From the NCBI GenBank assembly GCA_041743105.1, contig JBGTNI010000010.1, positions 13,589 to 77,588 of the forward strand: a stretch of 64,000 nt of DNA, read 5' to 3'. Shown in pieces: positions 1 to 64,000 of the stretch; the stretch's first letter is position 1, and each line of letters starts with the position of its first letter. The DNA comes from Mycobacteriales bacterium. Lineage in GTDB: Bacteria > Actinomycetota > Actinomycetes > Mycobacteriales > QHCE01. The position numbers and the translations under genes were made by a program. Under the pieces are notes generated by a model. That model was not told the origin of the DNA. It did no database searches and saw nothing but the letters and a program-made list of their open reading frames with translations.

Positions 1-1278
1 GTAAATGAATTCGTTGTACTGCCCCACGCGCTTGGCCTGGAAGCGGCAGGACAGGAACAGGCTGTTCACCCAGTCGATCTCGTGAACCGAAACCAGGTGC
101 TCTAGTAGCGCTCGATCGGTGGTGAAGCTGTAGCGACACTTCTCATCCGCGTAGGGCCGCACAGCCCTGGCGGGGAAGTCGACCACGAAGTCCACATCGC
201 CGCGCACGGAGTCGGTGGCCGTGATACGCACTGGCCCGCCAACGCCGTCTGCGATTCGCTCGGATTCACCGAGTATCTGCTCCAGCCATGGCGTGAGTTC
301 GGCCAGCAGGTCCAGATCCGGCTTCGCCCAGCCGGCCTTCTGCGCCTCCAGTGCCGGAAGCTTGCGTTGCTGGTATTCGCTCAGATATCGCGCCTTGTCG
401 GCGAAGATGCGCTCCACCTGCGCCTCGGGCATCGGATGGGTGACCGAGCACTGCGGATCTGACAGGTCGGCGGTCGAGCCCGGAATGAGCACGCGGCAGT
501 TTTCATAGCCGCTGGCGGCCATGAAATCCGCGAATACCTTCTGGTCGGGAAAGATGTTGCCAGGATCATCGAAGATATCGTTGAGGTGCCACAGCTGCGG
601 ATCCAGAAAACATGGCGGCCCGGCGATGGGGAAAACCCAGCTGGCTTTCAGGTCGTCGATGTAGCGCAACGTGCGATCGAGCTGCCTGGCCCGCTTCTGT
701 TCACCGAAGATGCGCTTTGCGTGCTCGGGCAGGTCGTAAACCATGGGATACCAGATCGCGCCGGAGAACTGCAGCAGATGTGCATCGACGTGACCGAGCT
801 CGGCGAACGCACCCAGATCCGTTGGCCTGGCGTCATTCTGATTCAGCAGCGTGGCACGCCCATCGCACAACCACAGCGACGAGTCCCCGATCGGTCCATC
901 GGTCGGGGAAACCAGTGCCTGAATCATCACCTGCAAACCGTCTAGCTCAGTGACTTCGCCGCTCACGGTGTGCACGAACTTGCGCAAGCCCACTGCCTTG
1001 AGCGCGTCGTACAGCTCGTCGGTGGGATAGGCCGGCAGTAGCACGGTGGCGTCCTTGCCGATCCAACGCTTGAGGTGCTCGGGGTCGTAGTGGTCCCGAT
1101 GCAGATGGGAGATGTAGAGGTAGTCGGCTCGACCGTAGCGTTCCCAGTCTAGCTCGCTATTGTCGGGAAACGGATACCAGGAACCGAAGTAGGCCGGCGA
1201 TACCCACGGGTCGCAAAGCACTGAGCCAGCCGCTGTCTCGATGAATGCGCTGGCGTGGCCTAGGCCTGTAACTCGCAC
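1..1278 (-). CDS. MBL-fold metallo-hydrolase (C-terminal end runs off the window)
   Basis: Manual minus-strand translation from GTG at 1278 gives 426 uninterrupted codons down to base 1 (VRVTGLGHASAFIETAAGSVLCDPW...YISHLHRDHYDPEHL...). It carries the HxHxDH metallo-beta-lactamase motif. It is absent from the ORF track because no stop lies in the window. Confidence 0.7.
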   Translation of the reverse strand, partial: MRVTGLGHASAFIETAAGSVLCDPWVSPAYFGSWYPFPDNSELDWERYGRADYLYISHLHRDHYDPEHLKRWIGKDATVLLPAYPTDELYDALKAVGLRKFVHTVSGEVTELDGLQVMIQALVSPTDGPIGDSSLWLCDGRATLLNQNDARPTDLGAFAELGHVDAHLLQFSGAIWYPMVYDLPEHAKRIFGEQKRARQLDRTLRYIDDLKASWVFPIAGPPCFLDPQLWHLNDIFDDPGNIFPDQKVFADFMAASGYENCRVLIPGSTADLSDPQCSVTHPMPEAQVERIFADKARYLSEYQQRKLPALEAQKAGWAKPDLDLLAELTPWLEQILGESERIADGVGGPVRITATDSVRGDVDFVVDFPARAVRPYADEKCRYSFTTDRALLEHLVSVHEIDWVNSLFLSCRFQAKRVGQYNEFIY

Positions 1279-1494
1279 ATTGTGACACTACGGCATGCCG
1301 CCAATCGCTTCCTGCCGGCACTGAATTGTCCGGGGCACCCGTACCCGGGCATGTCGCCTGCGTACCCACTCCGCTGCGCTCCAGCGAAGTTAGGGGCATT
1401 GCGTACGCGGCGGCTCCCACCGCCTTGGCAGAAAGCAATTCACGGACGTTTTCAGGGAATACTCCCGTACCCGGCAGGTCATAGAATACCGTTA

Positions 1495-2136
1495 ATGACA
1501 AACCAGCACTATTTCAGCCAGCAGCCACTCACCCCGAGCTCACCGCGGGAGACCACGTTGGCGCTCGCAGACGGTTTGTTCCGTTTTGTCACCGACACCG
1601 GAGTGTTCTCTTACGGCGCCGTGGATTCCGGAACGCGGCTGCTGCTGCAATACGCGCCACCGCCGCAGGTCCCGGGCAACATACTCGACATCGGATGCGG
1701 CTACGGCCCGATCGCGGTGGTGTGGGCTCGCAGGCGTCCCCAAGCCACAGTCTGGGCCGTTGACGTGAACCAGCGTGCACGCGATCTCACCGGCCGAAAC
1801 GCCACGGCCGCCGGATGCCACAACATCGAGGTCCGGGATCCCGACGAGATGCCTGGGGCGGTCCGATTCGCCGCCATCTACGCCAACCCGCCCATCAAGG
1901 TGGGCAAGGCAGTGCTGCATGACCTCCTACTCACGTGGCTCGCTCGGCTGGTTCCCGAAGGCGTGGCATACCTTGTAGTACATCGCCACTTGGGCGCGGA
2001 TTCACTAGCGGACTGGCTAGGCAGCCACGGGTATGCCGTCGCACGGGAGCGCTCCAGCGGTGGCTACCGGCTACTGAGGGTGCAACCCAGCTCTCACCTC
2101 GATACGACCGTCGGCCACGCCAAGGACCAGGAGTGA
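1495..2136 (+). CDS. class I SAM-dependent methyltransferase (RsmC/MTS-like)
   Basis: Trimmed from ORF 1282..2136 to the in-frame ATG at 1495 (MTNQHYFSQQP...). SAM motif ILDIGCGYGPIAV and an NPPI motif are present. The upstream part of the ORF is Pro/Arg-rich and looks non-coding. Confidence 0.7.
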   Translation: MTNQHYFSQQPLTPSSPRETTLALADGLFRFVTDTGVFSYGAVDSGTRLLLQYAPPPQVPGNILDIGCGYGPIAVVWARRRPQATVWAVDVNQRARDLTGRNATAAGCHNIEVRDPDEMPGAVRFAAIYANPPIKVGKAVLHDLLLTWLARLVPEGVAYLVVHRHLGADSLADWLGSHGYAVARERSSGGYRLLRVQPSSHLDTTVGHAKDQE

Positions 2137-2139
2137 TCA

Positions 2140-2736
2140 GTGACTAAGCTCAGCCGACAGCACAACGCAACACCACCGCAGCTTCGACAGCTGGGCGGCA
2201 CAGACCTCAAGCGGCTCCACCGCGATTGGAAGCGCCGACCGCACCCAAGGCTAGCGCTGTTGCTGGACAACGTGGCCAGCCCGTTCAACGTCGGTAGCAT
2301 CGTGCGTACTGCCGCGGCCTTCGCGGTCGACCGCATGTTCGTGGTGGGGCAGGGCAGCGATGGCAGGGTACTCAGTAACCCCAAGATGCAGAAGGTCGCG
2401 TTAGGTACCGAGCGATTTCTGAGCTGGGACTACTACGCGGATACCGCGCAAGCCCTTATGGCAGCCCGCGCGGAAGAATTCGACTGCGTGGCACTGGAGC
2501 TAACTGCCGATGCGGTACCGCTGCACGAGGTCGACCTCAACCGCGACATCTGCCTTGTCGTAGGCCATGAGGACCGAGGAATCGGGCCGACGACGCTAGC
2601 CGCATGCGATCGGGCAGCATTCATTCCCCAGCTGGGCAAGGTCGGTTCACTCAACGTCGCGAGCGCCACCGCGATCGGCTGCGCCGAGGCACGTCGCCAA
2701 GCATGGCAATCTCAAACCTGGCAACCGCCCGGCTGA
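2140..2736 (+). CDS. TrmH/SpoU family RNA 2'-O-methyltransferase
   Basis: GTG start lies 4 nt after the upstream stop. SpoU motifs NVGSIVRTAAAF and IPQLGKVGSLNVASATAI are present. Confidence 0.75.
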   Translation: MTKLSRQHNATPPQLRQLGGTDLKRLHRDWKRRPHPRLALLLDNVASPFNVGSIVRTAAAFAVDRMFVVGQGSDGRVLSNPKMQKVALGTERFLSWDYYADTAQALMAARAEEFDCVALELTADAVPLHEVDLNRDICLVVGHEDRGIGPTTLAACDRAAFIPQLGKVGSLNVASATAIGCAEARRQAWQSQTWQPPG

Positions 2737-2885
2737 GGTCGACATTCCCCATAGCTGCCCGCTAATGCCAGCCGAACGGACAGACATATCAGGCACGTTG
2801 GCTCAGTATGTTCCGCAGCCGACCGAAGAGCACATATCGTGGAAACACGTGTAAGCATCCCGCGTGCGCTATCTGAGGAATCGCC

Positions 2886-3920
2886 ATGAGAGTCCGTACG
2901 GTATTGGTGAACGTGGCCACCGTCGTGGCTCTGGCCGCTACTCCGGTGGCGGCTACCGTGGTCACGCGGTACGACGTCGAGCCCCGGCACCAGCCCGGTC
3001 CCACGACGGAGCAGGCCTCGCCTGCCGCGCAGCAGGAAGCGTCGCGGTACTGGACCAGCCAGCGTATGGCTGAGGCCACCCCGGTGAGCACCGAGCGCGA
3101 CAAGACGCAAACCCTCCGCGCCACGCGGGAGCTGCTCGGCGACGAGGATTCGTCGCTTCCTTCTTCCCCACGCTCGCGCGCCTCACAGCATCGGGCAGCG
3201 CCCAGCGCCGTGGCGCCCCAGGCGGCGGCCGGCGGTCTTGCCACTACTACTGCCGGAGCAAAATGGAACGGCGGTAACAGCGTCGTCCCCAGCATAGGCC
3301 TGGCCTACTTCACCGATGGTGTCGGCAAAATGTCGTGCAGCGCCGGAGTCGTCAACTCCCAGACCGGCGACCTCGTGGGCACCGCCGGCCACTGTTGCAA
3401 GCTCGGCCGCAGTTTCTATAAGAACTGGACGTTCGTGCCAGGCCACTCTGCGGGCGAGGCGCCCTACGGCAAATGGCCCGCCCGGCAGCTGTTCACCACG
3501 ACCGGATGGGCACACCGTCAGGATGACAACGAGGATGTTTGCTTCGCGGCATTGAGCACCGTCAACGGACAGCACATCTCCCAGGTGGTGGGCGCGAATG
3601 CGATCTCGTTTAACGCGTCTGAAAGCGTCGGCGTCCACTCGTTCGGATATCCTGGGCCGGCGCGGCGGTACAACGGTGTGTACTACTGCGCCGGTATTAC
3701 GTACCCGGACAACTATGCGCATGGCAGCACCGATGTGGCGCTGCCATGCAAAATGGAAGAAGGTTCATCCGGCGGTCTGATGCTGGCAAACTTCAACGGC
3801 ACCACCGGAACGGTGGTCTCGGTGAACAGCAAGGGCTATGAGGAGGCTCCGGGCGTCATGATGGGTCCACGTTTCGACTCCAGCATCAAACGGGTCTACG
3901 ACGTAGCTCAGGTCAGTTAA
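2886..3920 (+). CDS. secreted trypsin-fold (S1) serine peptidase, paralog 1
   Basis: N-terminal signal-like segment MRVRTVLVNVATVVALAATPVAA. Candidate triad contexts are GTAGHC (His), DVCFAAL (Asp) and EGSSGG (Ser). It aligns along its length with the next gene. Confidence 0.7.
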   Translation: MRVRTVLVNVATVVALAATPVAATVVTRYDVEPRHQPGPTTEQASPAAQQEASRYWTSQRMAEATPVSTERDKTQTLRATRELLGDEDSSLPSSPRSRASQHRAAPSAVAPQAAAGGLATTTAGAKWNGGNSVVPSIGLAYFTDGVGKMSCSAGVVNSQTGDLVGTAGHCCKLGRSFYKNWTFVPGHSAGEAPYGKWPARQLFTTTGWAHRQDDNEDVCFAALSTVNGQHISQVVGANAISFNASESVGVHSFGYPGPARRYNGVYYCAGITYPDNYAHGSTDVALPCKMEEGSSGGLMLANFNGTTGTVVSVNSKGYEEAPGVMMGPRFDSSIKRVYDVAQVS

Positions 3921-3943
3921 CAGCGTCGCTATGTATCAAAAGT

Positions 3944-3966
3944 AAACACCGAAAATTTCGGTGTTT
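3944..3966 (+). terminator. hairpin after peptidase 1
   Basis: Sequence aaacaccgaaaatttcggtgttt is self-complementary and lies 24 nt after the stop. Confidence 0.5.
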
Positions 3967-4114
3967 GGGCGGTCCGGGACCGCGAACGCCACGACGTTTC
4001 AGTACTGTGAGAGCGTCGACATCCCCATGCGGGCGCGCAAGCGAAGCCCGCTCGACATACAGACTCCACATGCACCGCTACTCATAACACGAAGTAGAGA
4101 GACAGACTAAAAAC

Positions 4115-5311
4115 ATGCCGAAACGTAGTTTCCGCTTAATCCTGCTCTTAACCGCCGTAGCCGTTGGCCTCGTGGTGGTCCCCGCATCCGCCGAGACGTT
4201 CTTGGGCGACAACAGCGTTCAGGACCAGAAGCTGCCCGACAGCGACAAGGTGGCCCCCAAGGAGATCGTTCCCGACGATGTGGTCACCAAGGATCTGACC
4301 AGCACTCTGCCCCAGCAGCAAGAAGTTCTGGGCTATTGGAATGAAAAGCGGATAAAGGCGGCCAAGCCAACGCCGCTTCCGTTGGCGGCACCCCAAGGCC
4401 CCAAAGCCACGGGCGGAATACTTGAGAAGGCCACTTCCAAGGACACCGATGGAGTACTAGGAAGCGCCCTGCCCGACCAAGGCGGCCTGCCGCAGCTTCC
4501 AGGCACTGTGCAAGGTCCGGCCAACACCGAGACTCGTGATGTCGGCCAGGTCGGTAAGAAGCCGGTCAAGAATCCGGTAGTCACAGATCAAGTGCCCGCC
4601 TCGCCTACGCGGACTACAACCCGTAGCGCCTCTGCTAAGCAGTGGACCAGCGGTGGCGCCGTCGTCAAAACCGCGGGCAAGGTCTTATACACCATGAACG
4701 GCCAAGACTTTCGGGGTTCGGCCACTGTGATCCAATCTCGCAACAAGGACACCCTGATCACCGCCGGTCATGTCATCTATGACGGCGAATACGCCGAAAA
4801 CGTGACATTCGTACCCGGCTACGACAACGGCAACAAGCCGTACGGCACGTGGACCGCTCGGGCACTGCGGGCGCCCAAAGCCTGGATCCAGCGCAGCAAT
4901 TCGAACGACCACAGCCACGATGTGGGTTTTATAGTACTGAACAAGCGCGACGGCAAGCACATATCCGACGTGGTGGGTGCACAGAAGATCGCCTTCAACG
5001 CCGGTAAGGATAGGCCGATCTACGCCTTCGGCTACCCCCAGTACTCGCCGTACAACGGGGAGACGATGCACTTCTGCAGTGACACGGCCAGCGCCGACCG
5101 GCGAACCTCCAGCACCACCGTCCAGGGTATTAGGTGCGATATGACTGAGGGCGCGTCCGGTGGTTGCTGGATTACCGAAATGCGGTCCTCCGGCGTGGGC
5201 ACTGTGGTCTCGGTGAACGCCTTCAGCTATAAAGACGATCTAGACACCATGATGGGTCCGATGTTGGGAAGCGCGGCGAAGGCGGCATACGACCAGGCCC
5301 AGCGCTTGTGA
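4115..5311 (+). CDS. secreted trypsin-fold (S1) serine peptidase, paralog 2
   Basis: Signal-like segment LILLLTAVAVGLVVVPASA. Contexts ITAGHV, DVGFIVL and EGASGG are present. It shares the pro-region motif YWxxxRxxxAxP with paralog 1. Confidence 0.7.
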   Translation: MPKRSFRLILLLTAVAVGLVVVPASAETFLGDNSVQDQKLPDSDKVAPKEIVPDDVVTKDLTSTLPQQQEVLGYWNEKRIKAAKPTPLPLAAPQGPKATGGILEKATSKDTDGVLGSALPDQGGLPQLPGTVQGPANTETRDVGQVGKKPVKNPVVTDQVPASPTRTTTRSASAKQWTSGGAVVKTAGKVLYTMNGQDFRGSATVIQSRNKDTLITAGHVIYDGEYAENVTFVPGYDNGNKPYGTWTARALRAPKAWIQRSNSNDHSHDVGFIVLNKRDGKHISDVVGAQKIAFNAGKDRPIYAFGYPQYSPYNGETMHFCSDTASADRRTSSTTVQGIRCDMTEGASGGCWITEMRSSGVGTVVSVNAFSYKDDLDTMMGPMLGSAAKAAYDQAQRL

Positions 5312-5364
5312 GCTTGTTTGCCCCGCACGGCGTGTGAGGTAAGCGCGGTACGGATGAAGTACGC

Positions 5365-5417
5365 GACAACTTGTGCCATGTTGTCCCTGGTCTTGGGATA
5401 GCATGGCACAAGTTGTC
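5365..5417 (+). terminator. 16-bp perfect inverted repeat after peptidase 2
   Basis: gacaacttgtgccatg (5365-5380) pairs with catggcacaagttgtc (5402-5417), with a 21-nt loop. It could be a terminator or an operator. Confidence 0.4.
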
Positions 5418-5433
5418 CCAAGGCCAATGTAGC

Positions 5434-5600
5434 TAAGAGTGTCTGCCAATAGGTCGTTCGTTGCGAGGTGGTTCCTGGTCGAGGATGGCAAGGCGGAGAA
5501 GGAGACCATGCTGGATGCATGGGCGACGACGACAACGCCGCCAGCCGAAGCGCCAGGGAACACCGCAGTAGAACAGTTACCTATTGGCAGACACCCTTAA
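5434..5600 (-). repeat. MITE/REP-like element, family A copy 1
   Basis: Ends are taagagtgtctgccaataggt (5434-5454) and acctattggcagacacccttaa (5579-5600). Its reverse complement aligns over most of its length with 30938..31120. Confidence 0.8.
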
Positions 5601-5616
5601 CCAGCACGGAGTAATC

Positions 5617-5835
5617 GTGTCAGCAGAAGAGGTCACGTCGGCCGACCAACGTAAACCCGAGAACATCAAAGTCTGGCGGCTCGGGTGGCTTCTGGTCGCC
5701 GCGCTTATCGCCAGCATGCTGTTCGGCAATCACCAAGGACGGATGGCCAACATCTGGCTGCTGTCGCTCGTGGGTCTGATCTTGACCGGTCTCGCCGGTG
5801 ACTACGCGATGCGAAAGCGCGGTATTAAGCAGTAG
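5617..5835 (+). CDS. small two-TM membrane protein (DUF2631-like)
   Basis: Trimmed to GTG at 5617, preceded by ggag. The product VSAEEVTSADQRKPENIKVWRLGWLLVAALIA... has two hydrophobic helices. The ATG at 5584 lies inside repeat A1. Confidence 0.55.
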   Translation: MSAEEVTSADQRKPENIKVWRLGWLLVAALIASMLFGNHQGRMANIWLLSLVGLILTGLAGDYAMRKRGIKQ

Positions 5836-5887
5836 CCGCTGGCCTTCCGACGGCACCAGACGGGCATTCAAGCCCCGTAGCGAACCG

Positions 5888-6066
5888 TCAGGTGGATGAC
5901 TGGCAAGGCCGCAGCGAGCGCCAGCCCTCGGTGGGACGCTGGAATCCAGGTGGATGACTGGCAAGGCCGCAGGAGCCGACGCCTACGCTATGCTCACGGC
6001 CGGCTCGCAAGCTGCGCCGGGCATAGGCGAGGCGACGAGAACGCCGCCAGGCGCCGCCTGGAGCCA
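5888..6066 (+). repeat. REP-like element, family C copy 1 (with internal duplication)
   Basis: It contains the family core ggcaaggccgcaggagcc. The 26-nt segment caggtggatgactggcaaggccgcag occurs twice (5889-5914 and 5947-5972). Confidence 0.65.
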
Positions 6067-6069
6067 GCG

Positions 6070-7140
6070 TCACCCTAGGCGGCGGTGGAAGAGGTCCCTA
6101 AGTTCGCGTAACGCCGCGTCGATCTCCTGCTCGAAGTAGCCACCCTGCACCAGCGTGAACTGGCTGGGGTCGAAATCGGCGTCAGTAACTTGAGCGCTGG
6201 CTTGACCGCCCATGGCAGCAGCAATAGCATCCCACAGCCGCTCCACCTGGGAGGGCTCGTATCCGCTGCCGAAGCGGCGGAGTTTAAACGTATCCTGTAG
6301 CTCGGAGAGTCGATCTTTGTCCGCTTGGATGAATGGGGAGACATCCCCACCGTAGGTGGGCACTTCCACGGTCATTTCGGTCTTGCCGTGTCGCGGCGCG
6401 TAAGGGTCGACGCTGGGCCTGGGGGCCGAACGGGCCACACCATTAGATCGCGCCACGCGTGCGGCGACGCTGGACGGCGCCGCCGGTCCTGGAGACACCG
6501 CTGGGACATCGGCCGCAGTGGAGGGCCATCCGGCGGGCGACACTGCCGGTCCAGGCATTGGGCGTGGCGTGGCGTTGCGTGAACGCGGCCGGGGAGCAAC
6601 GGGGCTGGAACTGGGCGCCGGACGTGAACGCGGTGGCTCAGCGGAGTTTGCCCCCATGCCGCGTGTGGTCACTTGGTCGTCAGGATACGTGCCGGTGACA
6701 CTGGAGGGCACAACACGCGGCGCTGCGCCTAAATCAGCAAAGGACAGGTCGTCATCGGAGGCGCTGGATCGGTAGATCCCAGGGGAGAACTCCACCTCTT
6801 CAGGTGTGCGCTCAGCCGCCACACTCGAGCCAACCGTCAACGCAAGGGACTTGCGTTGACCCAAGGCAGGAAAGCCACTGGAGCCTCGCACCGAGCCGGG
6901 ATCGTCCATGAACTCTTCCAGCTGGCGCTCCAGTCGGTCGAGTTCCATGTCGACATGCCACTCGTCGTAGCCGCCCCATCGGGTCTTGAAGATGACGTCG
7001 CGGACTTCGTCGGGGCCCACGGGGTCGGCGATGGCTTCACCAGCGAGTGTGGCCTCCACGCGGTCAAGAAAGTTATCGACCTCGTCAGCTTTATACCCAC
7101 GACGTAGTGCACGCCGCTTGAACCGCTGGCCCCGCTCCAT
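6070..7140 (-). CDS. DivIVA-domain repeat protein
   Basis: Trimmed to ATG at 7140 (MERGQRFKRRALRRGYKADEVDNFLDRV). A second DivIVA-type motif, FKLRRFGSGYEPSQVERLWD, lies near the C-terminus. A Pro/Ala/Ser-rich linker separates them. Confidence 0.65.
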   Translation of the reverse strand: MERGQRFKRRALRRGYKADEVDNFLDRVEATLAGEAIADPVGPDEVRDVIFKTRWGGYDEWHVDMELDRLERQLEEFMDDPGSVRGSSGFPALGQRKSLALTVGSSVAAERTPEEVEFSPGIYRSSASDDDLSFADLGAAPRVVPSSVTGTYPDDQVTTRGMGANSAEPPRSRPAPSSSPVAPRPRSRNATPRPMPGPAVSPAGWPSTAADVPAVSPGPAAPSSVAARVARSNGVARSAPRPSVDPYAPRHGKTEMTVEVPTYGGDVSPFIQADKDRLSELQDTFKLRRFGSGYEPSQVERLWDAIAAAMGGQASAQVTDADFDPSQFTLVQGGYFEQEIDAALRELRDLFHRRLG

Positions 7141-7233
7141 GCCTGACACACCTCTCAATTTACCTCGCAACGTATCGATGCCCGCTGCCCCCGGTACAGC
7201 AAGACATGAACTACATAACACCATGCCTGCGAC

Positions 7234-8178
7234 CTACGCCACGGGCAGGTACCACGTGAGCAACAGGTAAGCGACGGGCGATGCGACCAAAACGGAATCA
7301 AAACGGTCCATAACACCGCCGTGACCCGGTAACAACTTCCCCATATCTTTCACGCCCACGTCGCGCTTTACCAGCGATTCCGCTAAATCGCCCACGATCG
7401 CGGCTGCCGATACAGTCAGACCGAAGATGACACCATGCCACCACACGTCCTCAAGGCTCCAGACCAGCGCTCCCGCGCCGACCAGGGCGCCCAATAGCAG
7501 CGACCCGGCGGTACCCTCCCATGTCTTACCTGGACTGATGGTGGGGCACATACGATGCCGGCCGATCAGCGAGCCGACGAGATATCCACCGACGTCGCTG
7601 GCAACCGTCACCGCGACCATGGCCAGCACCCGCTTCACGCCGTCGGTCGGTGCCAGCAACAGCACCACGAAACCGGCCAGGAATGGCACATATGAGACCG
7701 TCAGCGTCGCGCCGGCAACATCGCGGGCATACCCGACCGGTCCTTCCGGTAGGCGCCAGAGCATCACCGCTACCACCGTGACCACCCAGCCGATCACCAA
7801 CGCCTGGGGGCCAGTGAGCCAGACCAGTGGAACAATCCCCACGCCACCGACCAGTAACGGCGCCACAGGCGGATGCGCGCCGCTGTGCTCGATAGCCCGA
7901 ATAAGTTCCCAGGTAGCCAAAGCGACGGCCACAGCGATCACAATGAGGAACGCCGGTCGGTATACCAACAACGGCGCCAGCATCAGCGCGGCCATGGCGA
8001 CACCTACACCCAGCCCCATTAACAGGTTTCGTGGTGGCGCGAAGGTAGCAGGGGCGGAGGTGCAGGTTGTTCCGGCGCCAGCCCGATGCCGACCAATATG
8101 GTGCCGGGGTGCGCGCACGACATGCTCCGGCAACATCTGGCCCGGGTCCGGCTGCTGCGGTGAAGCAAGTGCAGGCAC
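7234..8178 (-). CDS. cdsA: phosphatidate cytidylyltransferase
   Basis: Polytopic membrane protein with the C-terminal signature SLVKRDVGVKDMGKLLPGHGGVMDRFDS. The start codon is uncertain. Confidence 0.8.
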   Translation of the reverse strand: MPALASPQQPDPGQMLPEHVVRAPRHHIGRHRAGAGTTCTSAPATFAPPRNLLMGLGVGVAMAALMLAPLLVYRPAFLIVIAVAVALATWELIRAIEHSGAHPPVAPLLVGGVGIVPLVWLTGPQALVIGWVVTVVAVMLWRLPEGPVGYARDVAGATLTVSYVPFLAGFVVLLLAPTDGVKRVLAMVAVTVASDVGGYLVGSLIGRHRMCPTISPGKTWEGTAGSLLLGALVGAGALVWSLEDVWWHGVIFGLTVSAAAIVGDLAESLVKRDVGVKDMGKLLPGHGGVMDRFDSVLVASPVAYLLLTWYLPVA

Positions 8179-8182
8179 TGCT

Positions 8183-8740
8183 TCAGACCTCTAGCAGTTC
8201 TGATTCCTTGTGTTTCATCAGCTCGTCGACCTGGTTAACGTATTCGGTCGTGGTGTCGTCAAGCTCTTTCTCGGCCCGGCGGACCTCATCTTCACCGGCC
8301 TCCCCGTCACGCTGGATGCGGTCAAGCTCTTCCTTGGCTTTGCGGCGAATGTTTCGGATGGAAACCTTGGCGTCTTCACCCTTCGTGCGAGCAACTTTCA
8401 CCAACTCGCGGCGCCGTTCTTGGGTGAGCTGTGGGAAGACGACCCGTAGTATTGAACCGTCGTTGGTGGGGTTTACGCCGAGGTCAGAGGCTCGGATTGC
8501 CTTCTCCATCTCGGCAAGCTGCGAGGCGTCGTACGGTTTGATGACTGCCATTCGCGCCTCCGGGATGTTGACCGACGCCAGCTGCGGCAGCGGCGTGGGA
8601 GCACCGTAGTAGTCCACCACAATCTTCCCGAACATCGCGGGAGCGGCGCGGCCGGTGCGGATTGCACCCAGGTCAGCCTTAGCGACCTCAATCGCCTTGC
8701 TCATCTTTTCTATTGCCTCGAGAAAGGCTTCCTCGATCAT
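8183..8740 (-). CDS. frr: ribosome recycling factor
   Basis: Trimmed to ATG at 8740 ([18 protein letters not shown]...), giving 185 aa that are full-length alignable to Frr. The ORF-track extension to 8926 runs through repeat C2. Confidence 0.9.
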
Positions 8741-8788
8741 GGATGTCCTTAAGTGTGCGGGCGGAATCATTGTAGGTCTGAGCTGAGC

Positions 8789-8942
8789 GGTCATCAGGTG
8801 TTTCCTGCCAAGGCCGCAGGAGCCGCCGTGTACAGCTGTGCATTCTAACTTCCGTCCACGCCAGCGGAATGGTACACAAGGCGAGAGCCCGGGTGCGGGT
8901 GTCCCGCATGAGCACAGCGCCGGCAAGGAGCACCTGATGACC
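8789..8942 (+). repeat. REP-like element, family C copy 2 (pyrH-frr intergenic)
   Basis: Terminal inverted repeats are ggtcatcaggtg (8789-8800) and cacctgatgacc (8931-8942). The core is ccaaggccgcaggagccgccgtgtaca. It aligns with 51416..51565. Confidence 0.75.
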
Positions 8943-8943
8943 G

Positions 8944-9759
<816 letters not shown>

Positions 9760-9789
9760 TCAAGATACAGTCTTCTGACCTAAATTTAG

Positions 9790-9818
9790 GCTAATTTCGG
9801 GCTGACTTAGTAACAATC
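9790..9818 (-). promoter_or_regulatory. conserved ~29-nt motif upstream of pyrH (promoter-like)
   Basis: gctaatttcgggctgacttagtaacaatc is near-identical to 45513..45541. Read on the minus strand it gives TTGTTA-N17-TAGCCT. Confidence 0.4.
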
Positions 9819-9842
9819 GACTCAGCCGGGGCCGTTCGTCAC

Positions 9843-10679
9843 TTAGAGCGTCCGCCCGACCTCGAGCCGGCTGAAGGCGGTCACCGTGACACCGGCGGCC
9901 TCCAATAGAGCATTCACAGTCTTCTTGCTGTCTTGCACCGAAGACTGCTCCAACAGCACCGAGTCCTTGAAGAAGCCATTGAGGCGACCCTCCACAATCT
10001 TCGGTATTGCGCCATCGGGCTTACCTTCCTCGCGGGCAGTCTGCTCGGCGATACGACGCTCGCTTGCGACAACCTCGGAAGGAACCTGATCGCGGGAGAT
10101 GTACCTGGGGCGCATGGCCGCAATCTGCATCGCGGCGTTGCGCGCGGCAGCCGAAGCCGTTGCGGTGTCGCCGTCGGCCTGGTAGGAAACCAGCACACCA
10201 ACCTGCGGCGGTAAATCAGCATTGCGTCGGTGCAGATACACCACCACCGGCGCATCGAGTGCCGCAGCGCGGCTCACCACGATCTTCTCACCGATCACGG
10301 CCGAGGTTTCTTCGATGGCCTGCGCAACGGTCCGCCCATCGGAAAGCGCAGCGGCCAGCAGGTCGGTAGCGTCGTGGATCCGCGTAGCATCGACCGCGGC
10401 CACGATCTGTTCACCCAGCTGCTGGAACTGCTCGTTCTTAGCGACGAAGTCAGTCTCGCAGTTGAGTTCGACCAACGCCGAACCAGCGTGAGCGATCAGG
10501 CCATTGGCCGCGGTGCGGCCAGACCGCTTGCCCACGTCTTTGGCGCCTTTCACCCGTAGCAGCTCCACGGCCTTGTCGAAGTCGCCATCGGATGCTTCCA
10601 GCGCTTTCTTGCAGTCCATCATTCCCGCGGCGGTGAGGTCGCGGAGCTTTTTGACGTCAGCGGCTGAGTAGGTACTCAT
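9843..10679 (-). CDS. tsf: elongation factor Ts
   Basis: N-terminus [45 protein letters not shown] is a UBA-like EF-Ts N-terminus. Confidence 0.9.
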
Positions 10680-10819
10680 GACTCACTTTCTTTCCGATTT
10701 GTCTGCCTAAAGCGACCACCACTAGGTTACTGCCTAGGCCACGGGAGCCACCGCGTGCACATAGTATGGCAAGGCGGCTCAGGATATCGGAACGTCGGCA
10801 GGGGCCTAGTAGACGATGA

Positions 10820-11608
10820 CTATTTGTTGGCGCCCTCGAGCAGCTCGCGCTCCCATTCGGCGAGAGGTTCGCCTGAACCCAGACCAGCCGCCTCCGGTTT
10901 AGCGTCAGCCTCAGCAGCACCCGCGCGTGCAAGCAGACCGTCGGCTACCGCATCGGCGATAACTCGGGTGAGTAGGCCGGCGCTGCGAATCGCGTCGTCA
11001 TTACCCGGAATCGGATAGTCAACCTCATCGGGGTCACAGTTGGTATCGAGCACCGCAATGATGGGAATGCCCAACTTGCGGGCCTCGTCCACCGCTATGT
11101 GCTCTTTCTTGGTGTCGACTATCCAGACGGCACTGGGGAGACGCTGCATGTCACGCAGCCCACCCAGGGTGCGGTCCAGCTTCTCCCGCTCGCGGCGAAG
11201 CACTAGGGCTTCTTTCTTGGTGAGCACGTTCTCTCCACCGGTCTGCTCGATGACCTCAAGCTCCTTGAGGCGCTGCAACCGCTTATACACAGTGGAGAAG
11301 TTGGTGAGCATGCCGCCGAGCCAACGCTGATTCACGTAGGGCATACCGACACGCTGGGCCTGGGAGGCTATAGCCTCTTGTGCCTGCTTCTTGGTTCCGA
11401 TGAACAGAATCGAACCCCCGTGGGCCACCGTCTCGCGAATGTATTCGAAGGCGCGGTCGATGTAGCCCAGGGTCTGCTGCAGGTCAATGATGTAAATGCC
11501 GTTGCGGTCGGTGAAAATGAACCGCTTCATCTTCGGGTTCCACCGGCGCGTTTGATGGCCAAAGTGCACGCCGCTTTCCAGCAGCTGTCGCATAGTTACT
11601 ACAGCCAT
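10820..11608 (-). CDS. rpsB: 30S ribosomal protein S2
   Basis: Trimmed to ATG at 11608 ([27 protein letters not shown]). It has an acidic/Ala-rich C-terminal tail. Confidence 0.9.
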
Positions 11609-11931
11609 GGCGGTGCCATGCCTTTCTCTCACGCGGGCCTGGGCCCGCTCCTCGGTTGTCGCCGGCACATCGATGGTGCCCGCCCTAACGCCTAGAGCTC
11701 GCCGTGGCGGGCCCGAAACCGGGACCGAGGAGGCTTGCCGTTGTCCTAAGTGCGGACGGTCTAAGCGCATGTAGTCGGATCGGTGGTGCCGATCCGCTGA
11801 TGGATAGTGGGCCCAAGTATACGCTGCAGACCCCGCCATGGCGGTAGCAGCATGGGTCCACAGTCGCTTGAGCGATGCACAGGACGCGCGACTGTGGTGT
11901 ATGAGCGGCTACCCGACGTGATCATGAGAAC

Positions 11932-12468
11932 ATGCGTCTCATCGCCCTAGTTTCACTTGCGCTGCTCATCGGTGGTGCAGAGGGCCTGCCATCCGCCACT
12001 CCCGCTTTCAATGTCGCAGCGCTGCCCCCGAAAGCCGATGGCTTCGTACGACCTGTCGATGGCCCGGTGATACGCCCTTTCCAACCGGGGGAACATCGAT
12101 ACGCCGCAGGACACCGAGGGGCGGACTTAGCGGCCTCGGAGTCTAGCATCGTGCGGGCCGCCGGCAGCGGCACTGTAGCCGCCGCCGGCGTCGTCGCCGG
12201 ACGTCCGGTGGTCTCGATCGTCCACACCGGAGGCCTGCGTACCACGTACGAACCGATCGTGCCGCGGGTTCGTACCGGCCAGCACGTGACAACCGGTCAG
12301 CCGATCGGGGTGTTGCTGCCTGGTCACGCCGGATGCGCCCACGAGGCATGCCTGCATTGGGGTCTGCGGCGCAGCGCCCCAGACGGCGAGAAGTACCTCG
12401 ATCCGCTGCTGCTGCTCGGGGCGGGCACGGTCCGCCTCAAGCCGCTCCAGCCCGGCGACGTGCCCTGA
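11932..12468 (+). CDS. M23 family metallopeptidase
   Basis: Signal-like N-terminus, with the HRGADLAA and HWGLRR (HxxxD / HxH-type) contexts. Confidence 0.7.
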   Translation: MRLIALVSLALLIGGAEGLPSATPAFNVAALPPKADGFVRPVDGPVIRPFQPGEHRYAAGHRGADLAASESSIVRAAGSGTVAAAGVVAGRPVVSIVHTGGLRTTYEPIVPRVRTGQHVTTGQPIGVLLPGHAGCAHEACLHWGLRRSAPDGEKYLDPLLLLGAGTVRLKPLQPGDVP

Positions 12469-12514
12469 GCGACCGATTCCTCAGCACAAACCGTCCAGGG
12501 CGGGCTCACCCCAC

Positions 12515-13480
12515 TCAGGCGCGGGGATGGGCCTGCTGGAAGGCGCTGCGTAACCGTTCCGCAGAGACGTGGGTGTAGATCTGGCTCGTAGCCAAGCTTG
12601 CGTGACCCAGCAGCTCCTGCACGCTACGAAGGTCGGCGCCGCCTTCCAACACATGCGTGGCCGCGGAGTGTCGCAGCCCGTGCGGCGCCAGATCGGGTGC
12701 GCCAGGCACCTGCGCCAGCGCGGCGTGCACCACACGACGTACCTCACGCTGGTCGATGCGGCGACCGCGCACCCCTAGCAGCAGCGCCGGAGTCGATGCC
12801 AGTTCGGCATCGCCACGATCTCCAGGCGCGGCAAGTAGCGCCGGACGGCCTTGCTGCAGGTATTGCTGCACGGCTCGCCACGCGGGTAGTCCGAAGGGCA
12901 CGCTGCGCTCCTTGTTGCCCTTACCGATCACTCGCAACAGCAGCCGCTGCCCGTCGATCGATTCCAGGTTGAGCCCACAGAGCTCAGCGACCCGCACCCC
13001 GGTGGCATACAACATCTCCACGATAACCCGATTGCGCAGCCCAACCGGATCGTCGTCATGCGCAACGCTGTCCATCAGCCGAGCCGCTTGGTCGGCTCTT
13101 AGCACGTCCGGGAGATCGTGCGGAAGCTTCGGGCTGCGCAGCAGTAACGCCGGATCGGCGGCTAGTTTCTTCTCTCGGTGAGCCCAGGCGGTAAACGCGC
13201 GGGCACCGGCGATCCGCCTCGCGAGGGTTGTCGGGCTGGCCCCCGTGCCGCGGAGCTTGGCAAGCCAGCTCCGAAGTGCCGGAAGATCACATGCGGCGAT
13301 ATCGCTTGCGCCTCGCGCCACCAGATGCTCGGCCAGGCTCACCGCATCGCCCACATAAGCACGAACAGTGTGTGGGGCCAAGCCTTTCTGCCGCAACAAG
13401 TGGTGCTCAAAACCGGCGATCAGCTTCGCCAGCGGTGCGGGAAACTCGCATCCACGCTGCGGCGATGATCGACCAGTCAC
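12515..13480 (-). CDS. xerC: tyrosine recombinase XerC
   Basis: C-terminal catalytic region HGLRHSAATHVLEGGADLRSVQELLGHASLATSQIYTHV, with the N-terminal core-binding domain. Confidence 0.85.
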   Translation of the reverse strand: MTGRSSPQRGCEFPAPLAKLIAGFEHHLLRQKGLAPHTVRAYVGDAVSLAEHLVARGASDIAACDLPALRSWLAKLRGTGASPTTLARRIAGARAFTAWAHREKKLAADPALLLRSPKLPHDLPDVLRADQAARLMDSVAHDDDPVGLRNRVIVEMLYATGVRVAELCGLNLESIDGQRLLLRVIGKGNKERSVPFGLPAWRAVQQYLQQGRPALLAAPGDRGDAELASTPALLLGVRGRRIDQREVRRVVHAALAQVPGAPDLAPHGLRHSAATHVLEGGADLRSVQELLGHASLATSQIYTHVSAERLRSAFQQAHPRA

Positions 13481-13567
13481 GAGACCCCCTAGCCATAAGA
13501 GCGCAACATTGCGAAACTACTCGTATTGACGATGTTTCTTCTAAACGACAGGCACTGGGGGGAGACG

Positions 13568-14410
13568 ATGGCGCGAGCGATCTGGAGCGGCTCTCTTACG
13601 TTCGGCTTAGTCAACCTGCCGATCGGCTTATTTTCTGCTACGGAGGATCGCGACGTACATTTCCACCAGTTCCAGCGTGGAACCTCTGATCGGGTGCGCT
13701 ATCAACGAGTCAACGAGCGAACCGGCAAAAAAGTTGAGTACGCGGACATCGTGAAAGGCGCTGACGTCGACGGTAGCTACGTTCTGGTCTCCGACGACGA
13801 ACTCGAACAGATCGCGCCGAATAGCTCTCGCGCCTTGGAAATAACCGGATTTGTGGACTTAGAACAAATAGATCCGATCTACTTCCAAAAAACGTACTAC
13901 CTTGCGGCAAGCGCCGAGAACTACAGACGCACATATTCACTGTTAATGGCCGCGTTACGCGACAGCAATCGGGCCGGAATCGCCTCGTTGGTGCTTCGTG
14001 GCAAGGAACATCTCGCAGTCGTTCGGGCATTGGGAGATGTTATGGCACTGCAGACACTGTTCTTTGTCGATGAGATCCGCGATCCCGCCACCGTGCTGGG
14101 TCCAAGCCAGACCAAGGCCGATTTCGACCGCAAGGAGCTCAGCGTGGCCAAACAGTTCATCGACGCGTTAAGCGTCGAGTGGACACCTGAGGACTATCGC
14201 GACACCTACCGTGAGCGAGTGGAAAACCTGTTGCAGAGCAAGCGTAAGGGCGACTCGGTGGTACCGGAGAAGGCGCCGCCGCCCTCGACGAACGTCATCG
14301 ATCTCATGGACGCCCTGCAGCGCAGTGTCAAGGCCGCCGGAGGTAAACGCAGTCGAAGCGGCGCGTCGCGGTCGACACAGGGCACGCGGAGCCGTAAAAA
14401 GGCATCGTGA
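13568..14410 (+). CDS. ku: NHEJ protein Ku
   Basis: Trimmed to ATG at 13568 after ggggag. Product begins MARAIWSGSLTFGLVNLPIGLFSATE and ends in a basic Lys/Arg/Ser tail. Confidence 0.9.
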   Translation: MARAIWSGSLTFGLVNLPIGLFSATEDRDVHFHQFQRGTSDRVRYQRVNERTGKKVEYADIVKGADVDGSYVLVSDDELEQIAPNSSRALEITGFVDLEQIDPIYFQKTYYLAASAENYRRTYSLLMAALRDSNRAGIASLVLRGKEHLAVVRALGDVMALQTLFFVDEIRDPATVLGPSQTKADFDRKELSVAKQFIDALSVEWTPEDYRDTYRERVENLLQSKRKGDSVVPEKAPPPSTNVIDLMDALQRSVKAAGGKRSRSGASRSTQGTRSRKKAS

Positions 14411-14646
14411 CCTATGCCGGAACACTGGTTCGACCTTCCGCGGCCGCACTCGCCGACGCCTCGAGGGATCGGCTCGTCTGCCTGTCGTGCGAGCGCGGCT
14501 GGGAACATTGCCACGACGCGATGGTGGTCCATACCGACGGTGAAGCAGAATGCACCGCTTCCACCGCGTGCTTACTCACCGTGGAGCTACACATCCTCAG
14601 GGTCGGCTGTGCGGATCTACAGCCGCAGTGCCGCTGCGGCGAGTAG
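14407..14646 (+). CDS. hypothetical Cys-rich small protein (79 aa)
   Basis: GTG start overlaps the ku stop (GTGA). It has 8 Cys, including the stretch CLSCERGWEHCH, and mostly G/C third positions. It exactly fills the gap between ku and the ligD polymerase gene. No homolog is recognised. Confidence 0.4.
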   Translation: MTYAGTLVRPSAAALADASRDRLVCLSCERGWEHCHDAMVVHTDGEAECTASTACLLTVELHILRVGCADLQPQCRCGE

Positions 14647-14648
14647 CC

Positions 14649-15572
14649 CTATCGCCGAAAATCGACAGCCGGCAGCTTTGCGCCAGGTGCTTGCAGTGGC
14701 GCCAGGAGATCCCCGAACTTGTCGACCCGCCTTAACACGTCGCGATAATCAAACCGCAGGTCACTCTCGTGGCGGCAGCTTTCTACCTCCTGCCACGTGA
14801 TCGGTGTGGAGACGAGCGCGCCAGGACGAGCTCGTAGCGAGTACGCGACCACAGTGGTCTTGGCCGGGTTGTTTTGGCTCCAGTCCAGCAACACCTTGCC
14901 GGCGCGGCGCGATCGGGTCATGGTGTCGACGACCGTCTCCGGGTGTGACGCGGTCATCTGACGGGCGAGCCTGCGCGCATAGGCCCTGGTCTGCTCGGCT
15001 CGAGTCGTCGCGACCGGAGAGTACAGCTGTAAGCCCTTGGAGCCGCTGGTTTTGACGTAGCTGTCCAGACCATCGGCGGCCAATCGCTGGCGCAGTAACA
15101 ACGCTACTTCACAGCACGCAACGATGCCGGCTGGCGCACCCGGATCGAGGTCGAAGACGAGCAGATCCGGTGAACGGCGACCCCCTCGTGGCCCCACCTT
15201 CCACTGTGGCACATGCAGTTCCAGGGCGGCGAGATTAGCTGCCCACACCAAACCCGCAACATCGTCTAGTACCGCGTAGCCGGGTGGGTCCTGCTGTGTC
15301 TGAGACGACATCGACACGGCGACTGTGCGCAGCCATTTCGGAGCGTGACGTCGCGCGTCTTTGTCAAAGAATCCAGCAGCGTCGATCCCGTCAGGGCAGC
15401 GGAACATTGTGAGGATCCGATCGACGAGATGCGGCAGCAGCACCGGCGCTATCTGCTGGTAGTAGGCGATCACGTCGCGTTTGCTGAGACCGATATCGGG
15501 ATAGAGCTCCTTATCTAAATTGGACAAACGTAATTGGCGTTCGCCCACTCGCACATCCACGACCTCAGACAT
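14649..15572 (-). CDS. ligD: LigD polymerase/primase-domain protein
   Basis: Motifs LSNLDKELYP and VFDLDPG, typical of the LigD polymerase domain. Its start overlaps the upstream stop by 1 nt (TGATG). Confidence 0.8.
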   Translation of the reverse strand: MSEVVDVRVGERQLRLSNLDKELYPDIGLSKRDVIAYYQQIAPVLLPHLVDRILTMFRCPDGIDAAGFFDKDARRHAPKWLRTVAVSMSSQTQQDPPGYAVLDDVAGLVWAANLAALELHVPQWKVGPRGGRRSPDLLVFDLDPGAPAGIVACCEVALLLRQRLAADGLDSYVKTSGSKGLQLYSPVATTRAEQTRAYARRLARQMTASHPETVVDTMTRSRRAGKVLLDWSQNNPAKTTVVAYSLRARPGALVSTPITWQEVESCRHESDLRFDYRDVLRRVDKFGDLLAPLQAPGAKLPAVDFRR

Positions 15573-17050
15573 CAGCGCTCCTCCACAGTCCGGGTTGCAG
15601 GCACGGTGCCGCGGACCTGTGCCGGGTTCTTATCAGACCGCAGCCCCCGCCACGAGGCGTGACGCAATCGACCATCGGCAGTCCAGGATCGAAATTGCAC
15701 TTCCCCTACGAGCGTCGGGTTCACCCATCGGGCGCCACGTGCCCTACCTGTCGGAACCGGCGTAACGAAGGGTGACGTCTTACGTCCTGCGCGCTCCAAG
15801 AAACGAGTTAAATCGGCTCGGACTGCCTCGCTGAACCCCGTTCCTACATCACCAATGTATGTGAGGCTCAGGTTTTCCAACGACTTTCCCGACTTCAGTC
15901 TTCTCGACCCTGGATCGGGCAGACCCAGCAGCAGCGCACCGAGCTGTCCTTTAAGCCGACCGGCTCCTTCTCGCCAACCGCCGATCACCACCTCTTGAGT
16001 GAGAATGTTGGGAACCTTGATCCAATCCGGGGATCGCTTCCCCGGTCGATATGGCGAGTCGAGTCGCTTTGCGATCACTCCCTCGAGTGCCTGCTCGCGG
16101 CTGGCCTGTTGTACGGCCGCGCCGGAATCGGAGTCGGAGAAGCAGGGCGGCACTGACCAATCCGAACCCGGGGGCACTACCGACTCGAGCAGCTTCCGGC
16201 GTTGCCAGTATGGCGTACGCAGCAGCGAGTGGCCGCCGCGGTGGAGCAGATCGAAAATGAGAAAAGACACCGGGACCTCGACGGCCATCCGAGCTATCTC
16301 GGTCTGGTCGCGCAGGTGCATGCGGCGCTGTAGGACAGCAAAGCTTGGCCGACCGGCAGCATCGAACGCCACCAGCTCACCGTCGAGGAGCACCTGCGTA
16401 CTTCCTATCGCGTCAACCAGGTTTTGTAGCTCGGGATAGCGTCCCGTCGTATCCGCTTCGCCCCGTCCCCACGCCTGAAAGCGGCCATCCTGTATCGAGA
16501 CCAGCGCCCGGACACCGTCCCATTTGAACTCGTAGGCCCACCGCGAGCCGGCTCTGGGATTGTCGGGAAGCTCACCCAGGGTCGCTAACATCGGCGCTAG
16601 GTGGCGTGGCAGTGGCTCACTGTGCTTGTCCCCAGGCGGATCTAGCTGGGGGATCGGACGGCTCAGACAACGTAGTAGCCACTGCGATTCATCGGTGCAT
16701 ATGAGTAGATAGCGGCCCTGTAACCGTCGGCCCTGTAGTGACACCTCCACGTGTCGGTCGTCCCACTTGTGGGTTCGATACGTACCTTCGTCCCAAATGC
16801 TGACATGGCCCGCACCGTATTCCCCTCGAGGAATCTCTCCGGCGAAATTGGCGTACTCCAATGGATGATCTTCGGTTCGAATGGCTAGCCGCTGTGGTCC
16901 TGGTTCGTCGGGCACTCCTTTGGGAACTGCCCACGAGACCAACACCCCGGCTCGTTCGAGCCGAAAATCCCAATGCAGCCGTCGCGCGTGATGTTCTTGA
17001 ACCACAAACTTTTGCTCTCCGGAGTCGGCAACGTGAGCCGAGGGGGTCAC
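15572..17050 (-). CDS. ligD: LigD 3'-phosphoesterase + ATP-dependent ligase domains
   Basis: Phosphoesterase motif FVVQEHHARRLHWDFRLE, then the ligase adenylation motif EFKWDGVR. Confidence 0.85.
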   Translation of the reverse strand: MTPSAHVADSGEQKFVVQEHHARRLHWDFRLERAGVLVSWAVPKGVPDEPGPQRLAIRTEDHPLEYANFAGEIPRGEYGAGHVSIWDEGTYRTHKWDDRHVEVSLQGRRLQGRYLLICTDESQWLLRCLSRPIPQLDPPGDKHSEPLPRHLAPMLATLGELPDNPRAGSRWAYEFKWDGVRALVSIQDGRFQAWGRGEADTTGRYPELQNLVDAIGSTQVLLDGELVAFDAAGRPSFAVLQRRMHLRDQTEIARMAVEVPVSFLIFDLLHRGGHSLLRTPYWQRRKLLESVVPPGSDWSVPPCFSDSDSGAAVQQASREQALEGVIAKRLDSPYRPGKRSPDWIKVPNILTQEVVIGGWREGAGRLKGQLGALLLGLPDPGSRRLKSGKSLENLSLTYIGDVGTGFSEAVRADLTRFLERAGRKTSPFVTPVPTGRARGARWVNPTLVGEVQFRSWTADGRLRHASWRGLRSDKNPAQVRGTVPATRTVEER

Positions 17051-17420
17051 GTGATCGGAGTCTGGGATTGGCTCCGGGTCCTACCGCGATTACGGCGCTG
17101 TAGATACTGGCCGAGATCACCGTGCACGTGTTCCCCCTTTTATGTCGGTTAAAGGGCTCAAATCCGGTCTGGAGTTCTTGTTTCCCGCCTGCGGCCTATC
17201 ACACCTGTCCCCACGATTCTGCACTACTGACGAGAATCGCACACTCGACCGGGCTTGGATACTCCAAGAAACCACTAGCAGTGCCGCTTCGATCGCAATA
17301 TCCTTGTAACAGTGCGCAACACGCCAGAATAGGTAGGTTCTCAATGACACATATCTCAGCAGGTTCGACTAGGTCAGCATTGAGCTTTCGGGGCCCGATA
17401 GGGCTCGGAGCATCGCCACG

Positions 17421-17807
17421 TTGGTTGCGGCGGTGTTTATTTTAATTGGTGTGCTCGGTTTCATTCCCGGCATCACCACCAACCTAGACCAGCTAGAATT
17501 CGCTGGCCATGAATCAGGCGCGGAGCTACTGGGACTTTTCCAAGTCTCAGTACTACATAACATCGTGCACCTACTGTTCGGTGTGGTCGGACTGGCGCTT
17601 GCCCGCTCGGTCTCGGGTGCCGTGAGGTTCCTGATCGGTGGTGGAGTCGTTTACTTGGTCCTATGGGTATACGGATTGCTGGTCGATCACGGCGGCGACG
17701 CTAACTTCGTCCCGTTCAACGATGCCGACAACTGGCTGCACCTTGGCCTGGGGGTTGGCATGATTGCATTGGGACTGTTGGCGCGACCGGCGCGCACCAC
17801 CACCTAA
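17421..17807 (+). CDS. DUF4383-like membrane protein
   Basis: VAAVFILIGVLGFIPGITTN...VLHNIVHLLFGVVGLALA. The only canonical in-frame start is TTG at 17421, so the true start is uncertain. Confidence 0.55.
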   Translation: MVAAVFILIGVLGFIPGITTNLDQLEFAGHESGAELLGLFQVSVLHNIVHLLFGVVGLALARSVSGAVRFLIGGGVVYLVLWVYGLLVDHGGDANFVPFNDADNWLHLGLGVGMIALGLLARPARTTT

Positions 17808-17820
17808 TGAGCAAACAACA

Positions 17821-17846
17821 AGGTGGGCCACAGCTGTGGCCCACCT
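17821..17846 (+). terminator. hairpin after the DUF4383 gene
   Basis: aggtgggccaca-gc-tgtggcccacct, a 12-bp stem. Confidence 0.55.
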
Positions 17847-17962
17847 TCACATTCCTACCTTATCTTCGACAGCTCTACCCGGATGCTAAACAGCAACGAA
17901 TAGCATTTAATCCTGACTCCGGCGACGCACCCACGGTTTTCAGCCGGAGACTATGAACAGAC

Positions 17963-17996
17963 ACGGATGGACACCGCTTAGGCGGTGTCCATCCGT
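17963..17996 (-). terminator. hairpin after the His-rich protein gene
   Basis: acggatggacaccgc / gcggtgtccatccgt, a 15-bp stem lying 14 nt past the stop at 18010. Confidence 0.55.
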
Positions 17997-18009
17997 TGTG
18001 CTATGCACT

Positions 18010-18324
18010 TTACAGGTTCAGACTCAGGTCCAGATCCAGATTTAGACCGTCGTCATTGTAGTTATTCCGGTCGTATGAGCGGTGGTGCCGGTCTTTCCAG
18101 TTGTCGTGCGAGCTGTGGTGCCGGTCGCAGTTTTTGTGCCAGCGATCTTTCCAGTTGTCGTGCGAGCTGTGGTGCCCATCGTTCCAGCTGTTGTGCGAGC
18201 TGCGGTGCCGATCGTTGTCGCCTAGGATGTTGAGGCTGGCCGATGCCGGAGCGGAAACGCCCACAGCGATACCGGTGGCCATCACCGTTGCTACGGCAGC
18301 CATGGCAAGTTTGCGATAACGCAT
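18010..18324 (-). CDS. secreted His/Trp-rich repeat protein
   Basis: Trimmed to ATG at 18324 after aaagg. Signal peptide MRYRKLAMAAVATVMATGIAVGVSAPASA. The mature part holds 11 His in repeats HHSSHDNWKDR. Confidence 0.6.
   Translation of the reverse strand: MRYRKLAMAAVATVMATGIAVGVSAPASASLNILGDNDRHRSSHNSWNDGHHSSHDNWKDRWHKNCDRHHSSHDNWKDRHHRSYDRNNYNDDGLNLDLDLSLNL
18092..18209. repeat. 54-nt period tandem repeat inside the His-rich gene
   Basis: tctttccagttgtcgtgcgagctgtggtgcc occurs at 18092-18122 and 18146-18176, with a degenerate third copy at 18180-18209. Confidence 0.75.
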
Positions 18325-18712
18325 ATCTTTACCTTTCAGTTCGGGTGGCGATCCGGCTTCTTCGTCGCTTCCCGCGAAGCTGGACCTTTCGTGCACGAGA
18401 GTGTCCTCTCGACTCTTACATTCGCGGTATTACCCCGATCGGTTGGCTCCGAACCAAAGTATTTCTGGAAACATTTATTACCCACAGCCACTCGCCTGAA
18501 CAAAACCGATCGTGCCGGCGTATTCCGCGCCGAGGTTGACCGGCTTGCCGCGGCCACCAGGACCGCCTTTATTCTGATCACGGGTGGTCGGCTGCTCATT
18601 CGGCGGAACAGCGGCGAAGTGCTGCTGCCATCTGAGGCCTCCCGTCGCACATCGACTGATCGAATATCTGGCACAACGGCGCGATAGGCCCAAAAGTGTA
18701 GAGAGGTGCGCT

Positions 18713-20176
18713 ATGCCGCGATTGCGCTACGAAACCACCGTAGAAGCGCCCATCGACGAGGTCTTCGCGTGGCACGAACGGTCCGGAGCGGTGCAGCGCC
18801 TGCTACCACCCTGGGAGCCCATCCGCGTGACGTCGACAGAGTCGACGCGGTCGGCAGCTGCCGCTCCGCCCGATGGGAAAATCCCCTCACCGCTGGCTGT
18901 GGGCTCGTGCGTGGAGTTCGAGCTGGCAGTCCCGGGACACTTACTAGAGCTCGGTCTGAAAAAACTTGGTCTCCCCCGATGGGTCGCAGAACATACCTAC
19001 TACGATCCGCCACACGAATTCCGCGACACTACGCGCAAAGGACCATTCCGCAGTTGGAAGCACCGACACCGCTTCGAGGCAACGGCCGGGGGTACCACCG
19101 TCATCGACGAGGTGGACTTCCAACTGCCCCTCGGGCGGCTCGGCGCCCTGGCAGCAGACACCTCCCAGACCCGACTTACCCGCATGTTCGCCTACCGTCA
19201 CCGGCAGCTCGCCGACGACCTCGCAGCGCACGCCCGTGCCGCCGCGCGGGGTGCCGGAAAGCTCCGGGTAGTCATCGCCGGTAGCAGCGGTCTGATCGGA
19301 TCGGCACTCAGTGCTTTCCTGCGTACCGGCGGGCACGACGTGCTCACCCTGGTGCGGCGGCCTGCCCGCACGGCGGAGGAGGTCTACTGGAACCCGGAGT
19401 ATGGCGTACTCGACCCGACCGCGCTGATCGGCGTCGACGCAGTGATCAACCTGGCCGGAGCACCGCTGCTCGGGCGATGGAGCAAGAACCACAAGCTTGC
19501 CGTGCTCACCAGTCGCATCTACAGCACCACCCTGCTGTCGCAGACGTTGGCCGCACTCGCTGCCGAAAATGCCGGCGGACCGACAGTGTTGATCAACGGC
19601 TCGGCAATTGGATACTACGGCCCTGACGCAGGCTCGCGGCTGCTAACCGAGGACAGTGCCGCCGGTGTCGGCTTTCTCGCCGAGGTGGTACAGGAATGGG
19701 AGAAGGCCACCGAGGCCGCCCAGGCTGCGGGACTTCGCGTGGTACACGTACGGACCGGAGTGGTGCAGTCGCCTTCCGGTGGCGCGCTGCGAGCCCAACT
19801 TCCGCTGTTCCTGGCCGGCGCCGGGGGACGCCTCGGTAGCGGTGAGCAATGGCTGAGCTGGATCGGCCTCGACGACATCGTGGGGGTCTTTCACCACGCG
19901 CTGACCACGCCGACACTGCACGGGGCGATTAACGCCGTCGCTCCCGAGCCGGTGACTACCGGTGAATACGCGGCGACACTGGCGCGAGTGCTGGGTAGAC
20001 CTGCACTACTTCCGATTCCGGCGTTCGGGCTCACCTTGGTACTGGGTAGTCAGGCCGCACACGAGATGCTGCTAACCAGCCAACGGGTCGTTCCGCAACG
20101 CGCACTCGAGAGCGATTACATATTTCGCAACACCACACTCGACAGTGCACTACGTCACGTGCTGGGGCGTTCTTAG
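18713..20176 (+). CDS. SRPBCC domain + NAD-dependent epimerase/dehydratase (YfcH/DUF1731-type) fusion
   Basis: Trimmed to ATG at 18713 after gagagg. N-terminal region MPRLRYETTVEAPIDEVFAWHERSGA, then VVIAGSSGLIGSAL (Rossmann). Confidence 0.7.
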   Translation: MPRLRYETTVEAPIDEVFAWHERSGAVQRLLPPWEPIRVTSTESTRSAAAAPPDGKIPSPLAVGSCVEFELAVPGHLLELGLKKLGLPRWVAEHTYYDPPHEFRDTTRKGPFRSWKHRHRFEATAGGTTVIDEVDFQLPLGRLGALAADTSQTRLTRMFAYRHRQLADDLAAHARAAARGAGKLRVVIAGSSGLIGSALSAFLRTGGHDVLTLVRRPARTAEEVYWNPEYGVLDPTALIGVDAVINLAGAPLLGRWSKNHKLAVLTSRIYSTTLLSQTLAALAAENAGGPTVLINGSAIGYYGPDAGSRLLTEDSAAGVGFLAEVVQEWEKATEAAQAAGLRVVHVRTGVVQSPSGGALRAQLPLFLAGAGGRLGSGEQWLSWIGLDDIVGVFHHALTTPTLHGAINAVAPEPVTTGEYAATLARVLGRPALLPIPAFGLTLVLGSQAAHEMLLTSQRVVPQRALESDYIFRNTTLDSALRHVLGRS

Positions 20177-20236
20177 TGTCATAGCCAGGCGTGGCGGGAG
20201 ACGGCCACGTGAGCCGCTCTACTAAGCTCGGCGGCA

Positions 20237-21247
20237 ATGAAAGGAGTGCGGATGCAGCCAGGAGTACCGCAGGGACCCCCACCGGGTTATCCTGTCCCAC
20301 CGCCGGGCCAACCCGGACTAACGCATCAGTTGAATCCATACGCGCAGGTACCGGGGCGAATCGTCGTAGCCGGGTTGACCAAGCAGTTCAAGCGGGTTCG
20401 AGCCGTCGACAACTTGTCGTTCACAGTGGAGCCAGGCACTGTCACCGGATTCCTCGGCCCCAACGGTGCCGGGAAGACCACCACCCTGCGCATGCTGTTG
20501 GGCCTGATCTCCACCACGGCCGGCGTCGCAACCATCGGCGGCCGGCACTATCACGATCTTGGCGCCCCGCTGCGCACAGTTGGCGCCGCCTTGGAGGCGT
20601 CCAGTTTCCACTTGGCCCGTACCGGTCGCAACCATCTACGCATCCTCTGTGCCGCCGCGGGAATTCCCGAATACCGGGTGGATCAGGTTCTTCAGCTTGT
20701 GGGGATGATGCCGGCGGCAAACCGCAAGGTAAAGACCTACTCCATGGGTATGAAACAGCGACTCGGACTCGCGGCAGGGCTGCTAGGCGACCCCCAAGTG
20801 CTACTGCTCGACGAGCCAACCAACGGTCTTGACCCCGAGGGCATCCGATGGATGCGCGGATTCCTACGAGGCCTCGCCGCCCAGGGCCGCACCATCCTGG
20901 TTTCCAGCCACCTACTAGCCGAGGTCACCCAGACCGTCGACGACGTGGTGATCATCGCTCACGGCCAAAGTCGTCGCCAGGGCAAAGTCGCCGACCTGAT
21001 CGCCGAGGCCAAGCAGTCGGTCCGGGTGAGCACCGGCAACGCCGATGCTCTGCTGCAGGCACTGGGCAACCAGGCCGCGGTACGGCGGACCAGTGCCACG
21101 GAGCTCTACGTCGACAACATGAACTCCAAGGACGTGGGCAAGGTGGCACATCAGGCCGGCATCGAGCTCGACGAGCTCTCAACCGTGCACGCCGATCTGG
21201 AAGAAGTGTTCTTGCAGTACACGCGAGGAGGGGCGGGAATCCGATGA
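20237..21247 (+). CDS. ABC transporter ATP-binding protein (Pro-rich N-terminal extension)
   Basis: Walker A GPNGAGKTT, signature YSMGMKQR and Walker B LLLDEP. Confidence 0.8.
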   Translation: MKGVRMQPGVPQGPPPGYPVPPPGQPGLTHQLNPYAQVPGRIVVAGLTKQFKRVRAVDNLSFTVEPGTVTGFLGPNGAGKTTTLRMLLGLISTTAGVATIGGRHYHDLGAPLRTVGAALEASSFHLARTGRNHLRILCAAAGIPEYRVDQVLQLVGMMPAANRKVKTYSMGMKQRLGLAAGLLGDPQVLLLDEPTNGLDPEGIRWMRGFLRGLAAQGRTILVSSHLLAEVTQTVDDVVIIAHGQSRRQGKVADLIAEAKQSVRVSTGNADALLQALGNQAAVRRTSATELYVDNMNSKDVGKVAHQAGIELDELSTVHADLEEVFLQYTRGGAGIR

Positions 21248-22038
21248 CAGGCTTACTCCGCAGCGAACATCTCAAAATCACCACCACCAAGGTCTGGTGG
21301 GTCATGCTGCTCGGGCTGCTGGGGATCCTTGCGCTTGCGCTGCTTATCAATGGTGTCATCACCGCCAGCGAACTCGACAATGACTTCAGCGACCAGTCGT
21401 TAAACCAGTTAGCTTCCAGCCTCTACACCTCCGGCCAATATTTCGGAGTACTGTTCGCGGCCATCTTGGGCACACTGCTGATCACCAATGAATTCCGCCA
21501 CCAGACGGCCACATCGACCTTCCTGGCCACACCCAGACGGATAGATGTCGTGGTCGCCAAGTTCGTGGTTGCGGTGGGCTGGGGAGTCCTCTACGGCCTG
21601 ATCTGCACTGTGATCGCTATACCGGTCGGCGCGGCCATTCTCAGTGGTCAAGGCGAGGAATCGGCCCTAGGAGAGGGTGCCGTACTCAAGGCGATTCTGC
21701 TCAACTTGTTGGCATTTGGGGTCTGGGCGATATTGGGAATCGGCATCGGCACTCTGTTACAGAATCAAGTCGGCGCCGTAGTCACACTCATCGTGGCGTA
21801 CTTTGGCACGCAGGTCGTCGGCGCGCTGTTGTCTGGTTTAGGAGAGGCGTGGGATCTGAGTTGGCTCGCTGGGGTGTATTACTACCTGCCCTATGGCGCT
21901 ACCCAGGTGATGACAAGCGCGGACCAGATCGCAGACAACGCTCCGGCCTGGTGGGGCGGCATGCTCATGGTGCTGCTCTACGGCGCGGTAGCCGCGTTCT
22001 TGGGAAGCTGGCTCACCGCCAAACGGGACATCACCTAG
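21244..22038 (+). CDS. ABC-2 type permease
   Basis: ATGA overlap with the ATPase stop. Product MTGLLRSEHLKITTTKVWWVMLLGLLG has six hydrophobic segments. The ORF-track start at 20848 is an over-extension. Confidence 0.7.
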   Translation: MTGLLRSEHLKITTTKVWWVMLLGLLGILALALLINGVITASELDNDFSDQSLNQLASSLYTSGQYFGVLFAAILGTLLITNEFRHQTATSTFLATPRRIDVVVAKFVVAVGWGVLYGLICTVIAIPVGAAILSGQGEESALGEGAVLKAILLNLLAFGVWAILGIGIGTLLQNQVGAVVTLIVAYFGTQVVGALLSGLGEAWDLSWLAGVYYYLPYGATQVMTSADQIADNAPAWWGGMLMVLLYGAVAAFLGSWLTAKRDIT

Positions 22039-22045
22039 GCCACCA

Positions 22046-22138
22046 CCAATAGGTTGCTGCCGTCGTTCCAACGTTTGAGCCGCCTTGCTCTACTCTACGC
22101 ACGCGGCGGCTCCTGCGGCCTAGGCAGCAACCTATTGG
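22046..22138. repeat. short palindromic element with CCAATAGGT termini
   Basis: ccaataggttgctgcc (22046-22061) pairs perfectly with ggcagcaacctattgg (22123-22138). It shares the terminal core with family A. It may double as the ABC operon terminator. Confidence 0.6.
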
Positions 22139-22211
22139 ACGGCGCCCTAACGCCATAACAATCGCCATCACCCGACGCACGGCGTCTGCTACGGCCCAGT
22201 AACCTAGAAGC

Positions 22212-25200
22212 GTGGCTACGACAACCGCTTCTTCGCACGAATCCAACACCACAAGCAACGAAAATGCAGGCCCATCCATCGCCGCAGAATTCGGTGCAAA
22301 TGAGTGGATCGTCGACGAGATGTACCAGCAGTACCGCGAAGATCCAACCAGCGTCAATGCCGCTTGGCACGAGTTTTTCGCTGACTACACCCCTGGCGCC
22401 GAGCTTGCGGCCGCAACGGGGCAGGTCGTACCGGCCGCCCCCGCGATAAACCCAGCTCTAGAGGACACGTCGGCCTACACGCCAGCGACAGCCGCCAATG
22501 CCTCTCAAGCTATTACGATGACCACCGCTGAGCAAAGCTCGCGGACTAATGCCGCGATACAGCAGGCACCGGCGGCTGCTTCCGCACCCAAGGCCAAGCC
22601 ACCGACACCAGCGCCGGCTACAGATGCCAACGTCACCCCATTACGCGGCGCGGCGGCCCGGATCGTGGCCAACATGGATGCCTCGCTAGCGGTACCCACC
22701 GCTACCAGTGTTCGCGCTGTTCCGGCCAAACTGATAGCCGACAACCGCATCGTGATCAACAACCACCTGATGCGGGGGCGAGGCGGCAAGGTGAGCTTCA
22801 CTCACCTCATTGGTTACGCACTGGTGAAGGCACTGGCCGATTACCCCGAGATGAACCAGTCGTTCACCACCGACGATGGAAAACCAGCGCTGTCGACCCC
22901 GGAGCACGTCAACCTCGGGCTTGCCATCGACCTGACCACGTCGAAGTCTCGATCGCTGGTCGTGGTGAGCATCAAAGGCGCCGACACGATGGACTTCGCC
23001 CAGTTCCTGGCCGCCTACGAGGAGCTGGTACGTAAGGCTCGGGCCGGAAAACTGGGCGCCGACGACTTTGCCGGCACCACCATCAGCCTGACCAACCCCG
23101 GAACGCTGGGCACGGTGCACTCTGTACCGCGCTTGATGCAAGGCCAGGGCGCCATCATCGGCGTGGGAGCCATAGAGTATCCCGCCGAGTACTCCGGGAT
23201 GTCGGAAGAGGCCATCAACGATCTAGGGATCAGCAAGACCATCACCCTGACTTCCACGTATGACCATCGGATCATCCAGGGTGCCCAATCGGGTGAATTC
23301 CTTAAGCGGATGCATGAACTACTGCTCGGTGCCGACGGTTTCTACGATGAGGTCTTCGCCGCGCTGCGCGTGCCCTACGAGCCGGTGAAATGGGTACGTG
23401 ACGTTTCGGTCGACAGCGCGAACGGGAGCGTCGACAAGAACGCGCGAATTCTGGAACTGATCAACGCTTACCGCGTCGGTGGTCACTTCATAGCCGACAC
23501 CGACCCACTGGAGTATCGCCAGCGCCGCCACCCAGACCTCGACATCTTGCAGCACGGACTCACGCTCTGGGATTTGGAACGCACTTTCAGCGTCGGCGGT
23601 TTCGCCGGCAAGGATCGCATGAAGCTTCGCGACATCCTGGGAGTGCTCCGTAGCTCCTACTGTCGTCGCATCGGTGTGGAGTACATGCACATCAGCGCAC
23701 CGGAAGAGCGGGAGTGGATCCAGCAACGGGTAGAGGTGGCGCACGACAAACCCGAGCCGGAGAAGCAGAAACAGATTCTGGCCAAACTTAACGCGGCCGA
23801 GGCTTTCGAGACTTTTTTGCAGACCAAATTCGTTGGACAGAAGCGCTTCTCACTCGAAGGCGGCGAGTCGGTGATTCCGCTGCTGGACGAGGTGATTCAA
23901 GCAGCGGCCGCGCAGAACCTCGACGAGGTGGTCATCGGCATGGCGCACCGTGGCCGGCTCAACGTGGCCACCAACGTCCTGAGTAAACCGTATGAGGCGG
24001 TCTTCGGCGAGTTCGAGGGGAACATCGATCCCAGCACCATGCACGGCTCCGGTGATGTCAAATACCACCTGGGCACCGAAGCCAAAGTCGCGACACCGGA
24101 TGGCAAACACACCATCGCGGTGAGCCTGACCAGTAACCCCAGCCACCTGGAGGCCGTGAACCCGGTCGTGGAAGGCATCGTACGCGCCAAGCAAGAGCTG
24201 CTGAAAAAGGGAGAGTTTGCGTACACGGTGCTTTCGCTGCTGGTGCACGGCGACGCGGCCTTCGCAGGGCAGGGTGTGGTCGCGGAGACACTGAACCTGT
24301 CCCAGCTGCGCGGGTATCGCACCGGCGGCACAGTGCACGTGGTGATCAACAACCAAGTCGGTTTCACCACAGCGCCGGAAGACACCCGGTCCTCGCTGTA
24401 TTGCACCGACGTCGCTCGCATGGTGCAGGCCCCGATCTTTCACGTCAACGGCGACGATCCCGAGGCGTGCGTCCGAGTAGCGCAGCTGGCGTTCGACTAC
24501 CGTCAGGCGTTCCACAAAGACGTCGTGATCGACATGGTGTGCTACCGGCTTCGCGGTCATAACGAGGGCGACGACCCCTCTATGACCAACCCGGACATGT
24601 ACGCGATCATCGACACCAAGCGCCGCGTCCGCAAGCTCTACACTGAGGCGCTGATCGGGCGCGGCGACATCACCGTGGAAGAAGCCGAGGCTGCGCTCCG
24701 GGACTTCCAAGAACGACTTGAGCACGCCTTCCGGGCTACCAAAGACACCCGTGCGGTGCCGACTCCCGTTGCTAAGCCCGCATTACCGGCACACGGCGAC
24801 AAGGTGGAAACCGCGGTAAGCGCCGACGTGCTGCGCCGGATCGGCGACTCGCAAGTACAGTGGCCGGCAGGCTTCATGCCGCACCCCCGGCTGGCACCAC
24901 TGATGGAAAAACGCCAGCAGGCGGCCATCGAAGGCCCCATCGACTGGGGCTTGGGAGAAACTCTCGCTTTCGGTTCGCTACTGCTCGAGGGGAGGTCAGT
25001 CCGGCTTTCGGGCCAGGACAGCCGCAGGGGTACTTTCGTGCAGCGACACTGCGTACTAGTCGACCACGCCAACGGCACGGAGTACGTCCCGCTGGCTAAT
25101 CTCGCACCCGATCAAGCTCGTTTCGGCGCGTACGATTCGCTGTTGAGTGAGTTTGCCGCCATGGGCTTCGAGTATGGCTACTCCCTGGCCCATCCCGACG

Positions 25201-25979
25201 CTCTGGTGATGTGGGAGGCGCAGTTCGGCGACTTCGCCAACGGGGCCCAATCGATCGTGGACGAGTTCATATCCGCCGGCGAGGTGAAGTGGGGTCAGCA
25301 GTCTGGCGTGGTACTGCTACTGCCGCACGGTTATGAGGGACAGGGTCCTGACCACTCGTCTGGCCGGATAGAACGCTTCCTGCAACTGTGCGCCCAAGAC
25401 AACATGACGGTGGCAAACTGCACCACGCCCGCTAGTTATTTTCACCTGCTACGCCGGCAGACATTGCGTAGCGAGCACCGTCCGCTGGTGGTGTTCACAC
25501 CGAAGTCACTGTTGCGGCACAAGCAGGCGGTATCGGCCGTGGAGGACTTCACCTCGGGCAGCTTCCAGCCGGTGCTGTCCGACCCCGGAATAGGTGGCTC
25601 GCCGCTGAATCCTGCCGAGGTGAGACGCGTGCTGCTGTGTTCCGGAAAGGTCTACTACGACTTGCTGGCACGACGCCATGAGCAGCAGATCGGCCACACC
25701 GCGATCCTGCGACTGGAGCAGCTCTATCCGGTACCAGTGGAGGAAGTACGAACCGCACTGGCACAGTATCCGAATGCCATCGATCACACCTGGGTGCAAG
25801 AGGAACCGGCAAACCAGGGCGCGTGGAGTTTCATGGCGCTGAACCTGTTGGAGCACCTGGAAGGCGTGCAGCTGCGGCGCATCTCACGTCGCGCCGGCGC
25901 GAGCCCGGCCACCGGATCGTCGAAGGCGCACCAGTTGGAGCAAACCGCACTGGTCGAGGCGGCGCTACCGAAGGGCTAG
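22212..25979 (+). CDS. kgd: multifunctional 2-oxoglutarate decarboxylase/dehydrogenase E1 (Kgd/SucA, actinobacterial long form)
   Basis: 1255 aa. N-terminus [19 protein letters not shown], an acyltransferase-like segment ([12 protein letters not shown]), then the E1 ThDP domain. Confidence 0.9.
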
Positions 25980-26770
25980 GGTAGCTTCTTGGGGCCAGAT
26001 TGATTCCCAGTCCCACCAGTCCCACCGGGACCCTGGATCATTCCAGGTTTGCCGTTCGCCGGATCTTTTCCTCCAGAGGGACGCCGACGCATAAGGCGAC
26101 CAGCTTTGGCGGCAAGCGGAAACGCTACTAGGTCATAAATTCCGCGTAGGTCATTCCCAACACGCCGCGACAACGGTGTACCAATAACTTTCGCTTCAGC
26201 GGTTCGCATGCGCAAAATTTGCCGGATCGCTGAGGTTTCCGGCTCCTGATCGGGAAATAGATCGTCTTGGATTCGGATGATTTCATCAGCCAATTTAAGT
26301 AATTCTTCACCACTTCCTACCACGCTTGGACGGTAGCGCTGCCTATTACCCAAGGATTCATAGTGTAATACCATTACACTATGTTCATTCAAGCCCTCCA
26401 TGCCGCCGTAAAGGTGGCTTTTCAGAAGATCTGGGAACGATGCGGCTTCCAGGAGCTGCGAGTTCTCCAGTATCTGCTCTCCCAGCCCTTATGGACTCAA
26501 TGTAGTCCCGAAAAGCTTCCCTAAGAGGGCCTGGAACAGGGAGCTCTGTTTCTGTCAGGCTATGTGCGGCCGCGAGATATTTTTCTGCTGCATCTTGTTT
26601 AAATGCTCTAATTGCCTGTAATTGAGCTCCTCTACGCGACTTATCCCCATAAAATTTTAACAAGGTAGTCTCACAAACGTAGATTTTAATTACAGGCGCA
26701 ACAAGTTTTCGCTTGAGATGCAAAGCATCTTTAGCAGAGAAAACTCGACTGCGCTGCGTAAATCGAACTT
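25976..26770 (-). pseudogene. AT-rich frameshifted remnant of an unknown gene
   Basis: ORFs 26385..26723 and 25976..26401 join into one sensible reading (..FRDYIESI | GLGEQILENSQLLEAASFPDLLKSHLYGGMEGLNEH..) if a 1-nt frameshift near 26481-26495 is allowed. There is no ATG/GTG start, and a stop lies immediately upstream at the qor end. The region is visibly AT-richer than its flanks. Confidence 0.5.
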
Positions 26771-26777
26771 CTCGATC

Positions 26778-27779
26778 TCACGGTGCGTGGTCGAGCACGA
26801 CCTTGCCGAATGTTTTGCCCGACGCCAGCCGGGCGAAAGCCCGCGCGGCGTCGCCGAACGGATGGATGCTATCGATCAGGGGTCTGACATCGCTACGAGC
26901 CAGCAGATCCAGCAGGCCGCGCAGCTCCTGCCGGGTGCCCATCGTGGAGCCGAGGACCTCTAACTGCCGATAGAAAACCCGACGAAGATCCAGAGTAGGC
27001 AGGTGCCCCGAGGTCGCACCGGAGACGACCAATCGACCACCGGGTACCAGACATTTCAACGAGTGGGCGATGGTCGCCGCTCCGACGGTGTCGACGACCA
27101 CATCGACTCGCTCGGGAGCTCTGTCCCCAGGTTCGAGCGCCACCGCACCCAACTCGATAGCCCGCTGCCGCTTGAGCGGGCTTCGACTGGTGACGTAGAC
27201 CCGGGCGCCCAGCGCACGTCCGATCAGCAGCGCCGCGGTCGCCACCCCTCCCCCAGCTCCTTGAATGAGAACACTGTCGTCGCGACCGAGCCGCCCTTTG
27301 GTGGTGAGCATGCGGTATGCCGTGAGCCACGCCGTCGGCAGGCATGCCGCCTCGACGAAGGACAGTTCGGGAGGCTTGGGGAGCAGATTGCCGGCGGGAA
27401 CCAAGACCCAGTTGGCGAGCGTGCCCGGATACTTCTCTGACAGCAATGAGCGATCAGGAGCAAACAGCGGATCGCAATCTCCGGCAACGCCGTCCGTCGC
27501 GTTCTCGGACACGTCCCCGATCACGGCGTGAACCACGACCTCGTTGCCACGTTCATCCACACCGGCGGCGTCGGTTCCCAACGTCATCGGGAGCTGTTCG
27601 CGGCGAAGCCCCACGCCACGCAGCGACCACAGGTCATGATGGTTGAGCGCGCTGGCGCGTACAAGTACCCGCTCCCAGCCCGGTGGAACCGCCGGTTCGG
27701 CTAGCACACCGACTTGCAGCCCCGCCAGAGGCTCTGTGTCAGATTGGGTAGCTGCGTAAGCCGCGATGTAGTCAGACAT
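26778..27779 (-). CDS. zinc-type alcohol dehydrogenase / quinone oxidoreductase family protein
   Basis: MDR family layout with the Rossmann stretch LIQGAGGGVATAALLIGRALGARV. Confidence 0.75.
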   Translation of the reverse strand: MSDYIAAYAATQSDTEPLAGLQVGVLAEPAVPPGWERVLVRASALNHHDLWSLRGVGLRREQLPMTLGTDAAGVDERGNEVVVHAVIGDVSENATDGVAGDCDPLFAPDRSLLSEKYPGTLANWVLVPAGNLLPKPPELSFVEAACLPTAWLTAYRMLTTKGRLGRDDSVLIQGAGGGVATAALLIGRALGARVYVTSRSPLKRQRAIELGAVALEPGDRAPERVDVVVDTVGAATIAHSLKCLVPGGRLVVSGATSGHLPTLDLRRVFYRQLEVLGSTMGTRQELRGLLDLLARSDVRPLIDSIHPFGDAARAFARLASGKTFGKVVLDHAP

Positions 27780-27800
27780 AGGTGCATCGGGAGAGCATTG

Positions 27801-28352
27801 CTAGGTCACCAGCCGGTCGGGGCAGACTGTAACCGGGAACGGACGCCGCATCTCTACCCGTTGCGCGCCGGTCGCGCCGGCGGCTTCGACATAGCCGCCG
27901 TCCACCAGATCCCACGCCCACAGCTGCGACATAGTGGGATCGAAAATCCAGTAGGAACCGACACCCACATCCTCATACAGTGAGCGTTTCAGCATGAAAT
28001 CCCGACTCCGGCTGCTGGGCGAAAGCACCTCAATGGCCAGCAGCGGCGGCGAGGTAACGTTCTTGGCCGTAGCCGCCGGCCGCGGAATGACCAACACGTC
28101 GGGCTGTACGGAGTTGCGAACGTCGGGCTGAAAGTCCACCGGTGCCACAAACGTTTCCAGCTCCGGCGGACACGCCCGGCGGAGCAGCACTAGAAACTCG
28201 GCTACTGCCCGCTGGTGCAGCAGAGCTGGGGCAGGGCTCACGATGAGTACCCCATCGATGAGTTCATATCGCTGTCCGTCGTCGGGCAGGTCTTCCAGAT
28301 CGGCCACGGTCCAGTCGTGTTTCTCACGCGGCATCACAGTCATAGCTGACAT
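27801..28352 (-). CDS. Uma2 (DUF820) family restriction-endonuclease-like protein
   Basis: Trimmed to ATG at 28352 (MSAMTVMPREKHDWTVADLEDLPDDGQRYELIDGVLIVSPAP...PDVLV...LAIEVLSPSS). This is the typical Uma2 pattern. Confidence 0.7.
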   Translation of the reverse strand: MSAMTVMPREKHDWTVADLEDLPDDGQRYELIDGVLIVSPAPALLHQRAVAEFLVLLRRACPPELETFVAPVDFQPDVRNSVQPDVLVIPRPAATAKNVTSPPLLAIEVLSPSSRSRDFMLKRSLYEDVGVGSYWIFDPTMSQLWAWDLVDGGYVEAAGATGAQRVEMRRPFPVTVCPDRLVT

Positions 28353-28512
28353 CGTGCTCCCTCTCGCGTCCCATGTCACGAGCATGCCGGTACTAAAGAA
28401 TCCGGCTAGTGCCGTCCACAGGCAACCGACTCTGCACCGAGTGTGACCATAGGGCCGATTTCGACGCGGAAACCCCGTTCCTGACGTCACGCTCAGTGCG
28501 CTGGTGGGTCGA

Positions 28513-29727
28513 TCAGACGGTTTTGGCAGCGGCCGCGACCGCGGCAGCCACGGCAGGCACCACTCGGGGGTCGAGAGCACTGGGTAGAATTCGATCCGCC
28601 GCGAGAGAGTCGGCAGCCACACCGGCCAGCGCGGTCGCCGCGGCGAGTTTCATCTCGGGCGTGATCTCACGAGCACCGGCGTCAAGCGCACCTTTGAAAA
28701 CACCTGGGAAAGCCAGCACATTGTTGATCTGGTTGGGATAGTCGCTGCGGCCCGTTGCGACGATCGCCGCGTACCGATGCGCAAGCTCCGGCGCTACTTC
28801 GGGCTCGGGATTAGCCATCGCGAAAATGAAACCGCCCGGCACCATGCCTTCCAACGCGTCGGCGGGGACCTTCCCGCCCGAGACACCGATCAGTACATCC
28901 GCGCCGCGCAGCGCAGCCCCAATGGACCCGGTGGTTCCGGTGGCGTTAATGCGTCCGGCGAGCTCAGCCTTCACCGAGGTAAGGTCGGGCCGCGAGGGAT
29001 GCAGCACGCCGCGTGAGTCCACCACCACGATGTCGCCGACGCCAGCCTCAGCGAGCATGTTCGCGACAGCGATTCCGGCGGCACCGGCACCTGCGATCAC
29101 TACGCGCAGTGAAGCCAGTGTCCGGTCTGTGACTACGCAAGCGTTGCGCAGCGCGGCAAGGGTGACGATGGCGGTGCCGTGCTGGTCGTCGTGAAAAACC
29201 GGAATGTCGATCCGCTTGGACAGCTCGCGCTCGATAGCAAAGCAGCGAGGCGCGCTGATGTCTTCTAGATTGATGCCACCGAACGACGGCGCGAGTCGTG
29301 CGACCGTATCGACGATTTCGTCGGGATCAGTGGTGTCCAAACACACGGGCACCGCGTCGATGTTGGCAAACCGTTTAAACAGGATGGCTTTGCCTTCCAT
29401 CACCGGCATGGCGGCGCGGGGACCGATATTGCCAAGGCCGAGCACGGCACTGCCGTCAGTAACAACAGCCACGGTGCGCGCCGCCCAGGTGTAGTGGTCG
29501 AACGCCGAACGATTCTGGGCGATCGCGGTGCAGACGCGCGCCACGCCCGGGGTGTACGCGCGTGAGAGGTCTGCCATGGTCTCCATGGGGACTGTCGGGA
29601 CAATCGCCATCTTGCCGGCGACGTGGGCGTCGAATACCTCTGCGTCGGTGAGTCGGGGGGCAGGCAGGCCGCGCTCGGGCGCCGGAGAATCTACTGGGCT
29701 GGTAGTCGGAGAAGTTAATGACGACAT
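28513..29727 (-). CDS. NAD(P)-dependent malic enzyme (short form)
   Basis: Trimmed to ATG at 29727. Motifs [13 protein letters not shown] and [17 protein letters not shown] are present. Confidence 0.8.
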
Positions 29728-29784
29728 TCGTCGAGCGTACCCCGGCGTGAACTCAAAGCATCCTGAGCGTCGTAGAGTGCCCAT

Positions 29785-30192
29785 ATGAGCTCGCCACCGG
29801 GTGTCGATGCCGCCCAGACTGCCTCCCAGACCCGCGCCGAGACCGTGATCTTGACGCTGCCGGGCAGCGGTGCGTATCTGGCCATCCTGCGCACCACCAC
29901 GGCCGGATTGGCCGCCCGTCTTGGCTTCGACCTCGACGCAATCGAGGACCTTCGCATTGCGGTCGATGAGGCGTGCACCCTGCTCCTGGACCAACCCGCG
30001 GCCGAGATCACGTGTCGCTTCTATCCAGACACCGACGGGATCGCGATCGAACTAGAGGCACCAAACACCGGCGGCCGGCAACGTTGGGCCGATACATTCG
30101 CCTGGCAGCTGCTTAGCTCCCTGGCGCAAGACGTCGCCGTGGTCGAGACATCTGACACGGTGGCCATCACACTACGCAAAAACTTTCAGTAG
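29785..30192 (+). CDS. RsbW-like anti-sigma regulatory factor / ATP-binding-fold protein
   Basis: LPGSGAYLAILRTTTAGLAARLGFDLDAIEDLRIAVDEACTLLL resembles the N-terminal helices of HATPase-type anti-sigma kinases. The assignment is tentative. Confidence 0.4.
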   Translation: MSSPPGVDAAQTASQTRAETVILTLPGSGAYLAILRTTTAGLAARLGFDLDAIEDLRIAVDEACTLLLDQPAAEITCRFYPDTDGIAIELEAPNTGGRQRWADTFAWQLLSSLAQDVAVVETSDTVAITLRKNFQ

Positions 30193-30346
30193 TCGGTAGC
30201 GCATATCGCGGTTGGCGCGGCGATCCGCGGCGTTCTCGTCGTCGCGCATAGCCCACTATGCGTCTCCTCCTCGGCCTTGCGGCTCATCCACCCCATCCCG
30301 CGCTTCGCTCCCACTCCAGGGGTAATGCTTCAACCCTTCTAGGCAA

Positions 30347-30742
30347 CTACAACCGGGAGCTGGGAGCTAGGAGCAACACGGCACATGTCAGGCAGTACAC
30401 CCCCACAGTGACGCCCGCGACTGTCACGACGGTTCCACCCTCACCCGTAACCATAAAAAACGCCACCGGCAGCGCCATGAGCTGTAGCACAATGGCGGCA
30501 CCGCGTGGCCAGGAACGGCGCAGCGTCAACAGCACGCCGAGTCGGTACAGCACGATGGCCAGCCCCCCCGCAGCCAGGCTTAACAATACGGCCACCCCGG
30601 GGTTAGCAGAGTCCGCAGTGAGCACCTTTACCAGCACAAACATCGCTAGACCGGCGGCAAACACCGCCTCGACCCATAGGCCTAGCACCGCTAGCCGCAG
30701 CGGGAAAGGACCGTCGGGGGGCTCGGCGTTCACAGCGTTCAT
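30347..30742 (-). CDS. hypothetical four-TM membrane protein
   Basis: 131 aa of hydrophobic helices. No motif is recognised. Confidence 0.5.
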   Translation of the reverse strand: MNAVNAEPPDGPFPLRLAVLGLWVEAVFAAGLAMFVLVKVLTADSANPGVAVLLSLAAGGLAIVLYRLGVLLTLRRSWPRGAAIVLQLMALPVAFFMVTGEGGTVVTVAGVTVGVYCLTCAVLLLAPSSRL

Positions 30743-30745
30743 GCA

Positions 30746-30937
30746 GGGACTCCCAGCTGTAGGGCGTTGGATCAGGGAGGTGGCGGAAGTTAGCTAGTTG
30801 CGAAGTTAGCTAGTACCGTCCAGTCGAGTATCGCAAGGCAGACGACGACCGCGTGCCGGGGCACGCGGGAGGAGGACAACACCGCGAGACGAAGCGCTGG
30901 GGGACACCGAGCCCAACAGTCCTATAGCTGGGAGCCC
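30746..30937 (+). repeat. MITE-like element, family B copy 1
   Basis: Ends are gggactcccagctgtagg and cctatagctgggagccc. It aligns with 34194..34355 and carries an internal duplication of gaagttagctagt. Confidence 0.8.
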
Positions 30938-31120
30938 TTAGTGGTCGCGCGGATAGGTAACTGTTCTACTGCGGCGCTCCCTGGCGCTTCGGCTGGCTGC
31001 GTTGTCGTCGTCGCCCATGCATCCAGCATGGACTCCTTCTCCGCCTTGCCATCCTCGACCAGACCAGCGCACCCTAACTTCGGCACCTCGCAACAAACGA
31101 CCTATTGGCGCGACCACTAA
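30938..31120 (+). repeat. MITE/REP-like element, family A copy 2 (abuts B1)
   Basis: Ends are ttagtggtcgcgcggataggt and acctattggcgcgaccactaa. It aligns with the reverse complement of 5434..5600. Confidence 0.8.
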
Positions 31121-31188
31121 ACCTACGGCGACGCAACCTCGATGGCGGCGTGAGGCCTCACCGACGCGCTCGAGTACAGTCGCTCCTC

Positions 31189-32163
31189 GTGCGCGCGGTA
31201 CTGATCGTCAACCCTGCGGCCACCACGGCCAGCCCTCGGCGACGCGATGTACTTGCCAGCGCTTTGGCCGCAGAAGCCGATCTCACTGTTAGGCACACCA
31301 CCGGTCGTGGCCACGCCACGGCCCTGGCACACGACGCCGCTGGTGACGGTGTGGAACTAGTGGTCTGTCTCAGCGGAGATGGCACCATCAACGAGGTGGT
31401 CAACGGCATCCTCACAGCCACCCATTCATCCCAGGCTTCCGGACCGGTGCCCCTGCTGGGAATCGTGCCAGGCGGTTACACCAATGTCTTCTGCCGAGCC
31501 CTGGGGCTGCCACGCGATCCGGTGGAAGCTACCGGCGCGCTACTAGAGGCGATACGACATCGGCAGTCTCGGACGGTCGGGCTGGGTAAGCTCAATGATC
31601 GCTGGTTCACCTTCTGCGCCGGAGTGGGGTTCGACGCCGATGTGATGCGCCACGTCGAGAATCGCCGTCGCAGCGGAAGCCGCTGCACAACCGCGCTGTA
31701 CGCCGGCGCCGCCGTCGCCGAATACACTCGGCGCGTCCGCTCCGCCTCACCGGCGTTCACAATCACCGACCACACCGGCAGCCGACACCAGCTTGCGATG
31801 GCGGTTGTGCAGAACACGTCACCCTGGACCTATCTGGGCAGTCGACCGATCCACGGGTCGCGCACCGCATCCTTCGAGACCGGTCTCGACCTCATGGGAC
31901 TGACGTCGCTCACGCCGCGCGTATTGCTCCGCAGTGTGATCCAACTATTGAGTACCGGGGCGCAGGCTGGACATGGCATCCTGACCCTGCACGATGCTTG
32001 CACACTCACCATTCGCGCCGAGCGCCCCGTCGCGGTGCACGTGGACGGCGACTTTGTAGGAGAGCGCGAGCTCGCGGTATTCAGTGCCGCTCCTGCTGCG
32101 CTACGCGTCGCTGTCCCGCAGCCGCGAGGGGCAGACGTTGTAGCACATTCTGAACTACACTAG
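31189..32163 (+). CDS. diacylglycerol kinase catalytic-domain family lipid kinase
   Basis: AVLIVNPAAT and the GDGTINEV motif. The start is set to GTG 31189 because the ATG at 31105 lies inside repeat A2. The start is uncertain. Confidence 0.7.
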   Translation: MRAVLIVNPAATTASPRRRDVLASALAAEADLTVRHTTGRGHATALAHDAAGDGVELVVCLSGDGTINEVVNGILTATHSSQASGPVPLLGIVPGGYTNVFCRALGLPRDPVEATGALLEAIRHRQSRTVGLGKLNDRWFTFCAGVGFDADVMRHVENRRRSGSRCTTALYAGAAVAEYTRRVRSASPAFTITDHTGSRHQLAMAVVQNTSPWTYLGSRPIHGSRTASFETGLDLMGLTSLTPRVLLRSVIQLLSTGAQAGHGILTLHDACTLTIRAERPVAVHVDGDFVGERELAVFSAAPAALRVAVPQPRGADVVAHSELH

Positions 32164-32368
32164 TAGCATCGGTGGTGGCATATCGGCTAAGCTCGACATT
32201 GCTTCATGTCGGCTTTGACGTAGAGTTCCCTGCAATATCGAGTTCAGCTGCTGGGCCGTCTCCGATCCGCAATGGTAACAACCTCGTAGAACCCGAATAA
32301 TGCCTACGGTGAGGCTGCTCACGGATCGGTATCGATAAGCCGAAACAGGCTTGACAGCTACAGATCTC

Positions 32369-32382
32369 GTGAAAGTATTCAC
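32369..32382. promoter_or_regulatory. CRP/FNR-type palindrome GTGA-N6-TCAC upstream of whiB1
   Basis: cGTGAaagtatTCACa lies about 185 nt upstream of the whiB1 ATG. A ttgaca hexamer sits at 32351. Confidence 0.45.
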
Positions 32383-32566
32383 AAGCGAGTTCGAATTCGT
32401 ATCGCGGTGCGTTCCCGCCCCAATGACTTAGTCTGAGGAACGACTCAGTATCGCACCCGTCACGTCGCCGGACCACTCGGCCTACTCGGCACCGACCAAC
32501 GCCGAGCTATGTCGTTGTCACTGAGAACCTCTTGCTCGATTTCGATGCGCAACAAGGAGTAACACC

Positions 32567-32818
32567 ATGGATTGGCGCCATAGCGCCCTCTGCCGTGACG
32601 AAGACCCGGAGCTTTTCTTCCCGATTGGAAACTCCGGGCCGGCGTTGCTGCAGGTAGATCGTGCTAAGGCAGTGTGCCAACGCTGCCCAGTTACGGATGC
32701 CTGCTTGCAATGGGCGCTCGACTCAGGTCAGGACGCCGGCGTGTGGGGTGGCATGAGTGAAGATGAACGCCGTGCACTCAAACGGCATAGCATCCGCACT
32801 CCGCTACACACCGCCTAA
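32567..32818 (+). CDS. whiB1: WhiB-family Fe-S transcription factor, WhiB1-like
   Basis: MDWRHSALCRDEDPELFFPIGNSGPALLQ...CQRCPVTDAC...GVWGGMSEDERRALKR closely matches my recollection of mycobacterial WhiB1. Confidence 0.85.
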   Translation: MDWRHSALCRDEDPELFFPIGNSGPALLQVDRAKAVCQRCPVTDACLQWALDSGQDAGVWGGMSEDERRALKRHSIRTPLHTA

Positions 32819-32841
32819 GCGCGAGCGAAAAGCTACTAACT

Positions 32842-32885
32842 ATGGCGTAGGGTCAGGTCGACTTTTCGACCTGACCCTACGCCAT
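32842..32885. terminator. 20-bp perfect-stem bidirectional hairpin (whiB1 / dgt)
   Basis: atggcgtagggtcaggtcga-cttt-tcgacctgaccctacgccat. Confidence 0.7.
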
Positions 32886-32940
32886 TCATAACGATTTCGG
32901 CGCTATCGAGCCCGACTGGACTCGGTTACGAGTTCAGCAT

Positions 32941-34188
32941 CTATCCGCGCGTGCTCTGAGGGCCGAGTCGGGCACACCACGTCGGTACGGAACGGTCGGT
33001 CAAGCTGGCCACCTGGTCGATGAGCACTCGTAGCCGCGCGGCGTCGTCACCGGCCTGTTCCCACCACGGTCGAAATACCGCGTCCAAACATTCCGGCGTC
33101 TGCTGCTGCACCAGCTCCATCAGATGCGCTAACTGCGCCTGCTGCCTCCGGTAACGCGCTTGACTGCCTGGCCGGCTCATCACGTAGCGCAACGCGATCC
33201 CCTTGAGCAACGCACACTCGGCGCGAAGTCGCGCCGGTATCGACAGATCGGCCTCATAGCGCGATACCGACGATCCGTAGCGCTGCACCGTAGCGGTCAC
33301 GACACCGCGTACCAACCGGCCGACGAGCGAACTGGTGGCCTGTTTCATGACCGCCTGGGATCGGTGGCTGCCGTCGTAATCGGCTAGAGCACGCAGCGCG
33401 GGCAGCGCTATAAGCTCGGTAAGAACATCGGCATACCGATCCGCGCTGCCGACCTCACTGGAGGCCGCTACCTGCTCGCACAGCGCCTCCCGTTCGGCGG
33501 GATCATTTAGCTCACCCAGCCGAATGTGCCCGGCTTGAACGCCATCTTCTACATCGTGCACCGAGTAGGCTACGTCGTCTGCCCAGTCCATCACCTGCGC
33601 TTCAAGGCATCGATGGCCGACAGGTGCATCGTCGCGCAGCCAGGCAAAGATCTCGACGTCATCGGCGTAGACGCCGAACTTCCGACCTCGCTGCGGCGAA
33701 TACGGCCAGGGGTACTTAGTGGCGGCGTCGAGTACGGCGCGCGTGAGATTGAGCCCGGCGCTGCGCCCATTCTGGTGGAGCACCTTAGGCTCGAGGCGAG
33801 TGAGTACCCGCAGCGTCTGAGCATTGCCTTCGAAGCCACCGCAGGGCTGCGCGAGCTCGTGCAACGTTTCTTCACCATTGTGTCCGAACGGCGGATGGCC
33901 TAGATCGTGAGCTAGCCCAGCGGCGTCGACCACGTCCGGATCGCAACCCAGCGCTGCCCCGAGTTCTCGACCGATCTGCGCCACTTCTAATGAGTGCGTC
34001 AGGCGGGTGCGAGGAAAGTCTTCTTCGCCTGCGGTCTCGACCTGCGTCTTGGCTGCCAGGCGGCGCAGCGCCGCGGAGTGCAGCACACGTGCCCGATCCC
34101 GAGAGAACTCCGAACGGCCCGGTTGCGCATCGGACGAGGGGTGTTCAGGGACATATCGGGCTATCGCGGATGCGTCGTAACCACGCAT
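32941..34188 (-). CDS. dgt: dGTP triphosphohydrolase-like HD-domain protein
   Basis: Trimmed to ATG at 34188 (MRGYDASAIARY...). HD motifs HSLEVAQIGR and HDLGHPPFGH. The ORF-track extension runs through repeat B2. Confidence 0.85.
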   Translation of the reverse strand: MRGYDASAIARYVPEHPSSDAQPGRSEFSRDRARVLHSAALRRLAAKTQVETAGEEDFPRTRLTHSLEVAQIGRELGAALGCDPDVVDAAGLAHDLGHPPFGHNGEETLHELAQPCGGFEGNAQTLRVLTRLEPKVLHQNGRSAGLNLTRAVLDAATKYPWPYSPQRGRKFGVYADDVEIFAWLRDDAPVGHRCLEAQVMDWADDVAYSVHDVEDGVQAGHIRLGELNDPAEREALCEQVAASSEVGSADRYADVLTELIALPALRALADYDGSHRSQAVMKQATSSLVGRLVRGVVTATVQRYGSSVSRYEADLSIPARLRAECALLKGIALRYVMSRPGSQARYRRQQAQLAHLMELVQQQTPECLDAVFRPWWEQAGDDAARLRVLIDQVASLTDRSVPTWCARLGPQSTRG

Positions 34189-34193
34189 GGCAC

Positions 34194-34355
34194 TAGGGCT
34201 CTCGGCAGTAGGGCGTTGGATCAGGGAGGTGGCTCCCGGTCGAGTATCGCAAGGCGGACGACGACCGCGTGCCGGGGCACGCGGGAGGAGGACAACACCG
34301 CGAGACGAAGTGCTGGGGGACACCGAGCCCAACAGTCCTACTGCCGAGAGCCCTA
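34194..34355 (+). repeat. MITE-like element, family B copy 2
   Basis: Perfect 19-bp terminal inverted repeat, tagggctctcggcagtagg / cctactgccgagagcccta. Its last bases supply the stop codon of the 34353..35120 gene. Confidence 0.85.
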
Positions 34356-35120
34356 AGGGCACGGCCGCAGATCGTCGCCGTCGGTGACCACGGGGATACG
34401 CTCAGTACGGCTGGTCCCATTGTCGAGCTCTTGCCGGACCTTCACCGTGAAATCCGCGTCATTTCCACCCGACAGCGCCACGCCCTGTACGTCATAGTTG
34501 CGCAGCTTCGGCGATGCCTGCTGCTCGGCGATGAATTCCTGCTCCGTTTGACCGTCCCTATTCTTATTGCGGTCGCACATCAGATCGTATGCCTTATCGA
34601 AGCGCTGTTCGCGCAGCGCATCCAGGTACTCCTGCGTGCTCTCACTTGCCCGATCGCGCTCAAATTCGAGGCTGCGATAGACCAGATAGGAAATGCCAGC
34701 ACCACAGCCGCAGCACAACACCAGGATCACGGCGGCGACGGAAAGCCAGATAATCCAGCTCTTTCTGCGCTTGCGGGAAGCATCTGGCGGCATCATGCCG
34801 TAGCCTCCAGATCCCGGGAACTGACCAGGCACCGGCGCTGGATAGGGGGGCTGACCGTAACCGGGCTGAGCACCATAGCCATACGGGGGCTGACCGTAAC
34901 CAGCAGGGGGCGGAGGCGATGCCTCTCCACTAGCCGGCGCTCCCGACGTCAGCGGCTCCGCCGGCGATGCCTGGGCGCCTGCACCCGCCGAACTATCCTC
35001 GGGCTTTCCCGACTGTGACGCCACGGCAGGATCGGCGGTGGAATCGTTCCCCCGGTGCGAAGTGGCAGGTTGCTGCGAGTCCCCGGCCGGGGATTGCGGG
35101 AAGTTGGATGACTCGGTCAT
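34353..35120 (-). CDS. hypothetical single-pass membrane protein (Pro/Gly/Tyr-rich N-terminus)
   Basis: PPYGYGAQPGYGQPPYPAP low-complexity region, a TM segment (WIIWLSVAAVILVLCCGCGAGI), then a ~110-aa C-terminal domain. Confidence 0.55.
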   Translation of the reverse strand: MTESSNFPQSPAGDSQQPATSHRGNDSTADPAVASQSGKPEDSSAGAGAQASPAEPLTSGAPASGEASPPPPAGYGQPPYGYGAQPGYGQPPYPAPVPGQFPGSGGYGMMPPDASRKRRKSWIIWLSVAAVILVLCCGCGAGISYLVYRSLEFERDRASESTQEYLDALREQRFDKAYDLMCDRNKNRDGQTEQEFIAEQQASPKLRNYDVQGVALSGGNDADFTVKVRQELDNGTSRTERIPVVTDGDDLRPCP

Positions 35121-35138
35121 GGCGGTGAGTGTATTAAA

Positions 35139-35344
35139 GAGCTCTCAACCTAGGACTGCTGGGCTCGGTGTCCTTCAGAGCTTCGTCTCGCGATGCTGTG
35201 CTTCCCGCGTGCACAGCACCCGATGGCAGGCTCGCAAGCTCACCCGGGCCGCACGCGCCTCATAGTCGGTCTTACGATACTCGACTGACCACGCCAACGT
35301 AACTTCGCGCCTCTCTTATGCAACGCCTTACTGTTGGGGAGCCC
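35139..35344 (-). repeat. MITE-like element, family B copy 3 (inverted, diverged)
   Basis: Its reverse complement aligns with B1/B2 (..gtcgagtatcg..gcacgcggga..cgcgagacgaag..ggacaccgagccca). Ends are gagctctcaacctagg and ccttactgttggggagccc. Confidence 0.7.
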
Positions 35345-35436
35345 TACTCGGCGCGGGTGCTGCCTCTCGCGGGAGACTGACTCTTAAGCACACATGCACA
35401 CATGCGTCTTTGACAATGTGAGGAACTTTATCGAGA

Positions 35437-36363
35437 GTGAATTTCATGTGCAAAAAAACCCCCTCCCTCATGGTGCTTATCGGATTAGCGATCGGCCTAA
35501 CTGCCTGCGGTGCCGGCAAGGACAGCGACTCCCGGCTCGACATCGTAGCCGGCTTCTACCCACTGGCGTACATCTCAGAGCAGGTTGGCGGAGAGTTTGT
35601 CGAGGTAACCACCCTGGCGGCATCCAACACCGAGCCACACGACCTCGAACTCACCCCCAAGCAACGGACGCGAGTCGCCGACGCAGACTTGGTTGTGTAC
35701 CTCAAGGGATTCCAGCCTGCTTTCGACGATGCGGTCTCCGACCACAATAGAGATCGCGGATTCGACGCCGCCGGGGTAGAACCACTCCTAGACGGCTACA
35801 CACCCATTGATGGCGAACAGGAACACGAGACGCTGGAAGAAGACGGTAAAGGCAAGGATCCGCACGTCTGGCTCAACCCGATCCGGCTCGCCAACCTAGT
35901 ACAGGGTTTGGCGAAGCGCTTCACCGAAATACAACCCAGTCACGGCGAGGCTTTCAACATTGCCGCGGCGAAGCTAAGAGGCCGGCTCCAAGCGCTCGAC
36001 ACCGAGATCGACGCGGCGCTGGCCAACTGCCAGTCACGCACCATCGTGGTGAGCCACAACGCCTTCGGCTACTTCGCCGAGCGCTACGATCTGCGGCAGG
36101 TCGCGATATCGGGTCTAAGCCCCGAACAAGAACCCTCGCCGGAACGGCTTGCCGAGGTAAGCCGCATCGCTGAGCGCAACCACGTCGACACGGTGTTCTT
36201 CGAGTCAGTCGTGAGCCCTAAGGTTGCAGAGACCATCGCTGCCGAGATCGGCGCTAAGACCGCGAAGCTAGATCCGATCGAGACCAAGCCCAACTCCGGC
36301 GACTACTTCGATCAGATGCGGGCAAACACCCAAGCGCTGCGTACCGCCCTCAAATGCAGTTAG
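35437..36363 (+). CDS. metal (Zn/Mn) ABC transporter substrate-binding lipoprotein (ZnuA/TroA family)
   Basis: Lipobox LTAC; DPHVWLNP motif; acidic loop EQEHETLEEDGKGKD. Confidence 0.75.
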   Translation: MNFMCKKTPSLMVLIGLAIGLTACGAGKDSDSRLDIVAGFYPLAYISEQVGGEFVEVTTLAASNTEPHDLELTPKQRTRVADADLVVYLKGFQPAFDDAVSDHNRDRGFDAAGVEPLLDGYTPIDGEQEHETLEEDGKGKDPHVWLNPIRLANLVQGLAKRFTEIQPSHGEAFNIAAAKLRGRLQALDTEIDAALANCQSRTIVVSHNAFGYFAERYDLRQVAISGLSPEQEPSPERLAEVSRIAERNHVDTVFFESVVSPKVAETIAAEIGAKTAKLDPIETKPNSGDYFDQMRANTQALRTALKCS

Positions 36364-36412
36364 AACCCGATAAGCGAGCGCCGACCTCTAAGAGCGTGTC
36401 TAAGGTCAACTC

Positions 36413-37198
36413 ATGACCTTGAGCGAACCCGCATTGGAATGCCAACAGGTCGAGGTGGGTTTCGCGAGGCAGTCGGTACTCGAAGATCTCACGTTTCGGA
36501 TCCACCAGGGTGAGGTGGTAGCGCTGCTGGGAGCCAACGGAGCCGGTAAGTCCACGTTGGTCAAAGCCGCGCTGGGTCTCGTTCCGCTACGACGCGGCCA
36601 GATCCATCTCCTGGGAACTCCGTTGTCGCGATTTCGGGCATCCAGGCGCGTGGGGTACGTACCGCAGCGGCTCGGCGCCGAAAGCGGCGTTCCCGCAACA
36701 GTGCGCGAGGTGGTCTACTCCGGTCGGCTTGCCCGCCGCGGCATGCTGCGATGGCCTCACAAGGCTGACCGCAACGCCGTCATCACCGCTATGGATACGG
36801 TAGACATCGGCGACCTAGCGCGACGCAGCGTGGGCACGCTCTCGGGCGGACAGCAGCAACGTGTACTCATCGCACGCGCACTGGCCGGCGAACCCGAGCT
36901 GCTACTGCTCGACGAGCCGACTGCGGGCATCGACGCCAGCAGTCAGCGGGCGTTTCACGAGGCACTCGCCACGCTCAAGCAGCGTGGTGTCACCATCGTG
37001 CTCGTCGCTCATGAGCTCGGGCTGCTGGCACCTCTCATCACCCGGGTTCTAGTGCTCGCCGGCGGTGGCATCGCCTTCGATGGTCCGGCTACGGCGGCGG
37101 CAGCCGACCAGATCGCGTGCAACGACATTGCCCATCGGCTAGCTCACGTCGCGGACCATCCGCACGCTACCGCGACAACCAACCTCTGGGGAAGTTAG
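36413..37198 (+). CDS. metal ABC transporter ATP-binding protein (ZnuC-like)
   Basis: Walker A GANGAGKST, signature LSGGQQQR and Walker B LLLDEP. Confidence 0.8.
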   Translation: MTLSEPALECQQVEVGFARQSVLEDLTFRIHQGEVVALLGANGAGKSTLVKAALGLVPLRRGQIHLLGTPLSRFRASRRVGYVPQRLGAESGVPATVREVVYSGRLARRGMLRWPHKADRNAVITAMDTVDIGDLARRSVGTLSGGQQQRVLIARALAGEPELLLLDEPTAGIDASSQRAFHEALATLKQRGVTIVLVAHELGLLAPLITRVLVLAGGGIAFDGPATAAAADQIACNDIAHRLAHVADHPHATATTNLWGS

Positions 37199-37202
37199 TA
37201 CC

Positions 37203-38036
37203 GTGGAACTTCTGAGCTACGACTTCATGGTGCGGGCGCTGCTCGCAGCACTTCTGGTAGGGGTGACCGCACCCGCCGTCGGGGTGTATCTGGTACAGAG
37301 ACGCATGTCACTGCTGGGCGACGGCATGGGACACATTGCGCTCACCGGCGTCGCAATGGGTTTTCTGCTCGGTACCGCGCCTGTGCTAACGGCGGTGATC
37401 GTCACCGCGATCGGCGCCATTGCTTTGGAACTGATTCGTTCCCTGGGCCGCACCTCGGGTGATGTAGCGCTTGCGATCATGTTCTACGGCGGCATCGCCG
37501 GTGGGGTGCTGCTCATCGGCTTGTCAGACGGCTCGAGCACCAACCTGAGTTCGTACCTGTTTGGCTCGCTACTGACGACCTCATCCGAGGACCTTGTACT
37601 CATCACCGGACTTGCCGTGGGCGTGCTCGCCGTAACGCTGCTACTGCGCCCGTGGCTGTTTGCGGTCTGTCACGATGAGGAGTTCGCGATCGTTTCCGGG
37701 CTTCCGGTCCGGCTACTCAACCTCTTACTCGCCGTAACAGCGGCGGTCACGGTCACTGTTGCGATGCGCGCGGTAGGGCTGCTGTTGGTGAGCGCGCTCA
37801 TGGTGATCCCGGTGGCCACGGTGCAACAACTCGCCGGTGGCTTCCTGACAACCGTGCTGGCGGCGATCGGGCTGGGAGCCGTCGTAGCGCTCACCGGAGC
37901 GGTAGGTTCGTACTATCTAGACACTGCGTCCGGCGCAGCTATCGTGGTGTTGGCGATCATAGTGTTTATGCTGGTGAGCGCCGGAACAGGGCTCCATCGT
38001 CTGTTGCTCCGGCGGCGTACACACAGCACCGGCTAG
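37203..38036 (+). CDS. metal ABC transporter permease (ZnuB-like)
   Basis: Polytopic ABC-3 family layout with a GTG start. Confidence 0.75.
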   Translation: MELLSYDFMVRALLAALLVGVTAPAVGVYLVQRRMSLLGDGMGHIALTGVAMGFLLGTAPVLTAVIVTAIGAIALELIRSLGRTSGDVALAIMFYGGIAGGVLLIGLSDGSSTNLSSYLFGSLLTTSSEDLVLITGLAVGVLAVTLLLRPWLFAVCHDEEFAIVSGLPVRLLNLLLAVTAAVTVTVAMRAVGLLLVSALMVIPVATVQQLAGGFLTTVLAAIGLGAVVALTGAVGSYYLDTASGAAIVVLAIIVFMLVSAGTGLHRLLLRRRTHSTG

Positions 38037-38087
38037 TGCTAGCCATTTACTCATCAGCACGGGCTACCCATCATCAGCAGGAGCAGT

Positions 38088-38381
38088 ATGAGCAGAACTG
38101 GGCAGTACGGAGCTACGGCTGAACTGTTCAAAGCGCTCACGGCACCGGTGCGCGTGGCGATCGTGATAGAGCTGATAGAGCAACCACGCCGCGTACACGA
38201 ATTGGTAGATACCCTCGATGCGCCGCAACCGCTGATCTCCCAGCACCTGCGGATTCTTCGCGGGGCTGGCCTGGTGCGCGGCGAGCGTCACGGACGCGAA
38301 GTAGCATATGCGCTGGTGGACTCCCATGTTGCCCGGATCGTGACTGACGCGGTGCAACACGCGGCTGAACGGCACACCTAG
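38088..38381 (+). CDS. smtB: ArsR/SmtB family metalloregulator
   Basis: Winged HTH ELFKALTAPVRVAIVIELIEQPRRVHELVDTLDAPQPLISQHLRILRGAGLV, followed by a Fur-family gene as in the mycobacterial smtB-zur pair. Confidence 0.7.
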   Translation: MSRTGQYGATAELFKALTAPVRVAIVIELIEQPRRVHELVDTLDAPQPLISQHLRILRGAGLVRGERHGREVAYALVDSHVARIVTDAVQHAAERHT

Positions 38382-38500
38382 CTGCGCTTCGTCGGGCCCC
38401 ATGCAGCCGCCCGTGGATCCCGCCAGCGCTTTTCCCCCGACCAGACACACTCGACGCCTCACTACGAACCCCGACTGCCAGAGACTCAAGGAATCAAGAG

Positions 38501-38911
38501 ATGAATACTGCGGTACGAAATACCCGGCAGCGATCTGCTGTGGCCGCGTTGCTGAGCGAAACGGACGAGTTTCGCAGCGCCCAAGATATTCACGATCTGT
38601 TACGACAGCGAGGCACGCCCGTCGGATTGACGACGGTGTACCGCACGCTGCAATCGCTCGCCGACGCCGACGAAGTCGACGTAATGCGCCCACCCGGCGG
38701 CGACCACCTCTACCGACAATGCACCACCGAACATCACCATCACCTGGTCTGCCGAAGCTGCGGCTCCACGGTGGAAGTCACCGGTCCCACAGTCGAGCGA
38801 TGGGCACAGCGTGTCGCCGAAGAGAACAGGTTCACCGAGATCTCGCACACGTTGGAGCTATTCGGCACCTGCCACACCTGCGCGGCCAGACAGCGGCACT
38901 ACTCCTCGTAG
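38501..38911 (+). CDS. zur: Fur-family zinc uptake regulator
   Basis: HHHHLVCRSCG and C-terminal CHTC motifs in a Fur-family DNA-binding fold. Confidence 0.8.
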   Translation: MNTAVRNTRQRSAVAALLSETDEFRSAQDIHDLLRQRGTPVGLTTVYRTLQSLADADEVDVMRPPGGDHLYRQCTTEHHHHLVCRSCGSTVEVTGPTVERWAQRVAEENRFTEISHTLELFGTCHTCAARQRHYSS

Positions 38912-39702
38912 GGATCGGCTGGCTTCTCGATCTCGCGCAGTGAGCTCACCCGCAAGTAGGGGATCTTCTCGCCATTGGCGGGATCGGAGTCAGTACGCTG
39001 GTCATAGCGACCTTCGACCTCCACCCAGGTATCGAGAGGAAGTCTAGGAGGCAGGTCCCCCACCATCGTGATCTTCACCGGACGACCGTCTGCGGCGCAG
39101 CAGGACAGGATGATCCGGGTGAGCCTTACCCCACCCCCATCGCGGGGGGAGATGAATCCGCTGAGCTTCACTGTCCTGTCCCGAAGCGAAGCATCGCCTT
39201 CGAACACCGCGCGCGTGGCGTAGTCGAGCACAGTGAGCGGGACGGGATCGCCCGGCGGCAGAGGTGGATAGTCGGTGCTTGCCGGTGCAGCGACCGATGT
39301 GCCGGTGCGGACGGCGGCGTAGGAGCCCAGGGAGGGGGGTGCGATCAAGAAGATCGCAAACACTGGAAGCACCAGCAACCATGCGACCCACGGACCGGAG
39401 TGGCCATGCCCGGAATCAGCAGAGCCGGAGCCCACGCAGCCGCCCTCGGCCCGGTGTTTACCATCGTAACGGGATGCTGGTGCGGCAGCCGGTCCCGCGC
39501 TTCGCGCCCGATCGGCGCGTACCCGCTCGGCGATCTCGCGCCATAGCGTGACCGCACCGATAACGAGCAGTATCGCCGCAGAGACGATCAGAAACGGCCT
39601 AAGACCTTCTTTGACGTACCGCAAGTACACATCGGTGAGGCTGATACGCAGCGCCGCGCCGCCAACCAACAGCATCAGCAGGCTCTGGGTTTCACGGTTC
39701 AT
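38899..39702 (-). CDS. DUF1980/TIGR03943-type membrane protein (permease partner subunit)
   Basis: Trimmed to the ATG at 39702, which forms an ATGA overlap with the permease stop. It has two N-terminal TM segments, the loop stretch GSADSGHGHSGPW, and a C-terminal domain with SCCAADG. Confidence 0.65.
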   Translation of the reverse strand: MNRETQSLLMLLVGGAALRISLTDVYLRYVKEGLRPFLIVSAAILLVIGAVTLWREIAERVRADRARSAGPAAAPASRYDGKHRAEGGCVGSGSADSGHGHSGPWVAWLLVLPVFAIFLIAPPSLGSYAAVRTGTSVAAPASTDYPPLPPGDPVPLTVLDYATRAVFEGDASLRDRTVKLSGFISPRDGGGVRLTRIILSCCAADGRPVKITMVGDLPPRLPLDTWVEVEGRYDQRTDSDPANGEKIPYLRVSSLREIEKPADPYEE

Positions 39703-40847
39703 AGCAGTACCCACCCCACCAGCGCACTCGCGCCGATCGCCGCGATCAGCGTGGCCGGAGCAAATCGCAGTGCAAAGCTCTTCCCGAACGTACCCAGCTG
39801 CATCGCGAACAGCTTCAAGTCGATCATGGGACCCACGACCAGGAAGGTCAGTCGCGCCGAGAGCGAGAACTGGGTAAGCGAAGCAGCCACGAACGCGTCG
39901 GCCTCTGAGCAGATCGACAGCACCACGGCCAAGGCAGCCAGCGCCAGGATCGCAAGGACCGGCTGCTCAGCGAGCGCGGTGAGCCACTCTGCCGGGATCC
40001 AGACCTTCAGGGCGGCGGCGGTGATGCCTCCCACCACCAGAAAGCCCCCGGCGTGAATGAAGTCATGACGGGCAGTGGCGGCCAGCGCAACCGGCCTGGA
40101 CATGCCGGACATGTTGGGGCGAGCCGGGAGTTTGATCCACTCCGAGCGTCCAAGCCACAGCCACAGCCAGCCCATAGCTATGGCTGCCAGGGCAGAGGCG
40201 ACGAAGCGGGCCAGCACCATCTCCGGATTACCCGGAAACGCCACCGCGGTGGCCACCAGCACGATGGGGTTGATCGCCGGAGCCGACAGCAAGAAAGCGA
40301 AAGCAGCACCGGGCGTAACACCCCGGCGCACCAGCGCTCCCGCGATAGGGACGGAACTGCACTCGCAGCCGGGCAACGCCGCACCGCCCATCCCGGCAAC
40401 GGGTACCGCGAGAGCCGGATTTTTGGGCAGCGCCTTGTCGAAGAAGGACTGCGGGACGTAGACGGCGATGATCGCGCTTATCACAACACCGATCACCAGG
40501 AATGGCATGGCCTGCACCACAATGGCAACGAAGATAGTTGCCCAGGTCTGCATGGCTGGAGTTGCGAAAAGTCCGACGAGCTGGCTGCGAAACATCATGA
40601 CCAGCAGCAGAACCAGCGTGAAAACCTCGAGGGAGCCTACCTGCCACCGCCGTACCGGCCGGCGCTGTCGCATCTGTCGGCTCTGTCGCCCTACCTGGCC
40701 ACGCCGGGGGCGAGCGGCTCGTCGCCGATCGGTCGCGTCGGAAGTGACCGATCCCGGCGTCTCGGGAGTGCGCCGTGGCGAAACCTTGGCGGGACGAGTC
40801 ATCGGCCCACTGTAGTAAACGACCGTTTGCCGGCGGCTAGCGAGCAT
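39699..40847 (-). CDS. UPF0718/DUF318-type permease
   Basis: Polytopic protein with the family-typical LPGCECSSVPIAGALVRRG motif. The start codon is uncertain (Arg-rich N-terminus). Confidence 0.7.
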   Translation of the reverse strand: MLASRRQTVVYYSGPMTRPAKVSPRRTPETPGSVTSDATDRRRAARPRRGQVGRQSRQMRQRRPVRRWQVGSLEVFTLVLLLVMMFRSQLVGLFATPAMQTWATIFVAIVVQAMPFLVIGVVISAIIAVYVPQSFFDKALPKNPALAVPVAGMGGAALPGCECSSVPIAGALVRRGVTPGAAFAFLLSAPAINPIVLVATAVAFPGNPEMVLARFVASALAAIAMGWLWLWLGRSEWIKLPARPNMSGMSRPVALAATARHDFIHAGGFLVVGGITAAALKVWIPAEWLTALAEQPVLAILALAALAVVLSICSEADAFVAASLTQFSLSARLTFLVVGPMIDLKLFAMQLGTFGKSFALRFAPATLIAAIGASALVGWVLL

Positions 40848-40866
40848 GCTTCGGCGGATCCATAAG

Positions 40867-40928
40867 GACGTTTGCCCTGAAAACGCCGTCTTCAGGGCCG
40901 CTTACGGGACGGTTTCAGGGAAACGTCC
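40867..40928. promoter_or_regulatory. nested inverted repeats with three CCCTGAAA/TTTCAGGG half-sites
   Basis: ggacgtttgccctgaaaacg...acggtttcagggaaacgtcc, with an inner palindrome ccctgaaaacgccgtcttcaggg (40875-40897). It lies between the uppS stop and the permease start. Confidence 0.4.
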
Positions 40929-40942
40929 AAGTGATGTCCTAC

Positions 40943-41692
40943 CTACGCTGTGCCGAAGCGTCGAGCACGTCGGGCGTACCTCTCAAGCGCCTGCCAGAGC
41001 GCCACCCGATCGAAGTCGGGGAACAATGTCTCGACAAAGAGCAGCTCGGCATAGGCCGACTGCCACAGCAAGAAGTTCGATAACCGCTGCTCGCCGGAGG
41101 TCCGCAGAAACAAGTCCACATCTGGTAGGGCCGGCTGATACAGCTCGCGTGCCACGCAGGCTTCGTCAATAGCTTCGGCCGACAACTCACCGGAGGCCAC
41201 CTGACGTGCGATGGCTCGCACCGCGTCGGTGAGCTCGGCGCGTGCGCCGTAATTGACACACAGCGTCAGCGTCATAGCCGTGTTGTGCTGGGTCAGCTCG
41301 GCGGCGGCATCGAGTTCGCGCGCCACACTGCGCCACAACCGTTCGCGGCGCCCCGCCCACTGGACACGCACGCCACGTTCATGCCACTCATCCCGGCGTC
41401 GTCGCAGCGAGGTGCGACTGTATCCCAGCAGGAACCGCACCTCTGCCGGGGCGCGCCGCCAGTTCTCGGTGGAGAAGGCATAGGCGGACAGATACTCGAT
41501 GCCGACCGCCAGACAGCCCTCGATCACCTCGGATAGCGCCGTTTCACCGTGACGGTGTCCCTCAGTGCGGGACAAGTCTCTCTGCTGGGCCCAACGTCCG
41601 TTACCGTCCATCACCAGCCCCACATGCCGTGGTAGCTGCCGCGGGGTGAACGCCGGCGGTCGGGGTGGTGCGATACCGCGCCGCTGCGCCAC
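40943..41692 (-). CDS. uppS: isoprenyl (decaprenyl/undecaprenyl) diphosphate synthase
   Basis: [13 protein letters not shown] and the [13 protein letters not shown] motif. Confidence 0.9.
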
Positions 41693-41715
41693 TACGATTC
41701 ACTCCCCTCTTGCTG

Positions 41716-42459
41716 TTAACTCCGATGCACCAACGGCAAGGATCGCAGACCGCGCTCGGTATGCCACTGCAGGTGTGCCGCGATGAGCCCGCTGGCCTCC
41801 CGTTGCGCGCTGGGGTGGCTGGCATCGGCGCTTGCCCAGTCTCCACTCCGCAACGCCACCATCAGGGCGTATGTCTCCGCTGAGGGCGAGACGGAACCGG
41901 CGGGCCGACAGCCCGAGCAGACCGACCCACCGGCATGCACCGAGAACGCCGGGTGGGGGCCGTCGCTGCCACAGACGGCACACTCGACCAACGCCGGAGC
42001 CCACCCGGCTATCGTCATCGCGCGCAGCAGGTACGCGTCGAGCACCAAGCTCGGCGTGTGCTCGGCGCCGCTCATGGCGCGCAGCGCGCCGGCGGTGAGG
42101 CTAAACAACTGCGGCACAGGTTCGCCTTCGTCACCGCTGAGTCGTTCGGCGGTCTCGGAGATCGCGCACGCCGCGGTGTAACGGGAGTAGTTGTCCGTCA
42201 GGTGCTTTCCGTACGGCGCAATGGTCTCGGTTTGCCGCACCGAGCGCAATGAGCTGCGGGGTGCGTTGGGTGCGTACCACTGCACATCGATATGGCTGAA
42301 CGGCTCGAGTCGGGCGCCGATACGGCTGGTGGTCTTGGCGACACCTCGCGCTACCGCCCGCAGCTTGCCGTGATGGTGGCTGAGCATGGTGACAATGCGG
42401 TCGGCTTCGCCCAGCTTGTGTAGGCGCAGCACCAATGCGTCATCTCGATACAGCGCCAC
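41716..42459 (-). CDS. recO: DNA repair protein RecO
   Basis: MALYRDDALVLRLHKLGEADRIVTMLS and a C-terminal Cys cluster, CAVCGS...CSGC. Confidence 0.9.
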   Translation of the reverse strand: MALYRDDALVLRLHKLGEADRIVTMLSHHHGKLRAVARGVAKTTSRIGARLEPFSHIDVQWYAPNAPRSSLRSVRQTETIAPYGKHLTDNYSRYTAACAISETAERLSGDEGEPVPQLFSLTAGALRAMSGAEHTPSLVLDAYLLRAMTIAGWAPALVECAVCGSDGPHPAFSVHAGGSVCSGCRPAGSVSPSAETYALMVALRSGDWASADASHPSAQREASGLIAAHLQWHTERGLRSLPLVHRS

Positions 42460-42474
42460 GACAGCATTGTCGCA

Positions 42475-45327
42475 CTAGCAGGGCGGCAGCTTCCCCCGCT
42501 CTATACCACTGGTCCACGCGTACGGAATGAAGGCGCCGTTGTCCAGGCGAAACCATTCCGTGCCTTCTTTGTTGCCGTTGTACATCCAGGATGTGATGTG
42601 CTGACCCTGGGCTTGGCAGGTGGCGGTGATGGGTGTGCCGTGGGGGAGAGGGCCGAGCATCCGGCTCTGCTGGCTGGACTCTTCGAAGGTGCGAATTCCG
42701 CCGTTGCAGTAGTCCGGGTTCGCGGTGCCCGCACTCACGCACGCCACCGTACCGCTGCCCCCGGCCGGCGGCGGCGGTGCAGGTGCGGGTGCCGGTGGCT
42801 GTGTCGGTTGGGGTTGCGGTTGGGGTTGGGGTTGCGGTTGGGGTTGCGGCTGCGGTTGGGGTTGCGGTTGGGGTTGCGGCTGCGGTTGGGGTTGGGGTTG
42901 CGGCTGCGGCTGCGGTTGGGGCTGTGGCTGCTCGCCGGGCACCAGCACCATGACAGACCGACCGGGTCCAGTTCCGGCCTCGTTGACGGCGGCAACCGTG
43001 ACCGTGATGGTCTGCCCCGCCGGCAGCCCGGTCAGCTGCTCGCTCATAGCGTTCCTACCATCGGCATTGGAAACCGGAACAGTGCGCCGCAATCCGGTGT
43101 CGGTGCTGACGGTATAGCCGGTGATAGGTTTGCCGTTGGTGATCGGCGGTGTCCACGAAACGTTCACCGCGCCCGGGCCGGCACCTTCGGCGCTCACTAT
43201 CGGCGCACCGGGGCTGCTGAACGCGTCGACCGGGTCACTGGGCTGCGACGCATCGCTCGACGCGTTGTTAGTCAGCGTGACCACCACGGTGAAGGTGTAG
43301 CTCGCGCCCATCGTCAATGACTCGGCCTTCACCGTGTAGCCGATAGGGCCCGTAGCGCTCGCAGAGTCAGGAGGGTCGATGTTGTCGATCACCACTTGGC
43401 CACCGGCGGTGCTGGTCTGGCCGGTGAGCTGATAGGAGCGCACGGTGCCGCCGTTGGTCTCCGGTGGCTGCCAGCTCACCGAGATACTGCCGTCGGGTTG
43501 GCCGCGACGGTTGGCCTCTGCGGTTACCGAAGTGGGAGGATCGGGCACTACTGACGTGGGGGTGACCGGGTTGGCCTTGGCGGCCTCGCCCTCACCCTTG
43601 GCATTCACCGCACGCACCGAGAACTCGTACGCCTTGCCGTTAGTCAGCCCGGTGACGTTCACCGAACATGGCTTGCCGGCCGCACAGGTATTTCCGGCTA
43701 CCTCTACTGGTCGGAGACCGCCGGTGACGATGTATTTGGTGATCGTGCTACCACGTGGGTCGGCGGGGCGCCACGAAATGATCGCGGATTCGTCACCGGC
43801 CTGCGCCCCGACGTTAGTCGGCGCGGTCGGCGGCAAGGAGTTCTCGGCCTGTTCGTCGGGGTCGGGAGCTGGTGAGCCGGTGTCGCCCGGCTCCGGACGC
43901 TCCGGTGTCCGATCCGTGCCGGGAACCCGCGGCAAATCGGGGAGTCGCGGCTTAGAGATCTGCGCACCGTCCCCCTGGCCGGCTTCCTCGCCTTGGCCGT
44001 TCCCATCCCCCTGCCGACCGTCGCGATCTTGACCCGGCTGGGTGTCGTTCCCACCGTTGTCGCCGTTGCCGTCTTGACCGTCAGTTGCCCTGGGGTCCAC
44101 GCGCCGGTTCGGGCCTTCGCCATTGACGATGTCTTTGGGTGCTTTCGCCAGCTCGGTGACCTTGTGCTTCTCATCGATCACCCAGGCCTTGTTGGTCCCC
44201 ACCGAGTTGATGACCAGGTGGTCTTCCCGGTTCTCCAACTCGACCTTGCCGCCGGGGTCGTCGATGTCTTCCAGGCTGTTGCCCCGCAAGTCGAAGACCC
44301 GCACTCGGTTGGCTTGCTCGTCGGGCACATACAAGCGTTCGGAGAACGCAATGGCCGGGCCGATCTTGTCGCCGACACCGGGAATAGACACCGCCCGTGC
44401 GTCATCGTTATCTACCAGCACCACTTTACGATCGTCGGGGTTGGTGATGGCCACGGTATCTCCGCGCACACGACTGAGCATCACGGCCTCGCCGACGTCG
44501 GGGAGCTCCATGGATGACACCGAGCCATCGGCCTTAGCCTTGATTAAGGTGTTCTCAGCGCGGTCGACCACGGCGGCACCGTGATCGAGCACGCCCATCG
44601 ACCACTTGTGACCGGCACCACCGACGGAGACTTCACGCTCTACCGACGGGCTCTTGCCGCCGCTACCAGGTCTGATCGCTACGGCTTTTCCAGCCTTGGG
44701 TGAACCGACCCAGAGCAGGCCGTCGTCGTCGAACTCCCCGCCCACCAAGTTCGATCCCTCGCCCACTAAGTCCGACGAGAGCTTAAACGCGCGACCCCGG
44801 GGTTCCATCTTGCCGGCCTCGAGCTGGCGGAACAGACCATTAGCGGTATCGACGAGCATTACGTTCGAACCGAAGAGTGCCACGCTCATGTCGGCAGGCG
44901 AGGAGGTGGAAGCGACCCCGGAGACATTGAGCGTGCTCAGCTCCACGGAGGTTATGGTCCCGGTTTCGAGATCGTGCAGCAGCAGGTGTTCGTCGGTCTG
45001 TATCACCCTGACCCGATGGCCACGGGCATCCGACAGCGAGCGACGCATATCTACCTGACCCGCTGACGCGTTGATCCTCACCGCCTCGCTTCGATTGCCG
45101 TCCCACAACCAGATCGCACCGTCGGTTAGCGACAATGCTCGGCTGACAGCCCCGGCGCCGAAGAGAGTGATTACCATTGCCGCAACAGTGGCGATAATTA
45201 CACCAACTGAGACAAATCCCCCGGCGCCTCGACGCGAAGAAGTTGGCAGGCGTCGACGAAGACTCCTCGCCAAGCGCCCACGCTGCCGAATGGCACGGTC
45301 GTCGGCACCGACCACGGAGGTAGCCAT
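42475..45327 (-). CDS. single-pass membrane protein: ~350-aa ectodomain, 3 FN3 domains, (PQ)20 spacer, Cys-containing C-terminal domain
   Basis: Arg-rich cytoplasmic tail and a TM segment (FVSVGVIIATVAAMVITLF). Three FN3-like units are recognisable (..ISWRPADPRGSTITKYIV.., ..VSWQPPETNGGTVRSYQL.., ..VSWTPPITNGKPITGYTV..). The C-terminal ~95 aa carry 4 Cys. Confidence 0.7.
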   Translation of the reverse strand: MATSVVGADDRAIRQRGRLARSLRRRLPTSSRRGAGGFVSVGVIIATVAAMVITLFGAGAVSRALSLTDGAIWLWDGNRSEAVRINASAGQVDMRRSLSDARGHRVRVIQTDEHLLLHDLETGTITSVELSTLNVSGVASTSSPADMSVALFGSNVMLVDTANGLFRQLEAGKMEPRGRAFKLSSDLVGEGSNLVGGEFDDDGLLWVGSPKAGKAVAIRPGSGGKSPSVEREVSVGGAGHKWSMGVLDHGAAVVDRAENTLIKAKADGSVSSMELPDVGEAVMLSRVRGDTVAITNPDDRKVVLVDNDDARAVSIPGVGDKIGPAIAFSERLYVPDEQANRVRVFDLRGNSLEDIDDPGGKVELENREDHLVINSVGTNKAWVIDEKHKVTELAKAPKDIVNGEGPNRRVDPRATDGQDGNGDNGGNDTQPGQDRDGRQGDGNGQGEEAGQGDGAQISKPRLPDLPRVPGTDRTPERPEPGDTGSPAPDPDEQAENSLPPTAPTNVGAQAGDESAIISWRPADPRGSTITKYIVTGGLRPVEVAGNTCAAGKPCSVNVTGLTNGKAYEFSVRAVNAKGEGEAAKANPVTPTSVVPDPPTSVTAEANRRGQPDGSISVSWQPPETNGGTVRSYQLTGQTSTAGGQVVIDNIDPPDSASATGPIGYTVKAESLTMGASYTFTVVVTLTNNASSDASQPSDPVDAFSSPGAPIVSAEGAGPGAVNVSWTPPITNGKPITGYTVSTDTGLRRTVPVSNADGRNAMSEQLTGLPAGQTITVTVAAVNEAGTGPGRSVMVLVPGEQPQPQPQPQPQPQPQPQPQPQPQPQPQPQPQPQPQPQPQPQPTQPPAPAPAPPPPAGGSGTVACVSAGTANPDYCNGGIRTFEESSQQSRMLGPLPHGTPITATCQAQGQHITSWMYNGNKEGTEWFRLDNGAFIPYAWTSGIERGKLPPC
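42808..42927. repeat. hexanucleotide tandem repeat encoding (Pro-Gln)x20
   Basis: 20 consecutive CCN-CAR units counted codon by codon on the minus strand. Confidence 0.9.
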
Positions 45328-45420
45328 TGTCTATGTCTCCCGGCATTCTCCCGGCGTCCGCAAATGGGGCTGTCTATAAGCTTATCCTGAGCGACACGGC
45401 TTACGGCAGGTTAAGACAGC

Positions 45421-45469
45421 GAACATGGGCCGAACGTGGGAGGCTCATAGCCACGAACGGCCCATGTTC
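45421..45469. promoter_or_regulatory. 12-bp perfect inverted repeat in the divergent FN3-gene / kinase intergenic region
   Basis: gaacatgggccg (45421-45432) pairs with cggcccatgttc (45458-45469). Confidence 0.35.
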
Positions 45470-45512
45470 CCAATTGACCCGATGTAGCACAATGCGGGCG
45501 CCTGCCCGGTAA

Positions 45513-45541
45513 GCTACTTTCGGGCTGACTTGGTAACGAAC
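45513..45541 (-). promoter_or_regulatory. second copy of the ~29-nt motif seen upstream of pyrH
   Basis: gctactttcgggctgacttggtaacgaac. Read on the minus strand it gives TCGTTA-N17-TAGCTT, about 190 nt upstream of the FN3-protein start. Confidence 0.4.
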
Positions 45542-45618
45542 AGCTCTGTACGCAGCGACAAACTGCCCTCATCAGAGGCACAATGGAGTCGTAACTACTG
45601 CGGTGGGGAGGGTAGGCA

Positions 45619-47799
45619 ATGAACGCTGAGGCCGACACGACCACCTATCTCCCCCGCGAGACACCGGTCACGCCACCACGACCTGTCACCTCCGGCATTC
45701 CCGACACCGTGGTGCCACTGTCAGCGGGCTCTATCATCCCCGGCCTGATGGGATACAGCGGGCTGGAGCTGATAGCCCATGGCAGCAGCGCGATCGTGTT
45801 TCGTGCCACTCAGAACAGGCTCAACCGCAAGGTAGCCATCAAGGTGTTACTGATCGACGATGTGATGACCACCGACGTTACGGTGCGTCGTGAACTGGAG
45901 ACGCTAGTTCAGCTCTCGAGTTCTCCCCACATCGTGAGCATCATCGACACCGGCGTCACCGATGCGGGCCAGCCCTACATTGTAATGGAGTACTGCGAGG
46001 GCGGTTCTTACGCGCAGATCCTCAAAGAACGTGGCCCGTTGCCGGCCGAGGAAGTCATCGAGGTCGGCATCAAGATCGGCGAAGCGCTGCACGCCGCACA
46101 TGAGGCCGGAATCATTCACCGCGACGTCAAGCCGCCGAATATTCTCCGCTCGCGGTTTGGCCCCGCCCTCACCGACTTCGGTATCGCCTACGCCGCCGAT
46201 GAGCTGGCCAGCACCGACACGTTCTATAAGCTCACACCGCACCATGCTTCCCCGGAGACGTTGCAGCAGGAGCACCAGACCGGGCAGTCCGACCTCTACA
46301 GTCTTGCCTCCACCATGTGGAATCTGCTGGCAGGGCGCCCCCCGTTCGCAAACCCCGGTCAAGATCCCGACGCGTTCCGACAGCGCGTGCTCAGCCAACC
46401 GGTTTCGCGGGTACCCCGCGACGACGTCCCCGACTGGTTACAGTCCGAGCTAGAGCGCGCCATGGCCAAGCGGGCGACCGAGCGCCATCCCACAGCACTG
46501 GCTTTCGCCGAAACGTTACGTCTGAACATGGCACGCACCTCGATGTCGGCGCCATGGCAGCCACGCAGCTCACCGCCGGGCGAAAGCCTCTCCTCCCCGG
46601 AACCCACCAGCAGCTATACCCAAGCGGCCACTCAAACGCAACGCACCCGTCCGAACGCGGTGCCGCCGGTATCGCCGGGTGGGTCGCCAGTGGTGATGCT
46701 GCCGGGTGCGATCCCGCAGCCCACCCCGTCCGCTGCGCCCACGAGCGGCGCGACGGTGCAGACACCGCCGGTGATCATCCCATCTTCGGCGCCCACCAGC
46801 GGTAGCACCGTCACGGTGGGTCGAACCGCCCATCCGCCGAACTCTGCCGCACTGCCCGTGGTCCTTCCGGGCGGGATCCAGGCGTCTGCTCCCACACAGC
46901 AGCGACCTTCCTCGGCGCAGCCGGTGGTCCAGCCGAAGTCAGTACCGGCGCAACAGACCGAACAAACGCAGCAGGTCGAGCAGTCGCAGCCTGAATCGGC
47001 GGCACCCCAACCCGCGTCAGCGCCGCGAACCTACAAGTCGCGGCCATCGCATGTGCCGCTGCCGCTGGACCAGCGAGAAGAAAGCGCGGGTACGGCCGAG
47101 CTGACCACGGGCGGCGGCACGGCGTCTACCCTGCCGGGGCGCACATGGTTCGAGCCGGCAAGCTCGCCTGGCGGCTCGTCCCCGGCAATCTCGCCGTACC
47201 AGCACGATTACACACCGCAGGCCGGCCTCCCACAAACCAGTATTCCGCAAGCCGGCATGGCCCGCACCGAGACCACGTCGGCTCCGCAGCCACACGAAAG
47301 TCCCTACAGCCGCGCCTACGAGGATTTAGACGAAGAGGACGACGAACGGTTCTCCTGGCGGCGGCCGCTAGTCACCGCCGGCGTCATCGGCGTGATTCTG
47401 GGCCTGATCACCACTGTCGGAATCATCGTGGCCGGCGGTGCCGAGTCGGACAAGGAAGCAGACTCCAGCCCCACTGCCTCGGCTTCCATCGTCGCCGAGG
47501 GGAAACCCACGAACGTCACTCTGGCTGACAACGGCAGCGCGGTAACCTTGCAGTGGAAAGACAACACGGGAGATCAAGCCGGGGTTTTCATCACCGCCCG
47601 GCCTGCCAGTGCGGCCCTAGGCCGTGTCGTCGCAACACCGGCCAAGGGCCAGACCAGTTATACGGTCTCGTCGATCGATGGCAAGCCACTGGACGCAAAA
47701 ATTGACTACTGCTTCCAGATTACGGCAGTGCCCTCTACCGATCATCTCGCTTTATCCGAAGTGGTGTGCACCGAACGCAGCGGCGCCCAAACCAACTGA
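45619..47799 (+). CDS. receptor-type Ser/Thr protein kinase (Hanks type) with FN3-like ectodomain
   Basis: A good SD (ggggaggg) precedes the start. Motifs VAIKVL, HRDVKPPNIL and DFG are present. A long Pro/Ser/Ala/Gln linker leads to a TM segment (VIGVILGLITTVGIIVAGG), then a ~140-aa beta-rich C-terminal domain. Confidence 0.85.
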   Translation: MNAEADTTTYLPRETPVTPPRPVTSGIPDTVVPLSAGSIIPGLMGYSGLELIAHGSSAIVFRATQNRLNRKVAIKVLLIDDVMTTDVTVRRELETLVQLSSSPHIVSIIDTGVTDAGQPYIVMEYCEGGSYAQILKERGPLPAEEVIEVGIKIGEALHAAHEAGIIHRDVKPPNILRSRFGPALTDFGIAYAADELASTDTFYKLTPHHASPETLQQEHQTGQSDLYSLASTMWNLLAGRPPFANPGQDPDAFRQRVLSQPVSRVPRDDVPDWLQSELERAMAKRATERHPTALAFAETLRLNMARTSMSAPWQPRSSPPGESLSSPEPTSSYTQAATQTQRTRPNAVPPVSPGGSPVVMLPGAIPQPTPSAAPTSGATVQTPPVIIPSSAPTSGSTVTVGRTAHPPNSAALPVVLPGGIQASAPTQQRPSSAQPVVQPKSVPAQQTEQTQQVEQSQPESAAPQPASAPRTYKSRPSHVPLPLDQREESAGTAELTTGGGTASTLPGRTWFEPASSPGGSSPAISPYQHDYTPQAGLPQTSIPQAGMARTETTSAPQPHESPYSRAYEDLDEEDDERFSWRRPLVTAGVIGVILGLITTVGIIVAGGAESDKEADSSPTASASIVAEGKPTNVTLADNGSAVTLQWKDNTGDQAGVFITARPASAALGRVVATPAKGQTSYTVSSIDGKPLDAKIDYCFQITAVPSTDHLALSEVVCTERSGAQTN

Positions 47800-50228
47800 G
47801 CATTCAGTACCTCCTGAGGTGACGGAGTGGGCCACGACGGCGGCCGCTGGACGGTAACGGCACGCTCTCGCTCCAGCCGGTGGCTACGCGCCCACAACAG
47901 CGGACCGGGCCGCAACGGCCACAACGCCCGGCGAAACCACCGCTGCCGCCTTTGCAGCTCGCGCACGTACTCGCTTGCGTCGGCGACTGCCTGATCGACG
48001 TGTGGTCGGAAGATCAGTCCCGGTGCGAACTCCACCGCGTTCACTACGGAGGCGAGTTCTTGTAAGGACGGTAGCGGTTGCCGATGCCCCGGTGTGAGCG
48101 TCGCGGCCATGTCGGCCACGTCGTGCGCGGCCAGATGGGGTGGCGGGCGATGTCGCGCCAAACGCATAGCATCGGCCACGTGCGCCCAAGCGCCGATCAC
48201 GCGCTGCGCAGGGTCAGCGGCACCTAACCGGCGTCGGCACAATAGGACACGTCCGAAGACCACCGCTAGTATGCCTAACACCAGCAGCGCCACAAGACCG
48301 ATCCCCACCAGCATGCCAATGTTAAGGATCTTCTCCCCGGTAGCTTGACTACGAGTGCCCGTGGACGGACCATCCGGCGATGGCTCGGGATTAGGGTTCT
48401 CGAGCTCCCGCAGCTGATCCTGCTTAGCACGGTTCTGCTGCTGTGCCTCCGGCGTGGCTTGATCCGGCGGGATAGAGGTGTCGTCGTTCGGCCGGGGGGA
48501 AGGGTCGAAAGGCACCCAGCCGTAACCGGCGAAATACACCTCCGGCCACGCGAAAGCGTCGCCAGCGGTGACCATGAAGCGGCCATCGCTTTGCGGAGTG
48601 CCGGCGTGGAAGCCGACTGAGACACGGCTAGGCAGCCCAGCGATGCGAGCCAGGAGCGCAAACGCGGTGGCAAACTGCTCCGAGGTCCCACGCTGCCCTC
48701 CTTGCTCCTTGGCGACAGTGAGGAAGAAGTCCAAGTTGGCCAAGCCATGACCAGACGAGGCCTCCGGGGTGAACGTGAAGTTACGCAGCAAGAACTGCTC
48801 AATCAGCAGCGCCCGGTTATACGGAGTCGCCGCCGGTGCGATCACGCTCGTTGCCAGCGAGACGATGCCGTCGGGCAGATTGGACGGCACATCGGCATAG
48901 CGCCGGATGTCCGGAGAGTCCGACAGGGCGGCATCGGAGAGCTTGCCGACATTGAAATCCGGGCGCCTCGACCGCACGTCATACTGCAACCCGGTGCGCA
49001 AACCCTCGGCCGTGACCAGCGATCCCGTGGTCGGGTCATAGGAGACCCGCACATCGGTGACTTGGCGCGGCTGCTCCACTGCCGGCAGCCACACTCCATC
49101 GAGGGTCAGCATCGTGTATTCCTGATTCACCGCGGTGCTGTTTGGGGACTGGTCACTGACAGGAAGCACCGATCCAGCCGAGCGATACTCGCTGCCGGGC
49201 AACCAGGACAGGCCGTTGTAATCGGTGAGCGTCACCCAACGAATCCGGCTAGGCACGTTGGTCTCCACCGTAAACAGCTGCTGCTGCGGAGCCCGGGCCC
49301 AGCCCGACAGCCGGCCGAGCGGATTAGATTCGGGAAGCTGCTGCTCTGGTGGCGGGATACGCGTTCGGGGATCGCGGGGCTTCACATCGGACAGACCCAC
49401 CACGGTGGGAGCCAGAACCAGTGTGGCAAGCATCAGTGCCACCAGACCCAGTCCACCGATCGCGGCACGCCGGATGCGGAACGCCTTGCGGGAGGCTGCT
49501 CCCAGCTGCCGCAGTACGTGACTGATGGTGGGGTCCCCGCTGAACGCCAGTCCCAGCGCCGCCACTCCCGCGAAGGCAACCGCCAGGGGTAGCGACGCGG
49601 CAGCGTTGGGCCCTACGAGCACAAGCGCGATCACATACGCCATCGCCGGCGCTACGAACCCGGCGAGCACCGTGCGGGTCCGTAGCGTCAGCTCAGCACC
49701 GGTCAGACCAGCGATCCAGACCACTACCAGCGGGAGCACAACGGTCTGCGGCGTCGGCATCACCGGGATCGTGCTCGTGAGGATCTGCGCACCAGAGTTA
49801 CGGATCGATTCGAGGAACAGCGCCCCTACACTGCCGGTGCCCGGTTGCCGAGTCCAGGCAACTGCCGCGACAAGGTAACCGACCATCACCACGATCGAGA
49901 CCGTGATGGACGCCAGCAGCGATGTCCGCAGTCCCCGCAACGATGCGCTGGCCGCCACCGACAACACTGCCGCCCCGGCCAGCAAGAACAACAGGAAGGA
50001 GCCGGAATAAATCCGGGTGAAGGCCGAGCCAGCGATGATCAACAAACCAGCAAGAGCTGCCGCGCTGAGTACATCGCGTCCGGTGAGAGCATCGGTCATT
50101 GTAGGCAAAGGAGCGGTGTCATGCCGGTCGACTTTGGCCTCCGTGGCCGGTCCATGCTGGGACGACTCCTGCCGGGATGGCAGCTGATGAGGCACGGTAT
50201 CGGCTACCACGAGCGCACCTCGTCCCAC
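47742..50228 (-). CDS. polytopic transglutaminase-like (TgpA-type) protein with non-canonical triad
   Basis: N-terminal TM bundle. The core region reads RGTSEQFATAFALLARIAGLPSRV...DAFAWPEVYFAGYGWVPFDPSP, followed by a second TM segment. Its GTG start overlaps the DUF58 stop. Confidence 0.7.
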   Translation of the reverse strand: MGRGALVVADTVPHQLPSRQESSQHGPATEAKVDRHDTAPLPTMTDALTGRDVLSAAALAGLLIIAGSAFTRIYSGSFLLFLLAGAAVLSVAASASLRGLRTSLLASITVSIVVMVGYLVAAVAWTRQPGTGSVGALFLESIRNSGAQILTSTIPVMPTPQTVVLPLVVVWIAGLTGAELTLRTRTVLAGFVAPAMAYVIALVLVGPNAAASLPLAVAFAGVAALGLAFSGDPTISHVLRQLGAASRKAFRIRRAAIGGLGLVALMLATLVLAPTVVGLSDVKPRDPRTRIPPPEQQLPESNPLGRLSGWARAPQQQLFTVETNVPSRIRWVTLTDYNGLSWLPGSEYRSAGSVLPVSDQSPNSTAVNQEYTMLTLDGVWLPAVEQPRQVTDVRVSYDPTTGSLVTAEGLRTGLQYDVRSRRPDFNVGKLSDAALSDSPDIRRYADVPSNLPDGIVSLATSVIAPAATPYNRALLIEQFLLRNFTFTPEASSGHGLANLDFFLTVAKEQGGQRGTSEQFATAFALLARIAGLPSRVSVGFHAGTPQSDGRFMVTAGDAFAWPEVYFAGYGWVPFDPSPRPNDDTSIPPDQATPEAQQQNRAKQDQLRELENPNPEPSPDGPSTGTRSQATGEKILNIGMLVGIGLVALLVLGILAVVFGRVLLCRRRLGAADPAQRVIGAWAHVADAMRLARHRPPPHLAAHDVADMAATLTPGHRQPLPSLQELASVVNAVEFAPGLIFRPHVDQAVADASEYVRELQRRQRWFRRALWPLRPGPLLWARSHRLERERAVTVQRPPSWPTPSPQEVLNAQLVWAPLRSVHTTSDKAR

Positions 50229-51367
50229 ACAGAGGAGAATTCGTCGGCATCCTTCGCACCGATCACCAACATTCCGGCGTCGCTGCTTGTTCTAGAAACT
50301 TCGCCGCCGATCACGGCCACCAGAATCGAGGGATACATCCCCCGCAACGATGCGATCGGCGCGATATCGTTCTCGCCGTGCACTCCGGTGAGCACGACGA
50401 GCGTGTCGCCGAGCCGACGAGCGTGAAGCCGGTCGATGGCGAACGCCATCGACGTCTCACCGGTGAGCTCGGACTCACCGGTGAGCTCGGCCTCCGCGAT
50501 GGTGTCCATAAACGTTTGCGTTCCCAAGCTGCCCTCACTACCACCGATTGCGGCGCCACCAACGATCTGCAGGTTCACGTGCAGACCGGCGCGAAGTGCG
50601 GCGACTACCACCGACGCAGCTGCATCGGCCGCCGACTCGAAGGCCTCTGGATCGTGATACGCCGCGCGGCGGTTATCCAGCAGCACCACCAGGCGCGGCA
50701 ACGAAGTGTCCACGTGCTCGCGCACCATGAGCTGACCCACCCGCGCCGCGGTACGCCAATGCACATGCCGCAGGTCGTCGCCTGGAACGTACTCACGGAG
50801 CGCGTGGAAAGTGATCGAGCCATGCTCGACTTGGTCCACCGCACCGTCGAGGCTACGAGCCCGACCGACTGGGACGCTGTGCAGCTGTCTAGGCGCCGGG
50901 TGTACCCAGACTTGCCGAGTTCCGCCGTACTCCCGGCTGATGCGGATGATGTCCAGCGGATCCCGGCGTTCGATGCGTAACGGTCCTACCGTGACCACTC
51001 CACGTCGTCGGGTGGGTAGCGGATACTGAACCGCGGTGACCTTGGCCGGACCGAGCCGCACCACCGGCACCGTCACGGTGCTTTGGCCACAGCGGTCGAA
51101 CGCGATGAGGTCCACGCCTCGCCACCGGGCGTGATTGCGCACGCTGACCAGGCCGAGGCATTCTTCACCGCGCACCACCCGGTCGGGCTCCACGTCGCGG
51201 TGCACATCCAGCGTCCAACGACGCAGCGCGAAGATAAACGCCCCGCAGAAAGCCAGCACGGCGGCAACACCGATCACGGTCAGCTCGTCATAACCAAAAA
51301 TCAGCCCACCCGTGATCAACGCAATACCCGCCAGCAGCAGCCCAACGCCCCGGCGAGTCACCCGCAT
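50204..51367 (-). CDS. DUF58 (vWA-like) protein
   Basis: SD aggagg. Two N-terminal TM segments and the DUF58 signature DDLRHVHWRTAARVGQLMVREH. Confidence 0.75.
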   Translation of the reverse strand: MRVTRRGVGLLLAGIALITGGLIFGYDELTVIGVAAVLAFCGAFIFALRRWTLDVHRDVEPDRVVRGEECLGLVSVRNHARWRGVDLIAFDRCGQSTVTVPVVRLGPAKVTAVQYPLPTRRRGVVTVGPLRIERRDPLDIIRISREYGGTRQVWVHPAPRQLHSVPVGRARSLDGAVDQVEHGSITFHALREYVPGDDLRHVHWRTAARVGQLMVREHVDTSLPRLVVLLDNRRAAYHDPEAFESAADAAASVVVAALRAGLHVNLQIVGGAAIGGSEGSLGTQTFMDTIAEAELTGESELTGETSMAFAIDRLHARRLGDTLVVLTGVHGENDIAPIASLRGMYPSILVAVIGGEVSRTSSDAGMLVIGAKDADEFSSVWDEVRSW

Positions 51368-51415
51368 AGCTGGCCTCCTTTCCTAGTCATCATAGGCTCA
51401 CTCTCCTACGGGTTT

Positions 51416-51565
51416 GGGCCGCTCCAGGTGTCGGCTGGCAAGGCCGCAGGAGCCGCCGCGTACACGGCCGGAGCGCAGCGGGGGAAGTACGCAAGGCGAA
51501 CGCCCGGGTGGCGGGTGTGTCCAGCACGAGCATTGGGCCGCCGGCGGGCAACTGGTGGGGCCCTG
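51416..51565 (+). repeat. REP-like element, family C copy 3 (MoxR-DUF58 intergenic)
   Basis: ccaggtgtcggctggcaaggccgcaggagccgccgcgtaca...gcaaggcgaacgcccgggtggcgggtgt aligns with 8789..8942. Confidence 0.7.
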
Positions 51566-51576
51566 AGAACCCTCCG

Positions 51577-52698
51577 CTATCGTTGCCCGGCGCTTTGTGG
51601 ATATGGCTGAGACGGCGCAGGGGGGCCCGAGTACATGGTCGGAGTGAGGCGGGAACCGCGTCCCGTCTCCGCGCCTGTCGGAGGCGTGGAAGTCACCGGC
51701 GCGGTGGGGGGCTGCTGAGCACCTGGGCGTGGCACCGAGACCGATTCCACGACGTCCCGCAGCGCCGCTACAGCGCTGCGACCGCGCAACGCGGCGTCCG
51801 GTGACATCACCAAACGGTGTGCGTACACCGGTTCTACAAGGGCCTTGATGTCTTCGGGCACTACGTATCCGCGCCCCTGAGAGAGCGCATAAACCTGCGA
51901 AGCTCGGGTGAGGGCAATCGCGCCGCGTGGGCTCACGCCCACCCGGACATCGGGCACTTCGCGTGTCGCGGCAGCCAGACTGACCATGTAGGAATACAAC
52001 GGTGGCGCGATGTATACCCGCTGCGCCAGACTGATCAACCGCGTGACGGTCTCGGTGTCGGTCACCGGACGCAGGGCATCCACCGAACGACCACCGACAG
52101 CACCGCGGACCACATCGATTTCCACGGCTTCGGTGGGATAGCCCACCGAGATGCGCATGATGAATCGGTCGAGCTGCGCCTCCGGGAGACGGTAGGTCCC
52201 GTCCATCTCGATCGGGTTCTGGGTGGCAACTACCAGGAACGGCCGCGGCACACCGTGGGCGACCCCGTCGATGGTGACATTGTGCTCCTCCATGACCTCC
52301 AGCAACGCTGACTGGGTCTTGGGCGAGGCCCGGTTGATCTCATCGGCGATGACGACGTTGGCGAAGACGGGACCGGGATGGAACTCGAAGGTCCGGCTTG
52401 CCTGGTTGAAGATGGTTACGCCGGAGACGTCGGAGGGCAGCAGGTCCGGTGTGAACTGGATTCGTCGCCACTGGCCTTGCACGCTGGCGGCGATCGCCCG
52501 AGCAATCGTGGTCTTACCGACGCCAGGCACATCCTCGATCAGCAGGTGTCCTTCGGCGAACATCGCGGTGAGCGCCAACCGGACAACGTCGGCTTTGCCG
52601 AGTAGTACCGCCTCCACATTCATCGCGATGCGACCGAACGCATTGCCGAACGTCGATACTTCAACCGGGCTCAATTGATCGGTGTAATTGCCGGTCAC
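51577..52698 (-). CDS. MoxR-family AAA+ ATPase (Pro-rich C-terminal tail)
   Basis: Walker A DVPGVGKT and Walker B VIADEINRA, with the typical MoxR length plus a ~60-aa tail. Confidence 0.85.
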   Translation of the reverse strand: MTGNYTDQLSPVEVSTFGNAFGRIAMNVEAVLLGKADVVRLALTAMFAEGHLLIEDVPGVGKTTIARAIAASVQGQWRRIQFTPDLLPSDVSGVTIFNQASRTFEFHPGPVFANVVIADEINRASPKTQSALLEVMEEHNVTIDGVAHGVPRPFLVVATQNPIEMDGTYRLPEAQLDRFIMRISVGYPTEAVEIDVVRGAVGGRSVDALRPVTDTETVTRLISLAQRVYIAPPLYSYMVSLAAATREVPDVRVGVSPRGAIALTRASQVYALSQGRGYVVPEDIKALVEPVYAHRLVMSPDAALRGRSAVAALRDVVESVSVPRPGAQQPPTAPVTSTPPTGAETGRGSRLTPTMYSGPPAPSQPYPQSAGQR

Positions 52699-52959
52699 CG
52701 CTGATCTCCATCCTGCGTGGGGCTGGTAGTGATCACAGTATGACGTCTAGGCCACACTCGGCCACAGTAGAGGCACGGTACTCGCACCGGACGTCCGATA
52801 CTCACCGATCGTCGCTATCGTTACCTCACGAAGCAACCAAAACATCTAGATGCATCGAATGTTTCTCGGCGGTATTCGCAGCTGCCGCCCACGGCTCCGC
52901 CGGATGACGTGCTGACGGCAACAGAGTAGAACGGCATTTAATGGATAACCAGCACGCTG

Positions 52960-54627
52960 GTGGCCAAAGAGTCATCCGCAGCTAAAGGGGAGACCGTGCA
53001 GAAGATCCGATTTTTCCGGCGAGGCATCCTCGCTCCGTTGTGTGGAGTAATAGCCACCGCGGTAGCACTCGGCGTCGCCGAGCTGGTCGCGGCGCTACTT
53101 CGCCCGCAGGCGTCGCCGCTGGTCACTGTCGGTCAGACAGTGATCGACGCGACGCCTACCTCAATGGAGCAGTGGGCGATCCGCACCTTCGGTAGCAACG
53201 ATAAGGCCGTGCTCTTAGGTGGCATCCTGGCGATGCTGACCATCTTCGCCGCCGTCGTCGGATACCTGGCGAGCCGGTACCTGCCGATCGGCGTGGCCGG
53301 GGTGATTTTCTTCGGTGTCGTCGGGGTGATAGCCGCGCAGACCAGACCCTCATCGGAGACAACTGACATCGTGCCCGCCATCGCGGCGGTCATCGCCGGG
53401 GCGCTGGCGCTGATCTTCCTGATCCGCGCACTACCACCTCGCGAACCTGCCTCACTTCCGGCGGCCGATGACTCCGAGAAGGCGGAAGCACCCGAGGCCT
53501 CCCACGGCGGCACAGACACCACGGGCGCCGAGCCGGCCACAATTTCGGCGAAGTCCGAGTACTCACGTCGCGGCTTGCTGATTCTAGGATCGGCCCTGGG
53601 TGCCAGCGCTATAGCCACTGCTTCAGTTGGCCGCTGGCTACAAGGAGTGCTCTACAACGCAACCGCGTCCCGCGATGCGGTGAAGCTTCCCGTGCCGGTG
53701 AGTGCCGCGCCACCGATCCCGGCCGGCGCCACGCTGGATATCGGCGGCATCAGCAGCTTTGTGACACCCAATTCCAAATTCTACAAAGTGGACACCGCGC
53801 TCGTGGTACCTCAGATACGAACTCAGGATTGGCAGCTGCGCATCCACGGCATGGTGAAAAAGCCGATCACGCTCACCTTCGACGAGCTACTGGAACTACC
53901 CATGATCGAACGAATGATCACCATGACGTGCGTCTCTAACCAAGTCGGCGGAGACCTGGTCGGCAACGCGACCTGGCTTGGGGTGGCACTGGGACCGTTC
54001 CTCTCCGAACGTGGTGTCTCGGCAAAGGCGGATCAACTGGTCTGCCGCTCGGTAGATGGTATGACCATCGGAGCGCCGCTGAAGCAGATCCTCGACGGAC
54101 GCGACGCACTGTTGGCGATCGGAATGAATGGCGAACCACTGCCGTTTAACAATGGTTTCCCGGCACGGGTGATCGTGCCGGGTCTGTATGGCTACTGCTC
54201 GGCGTGCAAATGGGTAGTGGACATGGAGGCAACCACGTTCGATGCCTTCGACACCTACTGGGTGAAGCGCGACTGGGCACAGGTCGCACCGGTCAAGATC
54301 TCTGCCCGCATCGATACTCCCGAGCCGCTCAGCAGTCCTCAAGCGGGGCAGATCGACATCGCCGGTGTGGCGTGGGCGCAGGATCGCGGCATCTCCAAGG
54401 TTGAGGTCAACGTGGACGACGGCCCGTGGCGGGAGGCGGATCTTGCCGAGCAGATATCGGAAGATGTCTGGCGGCAATGGGTTTACCGGTGGGACGCCTC
54501 GCCTGGCCGGCACAAGCTCACCGCGCGTGCCACCGATGGCAATGGACAGGTCCAGGTGCAGCAGCGCGTAAAGCCGTTTCCTGACGGTTCCAGTGGCTGG
54601 CACAGCAATGTCGTAACGGTTAAGTAA
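52960..54627 (+). CDS. membrane-anchored molybdopterin-dependent oxidoreductase (sulfite-oxidase fold)
   Basis: N-terminal TM region, then the molybdopterin-binding-domain pattern ITMTCVSNQVGGDLVGNATWLGV and a C-terminal Ig-like dimerisation-type domain. The start is uncertain. Confidence 0.7.
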   Translation: MAKESSAAKGETVQKIRFFRRGILAPLCGVIATAVALGVAELVAALLRPQASPLVTVGQTVIDATPTSMEQWAIRTFGSNDKAVLLGGILAMLTIFAAVVGYLASRYLPIGVAGVIFFGVVGVIAAQTRPSSETTDIVPAIAAVIAGALALIFLIRALPPREPASLPAADDSEKAEAPEASHGGTDTTGAEPATISAKSEYSRRGLLILGSALGASAIATASVGRWLQGVLYNATASRDAVKLPVPVSAAPPIPAGATLDIGGISSFVTPNSKFYKVDTALVVPQIRTQDWQLRIHGMVKKPITLTFDELLELPMIERMITMTCVSNQVGGDLVGNATWLGVALGPFLSERGVSAKADQLVCRSVDGMTIGAPLKQILDGRDALLAIGMNGEPLPFNNGFPARVIVPGLYGYCSACKWVVDMEATTFDAFDTYWVKRDWAQVAPVKISARIDTPEPLSSPQAGQIDIAGVAWAQDRGISKVEVNVDDGPWREADLAEQISEDVWRQWVYRWDASPGRHKLTARATDGNGQVQVQQRVKPFPDGSSGWHSNVVTVK

Positions 54628-54736
54628 CGGAAACATCCACTATGAGAGGCTGAACCGAAGGCTATGCGATTGCAGTGACTACATTGCAAGCGCATAGCAC
54701 GACTAGTCACAGCTACGTGCAGAAAGAGAGTCTTTA

Positions 54737-55372
54737 ATGTTGAAACGTAAGATCGCTACATTGCTAGCGGTCGGAGCACTCACCATCTCGCTCGCCGCGT
54801 GTGGTGACGACTCCAAGGATGACAGTTCCAGTGACAACAAGGCCGAGCCTTCGGCGTCCGCACCCGCCGCTGGCCCCTTCGGCGCGGGATGCGCAGGCGT
54901 GCCGACAGAGGGCGAGGGCAGCGTCGAGGGCATGACCGATGACCCGGTAGCTACCGCTGCCAGTAACAATCCTCTACTGTCCACTTTGGTCACAGCTGTT
55001 AAGGCAGCGGACTTGGTCGACACGCTCAACGGCGCAGAGGCCCTCACCGTCTTCGCCCCGGCCAACACTGCCTTCGCGAAGATTCCTGAGGCCGACTTGA
55101 AGGCGCTACTGGCCGACAAGGAACAGCTGACCAAGGTTCTGAGCTATCACGTGGTCGCAGGCAAGCTCTCTCCTGAGCAGCTCGCCGGCACCCACAAGAC
55201 CTTGGTGGAAGGCACGGAGCTGACCGTGACAGGCAGCGGCGAGAACTTCACCGTTAACGGCGGCTCCAAGGTGGTCTGTGGCAACGTGCAGACCGCTAAC
55301 GCCACCGTGTATGTCGTCGACACCGTGCTCGATGTTTCGACCAAGAGCGTCATGGGAGCGAAGCAAAGCTAA
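54737..55372 (+). CDS. fasciclin (FAS1) domain lipoprotein
   Basis: Lipobox LAACGDD; FAS1 motifs TVFAPANTAF and LSYHVVAGKL. Confidence 0.8.
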   Translation: MLKRKIATLLAVGALTISLAACGDDSKDDSSSDNKAEPSASAPAAGPFGAGCAGVPTEGEGSVEGMTDDPVATAASNNPLLSTLVTAVKAADLVDTLNGAEALTVFAPANTAFAKIPEADLKALLADKEQLTKVLSYHVVAGKLSPEQLAGTHKTLVEGTELTVTGSGENFTVNGGSKVVCGNVQTANATVYVVDTVLDVSTKSVMGAKQS

Positions 55373-55386
55373 GCCTCTCGGAAGCT

Positions 55387-55433
55387 CTGACACACTGGGG
55401 CCCCGCCGTCATGGCGGGGCCCCAGTGTGTCAG
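55387..55433. terminator. 21-bp perfect-stem bidirectional hairpin (fasciclin / era)
   Basis: ctgacacactggggccccgcc-gtcat-ggcggggccccagtgtgtcag. Confidence 0.7.
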
Positions 55434-55527
55434 CTCGTCTGTTGTCGACGAACTCGACAGTTTTGCTATTTTCGGCCCAAGGCTCACATCTCTGTCGAAT
55501 GCGTAAACAAAATCGCGGTAGAAGGAG

Positions 55528-56532
55528 TCAGAAACCTAGCCGGCGGAGCTGGCGAGGATCCCGCTGCCATTCCTTGGCGATCTTGACGTGTAGATCCAGG
55601 TACACCCGCATCCCCAGTAGGGCCTCGATGTGCTTACGGGACGTCATGCCGATCTGCTTCATCCGGGCACCGCGTGCGCCAAGGACGATAGCCTTCTGAC
55701 TGGAGCGCTCTACGTAGACGTTGGCATAGATATCCAGCAGATCGTCCCGACCGGCACGAGGAATCATCTCCTCCACGACCACCGCAACCGAGTGCGGCAG
55801 CTCGTCGCGCACCCCCTCCAACGCGGCCTCGCGAATCAACTCGGCGATCATCACCTGCTCGGGTTCATCGGTGAGCTCACCCGCTGGATACAGCGGCGGC
55901 GAGATCGGCAGTGCGGCAACCAACAGATCGGCGAGTAGGTCCACCTGGTCCCCCGCGGTGGCCGAGACTGGCACGATCTCGGCGAACTCTCCCAGCTCGG
56001 AGACGGCGATCAGTTGACCGGCTAGCTTATCCCGATCGACCAGATCGGTCTTGGTGACCACAACGAAGATGTTGCGACGGTCCAGGCGTGCCAGTTCGGC
56101 GGCGATGAACCGGTCACCCGGTCCCACTGGCTGATCGGCCGGTATACACAGCGCGACAACATCTACCTCAGACCAGGTGGTGCGCACGATGTCATTGAGT
56201 CGCGCTCCCAGCACGGTGCGGGGCCGATGCAGCCCCGGGGTGTCCACCAGTACCAGCTGGGCATCCTCCCGGTGGACGATGCCGCGCACCGCGTGGCGGG
56301 TGGTCTGCGGCCGGTTACTGGTGATCGCGATTTTGCTACCCACCAGGGCGTTGGTCAGCGTGGACTTTCCCACGTTAGGCCTGCCCACAAAACATGCGAA
56401 ACCAGCCCGATGATCTGCCGGGTAACTGGTTGTGAACCCCGAATCGGCTGTGTCTTTTCCGGCCGTGATTTCTTTGGTCACAGACTCTCTGGTCACAGAC
56501 TCTCTGGCTGGAGTGTGTTCCGCTGTACTCAT
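55528..56532 (-). CDS. era: GTPase Era
   Basis: G1 motif GRPNVGKST, DTPG, TKTD and a C-terminal KH domain. The N-terminal extension contains a duplicated RESVT. Confidence 0.9.
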   Translation of the reverse strand: MSTAEHTPARESVTRESVTKEITAGKDTADSGFTTSYPADHRAGFACFVGRPNVGKSTLTNALVGSKIAITSNRPQTTRHAVRGIVHREDAQLVLVDTPGLHRPRTVLGARLNDIVRTTWSEVDVVALCIPADQPVGPGDRFIAAELARLDRRNIFVVVTKTDLVDRDKLAGQLIAVSELGEFAEIVPVSATAGDQVDLLADLLVAALPISPPLYPAGELTDEPEQVMIAELIREAALEGVRDELPHSVAVVVEEMIPRAGRDDLLDIYANVYVERSSQKAIVLGARGARMKQIGMTSRKHIEALLGMRVYLDLHVKIAKEWQRDPRQLRRLGF

Positions 56533-56534
56533 GG

Positions 56535-57872
56535 CTAGCTCTCCGCCGGGCTTGGGTTGTAAGGAGAACTAGTCATGCCCGCTGTGTTTGTTACGTCGGC
56601 CGCCACTTGACGCGAGATCACCACTGTATCCACCCGGTTTCGCCGTCCTCCGGCAGATTCCGCGGTGAGTCGCAGCTCACCGACCTGCGCCGTCGCGCCG
56701 GGGATCGGCACTTTTCCCAACGCGTGCGCGAGTAGGCCGCCGACCGTTTCGGCATCGTCCGTGGGCAACTGCACACCGAACAGCTCCGCGAGATCGTCCA
56801 CCGGCAGGCGCGCGATCACACGGACGGCACCGGAGTCGAGCTGCTCGACGTGGGCGCGCTCATCGTCATACTCGTCGGCGATCTCCCCCACAATCTCTTC
56901 CACAATGTCTTCGATGGTGACCAGGCCCGCCGTACCGCCATATTCATCCACCACGATGGCAATGTGGATTCGGCGAGCTTGCATCTCCCGAAGCAGATCG
57001 TCGATCGGTTTGAACTCAGGAATGAACTCCGCCGGGCGCATCGCCGTGCGCACCAGAGCATTACTGGTGGCCGAGTGATCATGAAGAGCCCGCGCTGCGT
57101 CCTTGAGGTATACCACTCCGACGATGTCGTCGACGTCGGCACCAACGACCGGAATTCGCGAGAAACCGCTGCGCAGTGCCAGGGTCAGCGCTTGCGAGAC
57201 AGTCTTGTCCGCTTCGATCCACACCACGTCGGTACGAGGGACCATCACCTCGCGCACCATGGTGTCGCCCAGTTCGAACACCGAGTGGATCATGTCGCGC
57301 TCGTCGTGCTCAACATCGCCCCGCTGCTCGGCGAGATCCAACAGTTCTCGTAGCTCGAGCTCAGTGGCGAAGGGACCTTCGCGATAGCCCTTTCCCGGTG
57401 TCACCGCGTTGCCGATCAAGATCAGCAACCGCGCTAGCGGCCCCAGCACAAGTCCCAACCGGCGAATGACCCCGGCAAGCGCCAACGCCACTGGGTAGGG
57501 ATGCTGCCGGCCTACCGTGCGAGGGCCCACTCCCACCAACACGAAACTGACTACCGTCATCGCGGCCGCCGTTGCCGCCAACGCGAGCGGACCTAGTCCC
57601 CAGCTTCCAATCGCCACCCATGCCACCAGCAGTGTGGCGGTGAGTTCACATGCCAGCCGCAGCAAAAGCAGCAGACTCACATGCGCGGGTAGCGATCGGA
57701 CCACAGCACCTAGAGCCAGCGCGCCCGGGACGCGGTCGGCCACAAGCTGCGCTACCCGGGTCGGAGCGACTCTAGCGAGGGCCGCGTCGGCCATCGCACA
57801 GCAACCTGCCGCTACGACCAGCGGCACAGTGGCGGCGATCAGCACTGGATCGCTCATGGTTGAGAGTGCCAT
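56535..57872 (-). CDS. CNNM/DUF21-CBS-CorC_HlyC family transporter-like protein
   Basis: N-terminal TM domain, a CBS pair, and the C-terminal CorC region ([19 protein letters not shown]). Confidence 0.8.
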
Positions 57873-58315
57873 GTGCGCAACAGCCGGTTCTGTAACGCGA
57901 ACATCTCGCGCTCTTCCTCCGGATCGGCATGGTCGTAGCCAAGTAGGTGCAGCACCCCATGCACGGTGAGCAGGTGCAGCTCGTCGGCCATGCTGTGACC
58001 TGCTTGCCGGGCTTGCTGCTTGGCAACGGCCGGACAGAGCACCACATCGCCGAGTAGCGCGAATGTGTCGCCTGGCACATGGCCGGGACCACGCTCGGAG
58101 TCGAACTCATCCATCGGGAATGCCAGTACATCGGTGGGACCGGAAGAGTCCATCCACCGCTGGTTCAACTCACTCATGTGCTCGGTATCGATCAGCAGCA
58201 TCGACAGTTCGGCCATCGGGCTCACGCCCATCTCCTCGAGGGCATGTCGGGCGACCGCGACGAGCATGGATTCATCCAGTACGACACCCGATTCGTTGGC
58301 TATCTCGATCGACAT
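57854..58315 (-). CDS. ybeY: rRNA maturation endoribonuclease YbeY
   Basis: [11 protein letters not shown] zinc motif. Confidence 0.9.
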
Positions 58316-58321
58316 CGCGGG

Positions 58322-60535
58322 TCAACCCCTCAAGTCCCGTGCGGCGCGACCACGTTGCGCGCTGAGCCGTCGCGGCAAACGTGCCCGCTCCGCCGTGGTG
58401 TCATCGTCTGCCGCCGAGCGAGCGTCCCACACGGCGTACGCGTCGACGATCTCACCCACCAAACGGTGACGCACGACATCTTCGCTGGTCAGCGATGAGA
58501 AATGCACGTCATCGACATCGCCGAGAATCTCGCGGACAAGTTTGAGACCGCTGTGGGTGTTGCCGGGTAGATCCACCTGCGTAATGTCGCCGGTTACCAC
58601 GATCTTGGACCCGAAACCTAGCCGGGTTAGGAACATCTTCATCTGCGCCGGTGTGGTGTTCTGCGCCTCGTCGAGGAGTATGAAAGCGTCGTTGAGCGTG
58701 TTATGCGTCAACAGGTAATCCTCGGTGACATAGAGTGCATCAGCTGCCGCCACCTGGATGCATACCGTCTCCGCCCGCCCTGCGGGTTCGATGCTGTCGA
58801 TGAAACGTAGCGGCCGGCCGCCACCTTCGGCGGCGTGGTACTTCTTCCGCTTACGGGTGAGACGGAAAGGTTCAACGCCGGCGGGAAGACGGATGTCGAT
58901 GATGTACGCATCATGGCGATAGCCAATCTCACGGCCGCGCACCTGGCCCGATTTCCTTCCCTGCACTGCCCGGCGGCGGACATACGCCACACCACCCAGC
59001 GATCGGACCAGACGGATCACGCCGTCCCTAAGCATTGGCGATGTGGTGGTGTACTGGACGCGGCAGGTCCGGTCGACCTGGATGACCGGTCCACCATCGG
59101 CGTCCAGCAACCCATTGAGGACAGCGAGACGGACCGCAGCGCTGTTGTAGAGGTAAGCATCCGGAATGAACTTCGAGTGTGAACGAGTGCCCAGCAAGTT
59201 CAACGAGCGCAGTGCTCCGGTCACCGGGTTCTCCAGTGTGACGACATCACCAGATGCCCTCACACGGTTGAGGGTGTAGTTCACTCGGTCCTTCCACCGC
59301 ACCTTGACCCCTGGGAGGAGCAGCTCTAGCGCGGAGACGAGTTCCGGATCCTCGGTGGCGAAGGCGGGAGTGGTCGAACCCGTCAGGCAGCCGTCACCAA
59401 GTAGCAGGCCGAGGGCATACGGTTCCATGGGGATCTTTAGTTCGGGGTGGCACACTGGTGCGGTAAGCAGCGGTAGTTCGTATCGACGGGCATGGGCGGC
59501 ACGAAGGTTACCGATCATTTCCTTGGTTTCGAGGACGCGCCAGGGCTTGCCGCGACGGCGATCAGACGCCGTCGCGACCGTCCAGAGGTGATCGCCGCAG
59601 CACAACGTTGAGGCGTCGTCCTGAGCTGTGACGCGGTACACGTCCTTCTCGCCTTGCGGAAACACACCAAGAACCGGGGTCGGTTCCCCGTTAGAGCCGA
59701 TGACGAGATCACCTATTTCCAAGCCACCGATCGGGCAGAAACCGTTTGGAGTCAGTACTTTAGTGAAGATAGGTTGGGCACGTCCCCGCATGTACGCCAG
59801 CGGCGCGACCTCGATGGTTCCGGCTTGCATTAGCCGCGGGATCGAGTCGGCGTCGAGCATGTCGTGCAACGCATCGTAGAGCGGTCGCAGATAGGGGTCG
59901 ATTTTCTCGTACAGCGTCCCCGGCAAATACCCCAGCCGCTCCCCAGCTTCGACAGCGGGGCGCGTGAGAATGATGCGGTTCACCGTCTTGGCTTGCAGTG
60001 CCTGCACCGCCTTGGCCATCGCCAGGTAGGTCTTGCCGGTTCCCGCCGGCCCGATGCCGAAGACAACCGTGTGAGCATCGATCGCGTCCACATAGCGCTT
60101 CTGGTTCAGGGTTTTAGGACGAATAGTGCGACCACGACTCGACAGTACGTTCAGCGTGAGCACATCAGCGGGACGTTGACCGTCGGTGAGTGGGGTAGCA
60201 AGCATGTCGATGGCGCGACGGGCAGCGTCCGGCGTCAGAGGCTGATCGCGCTCGATCAACGCAAGTAACTCGCGAAAGATACGTTCGGCTAAGGCATTCT
60301 GTGCCGGCGTACCGGTGAGGGTAATTTCGTTTCCCCGAACCAGAATGTCGGACGCGACAGCACCCTCGACCACTTTAAGGATCTCGTCACCGGAACCGAG
60401 CAGGCTCATCATGTCGGCCGGGCCTACCACCATACGGCTCTGCTGTGTGGTCCCGATATCTGGAACATGCGGGTGTGCTGCGGCATGGTCGGTAGGGGGT
60501 CGTGCGACAGGTTCTGACATATGGTTGCCGCTCAT
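58322..60535 (-). CDS. phoH: PhoH-like ATPase interrupted by an intein
   Basis: Walker A GPAGTGKT. The sequence ...APLAYMRGR | intein | [15 protein letters not shown]... is interrupted. The ORF is 737 aa, and removing the 360-aa insert leaves 377 aa. Confidence 0.85.
58700..59779 (-). mobile_element. intein (Ala1, ...THN/T junction) with LAGLIDADG homing-endonuclease domain
   Basis: Residues 253-612 of the ORF. It starts AQPIFTKVL and ends YLLTHN, followed by Thr+1. LAGLIDADG-type motifs [10 protein letters not shown] and [10 protein letters not shown] are present. Junction codons were checked base by base. Confidence 0.75.
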
Positions 60536-60585
60536 ACTGCTTTCAGCTGGTAGAGAACTGGTAGCGAATGGGACGTCTGTCCATC

Positions 60586-60948
60586 CTACCTGGAGGTCGG
60601 TGCCAGCATGGGCCCCAACGGCCTGCCACCGAGTACGTGCGCGTGGACATGAAACACCTCTTGACCGCCGTGGCGTCCGGTGTTGAACAACACCCGGTAG
60701 CCATCGTCGGCAAGATCCTGCGATGCCGCGACTTCCCCGGCGGCGTGCAGCACCGCTCCGGCAAGCTCAGGGTCAGCAGTGGCCAGCTCGGCGACAGTGG
60801 CATGGTGCCGCTTGGGAATCACCAGTACGTGCACCGGAGCTTTGGGCGCAATATCTGCAAACGCAAGCACCCGATCGGTGTCGTACAGGATCTGTGCCGG
60901 GATTTCCCCGGCCACGATGCGACAGAACAAGCATTCGGCTTCCGACAT
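60586..60948 (-). CDS. HIT family nucleotide hydrolase
   Basis: CLFCRIVAGEIPA and the histidine triad HVHAHVLGG. Confidence 0.85.
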   Translation of the reverse strand: MSEAECLFCRIVAGEIPAQILYDTDRVLAFADIAPKAPVHVLVIPKRHHATVAELATADPELAGAVLHAAGEVAASQDLADDGYRVLFNTGRHGGQEVFHVHAHVLGGRPLGPMLAPTSR

Positions 60949-60998
60949 GCTGCGATGATAGCGGCTGGGGTAATTAGCTTTGAGTTCAACATGCTAAT

Positions 60999-61268
60999 AT
61001 GATGCTTATGAAAAAAGCTGTGACACTTTCTATTGATGAAGATGTGGCTGCGCTTATCCGTGACCGAGCCGCGGCCGCAGGTATATCGGTGTCAGCCTTC
61101 GCGGAAAAGGCCCTCTACGATGCGGGGCGCGCGGCGATGTTCGCCGAACACGCCGCGGGACTAGCGGCAATCGGCATCGACCTGAAAGCTGAACACGCCG
61201 CAAACGAACGTGCACGCCGATTATGGGCCAAGAGCGCCAGCTCTAAGGAAAATCATGCTACGTGGTGA
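60999..61268 (+). CDS. ribbon-helix-helix type II antitoxin
   Basis: KKAVTLSIDEDVAALIRDRAAAAGISVSAFAEKAL fits the RHH pattern. Its stop overlaps the toxin start region. The start may be the ATG at 61008. Confidence 0.6.
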   Translation: MMLMKKAVTLSIDEDVAALIRDRAAAAGISVSAFAEKALYDAGRAAMFAEHAAGLAAIGIDLKAEHAANERARRLWAKSASSKENHATW

Positions 61269-61542
61269 ACTGTGGGCGCGCGGCGACCGGTCGGACACCA
61301 TCGTTTTGATCCTCAGCAACGACATGCTTCACACAACAAGTCCATACGTCGTAGCGTGCACTGTCACACCCGCCGATCCCGGTGAACATTTCCCCGGCAT
61401 CATCCGGCATGAACAGTGGTGCATCCTGCCGTCTATGGTGCTGTGGCTGCCCCAGGCGGCGCTCGCCCGGAAAGTGGGTATCGTCTCGGACGATACAATG
61501 TACGCCGCTCACCGTTTTCTTACCGCCGTACTCGCCCCGTAA
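61255..61542 (+). CDS. MazF/PemK-like type II toxin
   Basis: Trimmed to ATG at 61255. Product: MLRGELWARGDRSDTIVLILSNDMLHTTSPYVVACTVTP...LARKVGIVSDDTMYAAHRFLTAVL. The order of conserved segments matches MazF/PemK. Confidence 0.55.
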   Translation: MLRGELWARGDRSDTIVLILSNDMLHTTSPYVVACTVTPADPGEHFPGIIRHEQWCILPSMVLWLPQAALARKVGIVSDDTMYAAHRFLTAVLAP

Positions 61543-61572
61543 GAGCGTCGCCAACCGCATTAGGATAACCCG

Positions 61573-62184
61573 ATGTTGTGGTGGCGGGGTTTTGGAACAG
61601 GCCCGACGCGGGAAGCGTGTCTGCAGCAGCGGCTTGCCCAGCTCTATGCAACGCTGGACAAGCAACAGCTCAGCTACGGCGAGCCGGGCATGACACACCG
61701 CGAAGACGTGCGTCGCGGTTTCCGTCGGACAGTGGTACGTGAGCGAGTCGGCAACGGTGAAGCTACCTTTCGACGAGCTTACGACGCACTGTTGGGCGGT
61801 CAGATGCACCGGCGTGCCGGCCTGGGTCTTTTCCCGACGGACCTGCGCCTATCTGCCGGGACCGATTTTGTGAGCTTCATTTCATCTGGTCCGATTACCG
61901 TAGCTAATCCATGTCGCGTGATCGCCGTACTGGACGAGCCGCTGCGCGCCAGCGTCAGCTACGGCACCCTGCCAGGACACCCGCTTTGCGGGGAAGAGGA
62001 GTTCTTGGTGGAGCTGGAGTCCGGCGGCACGGTCTGGTTCGTCATCACCGCCGTCAGTAAACCCGGCGCGCTCTATGCCCATCTCGGTGCGCCGCTGACG
62101 CGGCGGGCGCAGTCCTTTGCCGCGCACCGCTTCATGCGGGCCCTACGCAGCCTGGCCAACCAATCTCCACAGAACACGCCATAA
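61573..62184 (+). CDS. DUF1990 domain protein
   Basis: SYGTLPGHPLCGEEEFLVE is the central motif typical of DUF1990. Confidence 0.6.
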   Translation: MLWWRGFGTGPTREACLQQRLAQLYATLDKQQLSYGEPGMTHREDVRRGFRRTVVRERVGNGEATFRRAYDALLGGQMHRRAGLGLFPTDLRLSAGTDFVSFISSGPITVANPCRVIAVLDEPLRASVSYGTLPGHPLCGEEEFLVELESGGTVWFVITAVSKPGALYAHLGAPLTRRAQSFAAHRFMRALRSLANQSPQNTP

Positions 62185-62221
62185 GCGGGAGCACACCATA
62201 AACAGCGCTACGAGCTTTGAT

Positions 62222-63454
62222 GTGATCGTCATCGGCGCCGGACCTGCGGGTTCGGTTGCGGCCTACGCGGCAGCCGCTCGGGGACTACGGGTGGCCCTAG
62301 TGGACCAACGACGCTTCCCTCGCGATAAATCGTGCGGTGACGGTATCGGCCCGGGAGGGTCACGACTACTGCAACGATTGCGGCTGGGGCATGTCCTCGC
62401 AGATGCCACAGCGATCAGCCGCCTCTGTATCGCGGGTCCAGACGGGACGCAGGCACGCAGCGAAATACCGACGGTGGATGGTGAGTCGCAACACGGCTAC
62501 GTGATGGCACGCACGACCTTCGACGATCGTCTCTTCCGGGCGGCTTGCCAGGCAGGAGCGGAAGACTACTCCGGCTACAAACTGCACCTGCCTGATGGCG
62601 GCGACACCCGCGGCGATGCCTGCCGTATCGTCACCGTCCGCCGCACCGATGCCGGTGATGGGTCAGGCGAGATCAAGCTTTCCTGCCGCTTGCTGATCGG
62701 GGCAGACGGCGCGTATTCGGCGGTTCGGCGACTACTGCGGGTACCTGCTCACCCCGAGCACGCCACGCTGCTGGCCATGCGCGCTTACGCCGATGTTCCC
62801 GCCGACTTCGAGCCTCGGTTGATGTTCGAGTTCAGTAGAGACCTGCTTCCCGGATACGGCTGGATCTTTCCCAACGGCTCGGGCTCGGTTAACGTCGGCG
62901 TCGGGCTGCCGCTGGCTTCGATGCGCTCAGCGTCGATAGGTTCTAAGTCGGTGGACATCCGAGATCGCCTGGCGCGTTTCGTCGACGGCGCCCGAAGCCT
63001 TGGACTCAAGATCGGCGAGCTACGAGGGCATCGATCTCATCACCTGCCGACGGCATCGAACATCCCCCGTCTGAGCTATCCCCGTGCCGCACTCGTAGGC
63101 GACAGCGCGGCCATGATCAACCCGTTGAGCGGTGAAGGCATCGTGTACGCGATGACGGCAGCGGCAGCACTCGTCGAACGGCTCCCCAACGAGCTGGGCG
63201 ATAACGATGCGCTCGACGACGCGTTGCGCAGCTACGAACTGTGGTATCGCGACACCTACGGCAGGCATATGCGCGCCAATCATTGGGCAACTCGCATCAT
63301 GACCCGGCCCGGTGGGGCAAGCTGGGCGGTGCGAGCAGCCCATCGCAGTCCCGAGGTAATGGCCGCGGCGGTGAAGCTGCTATTTGGTCTGGGCCACATC
63401 CCGCGTCGCGCCCTCGCCAAAGGATTGGTCCACGCCGCGCTGCGACGGTGGTAG
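62222..63454 (+). CDS. FAD-dependent geranylgeranyl-reductase-family oxidoreductase
   Basis: Start set to GTG 62222, just before the dinucleotide fold VIVIGAGPAGSVAAYAAAARGLRVALVDQ. The CGDGI motif is present. The ORF-track ATG at 62117 overlaps the previous gene. Confidence 0.7.
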   Translation: MIVIGAGPAGSVAAYAAAARGLRVALVDQRRFPRDKSCGDGIGPGGSRLLQRLRLGHVLADATAISRLCIAGPDGTQARSEIPTVDGESQHGYVMARTTFDDRLFRAACQAGAEDYSGYKLHLPDGGDTRGDACRIVTVRRTDAGDGSGEIKLSCRLLIGADGAYSAVRRLLRVPAHPEHATLLAMRAYADVPADFEPRLMFEFSRDLLPGYGWIFPNGSGSVNVGVGLPLASMRSASIGSKSVDIRDRLARFVDGARSLGLKIGELRGHRSHHLPTASNIPRLSYPRAALVGDSAAMINPLSGEGIVYAMTAAAALVERLPNELGDNDALDDALRSYELWYRDTYGRHMRANHWATRIMTRPGGASWAVRAAHRSPEVMAAAVKLLFGLGHIPRRALAKGLVHAALRRW

Positions 63455-63474
63455 GCATCTCACCCACGAACTCG

Positions 63475-64000
63475 TTAGTACCAGCCGACGCTTCGGGAGT
63501 GCGACCACGCTCCGCACGGGGTCTGGTAGCGGCCCTTGATGTAATTCAGGCCCCACTTGATCTGCGTTACCGGATTGGTTCGCCAATCCGAGCCGTAGGA
63601 AGCCATCTTCTTCCCCGGTAGTGCCTGAGCGATGCCGTAGGCGCCGGATGAATGGTTCTCAGCACGCGGATTCCAGCGGCTTTCTTTCATCCACAGTTTG
63701 TCCAAGCAACTCATCTGCTGCACCTCGAAGCCCGCGAGGACCAGCAGCGAACAACCGATCTGCTTAACCCCGGAGTAACTCACGCAGTCAGCGGGGGCGT
63801 CCGGTGGCGGCCCGCCGCCGGGACCCAGCGCCGCTTCGATGCGCTCTTTTGCGTCCTTCACGGCGGCCTCGGCGCGCTCGGCAATCGACGAGCTCACCTG
63901 CTGGGCGCGCTGCGCCGCCTGGGATCGCGCTTGCTGGGCACGCGAACTCTCCTGCCGCGCGCGTTTGAGCTCGGCGCCAGGCGGGCGATGCTGCGCGATC
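63475..64000 (-). CDS. secreted lytic-transglycosylase-like domain protein (N-terminus outside the window)
   Basis: C-terminal domain LWMKESRWNPRAENHSSGAYGIAQALPGKKM...IKWGLNYIKGRY. The frame stays open upstream of the GTG at 63897 through to base 64000 (coiled-coil QAAQRAQQ...). Confidence 0.65.
   Translation of the reverse strand, partial: IAQHRPPGAELKRARQESSRAQQARSQAAQRAQQVSSSIAERAEAAVKDAKERIEAALGPGGGPPPDAPADCVSYSGVKQIGCSLLVLAGFEVQQMSCLDKLWMKESRWNPRAENHSSGAYGIAQALPGKKMASYGSDWRTNPVTQIKWGLNYIKGRYQTPCGAWSHSRSVGWY

Follow-up and report, generated by a model that had tools for sequence, protein, structure and literature searches.

Analysis of the window, defined here as the whole 64-kb stretch of DNA, revealed a cluster of five genes lying entirely within positions 42475..52698, which encode a surface protein with fibronectin type III (FN3) domains, a receptor-type Ser/Thr kinase, a TgpA-like membrane protein with a transglutaminase-like core, a DUF58 protein and a MoxR-family ATPase (Table 1). 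The genes are arranged in the order surface protein (minus strand), kinase (plus strand) and then the TgpA-like, DUF58 and MoxR genes (all minus strand). The last three were recovered as the open reading frames described in an earlier note on this DNA; the surface-protein gene is a fifth partner that the note did not mention, and the same is true of the resemblance of the cluster to the PFNA and Esr systems presented below.

The three minus-strand genes had been considered a single operon. They are indeed co-directional, and the DUF58 gene lies immediately downstream of the MoxR gene, an arrangement kept in all related loci, but between the MoxR stop and the start codon of DUF58 (ATG), which is preceded by a strong GGAGG, lies a spacer of 209 nt. 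The DUF58 stop had also been reported to overlap the GTG start of an 828-aa TgpA-like protein. The overlap holds with either of the two candidate starts, but GTG at 50228 is only the start of the longest open reading frame (828 aa), and the probable start is the GTG at 50210 given by the database gene call (822 aa); a GAGG lies 7 nt upstream of it, and its overlap with the DUF58 stop (TAG, 50206..50204) amounts to 7 nt. The kinase gene lies on the plus strand, convergent to the TgpA-like gene, and the two share 58 nt at their 3' ends; it is thus neither co-directional with the three genes nor part of their operon. A promoter and terminator scan of 45200..53100 returned fewer matches than shuffled sequence and was uninformative.

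Table 1. Genes of the cluster and segments of the TgpA-like protein, with positions counted from the first nucleotide of the window.
Feature	Coordinates	Strand	Basis
Membrane-anchored surface protein, 950 aa	42475..45327	-	fn3, translation
Receptor-type Ser/Thr protein kinase, 726 aa	45619..47799	+	Pkinase, translation
TgpA-like polytopic membrane protein, longest ORF 828 aa	47742..50228	-	TgpA_N + Transglut_core
TgpA-like, last TM helix (637-668) and Arg-rich cytoplasmic helical domain (669-813)	47745..48320	-	AF2 model
TgpA-like, extracytoplasmic domain (residues ~279-636), beta-sandwich and transglutaminase-fold core, no cysteine	48321..49394	-	AF2, fold match, topology
TgpA-like, transglutaminase-like core (residues 457-578) with S516, F559, D575	48495..48860	-	Pfam, alignments, codon positions
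TgpA-like, N-terminal bundle of 7 TM helices (residues ~50-278), N-terminus inside	49395..50081	-	AF2 helices, hydropathy, positive-inside count
DUF58 / vWA-like protein, 387 aa	50204..51367	-	PF01882, translation, upstream sequence
MoxR-family AAA+ ATPase, 373 aa	51577..52698	-	Pfam + motifs from translation

The MoxR protein matched AAA_3 (E 2.6e-62) and AAA_lid_2 (E 9.2e-21) in Pfam and is predicted to be active, since the Walker A (GVPGVGKT) and Walker B (VVIADE) motifs are both intact in its translation. With this core, the lid domain and the DUF58 gene next to it, it belongs with MoxR ATPases of the MoxR-proper type. The DUF58 protein (PF01882, 41.3 bits against a gathering cutoff of 23.4) has an N-terminal two-helix membrane hairpin, and its remainder is predicted to be cytoplasmic. 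The kinase (Pkinase, E 4.5e-38) has a domain that looks active, judging by its VAIK, HRDVKPPN and DFG motifs, and beyond it a Pro-rich linker, one TM helix and an extracellular domain of ~110 aa with weak Ig-like matches. The surface protein consists, in order, of an Arg-rich cytoplasmic tail, a TM helix (residues 38-60), a beta-rich N-terminal domain (61-400), three FN3 domains, a linker of (PQ)20 at 42808..42927 and a C-terminal domain that contains Cys. The FN3 assignment is firm (three stretches, E 1.1e-30 in Pfam). The N-terminal domain, which is homologous in the Micromonospora and Nocardioides loci and in locus L071, is probably a beta-propeller: in a single-sequence AF2 model of low confidence (pLDDT 57.5), the listed Foldseek matches with a recognisable fold were all beta-propellers (E ~1e-7), and NHL-repeat matches at the sequence level were weak (E 0.4-1.2).

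The TgpA-like protein has the architecture of the TgpA family (PF11992 and PF01841), with TgpA_N covering residues 62-424 and Transglut_core (E 1.6e-18) covering 457-576 in Pfam. Structure prediction, which had been proposed as a check, showed that the fold of the TgpA periplasmic domain is retained (AF2 pLDDT 83.7), the best PDB match in Foldseek being this domain of TgpA itself (6G49/6G4H; E ~1e-12, TM (target) 0.73-0.75). According to the positive-inside rule, the transglutaminase-like core faces outside. The C-terminus is homologous to the C-terminal domain of TgpA-like proteins with a canonical triad, as revealed by hhalign of the two sets (probability 99%, E 3e-18).

The earlier note had read the catalytic triad as Ser/Phe/Asp, and this reading was borne out by each approach. 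In a phmmer comparison with the PDB, S516 in GTSEQFA (codon TCG, 48681..48683), F559 in DAFAW (48552..48554) and D575 in FDPS (48504..48506; all on the minus strand) aligned to the Cys, His and Asp of Pseudomonas aeruginosa TgpA (6G49; GFCAHYA, DAHAW and DPT), and MAFFT alignment with canonical homologues gave identical columns. The protein has a single cysteine, C664, which lies where the last TM helix meets the cytoplasm. The ectodomain is free of cysteine and has only two histidines (494 and 541), which excludes a Cys/His pair displaced elsewhere in the domain, the situation that the note had named as contrary to its reading. The TgpA-like protein of the window is without the catalytic Cys and His.

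Tabulation of the triad residues across homologues revealed that the Cys+His pair is missing in 189 of the 212 full-length sequences collected, hereafter called degenerate. Only three of the 150 nearest 50%-identity cluster representatives were canonical (C-H-E), and GTSEQFA was present in all of the top 35 word-index matches. Among the degenerate homologues, position 516 is mostly Ser (125 of 189, 66%) but is replaced in about a third of the clade, by Ala (22), Pro (14), Thr (7), Glu, Asp, Phe or Tyr; position 559 is hypervariable (L 53, F 37, Y 20, H 19; also V, I, M, R, E and T); and position 575 is Asp in 112 sequences, with Tyr (25), Phe (15), Asn (11) or Ser accounting for 40%. In the same set, G514, E517, Q518, F519, A520, R528, P533, R535, G539, W561, E563, G570 and W571 are at least 90% conserved, and these 13 framework residues are also the commonest ones in the canonical set. 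In a neighbour-joining tree built after the triad columns had been masked, the 186 degenerate actinobacterial sequences all grouped in a single clade that excluded every canonical sequence, and several of the earliest-branching lineages of this clade had Ala variants; the tree carries no support values, and the sampling behind it favours relatives of the query. Triad loss is, as far as these sequences indicate, a trait of a large and apparently monophyletic clade. The Ser codons at position 516 are all TCC or TCG and the Phe codons of Chloroflexi are TTC or TTT, each one step from TGC, which fits descent from Cys; the Ser codon family was also considered as a test for selection on Ser and was discarded, as the codon pattern is silent on selection.

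Genomic context analyses revealed a further difference between the two types of loci. A surface-protein gene lies beside the module in all 14 complete degenerate loci with a detectable homologue (the window, L001, L002, L004-L006, L009-L011, L065, L066, L069, L071 and L074); the five canonical Cys-His loci (L067, L068, L070, L072 and L073) all lack one. No FN3 homologue was detectable in L003, and the truncated loci L007 and L008 were not counted among the complete ones. The surface proteins of the degenerate loci are membrane-anchored, with a probable beta-propeller and FN3 or Big_9 repeats. Four of the five canonical loci have DUF3040 and dinB downstream, and L067 adjoins mraZ and the dcw cluster. 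The co-occurrence of the three-gene module with the kinase, another check that had been proposed, was found in these 14 degenerate loci except that of Micromonospora (L065). The tie to a receptor kinase is real, since this neighbour is conserved across Mycobacteriales, Fodinicola, Nocardioides and Micrococcales loci, although in the window the gene is convergent and outside the operon. In addition, the degenerate loci of Micrococcales carry PP2C and FHA genes, and those of Arthrobacter (L066) and L074 encode an FHA-EccC fusion together with transglutaminase-like proteins that have no Cys. Searches with the PP2C, FHA and EccC proteins of L066, L069 and L074 (phmmer) returned nothing within the 64-kb window.

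Other candidate correlates of the degenerate state gave no such distinction. The MoxR protein passed the bpMoxR Pfam model (30.6 bits, cutoff 27), a match that does not separate canonical from degenerate loci, and a loss of the MIDAS of DUF58 in step with the triad was rejected, since 'LLDxR' stands at the MIDAS-equivalent position in both kinds of loci. The (PQ)n linker as a Gln-rich ligand of the dead transglutaminase was likewise rejected, given that (PQ)n occurs only in the closest relatives (L001 and L004), and elsewhere the linkers are PT, PN or PD, or there is none.

The operon and the cluster type are already known. The order of the three genes is identical to that of P. aeruginosa TgpA (PA2873), DUF58 (PA2874) and MoxR (PA2875), and TgpA has the same layout of polytopic N-domain, outward beta-sandwich and transglutaminase core, last TM helix and cytoplasmic tail. 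Unlike the window protein, with its Ser-Phe-Asp and no outside Cys, TgpA retains Cys-His-Asp, its periplasmic domain has transglutaminase activity in vitro, assayed with CBZ-Gln-Gly and biotin-cadaverine (PMC3507681), it is essential, and neither an FN3 protein nor a kinase is linked to it. The Bifidobacterium PFNA cluster comprises pkb2, fn3, aaa-atp, duf58, plus tgm, as a five-gene core, which may or may not be accompanied by prpC, a hypothetical gene and fha (PMC8430577). The window contains the same five core products, a likeness in gene content alone: pkb2-fn3-aaa-duf58-tgm lie on one strand, whereas the window kinase is convergent and the surface-protein gene is located beyond the kinase and not upstream of MoxR. 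In contrast to the fuller PFNA cluster, the window has no phosphatase or FHA gene nearby, and its host is free-living and Mycobacteriales-like. The exact eight-gene PFNA order was found in Leucobacter (L069), with a 'triad' of D-A-D, and L009-L011 have the PFNA order apart from a convergent kinase.

In the Esr threat-sensing pathway of Schaalia odontolytica, the surface filament EsrA carries a beta-propeller at its N-terminus as well as Ig-like repeats and needs EsrD to stay on the cell; for EsrD, the authors propose covalent anchoring (bioRxiv 10.64898/2026.09.08.750141). The MoxR, vWA, transglutaminase-like and Ser/Thr kinase proteins of Esr all have counterparts in the window, and the FHA-EccC fusions of L066 and L074 are as described for Esr2. 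The analogy is incomplete, because homologues of the PP2C phosphatase and of the FHA output protein, which belong to the complete Esr1 complement, were not found in the window. The link to Esx, which Esr loci often adjoin, is missing as well, and the surface protein of the window is TM-anchored. By analogy, the cluster resembles PFNA in gene content and looks like a reduced form of the Esr pathway. Neither the profile word-index search nor a Micrococcales ectodomain profile returned relatives from Bifidobacterium or Schaalia. Membership in the MoxR-vWA-beta-propeller ternary systems, in which the vWA protein is fused to the propeller and which occur mainly in Bacteroidetes, Planctomycetes and Proteobacteria (Kaur et al. 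2020), was rejected, because the DUF58 protein of the window has no propeller, the putative propeller is on the separate surface protein, and the phyla differ. Outside bacteria, Cyk3, Rad4/XPC, CC2D2A and erythrocyte band 4.2 have kept the transglutaminase fold, lost its catalytic residues and taken a binding or scaffold role, and the inactive domains of Cyk3 and Rad4 are binding modules (PMC3495828; PMC3386208); these eukaryotic proteins differ from the window protein in lineage and context, and none is a bacterial polytopic protein with MoxR and DUF58.

Taken together, these data make it probable that the module is a distinct actinobacterial subtype in which a pseudo-transglutaminase serves, without catalysis, as a transmembrane adaptor that links the surface protein to the cytoplasmic MoxR-DUF58 pair, and that all five genes, including the kinase, form the functional unit. 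The pseudo-enzyme reading of the earlier note is well supported, as the framework residues and the cytoplasmic tail domain are conserved while the triad positions drift throughout a large clade. Because the Cys and His are lost clade-wide and the clade occurs in kinase-linked surface-protein clusters, the TgpA-like protein probably binds or scaffolds and does not crosslink. According to its topology and homology, it spans the membrane, the dead cleft of the transglutaminase fold facing outward and a conserved helical domain lying in the cytoplasm. The cleft may bind, without modifying it, an envelope polypeptide, most likely the co-encoded surface protein, and so hold or position that protein; this step is suggested by the deletion of the transglutaminase gene esrD1 in Schaalia, which releases the surface sensor EsrA1 (bioRxiv 10.64898/2026.09.08.750141), although the surface protein of the window may not need retaining, since it has its own TM anchor. 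Conserved gene order and translational coupling suggest that the cytoplasmic domain would couple to the membrane-tethered DUF58 protein and the MoxR ATPase, which may assemble or remodel the complex. Finally, since Pkb2 is reported to phosphorylate the MoxR protein in B. longum (PMC8430577), the kinase may relay a signal or regulate the ATPase.

Loss of the canonical triad is not proof that the protein has no activity whatever, and 66% of the clade has kept the Ser. The non-cysteine variant put forward by the earlier note would be a serine-type peptidase or acyltransferase with S516 as nucleophile, a substitute base such as H494, and D575. The strong conservation of GTSEQFA and of its Ser is in line with this, and so is H494, located 22 residues upstream of 516, which is found in 71% of the degenerate clade against ~20% of canonical proteins and accompanies S516 in 100 of the 125 Ser-bearing degenerate homologues; furthermore, it has been suggested that transglutaminase-like domains with Ser in place of Cys could be active (PMC3495828). 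Those examples, however, retain the His and the acid, whereas here the canonical His is Phe at a hypervariable position, Ser and Asp575 are each substituted in much of the clade, and in 29% Ser, Gln or Asn replaces H494, which also stands alongside Ala or Pro at 516. On sequence grounds, an S516-H494 dyad is disfavoured, since H494 is clade-enriched yet neither obligate nor tied to Ser, and the catalytic variant as a whole is regarded as improbable. Position 516 is occupied by residues (S, T, D, P, A and E) that are favoured at a helix N-terminus, and helix 516-529 of the AF2 model begins exactly at S516, so the conserved Ser at the old Cys position is best explained as a residue that would cap this helix and not as a nucleophile.

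Somewhat less improbable, but still unlikely, is that the dead ectodomain senses a non-protein ligand of the envelope or environment, for instance a piece of peptidoglycan, and passes the signal to MoxR-DUF58 and the kinase without the surface protein taking part. It would agree with the outward-facing ectodomain, the conserved cytoplasmic domain and the ligand-binding role that the PFNA authors proposed for TGM (PMC6803598); the presence of the surface-protein gene in all 14 complete degenerate loci with a detectable homologue and in no canonical one, and the specific release of EsrA1 upon esrD1 deletion argue against it. The relaxed triad positions could also mark a functionless relic drifting toward pseudogenisation, a very remote prospect given intact open reading frames of ~750-850 aa down to ~30% identity in several actinobacterial orders, at least 50 positions that are at least 80% conserved (the fold framework among them), conserved gene order with a start that overlaps the DUF58 stop, and a confident AF2 model. 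Least credible is an ordinary active TgpA orthologue with the Ser/Phe reading due to alignment error: the TgpA domain architecture and fold are compatible with it, but three independent alignments give the same columns, and the cysteine-free ectodomain refutes it.

The adaptor reading bears on a family of operons that is very common and whose mechanism is unexplained. Published models take the transglutaminase-like partner of MoxR and DUF58 to be an enzyme that acts as a peptidase (Zhang and Aravind 2012) or as a crosslinker (bioRxiv 10.64898/2026.09.08.750141), and the PFNA papers treat TGM as a 'putative transglutaminase' without discussion of its catalytic residues (PMC8430577, PMC6803598); no report of the dead triad was found in the literature. 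Since operon, fold, topology and cytoplasmic domain were kept but the nucleophile was discarded, the partnership with MoxR and DUF58 appears to be independent of catalysis, at least in this actinobacterial branch. It is about an even chance that all PFNA-type and Esr-type TgpA-like proteins of Actinomycetes, EsrD included, are catalytically dead or at least cysteine-less. If so, the transglutaminase fold would have been converted once, anciently, to a transmembrane adaptor, which keeps a surface sensor in place without a covalent bond and passes its state to the cytoplasmic MoxR-DUF58 machine, and the enzymatic job would stay with the canonical Cys-His paralogue located close to the cell-division cluster. 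The covalent chemistry proposed for EsrD is impossible via cysteine in the window protein and the sampled Esr-like homologues, and the dead triad makes the proposal that EsrD anchors the Esr sensor covalently testable. It also argues against the labels 'transglutaminase' and 'cysteine protease' in the annotation of degenerate-clade proteins. The four triad forms seen, namely C-H-D in the canonical type near dcw, S-x-x, the D-H-D of Micrococcales and the F-F-N of Chloroflexi, would provide a natural separation-of-function set.

The window carries three co-directional minus-strand open reading frames, encoding a MoxR AAA+ ATPase, a DUF58 protein and an 828-residue TgpA-like membrane protein of transglutaminase fold, as the earlier note had described, and each was found with its domain matches (see table). 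The MoxR translation has intact Walker A (GVPGVGKT) and Walker B (VVIADE) motifs. The overlap between the DUF58 stop and the GTG start of the TgpA-like gene was also found, although with a different start: the GTG at 50228 merely opens the longest open reading frame, and the likely start is the GTG at 50210, which has GAGG 7 nt upstream, is used in the database gene call (822 aa) and overlaps the DUF58 stop by 7 nt. As to the proposed tie to a receptor kinase, the adjacency held but not a same-strand operon, since the Ser/Thr kinase gene converges on the TgpA-like gene and the two share their 3' ends. Disorder is predicted or likely for both tails encoded in this overlap, and the closest relatives (loci L001 and L004) have no such overlap. 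The non-coding spacer between MoxR and DUF58 might contain an internal promoter or regulatory element; a simple promoter and terminator scan returned nothing. At other loci, unlike the window, the called MoxR and DUF58 genes abut or overlap. A short tandem duplication was also observed within the DUF58 gene.

Coordinates of the module and of other features in the window
Feature	Position	Strand	Details
MoxR AAA+ ATPase	51577..52698	-	373 aa; AAA_3 E 2.6e-62, AAA_lid_2
Spacer, MoxR stop to DUF58 start	51368..51576		209 nt
DUF58 protein	50204..51367	-	387 aa; PF01882 41.3 bits vs cutoff 23.4
Tandem duplication in DUF58	50456..50494	-	18 nt; encodes ELTGES-ELTGET
TgpA-like protein	47742..50228	-	828 aa; TgpA_N residues 62-424, Transglut_core 457-576
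Codon S516	48681..48683		
Codon F559	48552..48554		
Codon D575	48504..48506		
Kinase/TgpA-like 3' overlap	47742..47799		58 nt
Ser/Thr kinase	45619..47799	+	convergent with TgpA-like gene
Surface protein	42475..45327		just beyond kinase; Arg-rich tail and TM anchor, beta-rich N-domain, three FN3 domains, (PQ)20 linker, Cys-containing C-domain
(PQ)20 repeat	42808..42927	-	perfect; 6-nt tandem array, ~19 copies
Oxidoreductase and fasciclin-domain genes	52960..55372	+	divergent from MoxR
PhoH-like ATPase	58322..60535	-	
Insert in PhoH-like ATPase	~58700..59779		360 aa; LAGLIDADG_3 domain

The translation of the TgpA-like gene contains the motifs GTSEQFA, DAFAW and FDPS. In a phmmer search against the PDB, GTSEQFA, DAFAW and DPS were aligned with GFCAHYA, DAHAW and DPT of the periplasmic domain of P. 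aeruginosa TgpA (6G49), and the same columns were recovered by MAFFT with 65 homologues, including canonical proteins (Cys-His-Asp/Glu triad) that read GYCEQFA, DAHAW and F(D/E)PT, and by a phmmer-anchored alignment that took in another 150 cluster representatives. Ser, Phe and Asp thus fall in the catalytic columns in three independent alignments, which bears out the triad reading of the earlier note. A Cys/His pair displaced to another part of the domain, which the note itself had raised against that reading, is excluded: the ectodomain contains no Cys and has His only at 494 and 541, and the single Cys of the protein (C664) lies at the cytoplasmic end of the last transmembrane helix. The catalytic triad is lost, and cysteine-type catalysis is very probably absent.

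The loss extends well beyond the window. GTSEQFA was found in 35 of 35 closest word-index matches, at identities from 100% down to 34%, in Mycobacteriales MAGs, Micromonospora, Planosporangium and Mangrovihabitans. When 1.84 billion cluster representatives were searched exhaustively with HMMER, 22,591 relatives came up; C-H-E at positions 516-559-575 was present in just 3 of the 150 best-scoring ones (E below 6e-53). In a pooled set of full-length homologues, biased toward the query, 189 of 212 were degenerate, i.e., without Cys+His. These carry S (125), A (22), P (14) or T (7), and also D, E, F, Y, Q and R, at the Cys position; L (53), F (37), Y (20) or H (19), and also V, I, M, R, E and T, at the His position, where the genome scan pattern FAWPEVYF selects for the His-to-Phe change; and D (112), Y (25), F (15) or N (11) at the Asp position. 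By contrast with these relaxed positions, the framework residues G514, E517, Q518, F519, A520, R528, P533, R535, G539, W561, E563, G570 and W571 are each at least 90% kept in the degenerate set, and each is also the commonest residue in the canonical one.

In a neighbour-joining tree with triad columns masked (midpoint root, without support values), the root separated a 186-sequence, entirely degenerate clade from the clade holding the 13 canonical sequences, and Ala variants (A-H-D/E) occurred within several lineages that branch off first in the degenerate clade. Its named members belong to Mycobacteriales, Micromonosporales, Propionibacteriales (Nocardioides, S-F-S), Streptosporangiales (Actinoallomurus, S-L-Y), Glycomycetales (Phytomonospora, S-L-D) and Micrococcales (Arthrobacter, Pseudarthrobacter and Clavibacter, D-H-D/N; Leucobacter, D-A-D). 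Triad loss is clade-wide and apparently a single event. Pseudoenzymes are typically recognised by just this pattern, a scaffold that stays conserved while the active site is relaxed, and the pseudo-enzyme option of the earlier note is supported by this clade-wide loss with framework and cytoplasmic domain kept.

Tertiary structure prediction gave an AF2 model with a mean pLDDT of 83.7, whose best match among solved structures was TgpA (6G49/6G4H; E about 1e-12, TM-score on the target 0.73-0.75, about 300 columns). Hydropathy and the positive-inside rule, taken together with the helices of the model, predict an N-terminus inside, seven transmembrane helices (residues ~50-278), an ectodomain outside (~279-636), a last transmembrane helix (637-668) and an Arg-rich helical C-domain inside (669-813). 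This predicted ectodomain placement agrees with that of TgpA, whose core was shown to be periplasmic (PMC3507681). The last helix and cytoplasmic domain are homologous between the degenerate and canonical sets (hhalign probability 99%, E 3e-18). Fold, topology and cytoplasmic domain are all retained. DUF58 has a transmembrane hairpin at its N-terminus; because its body is predicted to be cytoplasmic and MoxR is cytoplasmic, only the TgpA-like protein joins both sides of the membrane.

A non-cysteine enzyme could take the form of a catalytic dyad between S516 and H494, the latter within an 'SGH' motif. Position 494 is indeed His in 71% of the degenerate set compared with about 20% of the canonical one; however, it is Ser, Gln or Asn in the other 29%, and His494 is also found together with Ala or Pro at 516, which makes the dyad unlikely. 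The conservation of Ser may instead be explained by structure: in the model, S516 is the very first residue of helix 516-529, and the residues tolerated there (S, T, D, P, A, E) are favourites of helix N-termini. The Ser codons, TCC or TCG, are one step from TGC and would fit descent from Cys, with no bearing on selection for Ser.

Two other triad forms were observed. In the degenerate members from Micrococcales, Asp replaces Cys while His and Asp are kept (GDDEQYA, DVHAW, FDPT), examples of Asp for Cys being proteins P0043, P0045, P0234, P0235 and others, and loci L066, L069 and L074; this subclade is located in full Esr-like clusters. Since Asp-His-Asp is the triad type of haloalkane dehalogenases, it might not be simply dead. 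In addition, Chloroflexota/Dehalococcoidia loci L012-L064 form a separate MoxR-DUF58-TgpA-like lineage with a Phe-Phe-Asn/Ser triad (GYFDYHA, xAFAW, F(N/S)PT, in a set biased by the FAWPEVYF pattern). The two Chloroflexota sequences included in the tree were nested among canonical ones, and neither a kinase nor an FN3 homologue turned up near the L012-L064 operons.

Genomic context, compared across loci from the genome scan and exact-protein look-ups, divided along the same line. Among degenerate loci, the gene immediately upstream of MoxR codes for a large surface protein in Fodinicola L005, Nocardioides L006 and L009-L011, Micromonospora L065, Arthrobacter L066, Leucobacter L069, L071 and L074, and in the window, L001, L002 and L004 such a gene is found just beyond the kinase; L003 has no detectable FN3 homologue, and L007 and L008 are incomplete. 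A Ser/Thr kinase gene accompanies the module, converging on it or lying upstream, in 13 of the 14 degenerate surface-protein loci, the exception being L065. PP2C and FHA genes are added in L066 and L069, and an FHA-EccC fusion in L066 and L074. A surface-protein gene is missing from all five canonical loci (Blastococcus L067, Dactylosporangium L068, L070, L072, L073); in four of them DUF3040 and dinB follow downstream, L067 adjoins mraZ and the dcw cluster, and PF13559 (DUF4129) was called in canonical members only. The split is clean at 14 degenerate versus 5 canonical loci, sampled unevenly: the dead form goes with the surface protein and kinase. The 340-residue, beta-rich N-domain of the surface protein is homologous across degenerate loci; its single-sequence model is of low confidence (pLDDT 57.5), and beta-propellers were every recognisable fold among the Foldseek matches listed for it (E about 1e-7). 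The (PQ)20 repeat is common to the closest relatives only and is likely a site of length variation.

The MoxR-DUF58-TgpA trio has long been recognised as a conserved operon (PMC3495828; PMC3507681). In Bifidobacterium, the 'PFNA' cluster comprises a kinase, an FN3 protein, MoxR, DUF58 and TGM, and its kinase Pkb2 was reported to phosphorylate the MoxR protein (PMC8430577). The Schaalia Esr pathway has EsrA, a surface sensor of beta-propeller/Ig-repeat type, together with MoxR, a vWA protein, the transglutaminase EsrD and a kinase, phosphatase and FHA protein, and is often encoded beside Esx; deletion of esrD1 released EsrA1, and the authors proposed that EsrD anchors EsrA1 covalently (bioRxiv 10.64898/2026.09.08.750141). 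By gene content, the Schaalia and Bifidobacterium proteins being known by description, the window holds the five-gene core of a PFNA/Esr-like envelope module; unlike Esr, it has no counterpart of the phosphatase and FHA protein, as no PP2C, FHA or EccC homologue was found within its 64 kb. Both the operon and the type of cluster have thus been described before. What appears unreported is the dead triad across the clade and its strict association with surface protein and kinase; catalytic residues are discussed neither in the PFNA papers (PMC8430577; PMC6803598) nor in the Esr preprint, and literature searches gave no report of a cysteine-less TgpA clade. Both the dead triad and its context bear directly on the covalent anchoring proposal.

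Inactive transglutaminase-like domains are well known as binding modules in eukaryotes, as in Cyk3 and Rad4 (PMC3495828; PMC3386208), and also in CC2D2A and band 4.2. An adaptor model, which as a whole we regard as reasonably probable, would have the dead cleft bind and position a polypeptide, for which the surface protein is the likeliest candidate, while the cytoplasmic domain would couple to DUF58 and MoxR, which would assemble or reset the complex, and the kinase would give output or feedback.

Beside the module, the two genes divergent from MoxR encode a 555-residue, sulfite-oxidase-like molybdopterin oxidoreductase with a Big_7 domain and then a fasciclin-domain protein; both are kept beside the cluster in L001 and L004 and absent in L002 and L003, and the whole block is bounded by era and recO-uppS. 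Further along, the insert in the PhoH-like ATPase, lying between the flanks ...APLAYMRGR and a stretch of 14 residues (letters not shown), starts with Ala and ends in ...THN followed by Thr; it resembles an intein carrying a homing endonuclease and may belong to a class with N-terminal Ala.

Follow-up and report, generated by a model that had tools for sequence, protein, structure and literature searches.

A predicted class 3 intein with a LAGLIDADG homing endonuclease domain in an actinomycete phoH gene

The phoH gene described here carries a 360-codon insert, which raises three questions: whether the insert is an intein, by which chemistry it would leave its host protein, and whether PhoH is a new host for such elements. 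We assign a probability of roughly 85% to the reading that a complete class 3 intein, with a LAGLIDADG endonuclease embedded in it, occupies the chromosomal phoH/ybeZ gene, and that it is an ortholog of mycobacterial PhoH inteins described before.

The phoH locus and the insertion site

A preliminary description of this DNA had placed a 360-aa insert in a continuous PhoH frame, between LAYMRGR and the Walker-B region. Both statements stood: phoH is one 737-aa open reading frame, and the proposed limits of the insert (residues 253-612) were matched to the residue. The features of the locus are the following.

58322..60535, minus strand: phoH (ybeZ-type) precursor, intein included, a single 737-codon open reading frame recognised by Pfam PhoH in two stretches
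59780..60535, minus strand: N-extein, residues 1-252, ending ...LAYMRGR, aligned with uninterrupted PhoH from 80 genomes
60029-60052, minus strand: Walker A motif GPAGTGKT, in the N-extein
58700..59779, minus strand: intein of 360 aa, precursor residues 253-612, Ala1 to Asn360, from sequence and fold matches
59741..59779, minus strand: splicing block A; Ala1 codon at 59777-59779
59576..59617, minus strand: splicing block B; His64 (B:10) at 59588-59590 and Trp66 (B:12) at 59582-59584
58832..59479, minus strand: LAGLIDADG homing endonuclease domain, about intein residues 101-316, from LAGLIDADG_3 and from PI-SceI sequence and fold matches
59387-59422, minus strand: LAGLIDADG motif 1 with Asp129, intein residues 120-131
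59090-59119, minus strand: LAGLIDADG motif 2 with Asp228, intein residues 221-230
58727..58777, minus strand: splicing block F; Cys340 (F:4), the predicted initiating nucleophile, at 58760-58762
58700..58726, minus strand: splicing block G, TEDYLLTHN, with Thr358 (G:5), His359 and Asn360
58325..58699, minus strand: C-extein of 125 aa, first residue Thr+1 (58697-58699)
within 58658-58699, minus strand: Walker B motif ILLDEAQN, in the C-extein
58322-58324, minus strand: phoH stop codon
57854-58315, minus strand: ybeY, downstream of phoH (Pfam)
56535-57872, minus strand: gene for a CNNM/CBS/CorC protein, downstream of phoH (Pfam)
55528-56532, minus strand: era, downstream of phoH (Pfam)
60586-60948: HIT-family gene, upstream of phoH (Pfam)

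The host protein is a YbeZ-type PhoH P-loop ATPase: it has the PhoH domain and both Walker A and Walker B, and ybeY lies next to its gene. The gene order HIT - phoH - ybeY - CNNM/CBS/CorC - era is the same at the Mycobacterium sp. phoH locus L109. Neither Rfam nor a tRNA scan gave a match anywhere in the window (the whole 64-kb stretch of DNA that was analysed).

In the translation, the insert is preceded by ...APLAYMRGR, starts with AQPIFTKVL and finishes with LLTHN, and the short stretch on its C-terminal side contains a Walker B motif of the hhhhDE form. In the unspliced frame the Pfam PhoH match (E 1.3e-88) falls into two stretches, the first of which ends exactly at residue 253. When the insert was deleted in silico, the resulting 377-aa product gave one PF02562 PhoH match (E 1.7e-95) that covers profile positions 2-204 of 205 in one stretch.

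The spliced 377-aa sequence was then scanned against one genome per bacterial species, which yielded 593 phoH loci, and the best 80 were examined. These belong to Micromonosporaceae, Pseudonocardiaceae, Streptomyces and others, at 64-78% identity; the best extein match (78%) was shared by Phytohabitans flavus and a Micromonosporaceae MAG, the nearest PhoH exteins (74-78%) being those of Micromonosporaceae and Pseudonocardiaceae. All of the best 80 loci were intein-less alleles that pass through the junction in a single alignment free of gaps and read ...LAYMRGR(T/S)LND... there, a count that is not a frequency estimate, as ranking by the best tblastn segment against a spliced query disfavours interrupted alleles. 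Since 80/80 loci run ungapped through the junction, the junction is seamless and the boundaries of the insert are unique. Thus, both the alignment of the spliced product with PhoH homologs and the search for empty alleles in other genomes, which the preliminary description had proposed as checks, came out as an intein predicts: removal of the insert gives back a contiguous, conserved PhoH, at the junction as well as in Pfam.

Fold of the insert and class 3 signature

A homology search with residues 253-612, also proposed at the outset, identified both parts of an intein. Over its first 75 residues the insert resembles the gp41-1 intein (E 8.5e-12) and also DnaB mini-inteins, its middle part resembles the PI-SceI endonuclease (E 1.8e-6), and Pfam finds LAGLIDADG_3 (PF14528) with E 5e-9. 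The AlphaFold2 model of the intein, built from 65 homologs, had a mean pLDDT of 91 and a pTM of 0.89. Compared with the PDB by Foldseek, the whole model matched PI-SceI (E 2.8e-18, TM 0.72) and other endonuclease-bearing inteins; its Hint part matched the class 3 inteins MchDnaB1 (6rix/6riy) and Msm DnaBi1 (6bs8), plus gp41-1, and its endonuclease domain PI-SceI and I-DmoI. PI-SceI, the VMA1 intein, shares with the phoH intein the two-domain architecture of Hint plus LAGLIDADG; it differs in its class 1 chemistry, its eukaryotic host and an extra DNA-recognition region, at 17% identity.

The predicted Hint fold contains blocks A, B, F and G and ends in His-Asn, followed by Thr+1. [quoted passage not shown] The earlier claim that the endonuclease is still present is therefore borne out by both motifs, both catalytic Asp residues, Pfam and the PI-SceI fold match. 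Because the intein and endonuclease sequence matches are joined by a confident AlphaFold2 model and by its Foldseek matches, the insert is, on its sequence and predicted fold, a full-length intein in which a LAGLIDADG homing endonuclease separates block B from block F of the Hint splicing domain. Together with the Pfam result and the junction in the empty alleles, these matches go far past what chance would produce.

It is extremely improbable that the insert is instead a stable, non-splicing accessory domain of PhoH. Such a domain would agree with the continuous reading frame and with nothing else, whereas the predicted Hint and LAGLIDADG fold, the canonical terminal His-Asn followed by Thr, the 80 uninterrupted alleles with the exact junction, and the insertion of a related domain in unrelated phage ATPases all speak against it. 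PhoH homologs with a 360-aa domain of this kind lacking Hint similarity, which the preliminary description had named as the case against an intein, are contradicted by the Hint fold match and the empty alleles.

As for the splicing class, class 3 inteins are defined by a non-nucleophilic residue 1, a WCT triplet and Thr or Ser at +1 (Tori et al. 2010, PMC2807308; also PMC5050341). In their pathway, the first nucleophile has to be the block F Cys, which forms the block F branched thioester intermediate (PMC2807308). The phoH intein has every one of these sequence features: Ala1, Trp66 (B:12), Cys340 (F:4) and Thr358 (G:5), then Thr+1. In the translation, block B reads CGDHLW, with Trp66 two residues past the block B His64, and block F reads ETVCIQV, with Cys340. 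Trp66 lines up with the WCT Trp of both MchDnaB1 and Msm DnaBi1, and in a phmmer alignment of a mini-intein version (Hint parts only) the W and C of MchDnaB1 fall opposite Trp66 and Cys340.

Conservation was assessed on the best 120 of at least 1,263 protein homologs, all of them PhoH proteins with 63-79% identity. Among these best 120, His64 and Trp66 were kept in 120/120, Cys340 in all 117 aligned at the block F position, and Thr358, His359 and Asn360 in 115/115. Of 97 orthologs, 96 have Thr at +1 and one has Ser. Residue 1 was Ala in 85/102 orthologs and Ser in 17/102, and in the alignment of 65 orthologs it was Ala in 53, Ser in 10 and Cys in 2; WCT inteins starting with Ser1 or Cys1 are mentioned by Tori et al. 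(PMC2807308). The class 3 signature first read from this sequence (Ala1, the Trp of CGDHLW, the Cys of ETVCIQV, Thr at the third-to-last position and Thr+1) was thus complete, with the triplet present in 115-120 homologs, and the class 3 assignment of the phoH intein is supported at the level of its sequence. At the same level, the PhoH intein family stands at the border between class 1 and class 3, because some orthologs begin with Ser or Cys. Position B:7, Cys in the phoH intein, is Cys, Ser or Thr among orthologs.

The class 3 DnaB inteins Msm DnaBi1 and MchDnaB1 resemble the phoH intein in Ala1, in the WCT triplet in register, in the Hint fold and in Thr or Ser at +1; the prototype of the class is the DnaB intein of mycobacteriophage Bethlehem (PMC2807308). 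Identity to the phoH intein is only about 25% over blocks A-B, and the insertion sites differ, DnaB on one side and RGR|T ahead of Walker B in PhoH on the other. Moreover, Msm DnaBi1 is a mini-intein without endonuclease, and has Asp at B:7 where the phoH intein has Cys.

Among solved structures, the best sequence match over blocks A-B is gp41-1 (class 1, cyanophage-like; 6qaz), whose wild type aligns at 33% identity with E 2e-10. Both have Thr at G:5 and finish in LTHN. Unlike the phoH intein, gp41-1 begins with Cys1, carries Phe at B:12 with Asp at F:4, lacks an endonuclease and occurs in nature as a split intein. The PhoH intein family is nearer in sequence to this class 1 intein than to the class 3 DnaB inteins.

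Proposed splicing route and its alternatives

On the class 3 scheme of Tori et al. (PMC2807308), splicing of the phoH intein would take four steps. The Cys340 thiol would attack the bond between Arg(-1), that is Arg252, and Ala1, giving the thioester-linked block F branched intermediate; His64 would activate this attack, while Trp66 and Thr358 would shape the site. The N-extein would then pass by transesterification to the Thr+1 hydroxyl, producing the block G branched intermediate. Cyclisation of Asn360, assisted by His359, would free the intein, and an O-to-N acyl shift would make the Arg252-Thr peptide bond. The product would be a 377-aa PhoH with its ATPase core rejoined six residues ahead of Walker B. 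Since 360 residues part Walker A from Walker B in the unspliced precursor, this is presumably inactive as an ATPase.

According to a 2026 paper (PMC13347336), no splicing studies have been reported for any PhoH intein. When Ala1 and the WCT triplet were grafted onto the class 1 gp41-1 intein, mainly cleavage and no productive splicing was obtained (Beyer et al., PMC7664689); the WCT triplet is therefore required without being sufficient, and its presence alone is no proof of a working class 3 pathway. The closeness of the PhoH family to gp41-1 could help to find the compensatory changes that were missing from that conversion.

The same graft gives some room to a different outcome, in which the +1 residue attacks the N-terminal junction directly, as in class 2, or the intein is a remnant that has lost splicing and either keeps PhoH from working or does no more than cleave. 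Ala1 is known in class 2 (KlbA) inteins (PMC2807308), and the literature holds a degenerate relative, the Arth_1007 pseudogene intein. However, class 2 inteins lack WCT by definition and their direct attacker is Cys+1 (PMC2807308), whereas the phoH intein has a complete, invariant WCT and Thr at +1. A dead intein would not hold every catalytic residue through more than 100 diverged orthologs, and here the exteins are intact and strongly conserved, in a conserved phoH-ybeY-corC-era operon. We consider both versions of this alternative very unlikely relative to splicing by the class 3 route.

Conditional splicing of this kind has been shown for the class 3 Msm DnaBi1 intein. By analogy, the phoH intein might be more than a selfish element and act as a redox- or metal-sensitive post-translational switch that keeps the PhoH/YbeZ ATPase, and with it the YbeY/Era ribosome-maturation module of the same operon, inactive under stress, and Cys340 could be trapped by the block B residues Cys60/Cys61 (B:6/B:7); we regard this as an improbable, speculative extension. 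The disulfide switch of Msm DnaBi1 itself, which uses Cys48, was rejected as a candidate: from our reading of the alignment, the equivalent position of the phoH intein is Val47, and that particular switch is thus not conserved.

Known PhoH inteins, homing and phage relatives

The preliminary description had suggested that PhoH was not a described intein host. This did not hold, as PhoH inteins had been published before. Twenty-one PhoH inteins were listed in 2015/16 in Actinobacteria and Deinococcus-Thermus (Novikova et al., PMC4760082), those of M. fortuitum (OBK00716) and M. xenopi (EID13626) were aligned as class 3 with the WCT triplet (Kelley et al. 2018, PMC6195587), and M. smegmatis PhoH carries an intein (Woods et al. 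2020, PMC7360933). A protein search with the intein found at least 1,263 homologs. The Mycobacterium sp. allele at L109 (P0082) holds an orthologous intein, 66% identical over all 360 residues, at the identical MRGR|...HN|TLND site.

The mycobacterial PhoH inteins share the host protein and the class 3 signature with the intein studied here, the three published accessions being compared by description; the phoH copy under study comes from a different actinomycete, and its best intein match was 79% among the matches listed. The phoH intein is an ordinary ortholog of a published and widespread intein, and novelty of the host fails. It carries little weight as a discovery, because class 3 inteins of PhoH have been published before and abound in Actinomycetota. 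Its uses are minor. With its full length, its intact endonuclease and the natural Ala1, Ser1 and Cys1 variants of its family, this class 3 intein would be a convenient system for splicing biochemistry. Moreover, gene callers and public records often place the phoH start at the Met within YMRGR, which drops the N-extein and its Walker A from the annotation.

The free intein would probably cut intein-less phoH site-specifically at ...CGNGGNCGN|ACNCTNAAC..., which would allow homing. Asp228 was kept in 65/65 orthologs and Asp129 in 63/65, and endonuclease activity of the phoH intein is plausible from sequence and model. On the other hand, the intein could be real with an endonuclease that is inactive by now. 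It would then persist by vertical inheritance only, since exact loss seldom happens and splicing leaves PhoH able to work.

Several measurements would suit an inactive endonuclease. The endonuclease region had an identity to orthologs of 64%, still substantial but below the 74-79% of the Hint parts. GC3 was 0.689 in the intein and 0.687 in the N-extein, and the GC of the intein likewise equals that of the exteins; in this comparison of GC and GC3 with the exteins we found no sign of recent import of the intein, given that its GC3 equals that of the N-extein. Against the same homologs, mean identity was 68% for the intein and 70% for the C-extein, with a weak positive correlation (rho 0.30), and this similarity, with the correlation, fits long co-residence. 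Taken together, GC3, the similar identities and the weak correlation suggest that the phoH intein is a long resident that moves only occasionally.

However, both catalytic Asp residues and many other endonuclease positions are invariant or nearly so in orthologs, and the endonuclease fold is confidently predicted by AlphaFold2. The domain was not deleted to leave a mini-intein, unlike in Msm DnaBi1, and the spread of the intein is patchy: Pseudonocardiaceae, Streptosporangiales, Mycobacterium, Gaiellaceae, Solirubrobacterales and a Planctomycetaceae MAG. On this balance, loss of endonuclease activity is possible and deserves consideration, but we judge it unlikely.

Full-length relatives with 28-41% identity, endonuclease included, were found in 26 viral contigs and 591 phage records. 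Mycobacteriophages account for 284/591 of the latter, and there the intein interrupts a terminase or a DNA helicase gene; these TerL and helicase inteins (for instance in Phrappuccino and Alice) are full-length class 3 LAGLIDADG relatives seated in P-loop ATPases. From their sequences, the hosts of the phage and viral relatives look like helicases, SNF2-like and clamp-loader-like proteins, and terminases. Nearly all aligned relatives sit directly behind the Walker A lysine (GK|T/S), and none at the PhoH RGR|T site.

We rejected one candidate for a phage source of the PhoH intein, the "PhoH" with a related intein of Caudovirales GX15bay (H18): its host protein is un-PhoH-like, has no RGR|T site and is encoded beside a portal gene.

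The H/W/C/T/H/N set was present in 19/19 of the phage and viral relatives aligned, and most of them start with AQP(L/I)..., like the phoH intein. These findings on phage and viral relatives fit the published idea, credited to Tori and Perler (2011), that class 3 inteins spread from phages.

Residue 1 and the splicing blocks of the PhoH intein

The residue at position 1 of the intein (59777-59779) varies among the orthologs of alignment A1, with Ala in the majority, Ser in roughly 15% of them and Cys in a small number. These orthologs represent one PhoH intein family (63-79% identity), in which the class 3 signature triplet WCT (Trp66, B:12; Cys340, F:4; Thr358, G:5) is invariant regardless of this residue. 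At the level of sequence, they form a natural Ala1/Ser1/Cys1 series.

The comparison of blocks A-B (59576-59779, intein residues 4-75) with inteins of solved structure gave 33% identity and an E-value of 2e-10 for the class 1 gp41-1 intein (wild type), whereas the class 3 DnaB inteins reached 25% identity with E-values of 1e-4 to 4e-3. Judged by these alignments, the PhoH intein, although itself of class 3, resembles class 1 gp41-1 in blocks A-B more closely than it resembles the DnaB inteins of class 3, which is relevant to the published suggestion that class 3 inteins originated by convergence.

Insertion sites and annotation of related genes

Nearly all the viral relatives of the intein (IMG/VR contigs L083-L108) are inserted directly after the Walker A lysine, at GK|T/S, in diverse ATPases. 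In contrast, the PhoH intein lies at RGR|T ahead of Walker B, and G-(K/R)|T is the sole local likeness between the two sites. A related intein (36% identity) is carried by a 940-aa protein annotated as "PhoH" in the phage Caudovirales GX15bay (MK557849.1; L111:520-3342). Since this protein shows no PhoH-like junction, and the portal gene adjoins its gene, this annotation looks doubtful.

Many public gene calls of intein-containing phoH use the Met within YMRGR as the start codon, which lies four residues ahead of the intein and gives proteins of about 475 aa (P0008, P0033, P0049, P0054 and P0082). In the Mycobacterium sp. locus L109 (GCA_049795835.1; L109:2254-4428), the open frame extends 248 codons upstream of the called start, and these codons encode the PhoH N-extein, including Walker A. 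The short calls appear to be a recurring annotation truncation rather than a split gene.

Composition and other features of the window

Scans of the whole 64 kb window detected neither tRNA genes nor any Rfam family above gathering score. Its GC content is 62.6%, seemingly below the usual level for Micromonosporaceae and Pseudonocardiaceae, to which the closest relatives of the PhoH exteins belong (74-78% identity).

Small ORFs next to the HIT gene
60999-61542, + strand: two small overlapping ORFs, between the HIT gene and the DUF1990 gene

The 89-aa ORF weakly matches CcdA/RHH (E about 2e-3) and the 110-aa ORF weakly matches the PemK/MazF toxin (E 2e-3), in both cases below Pfam cut-offs; the pair may represent a type II toxin-antitoxin system.
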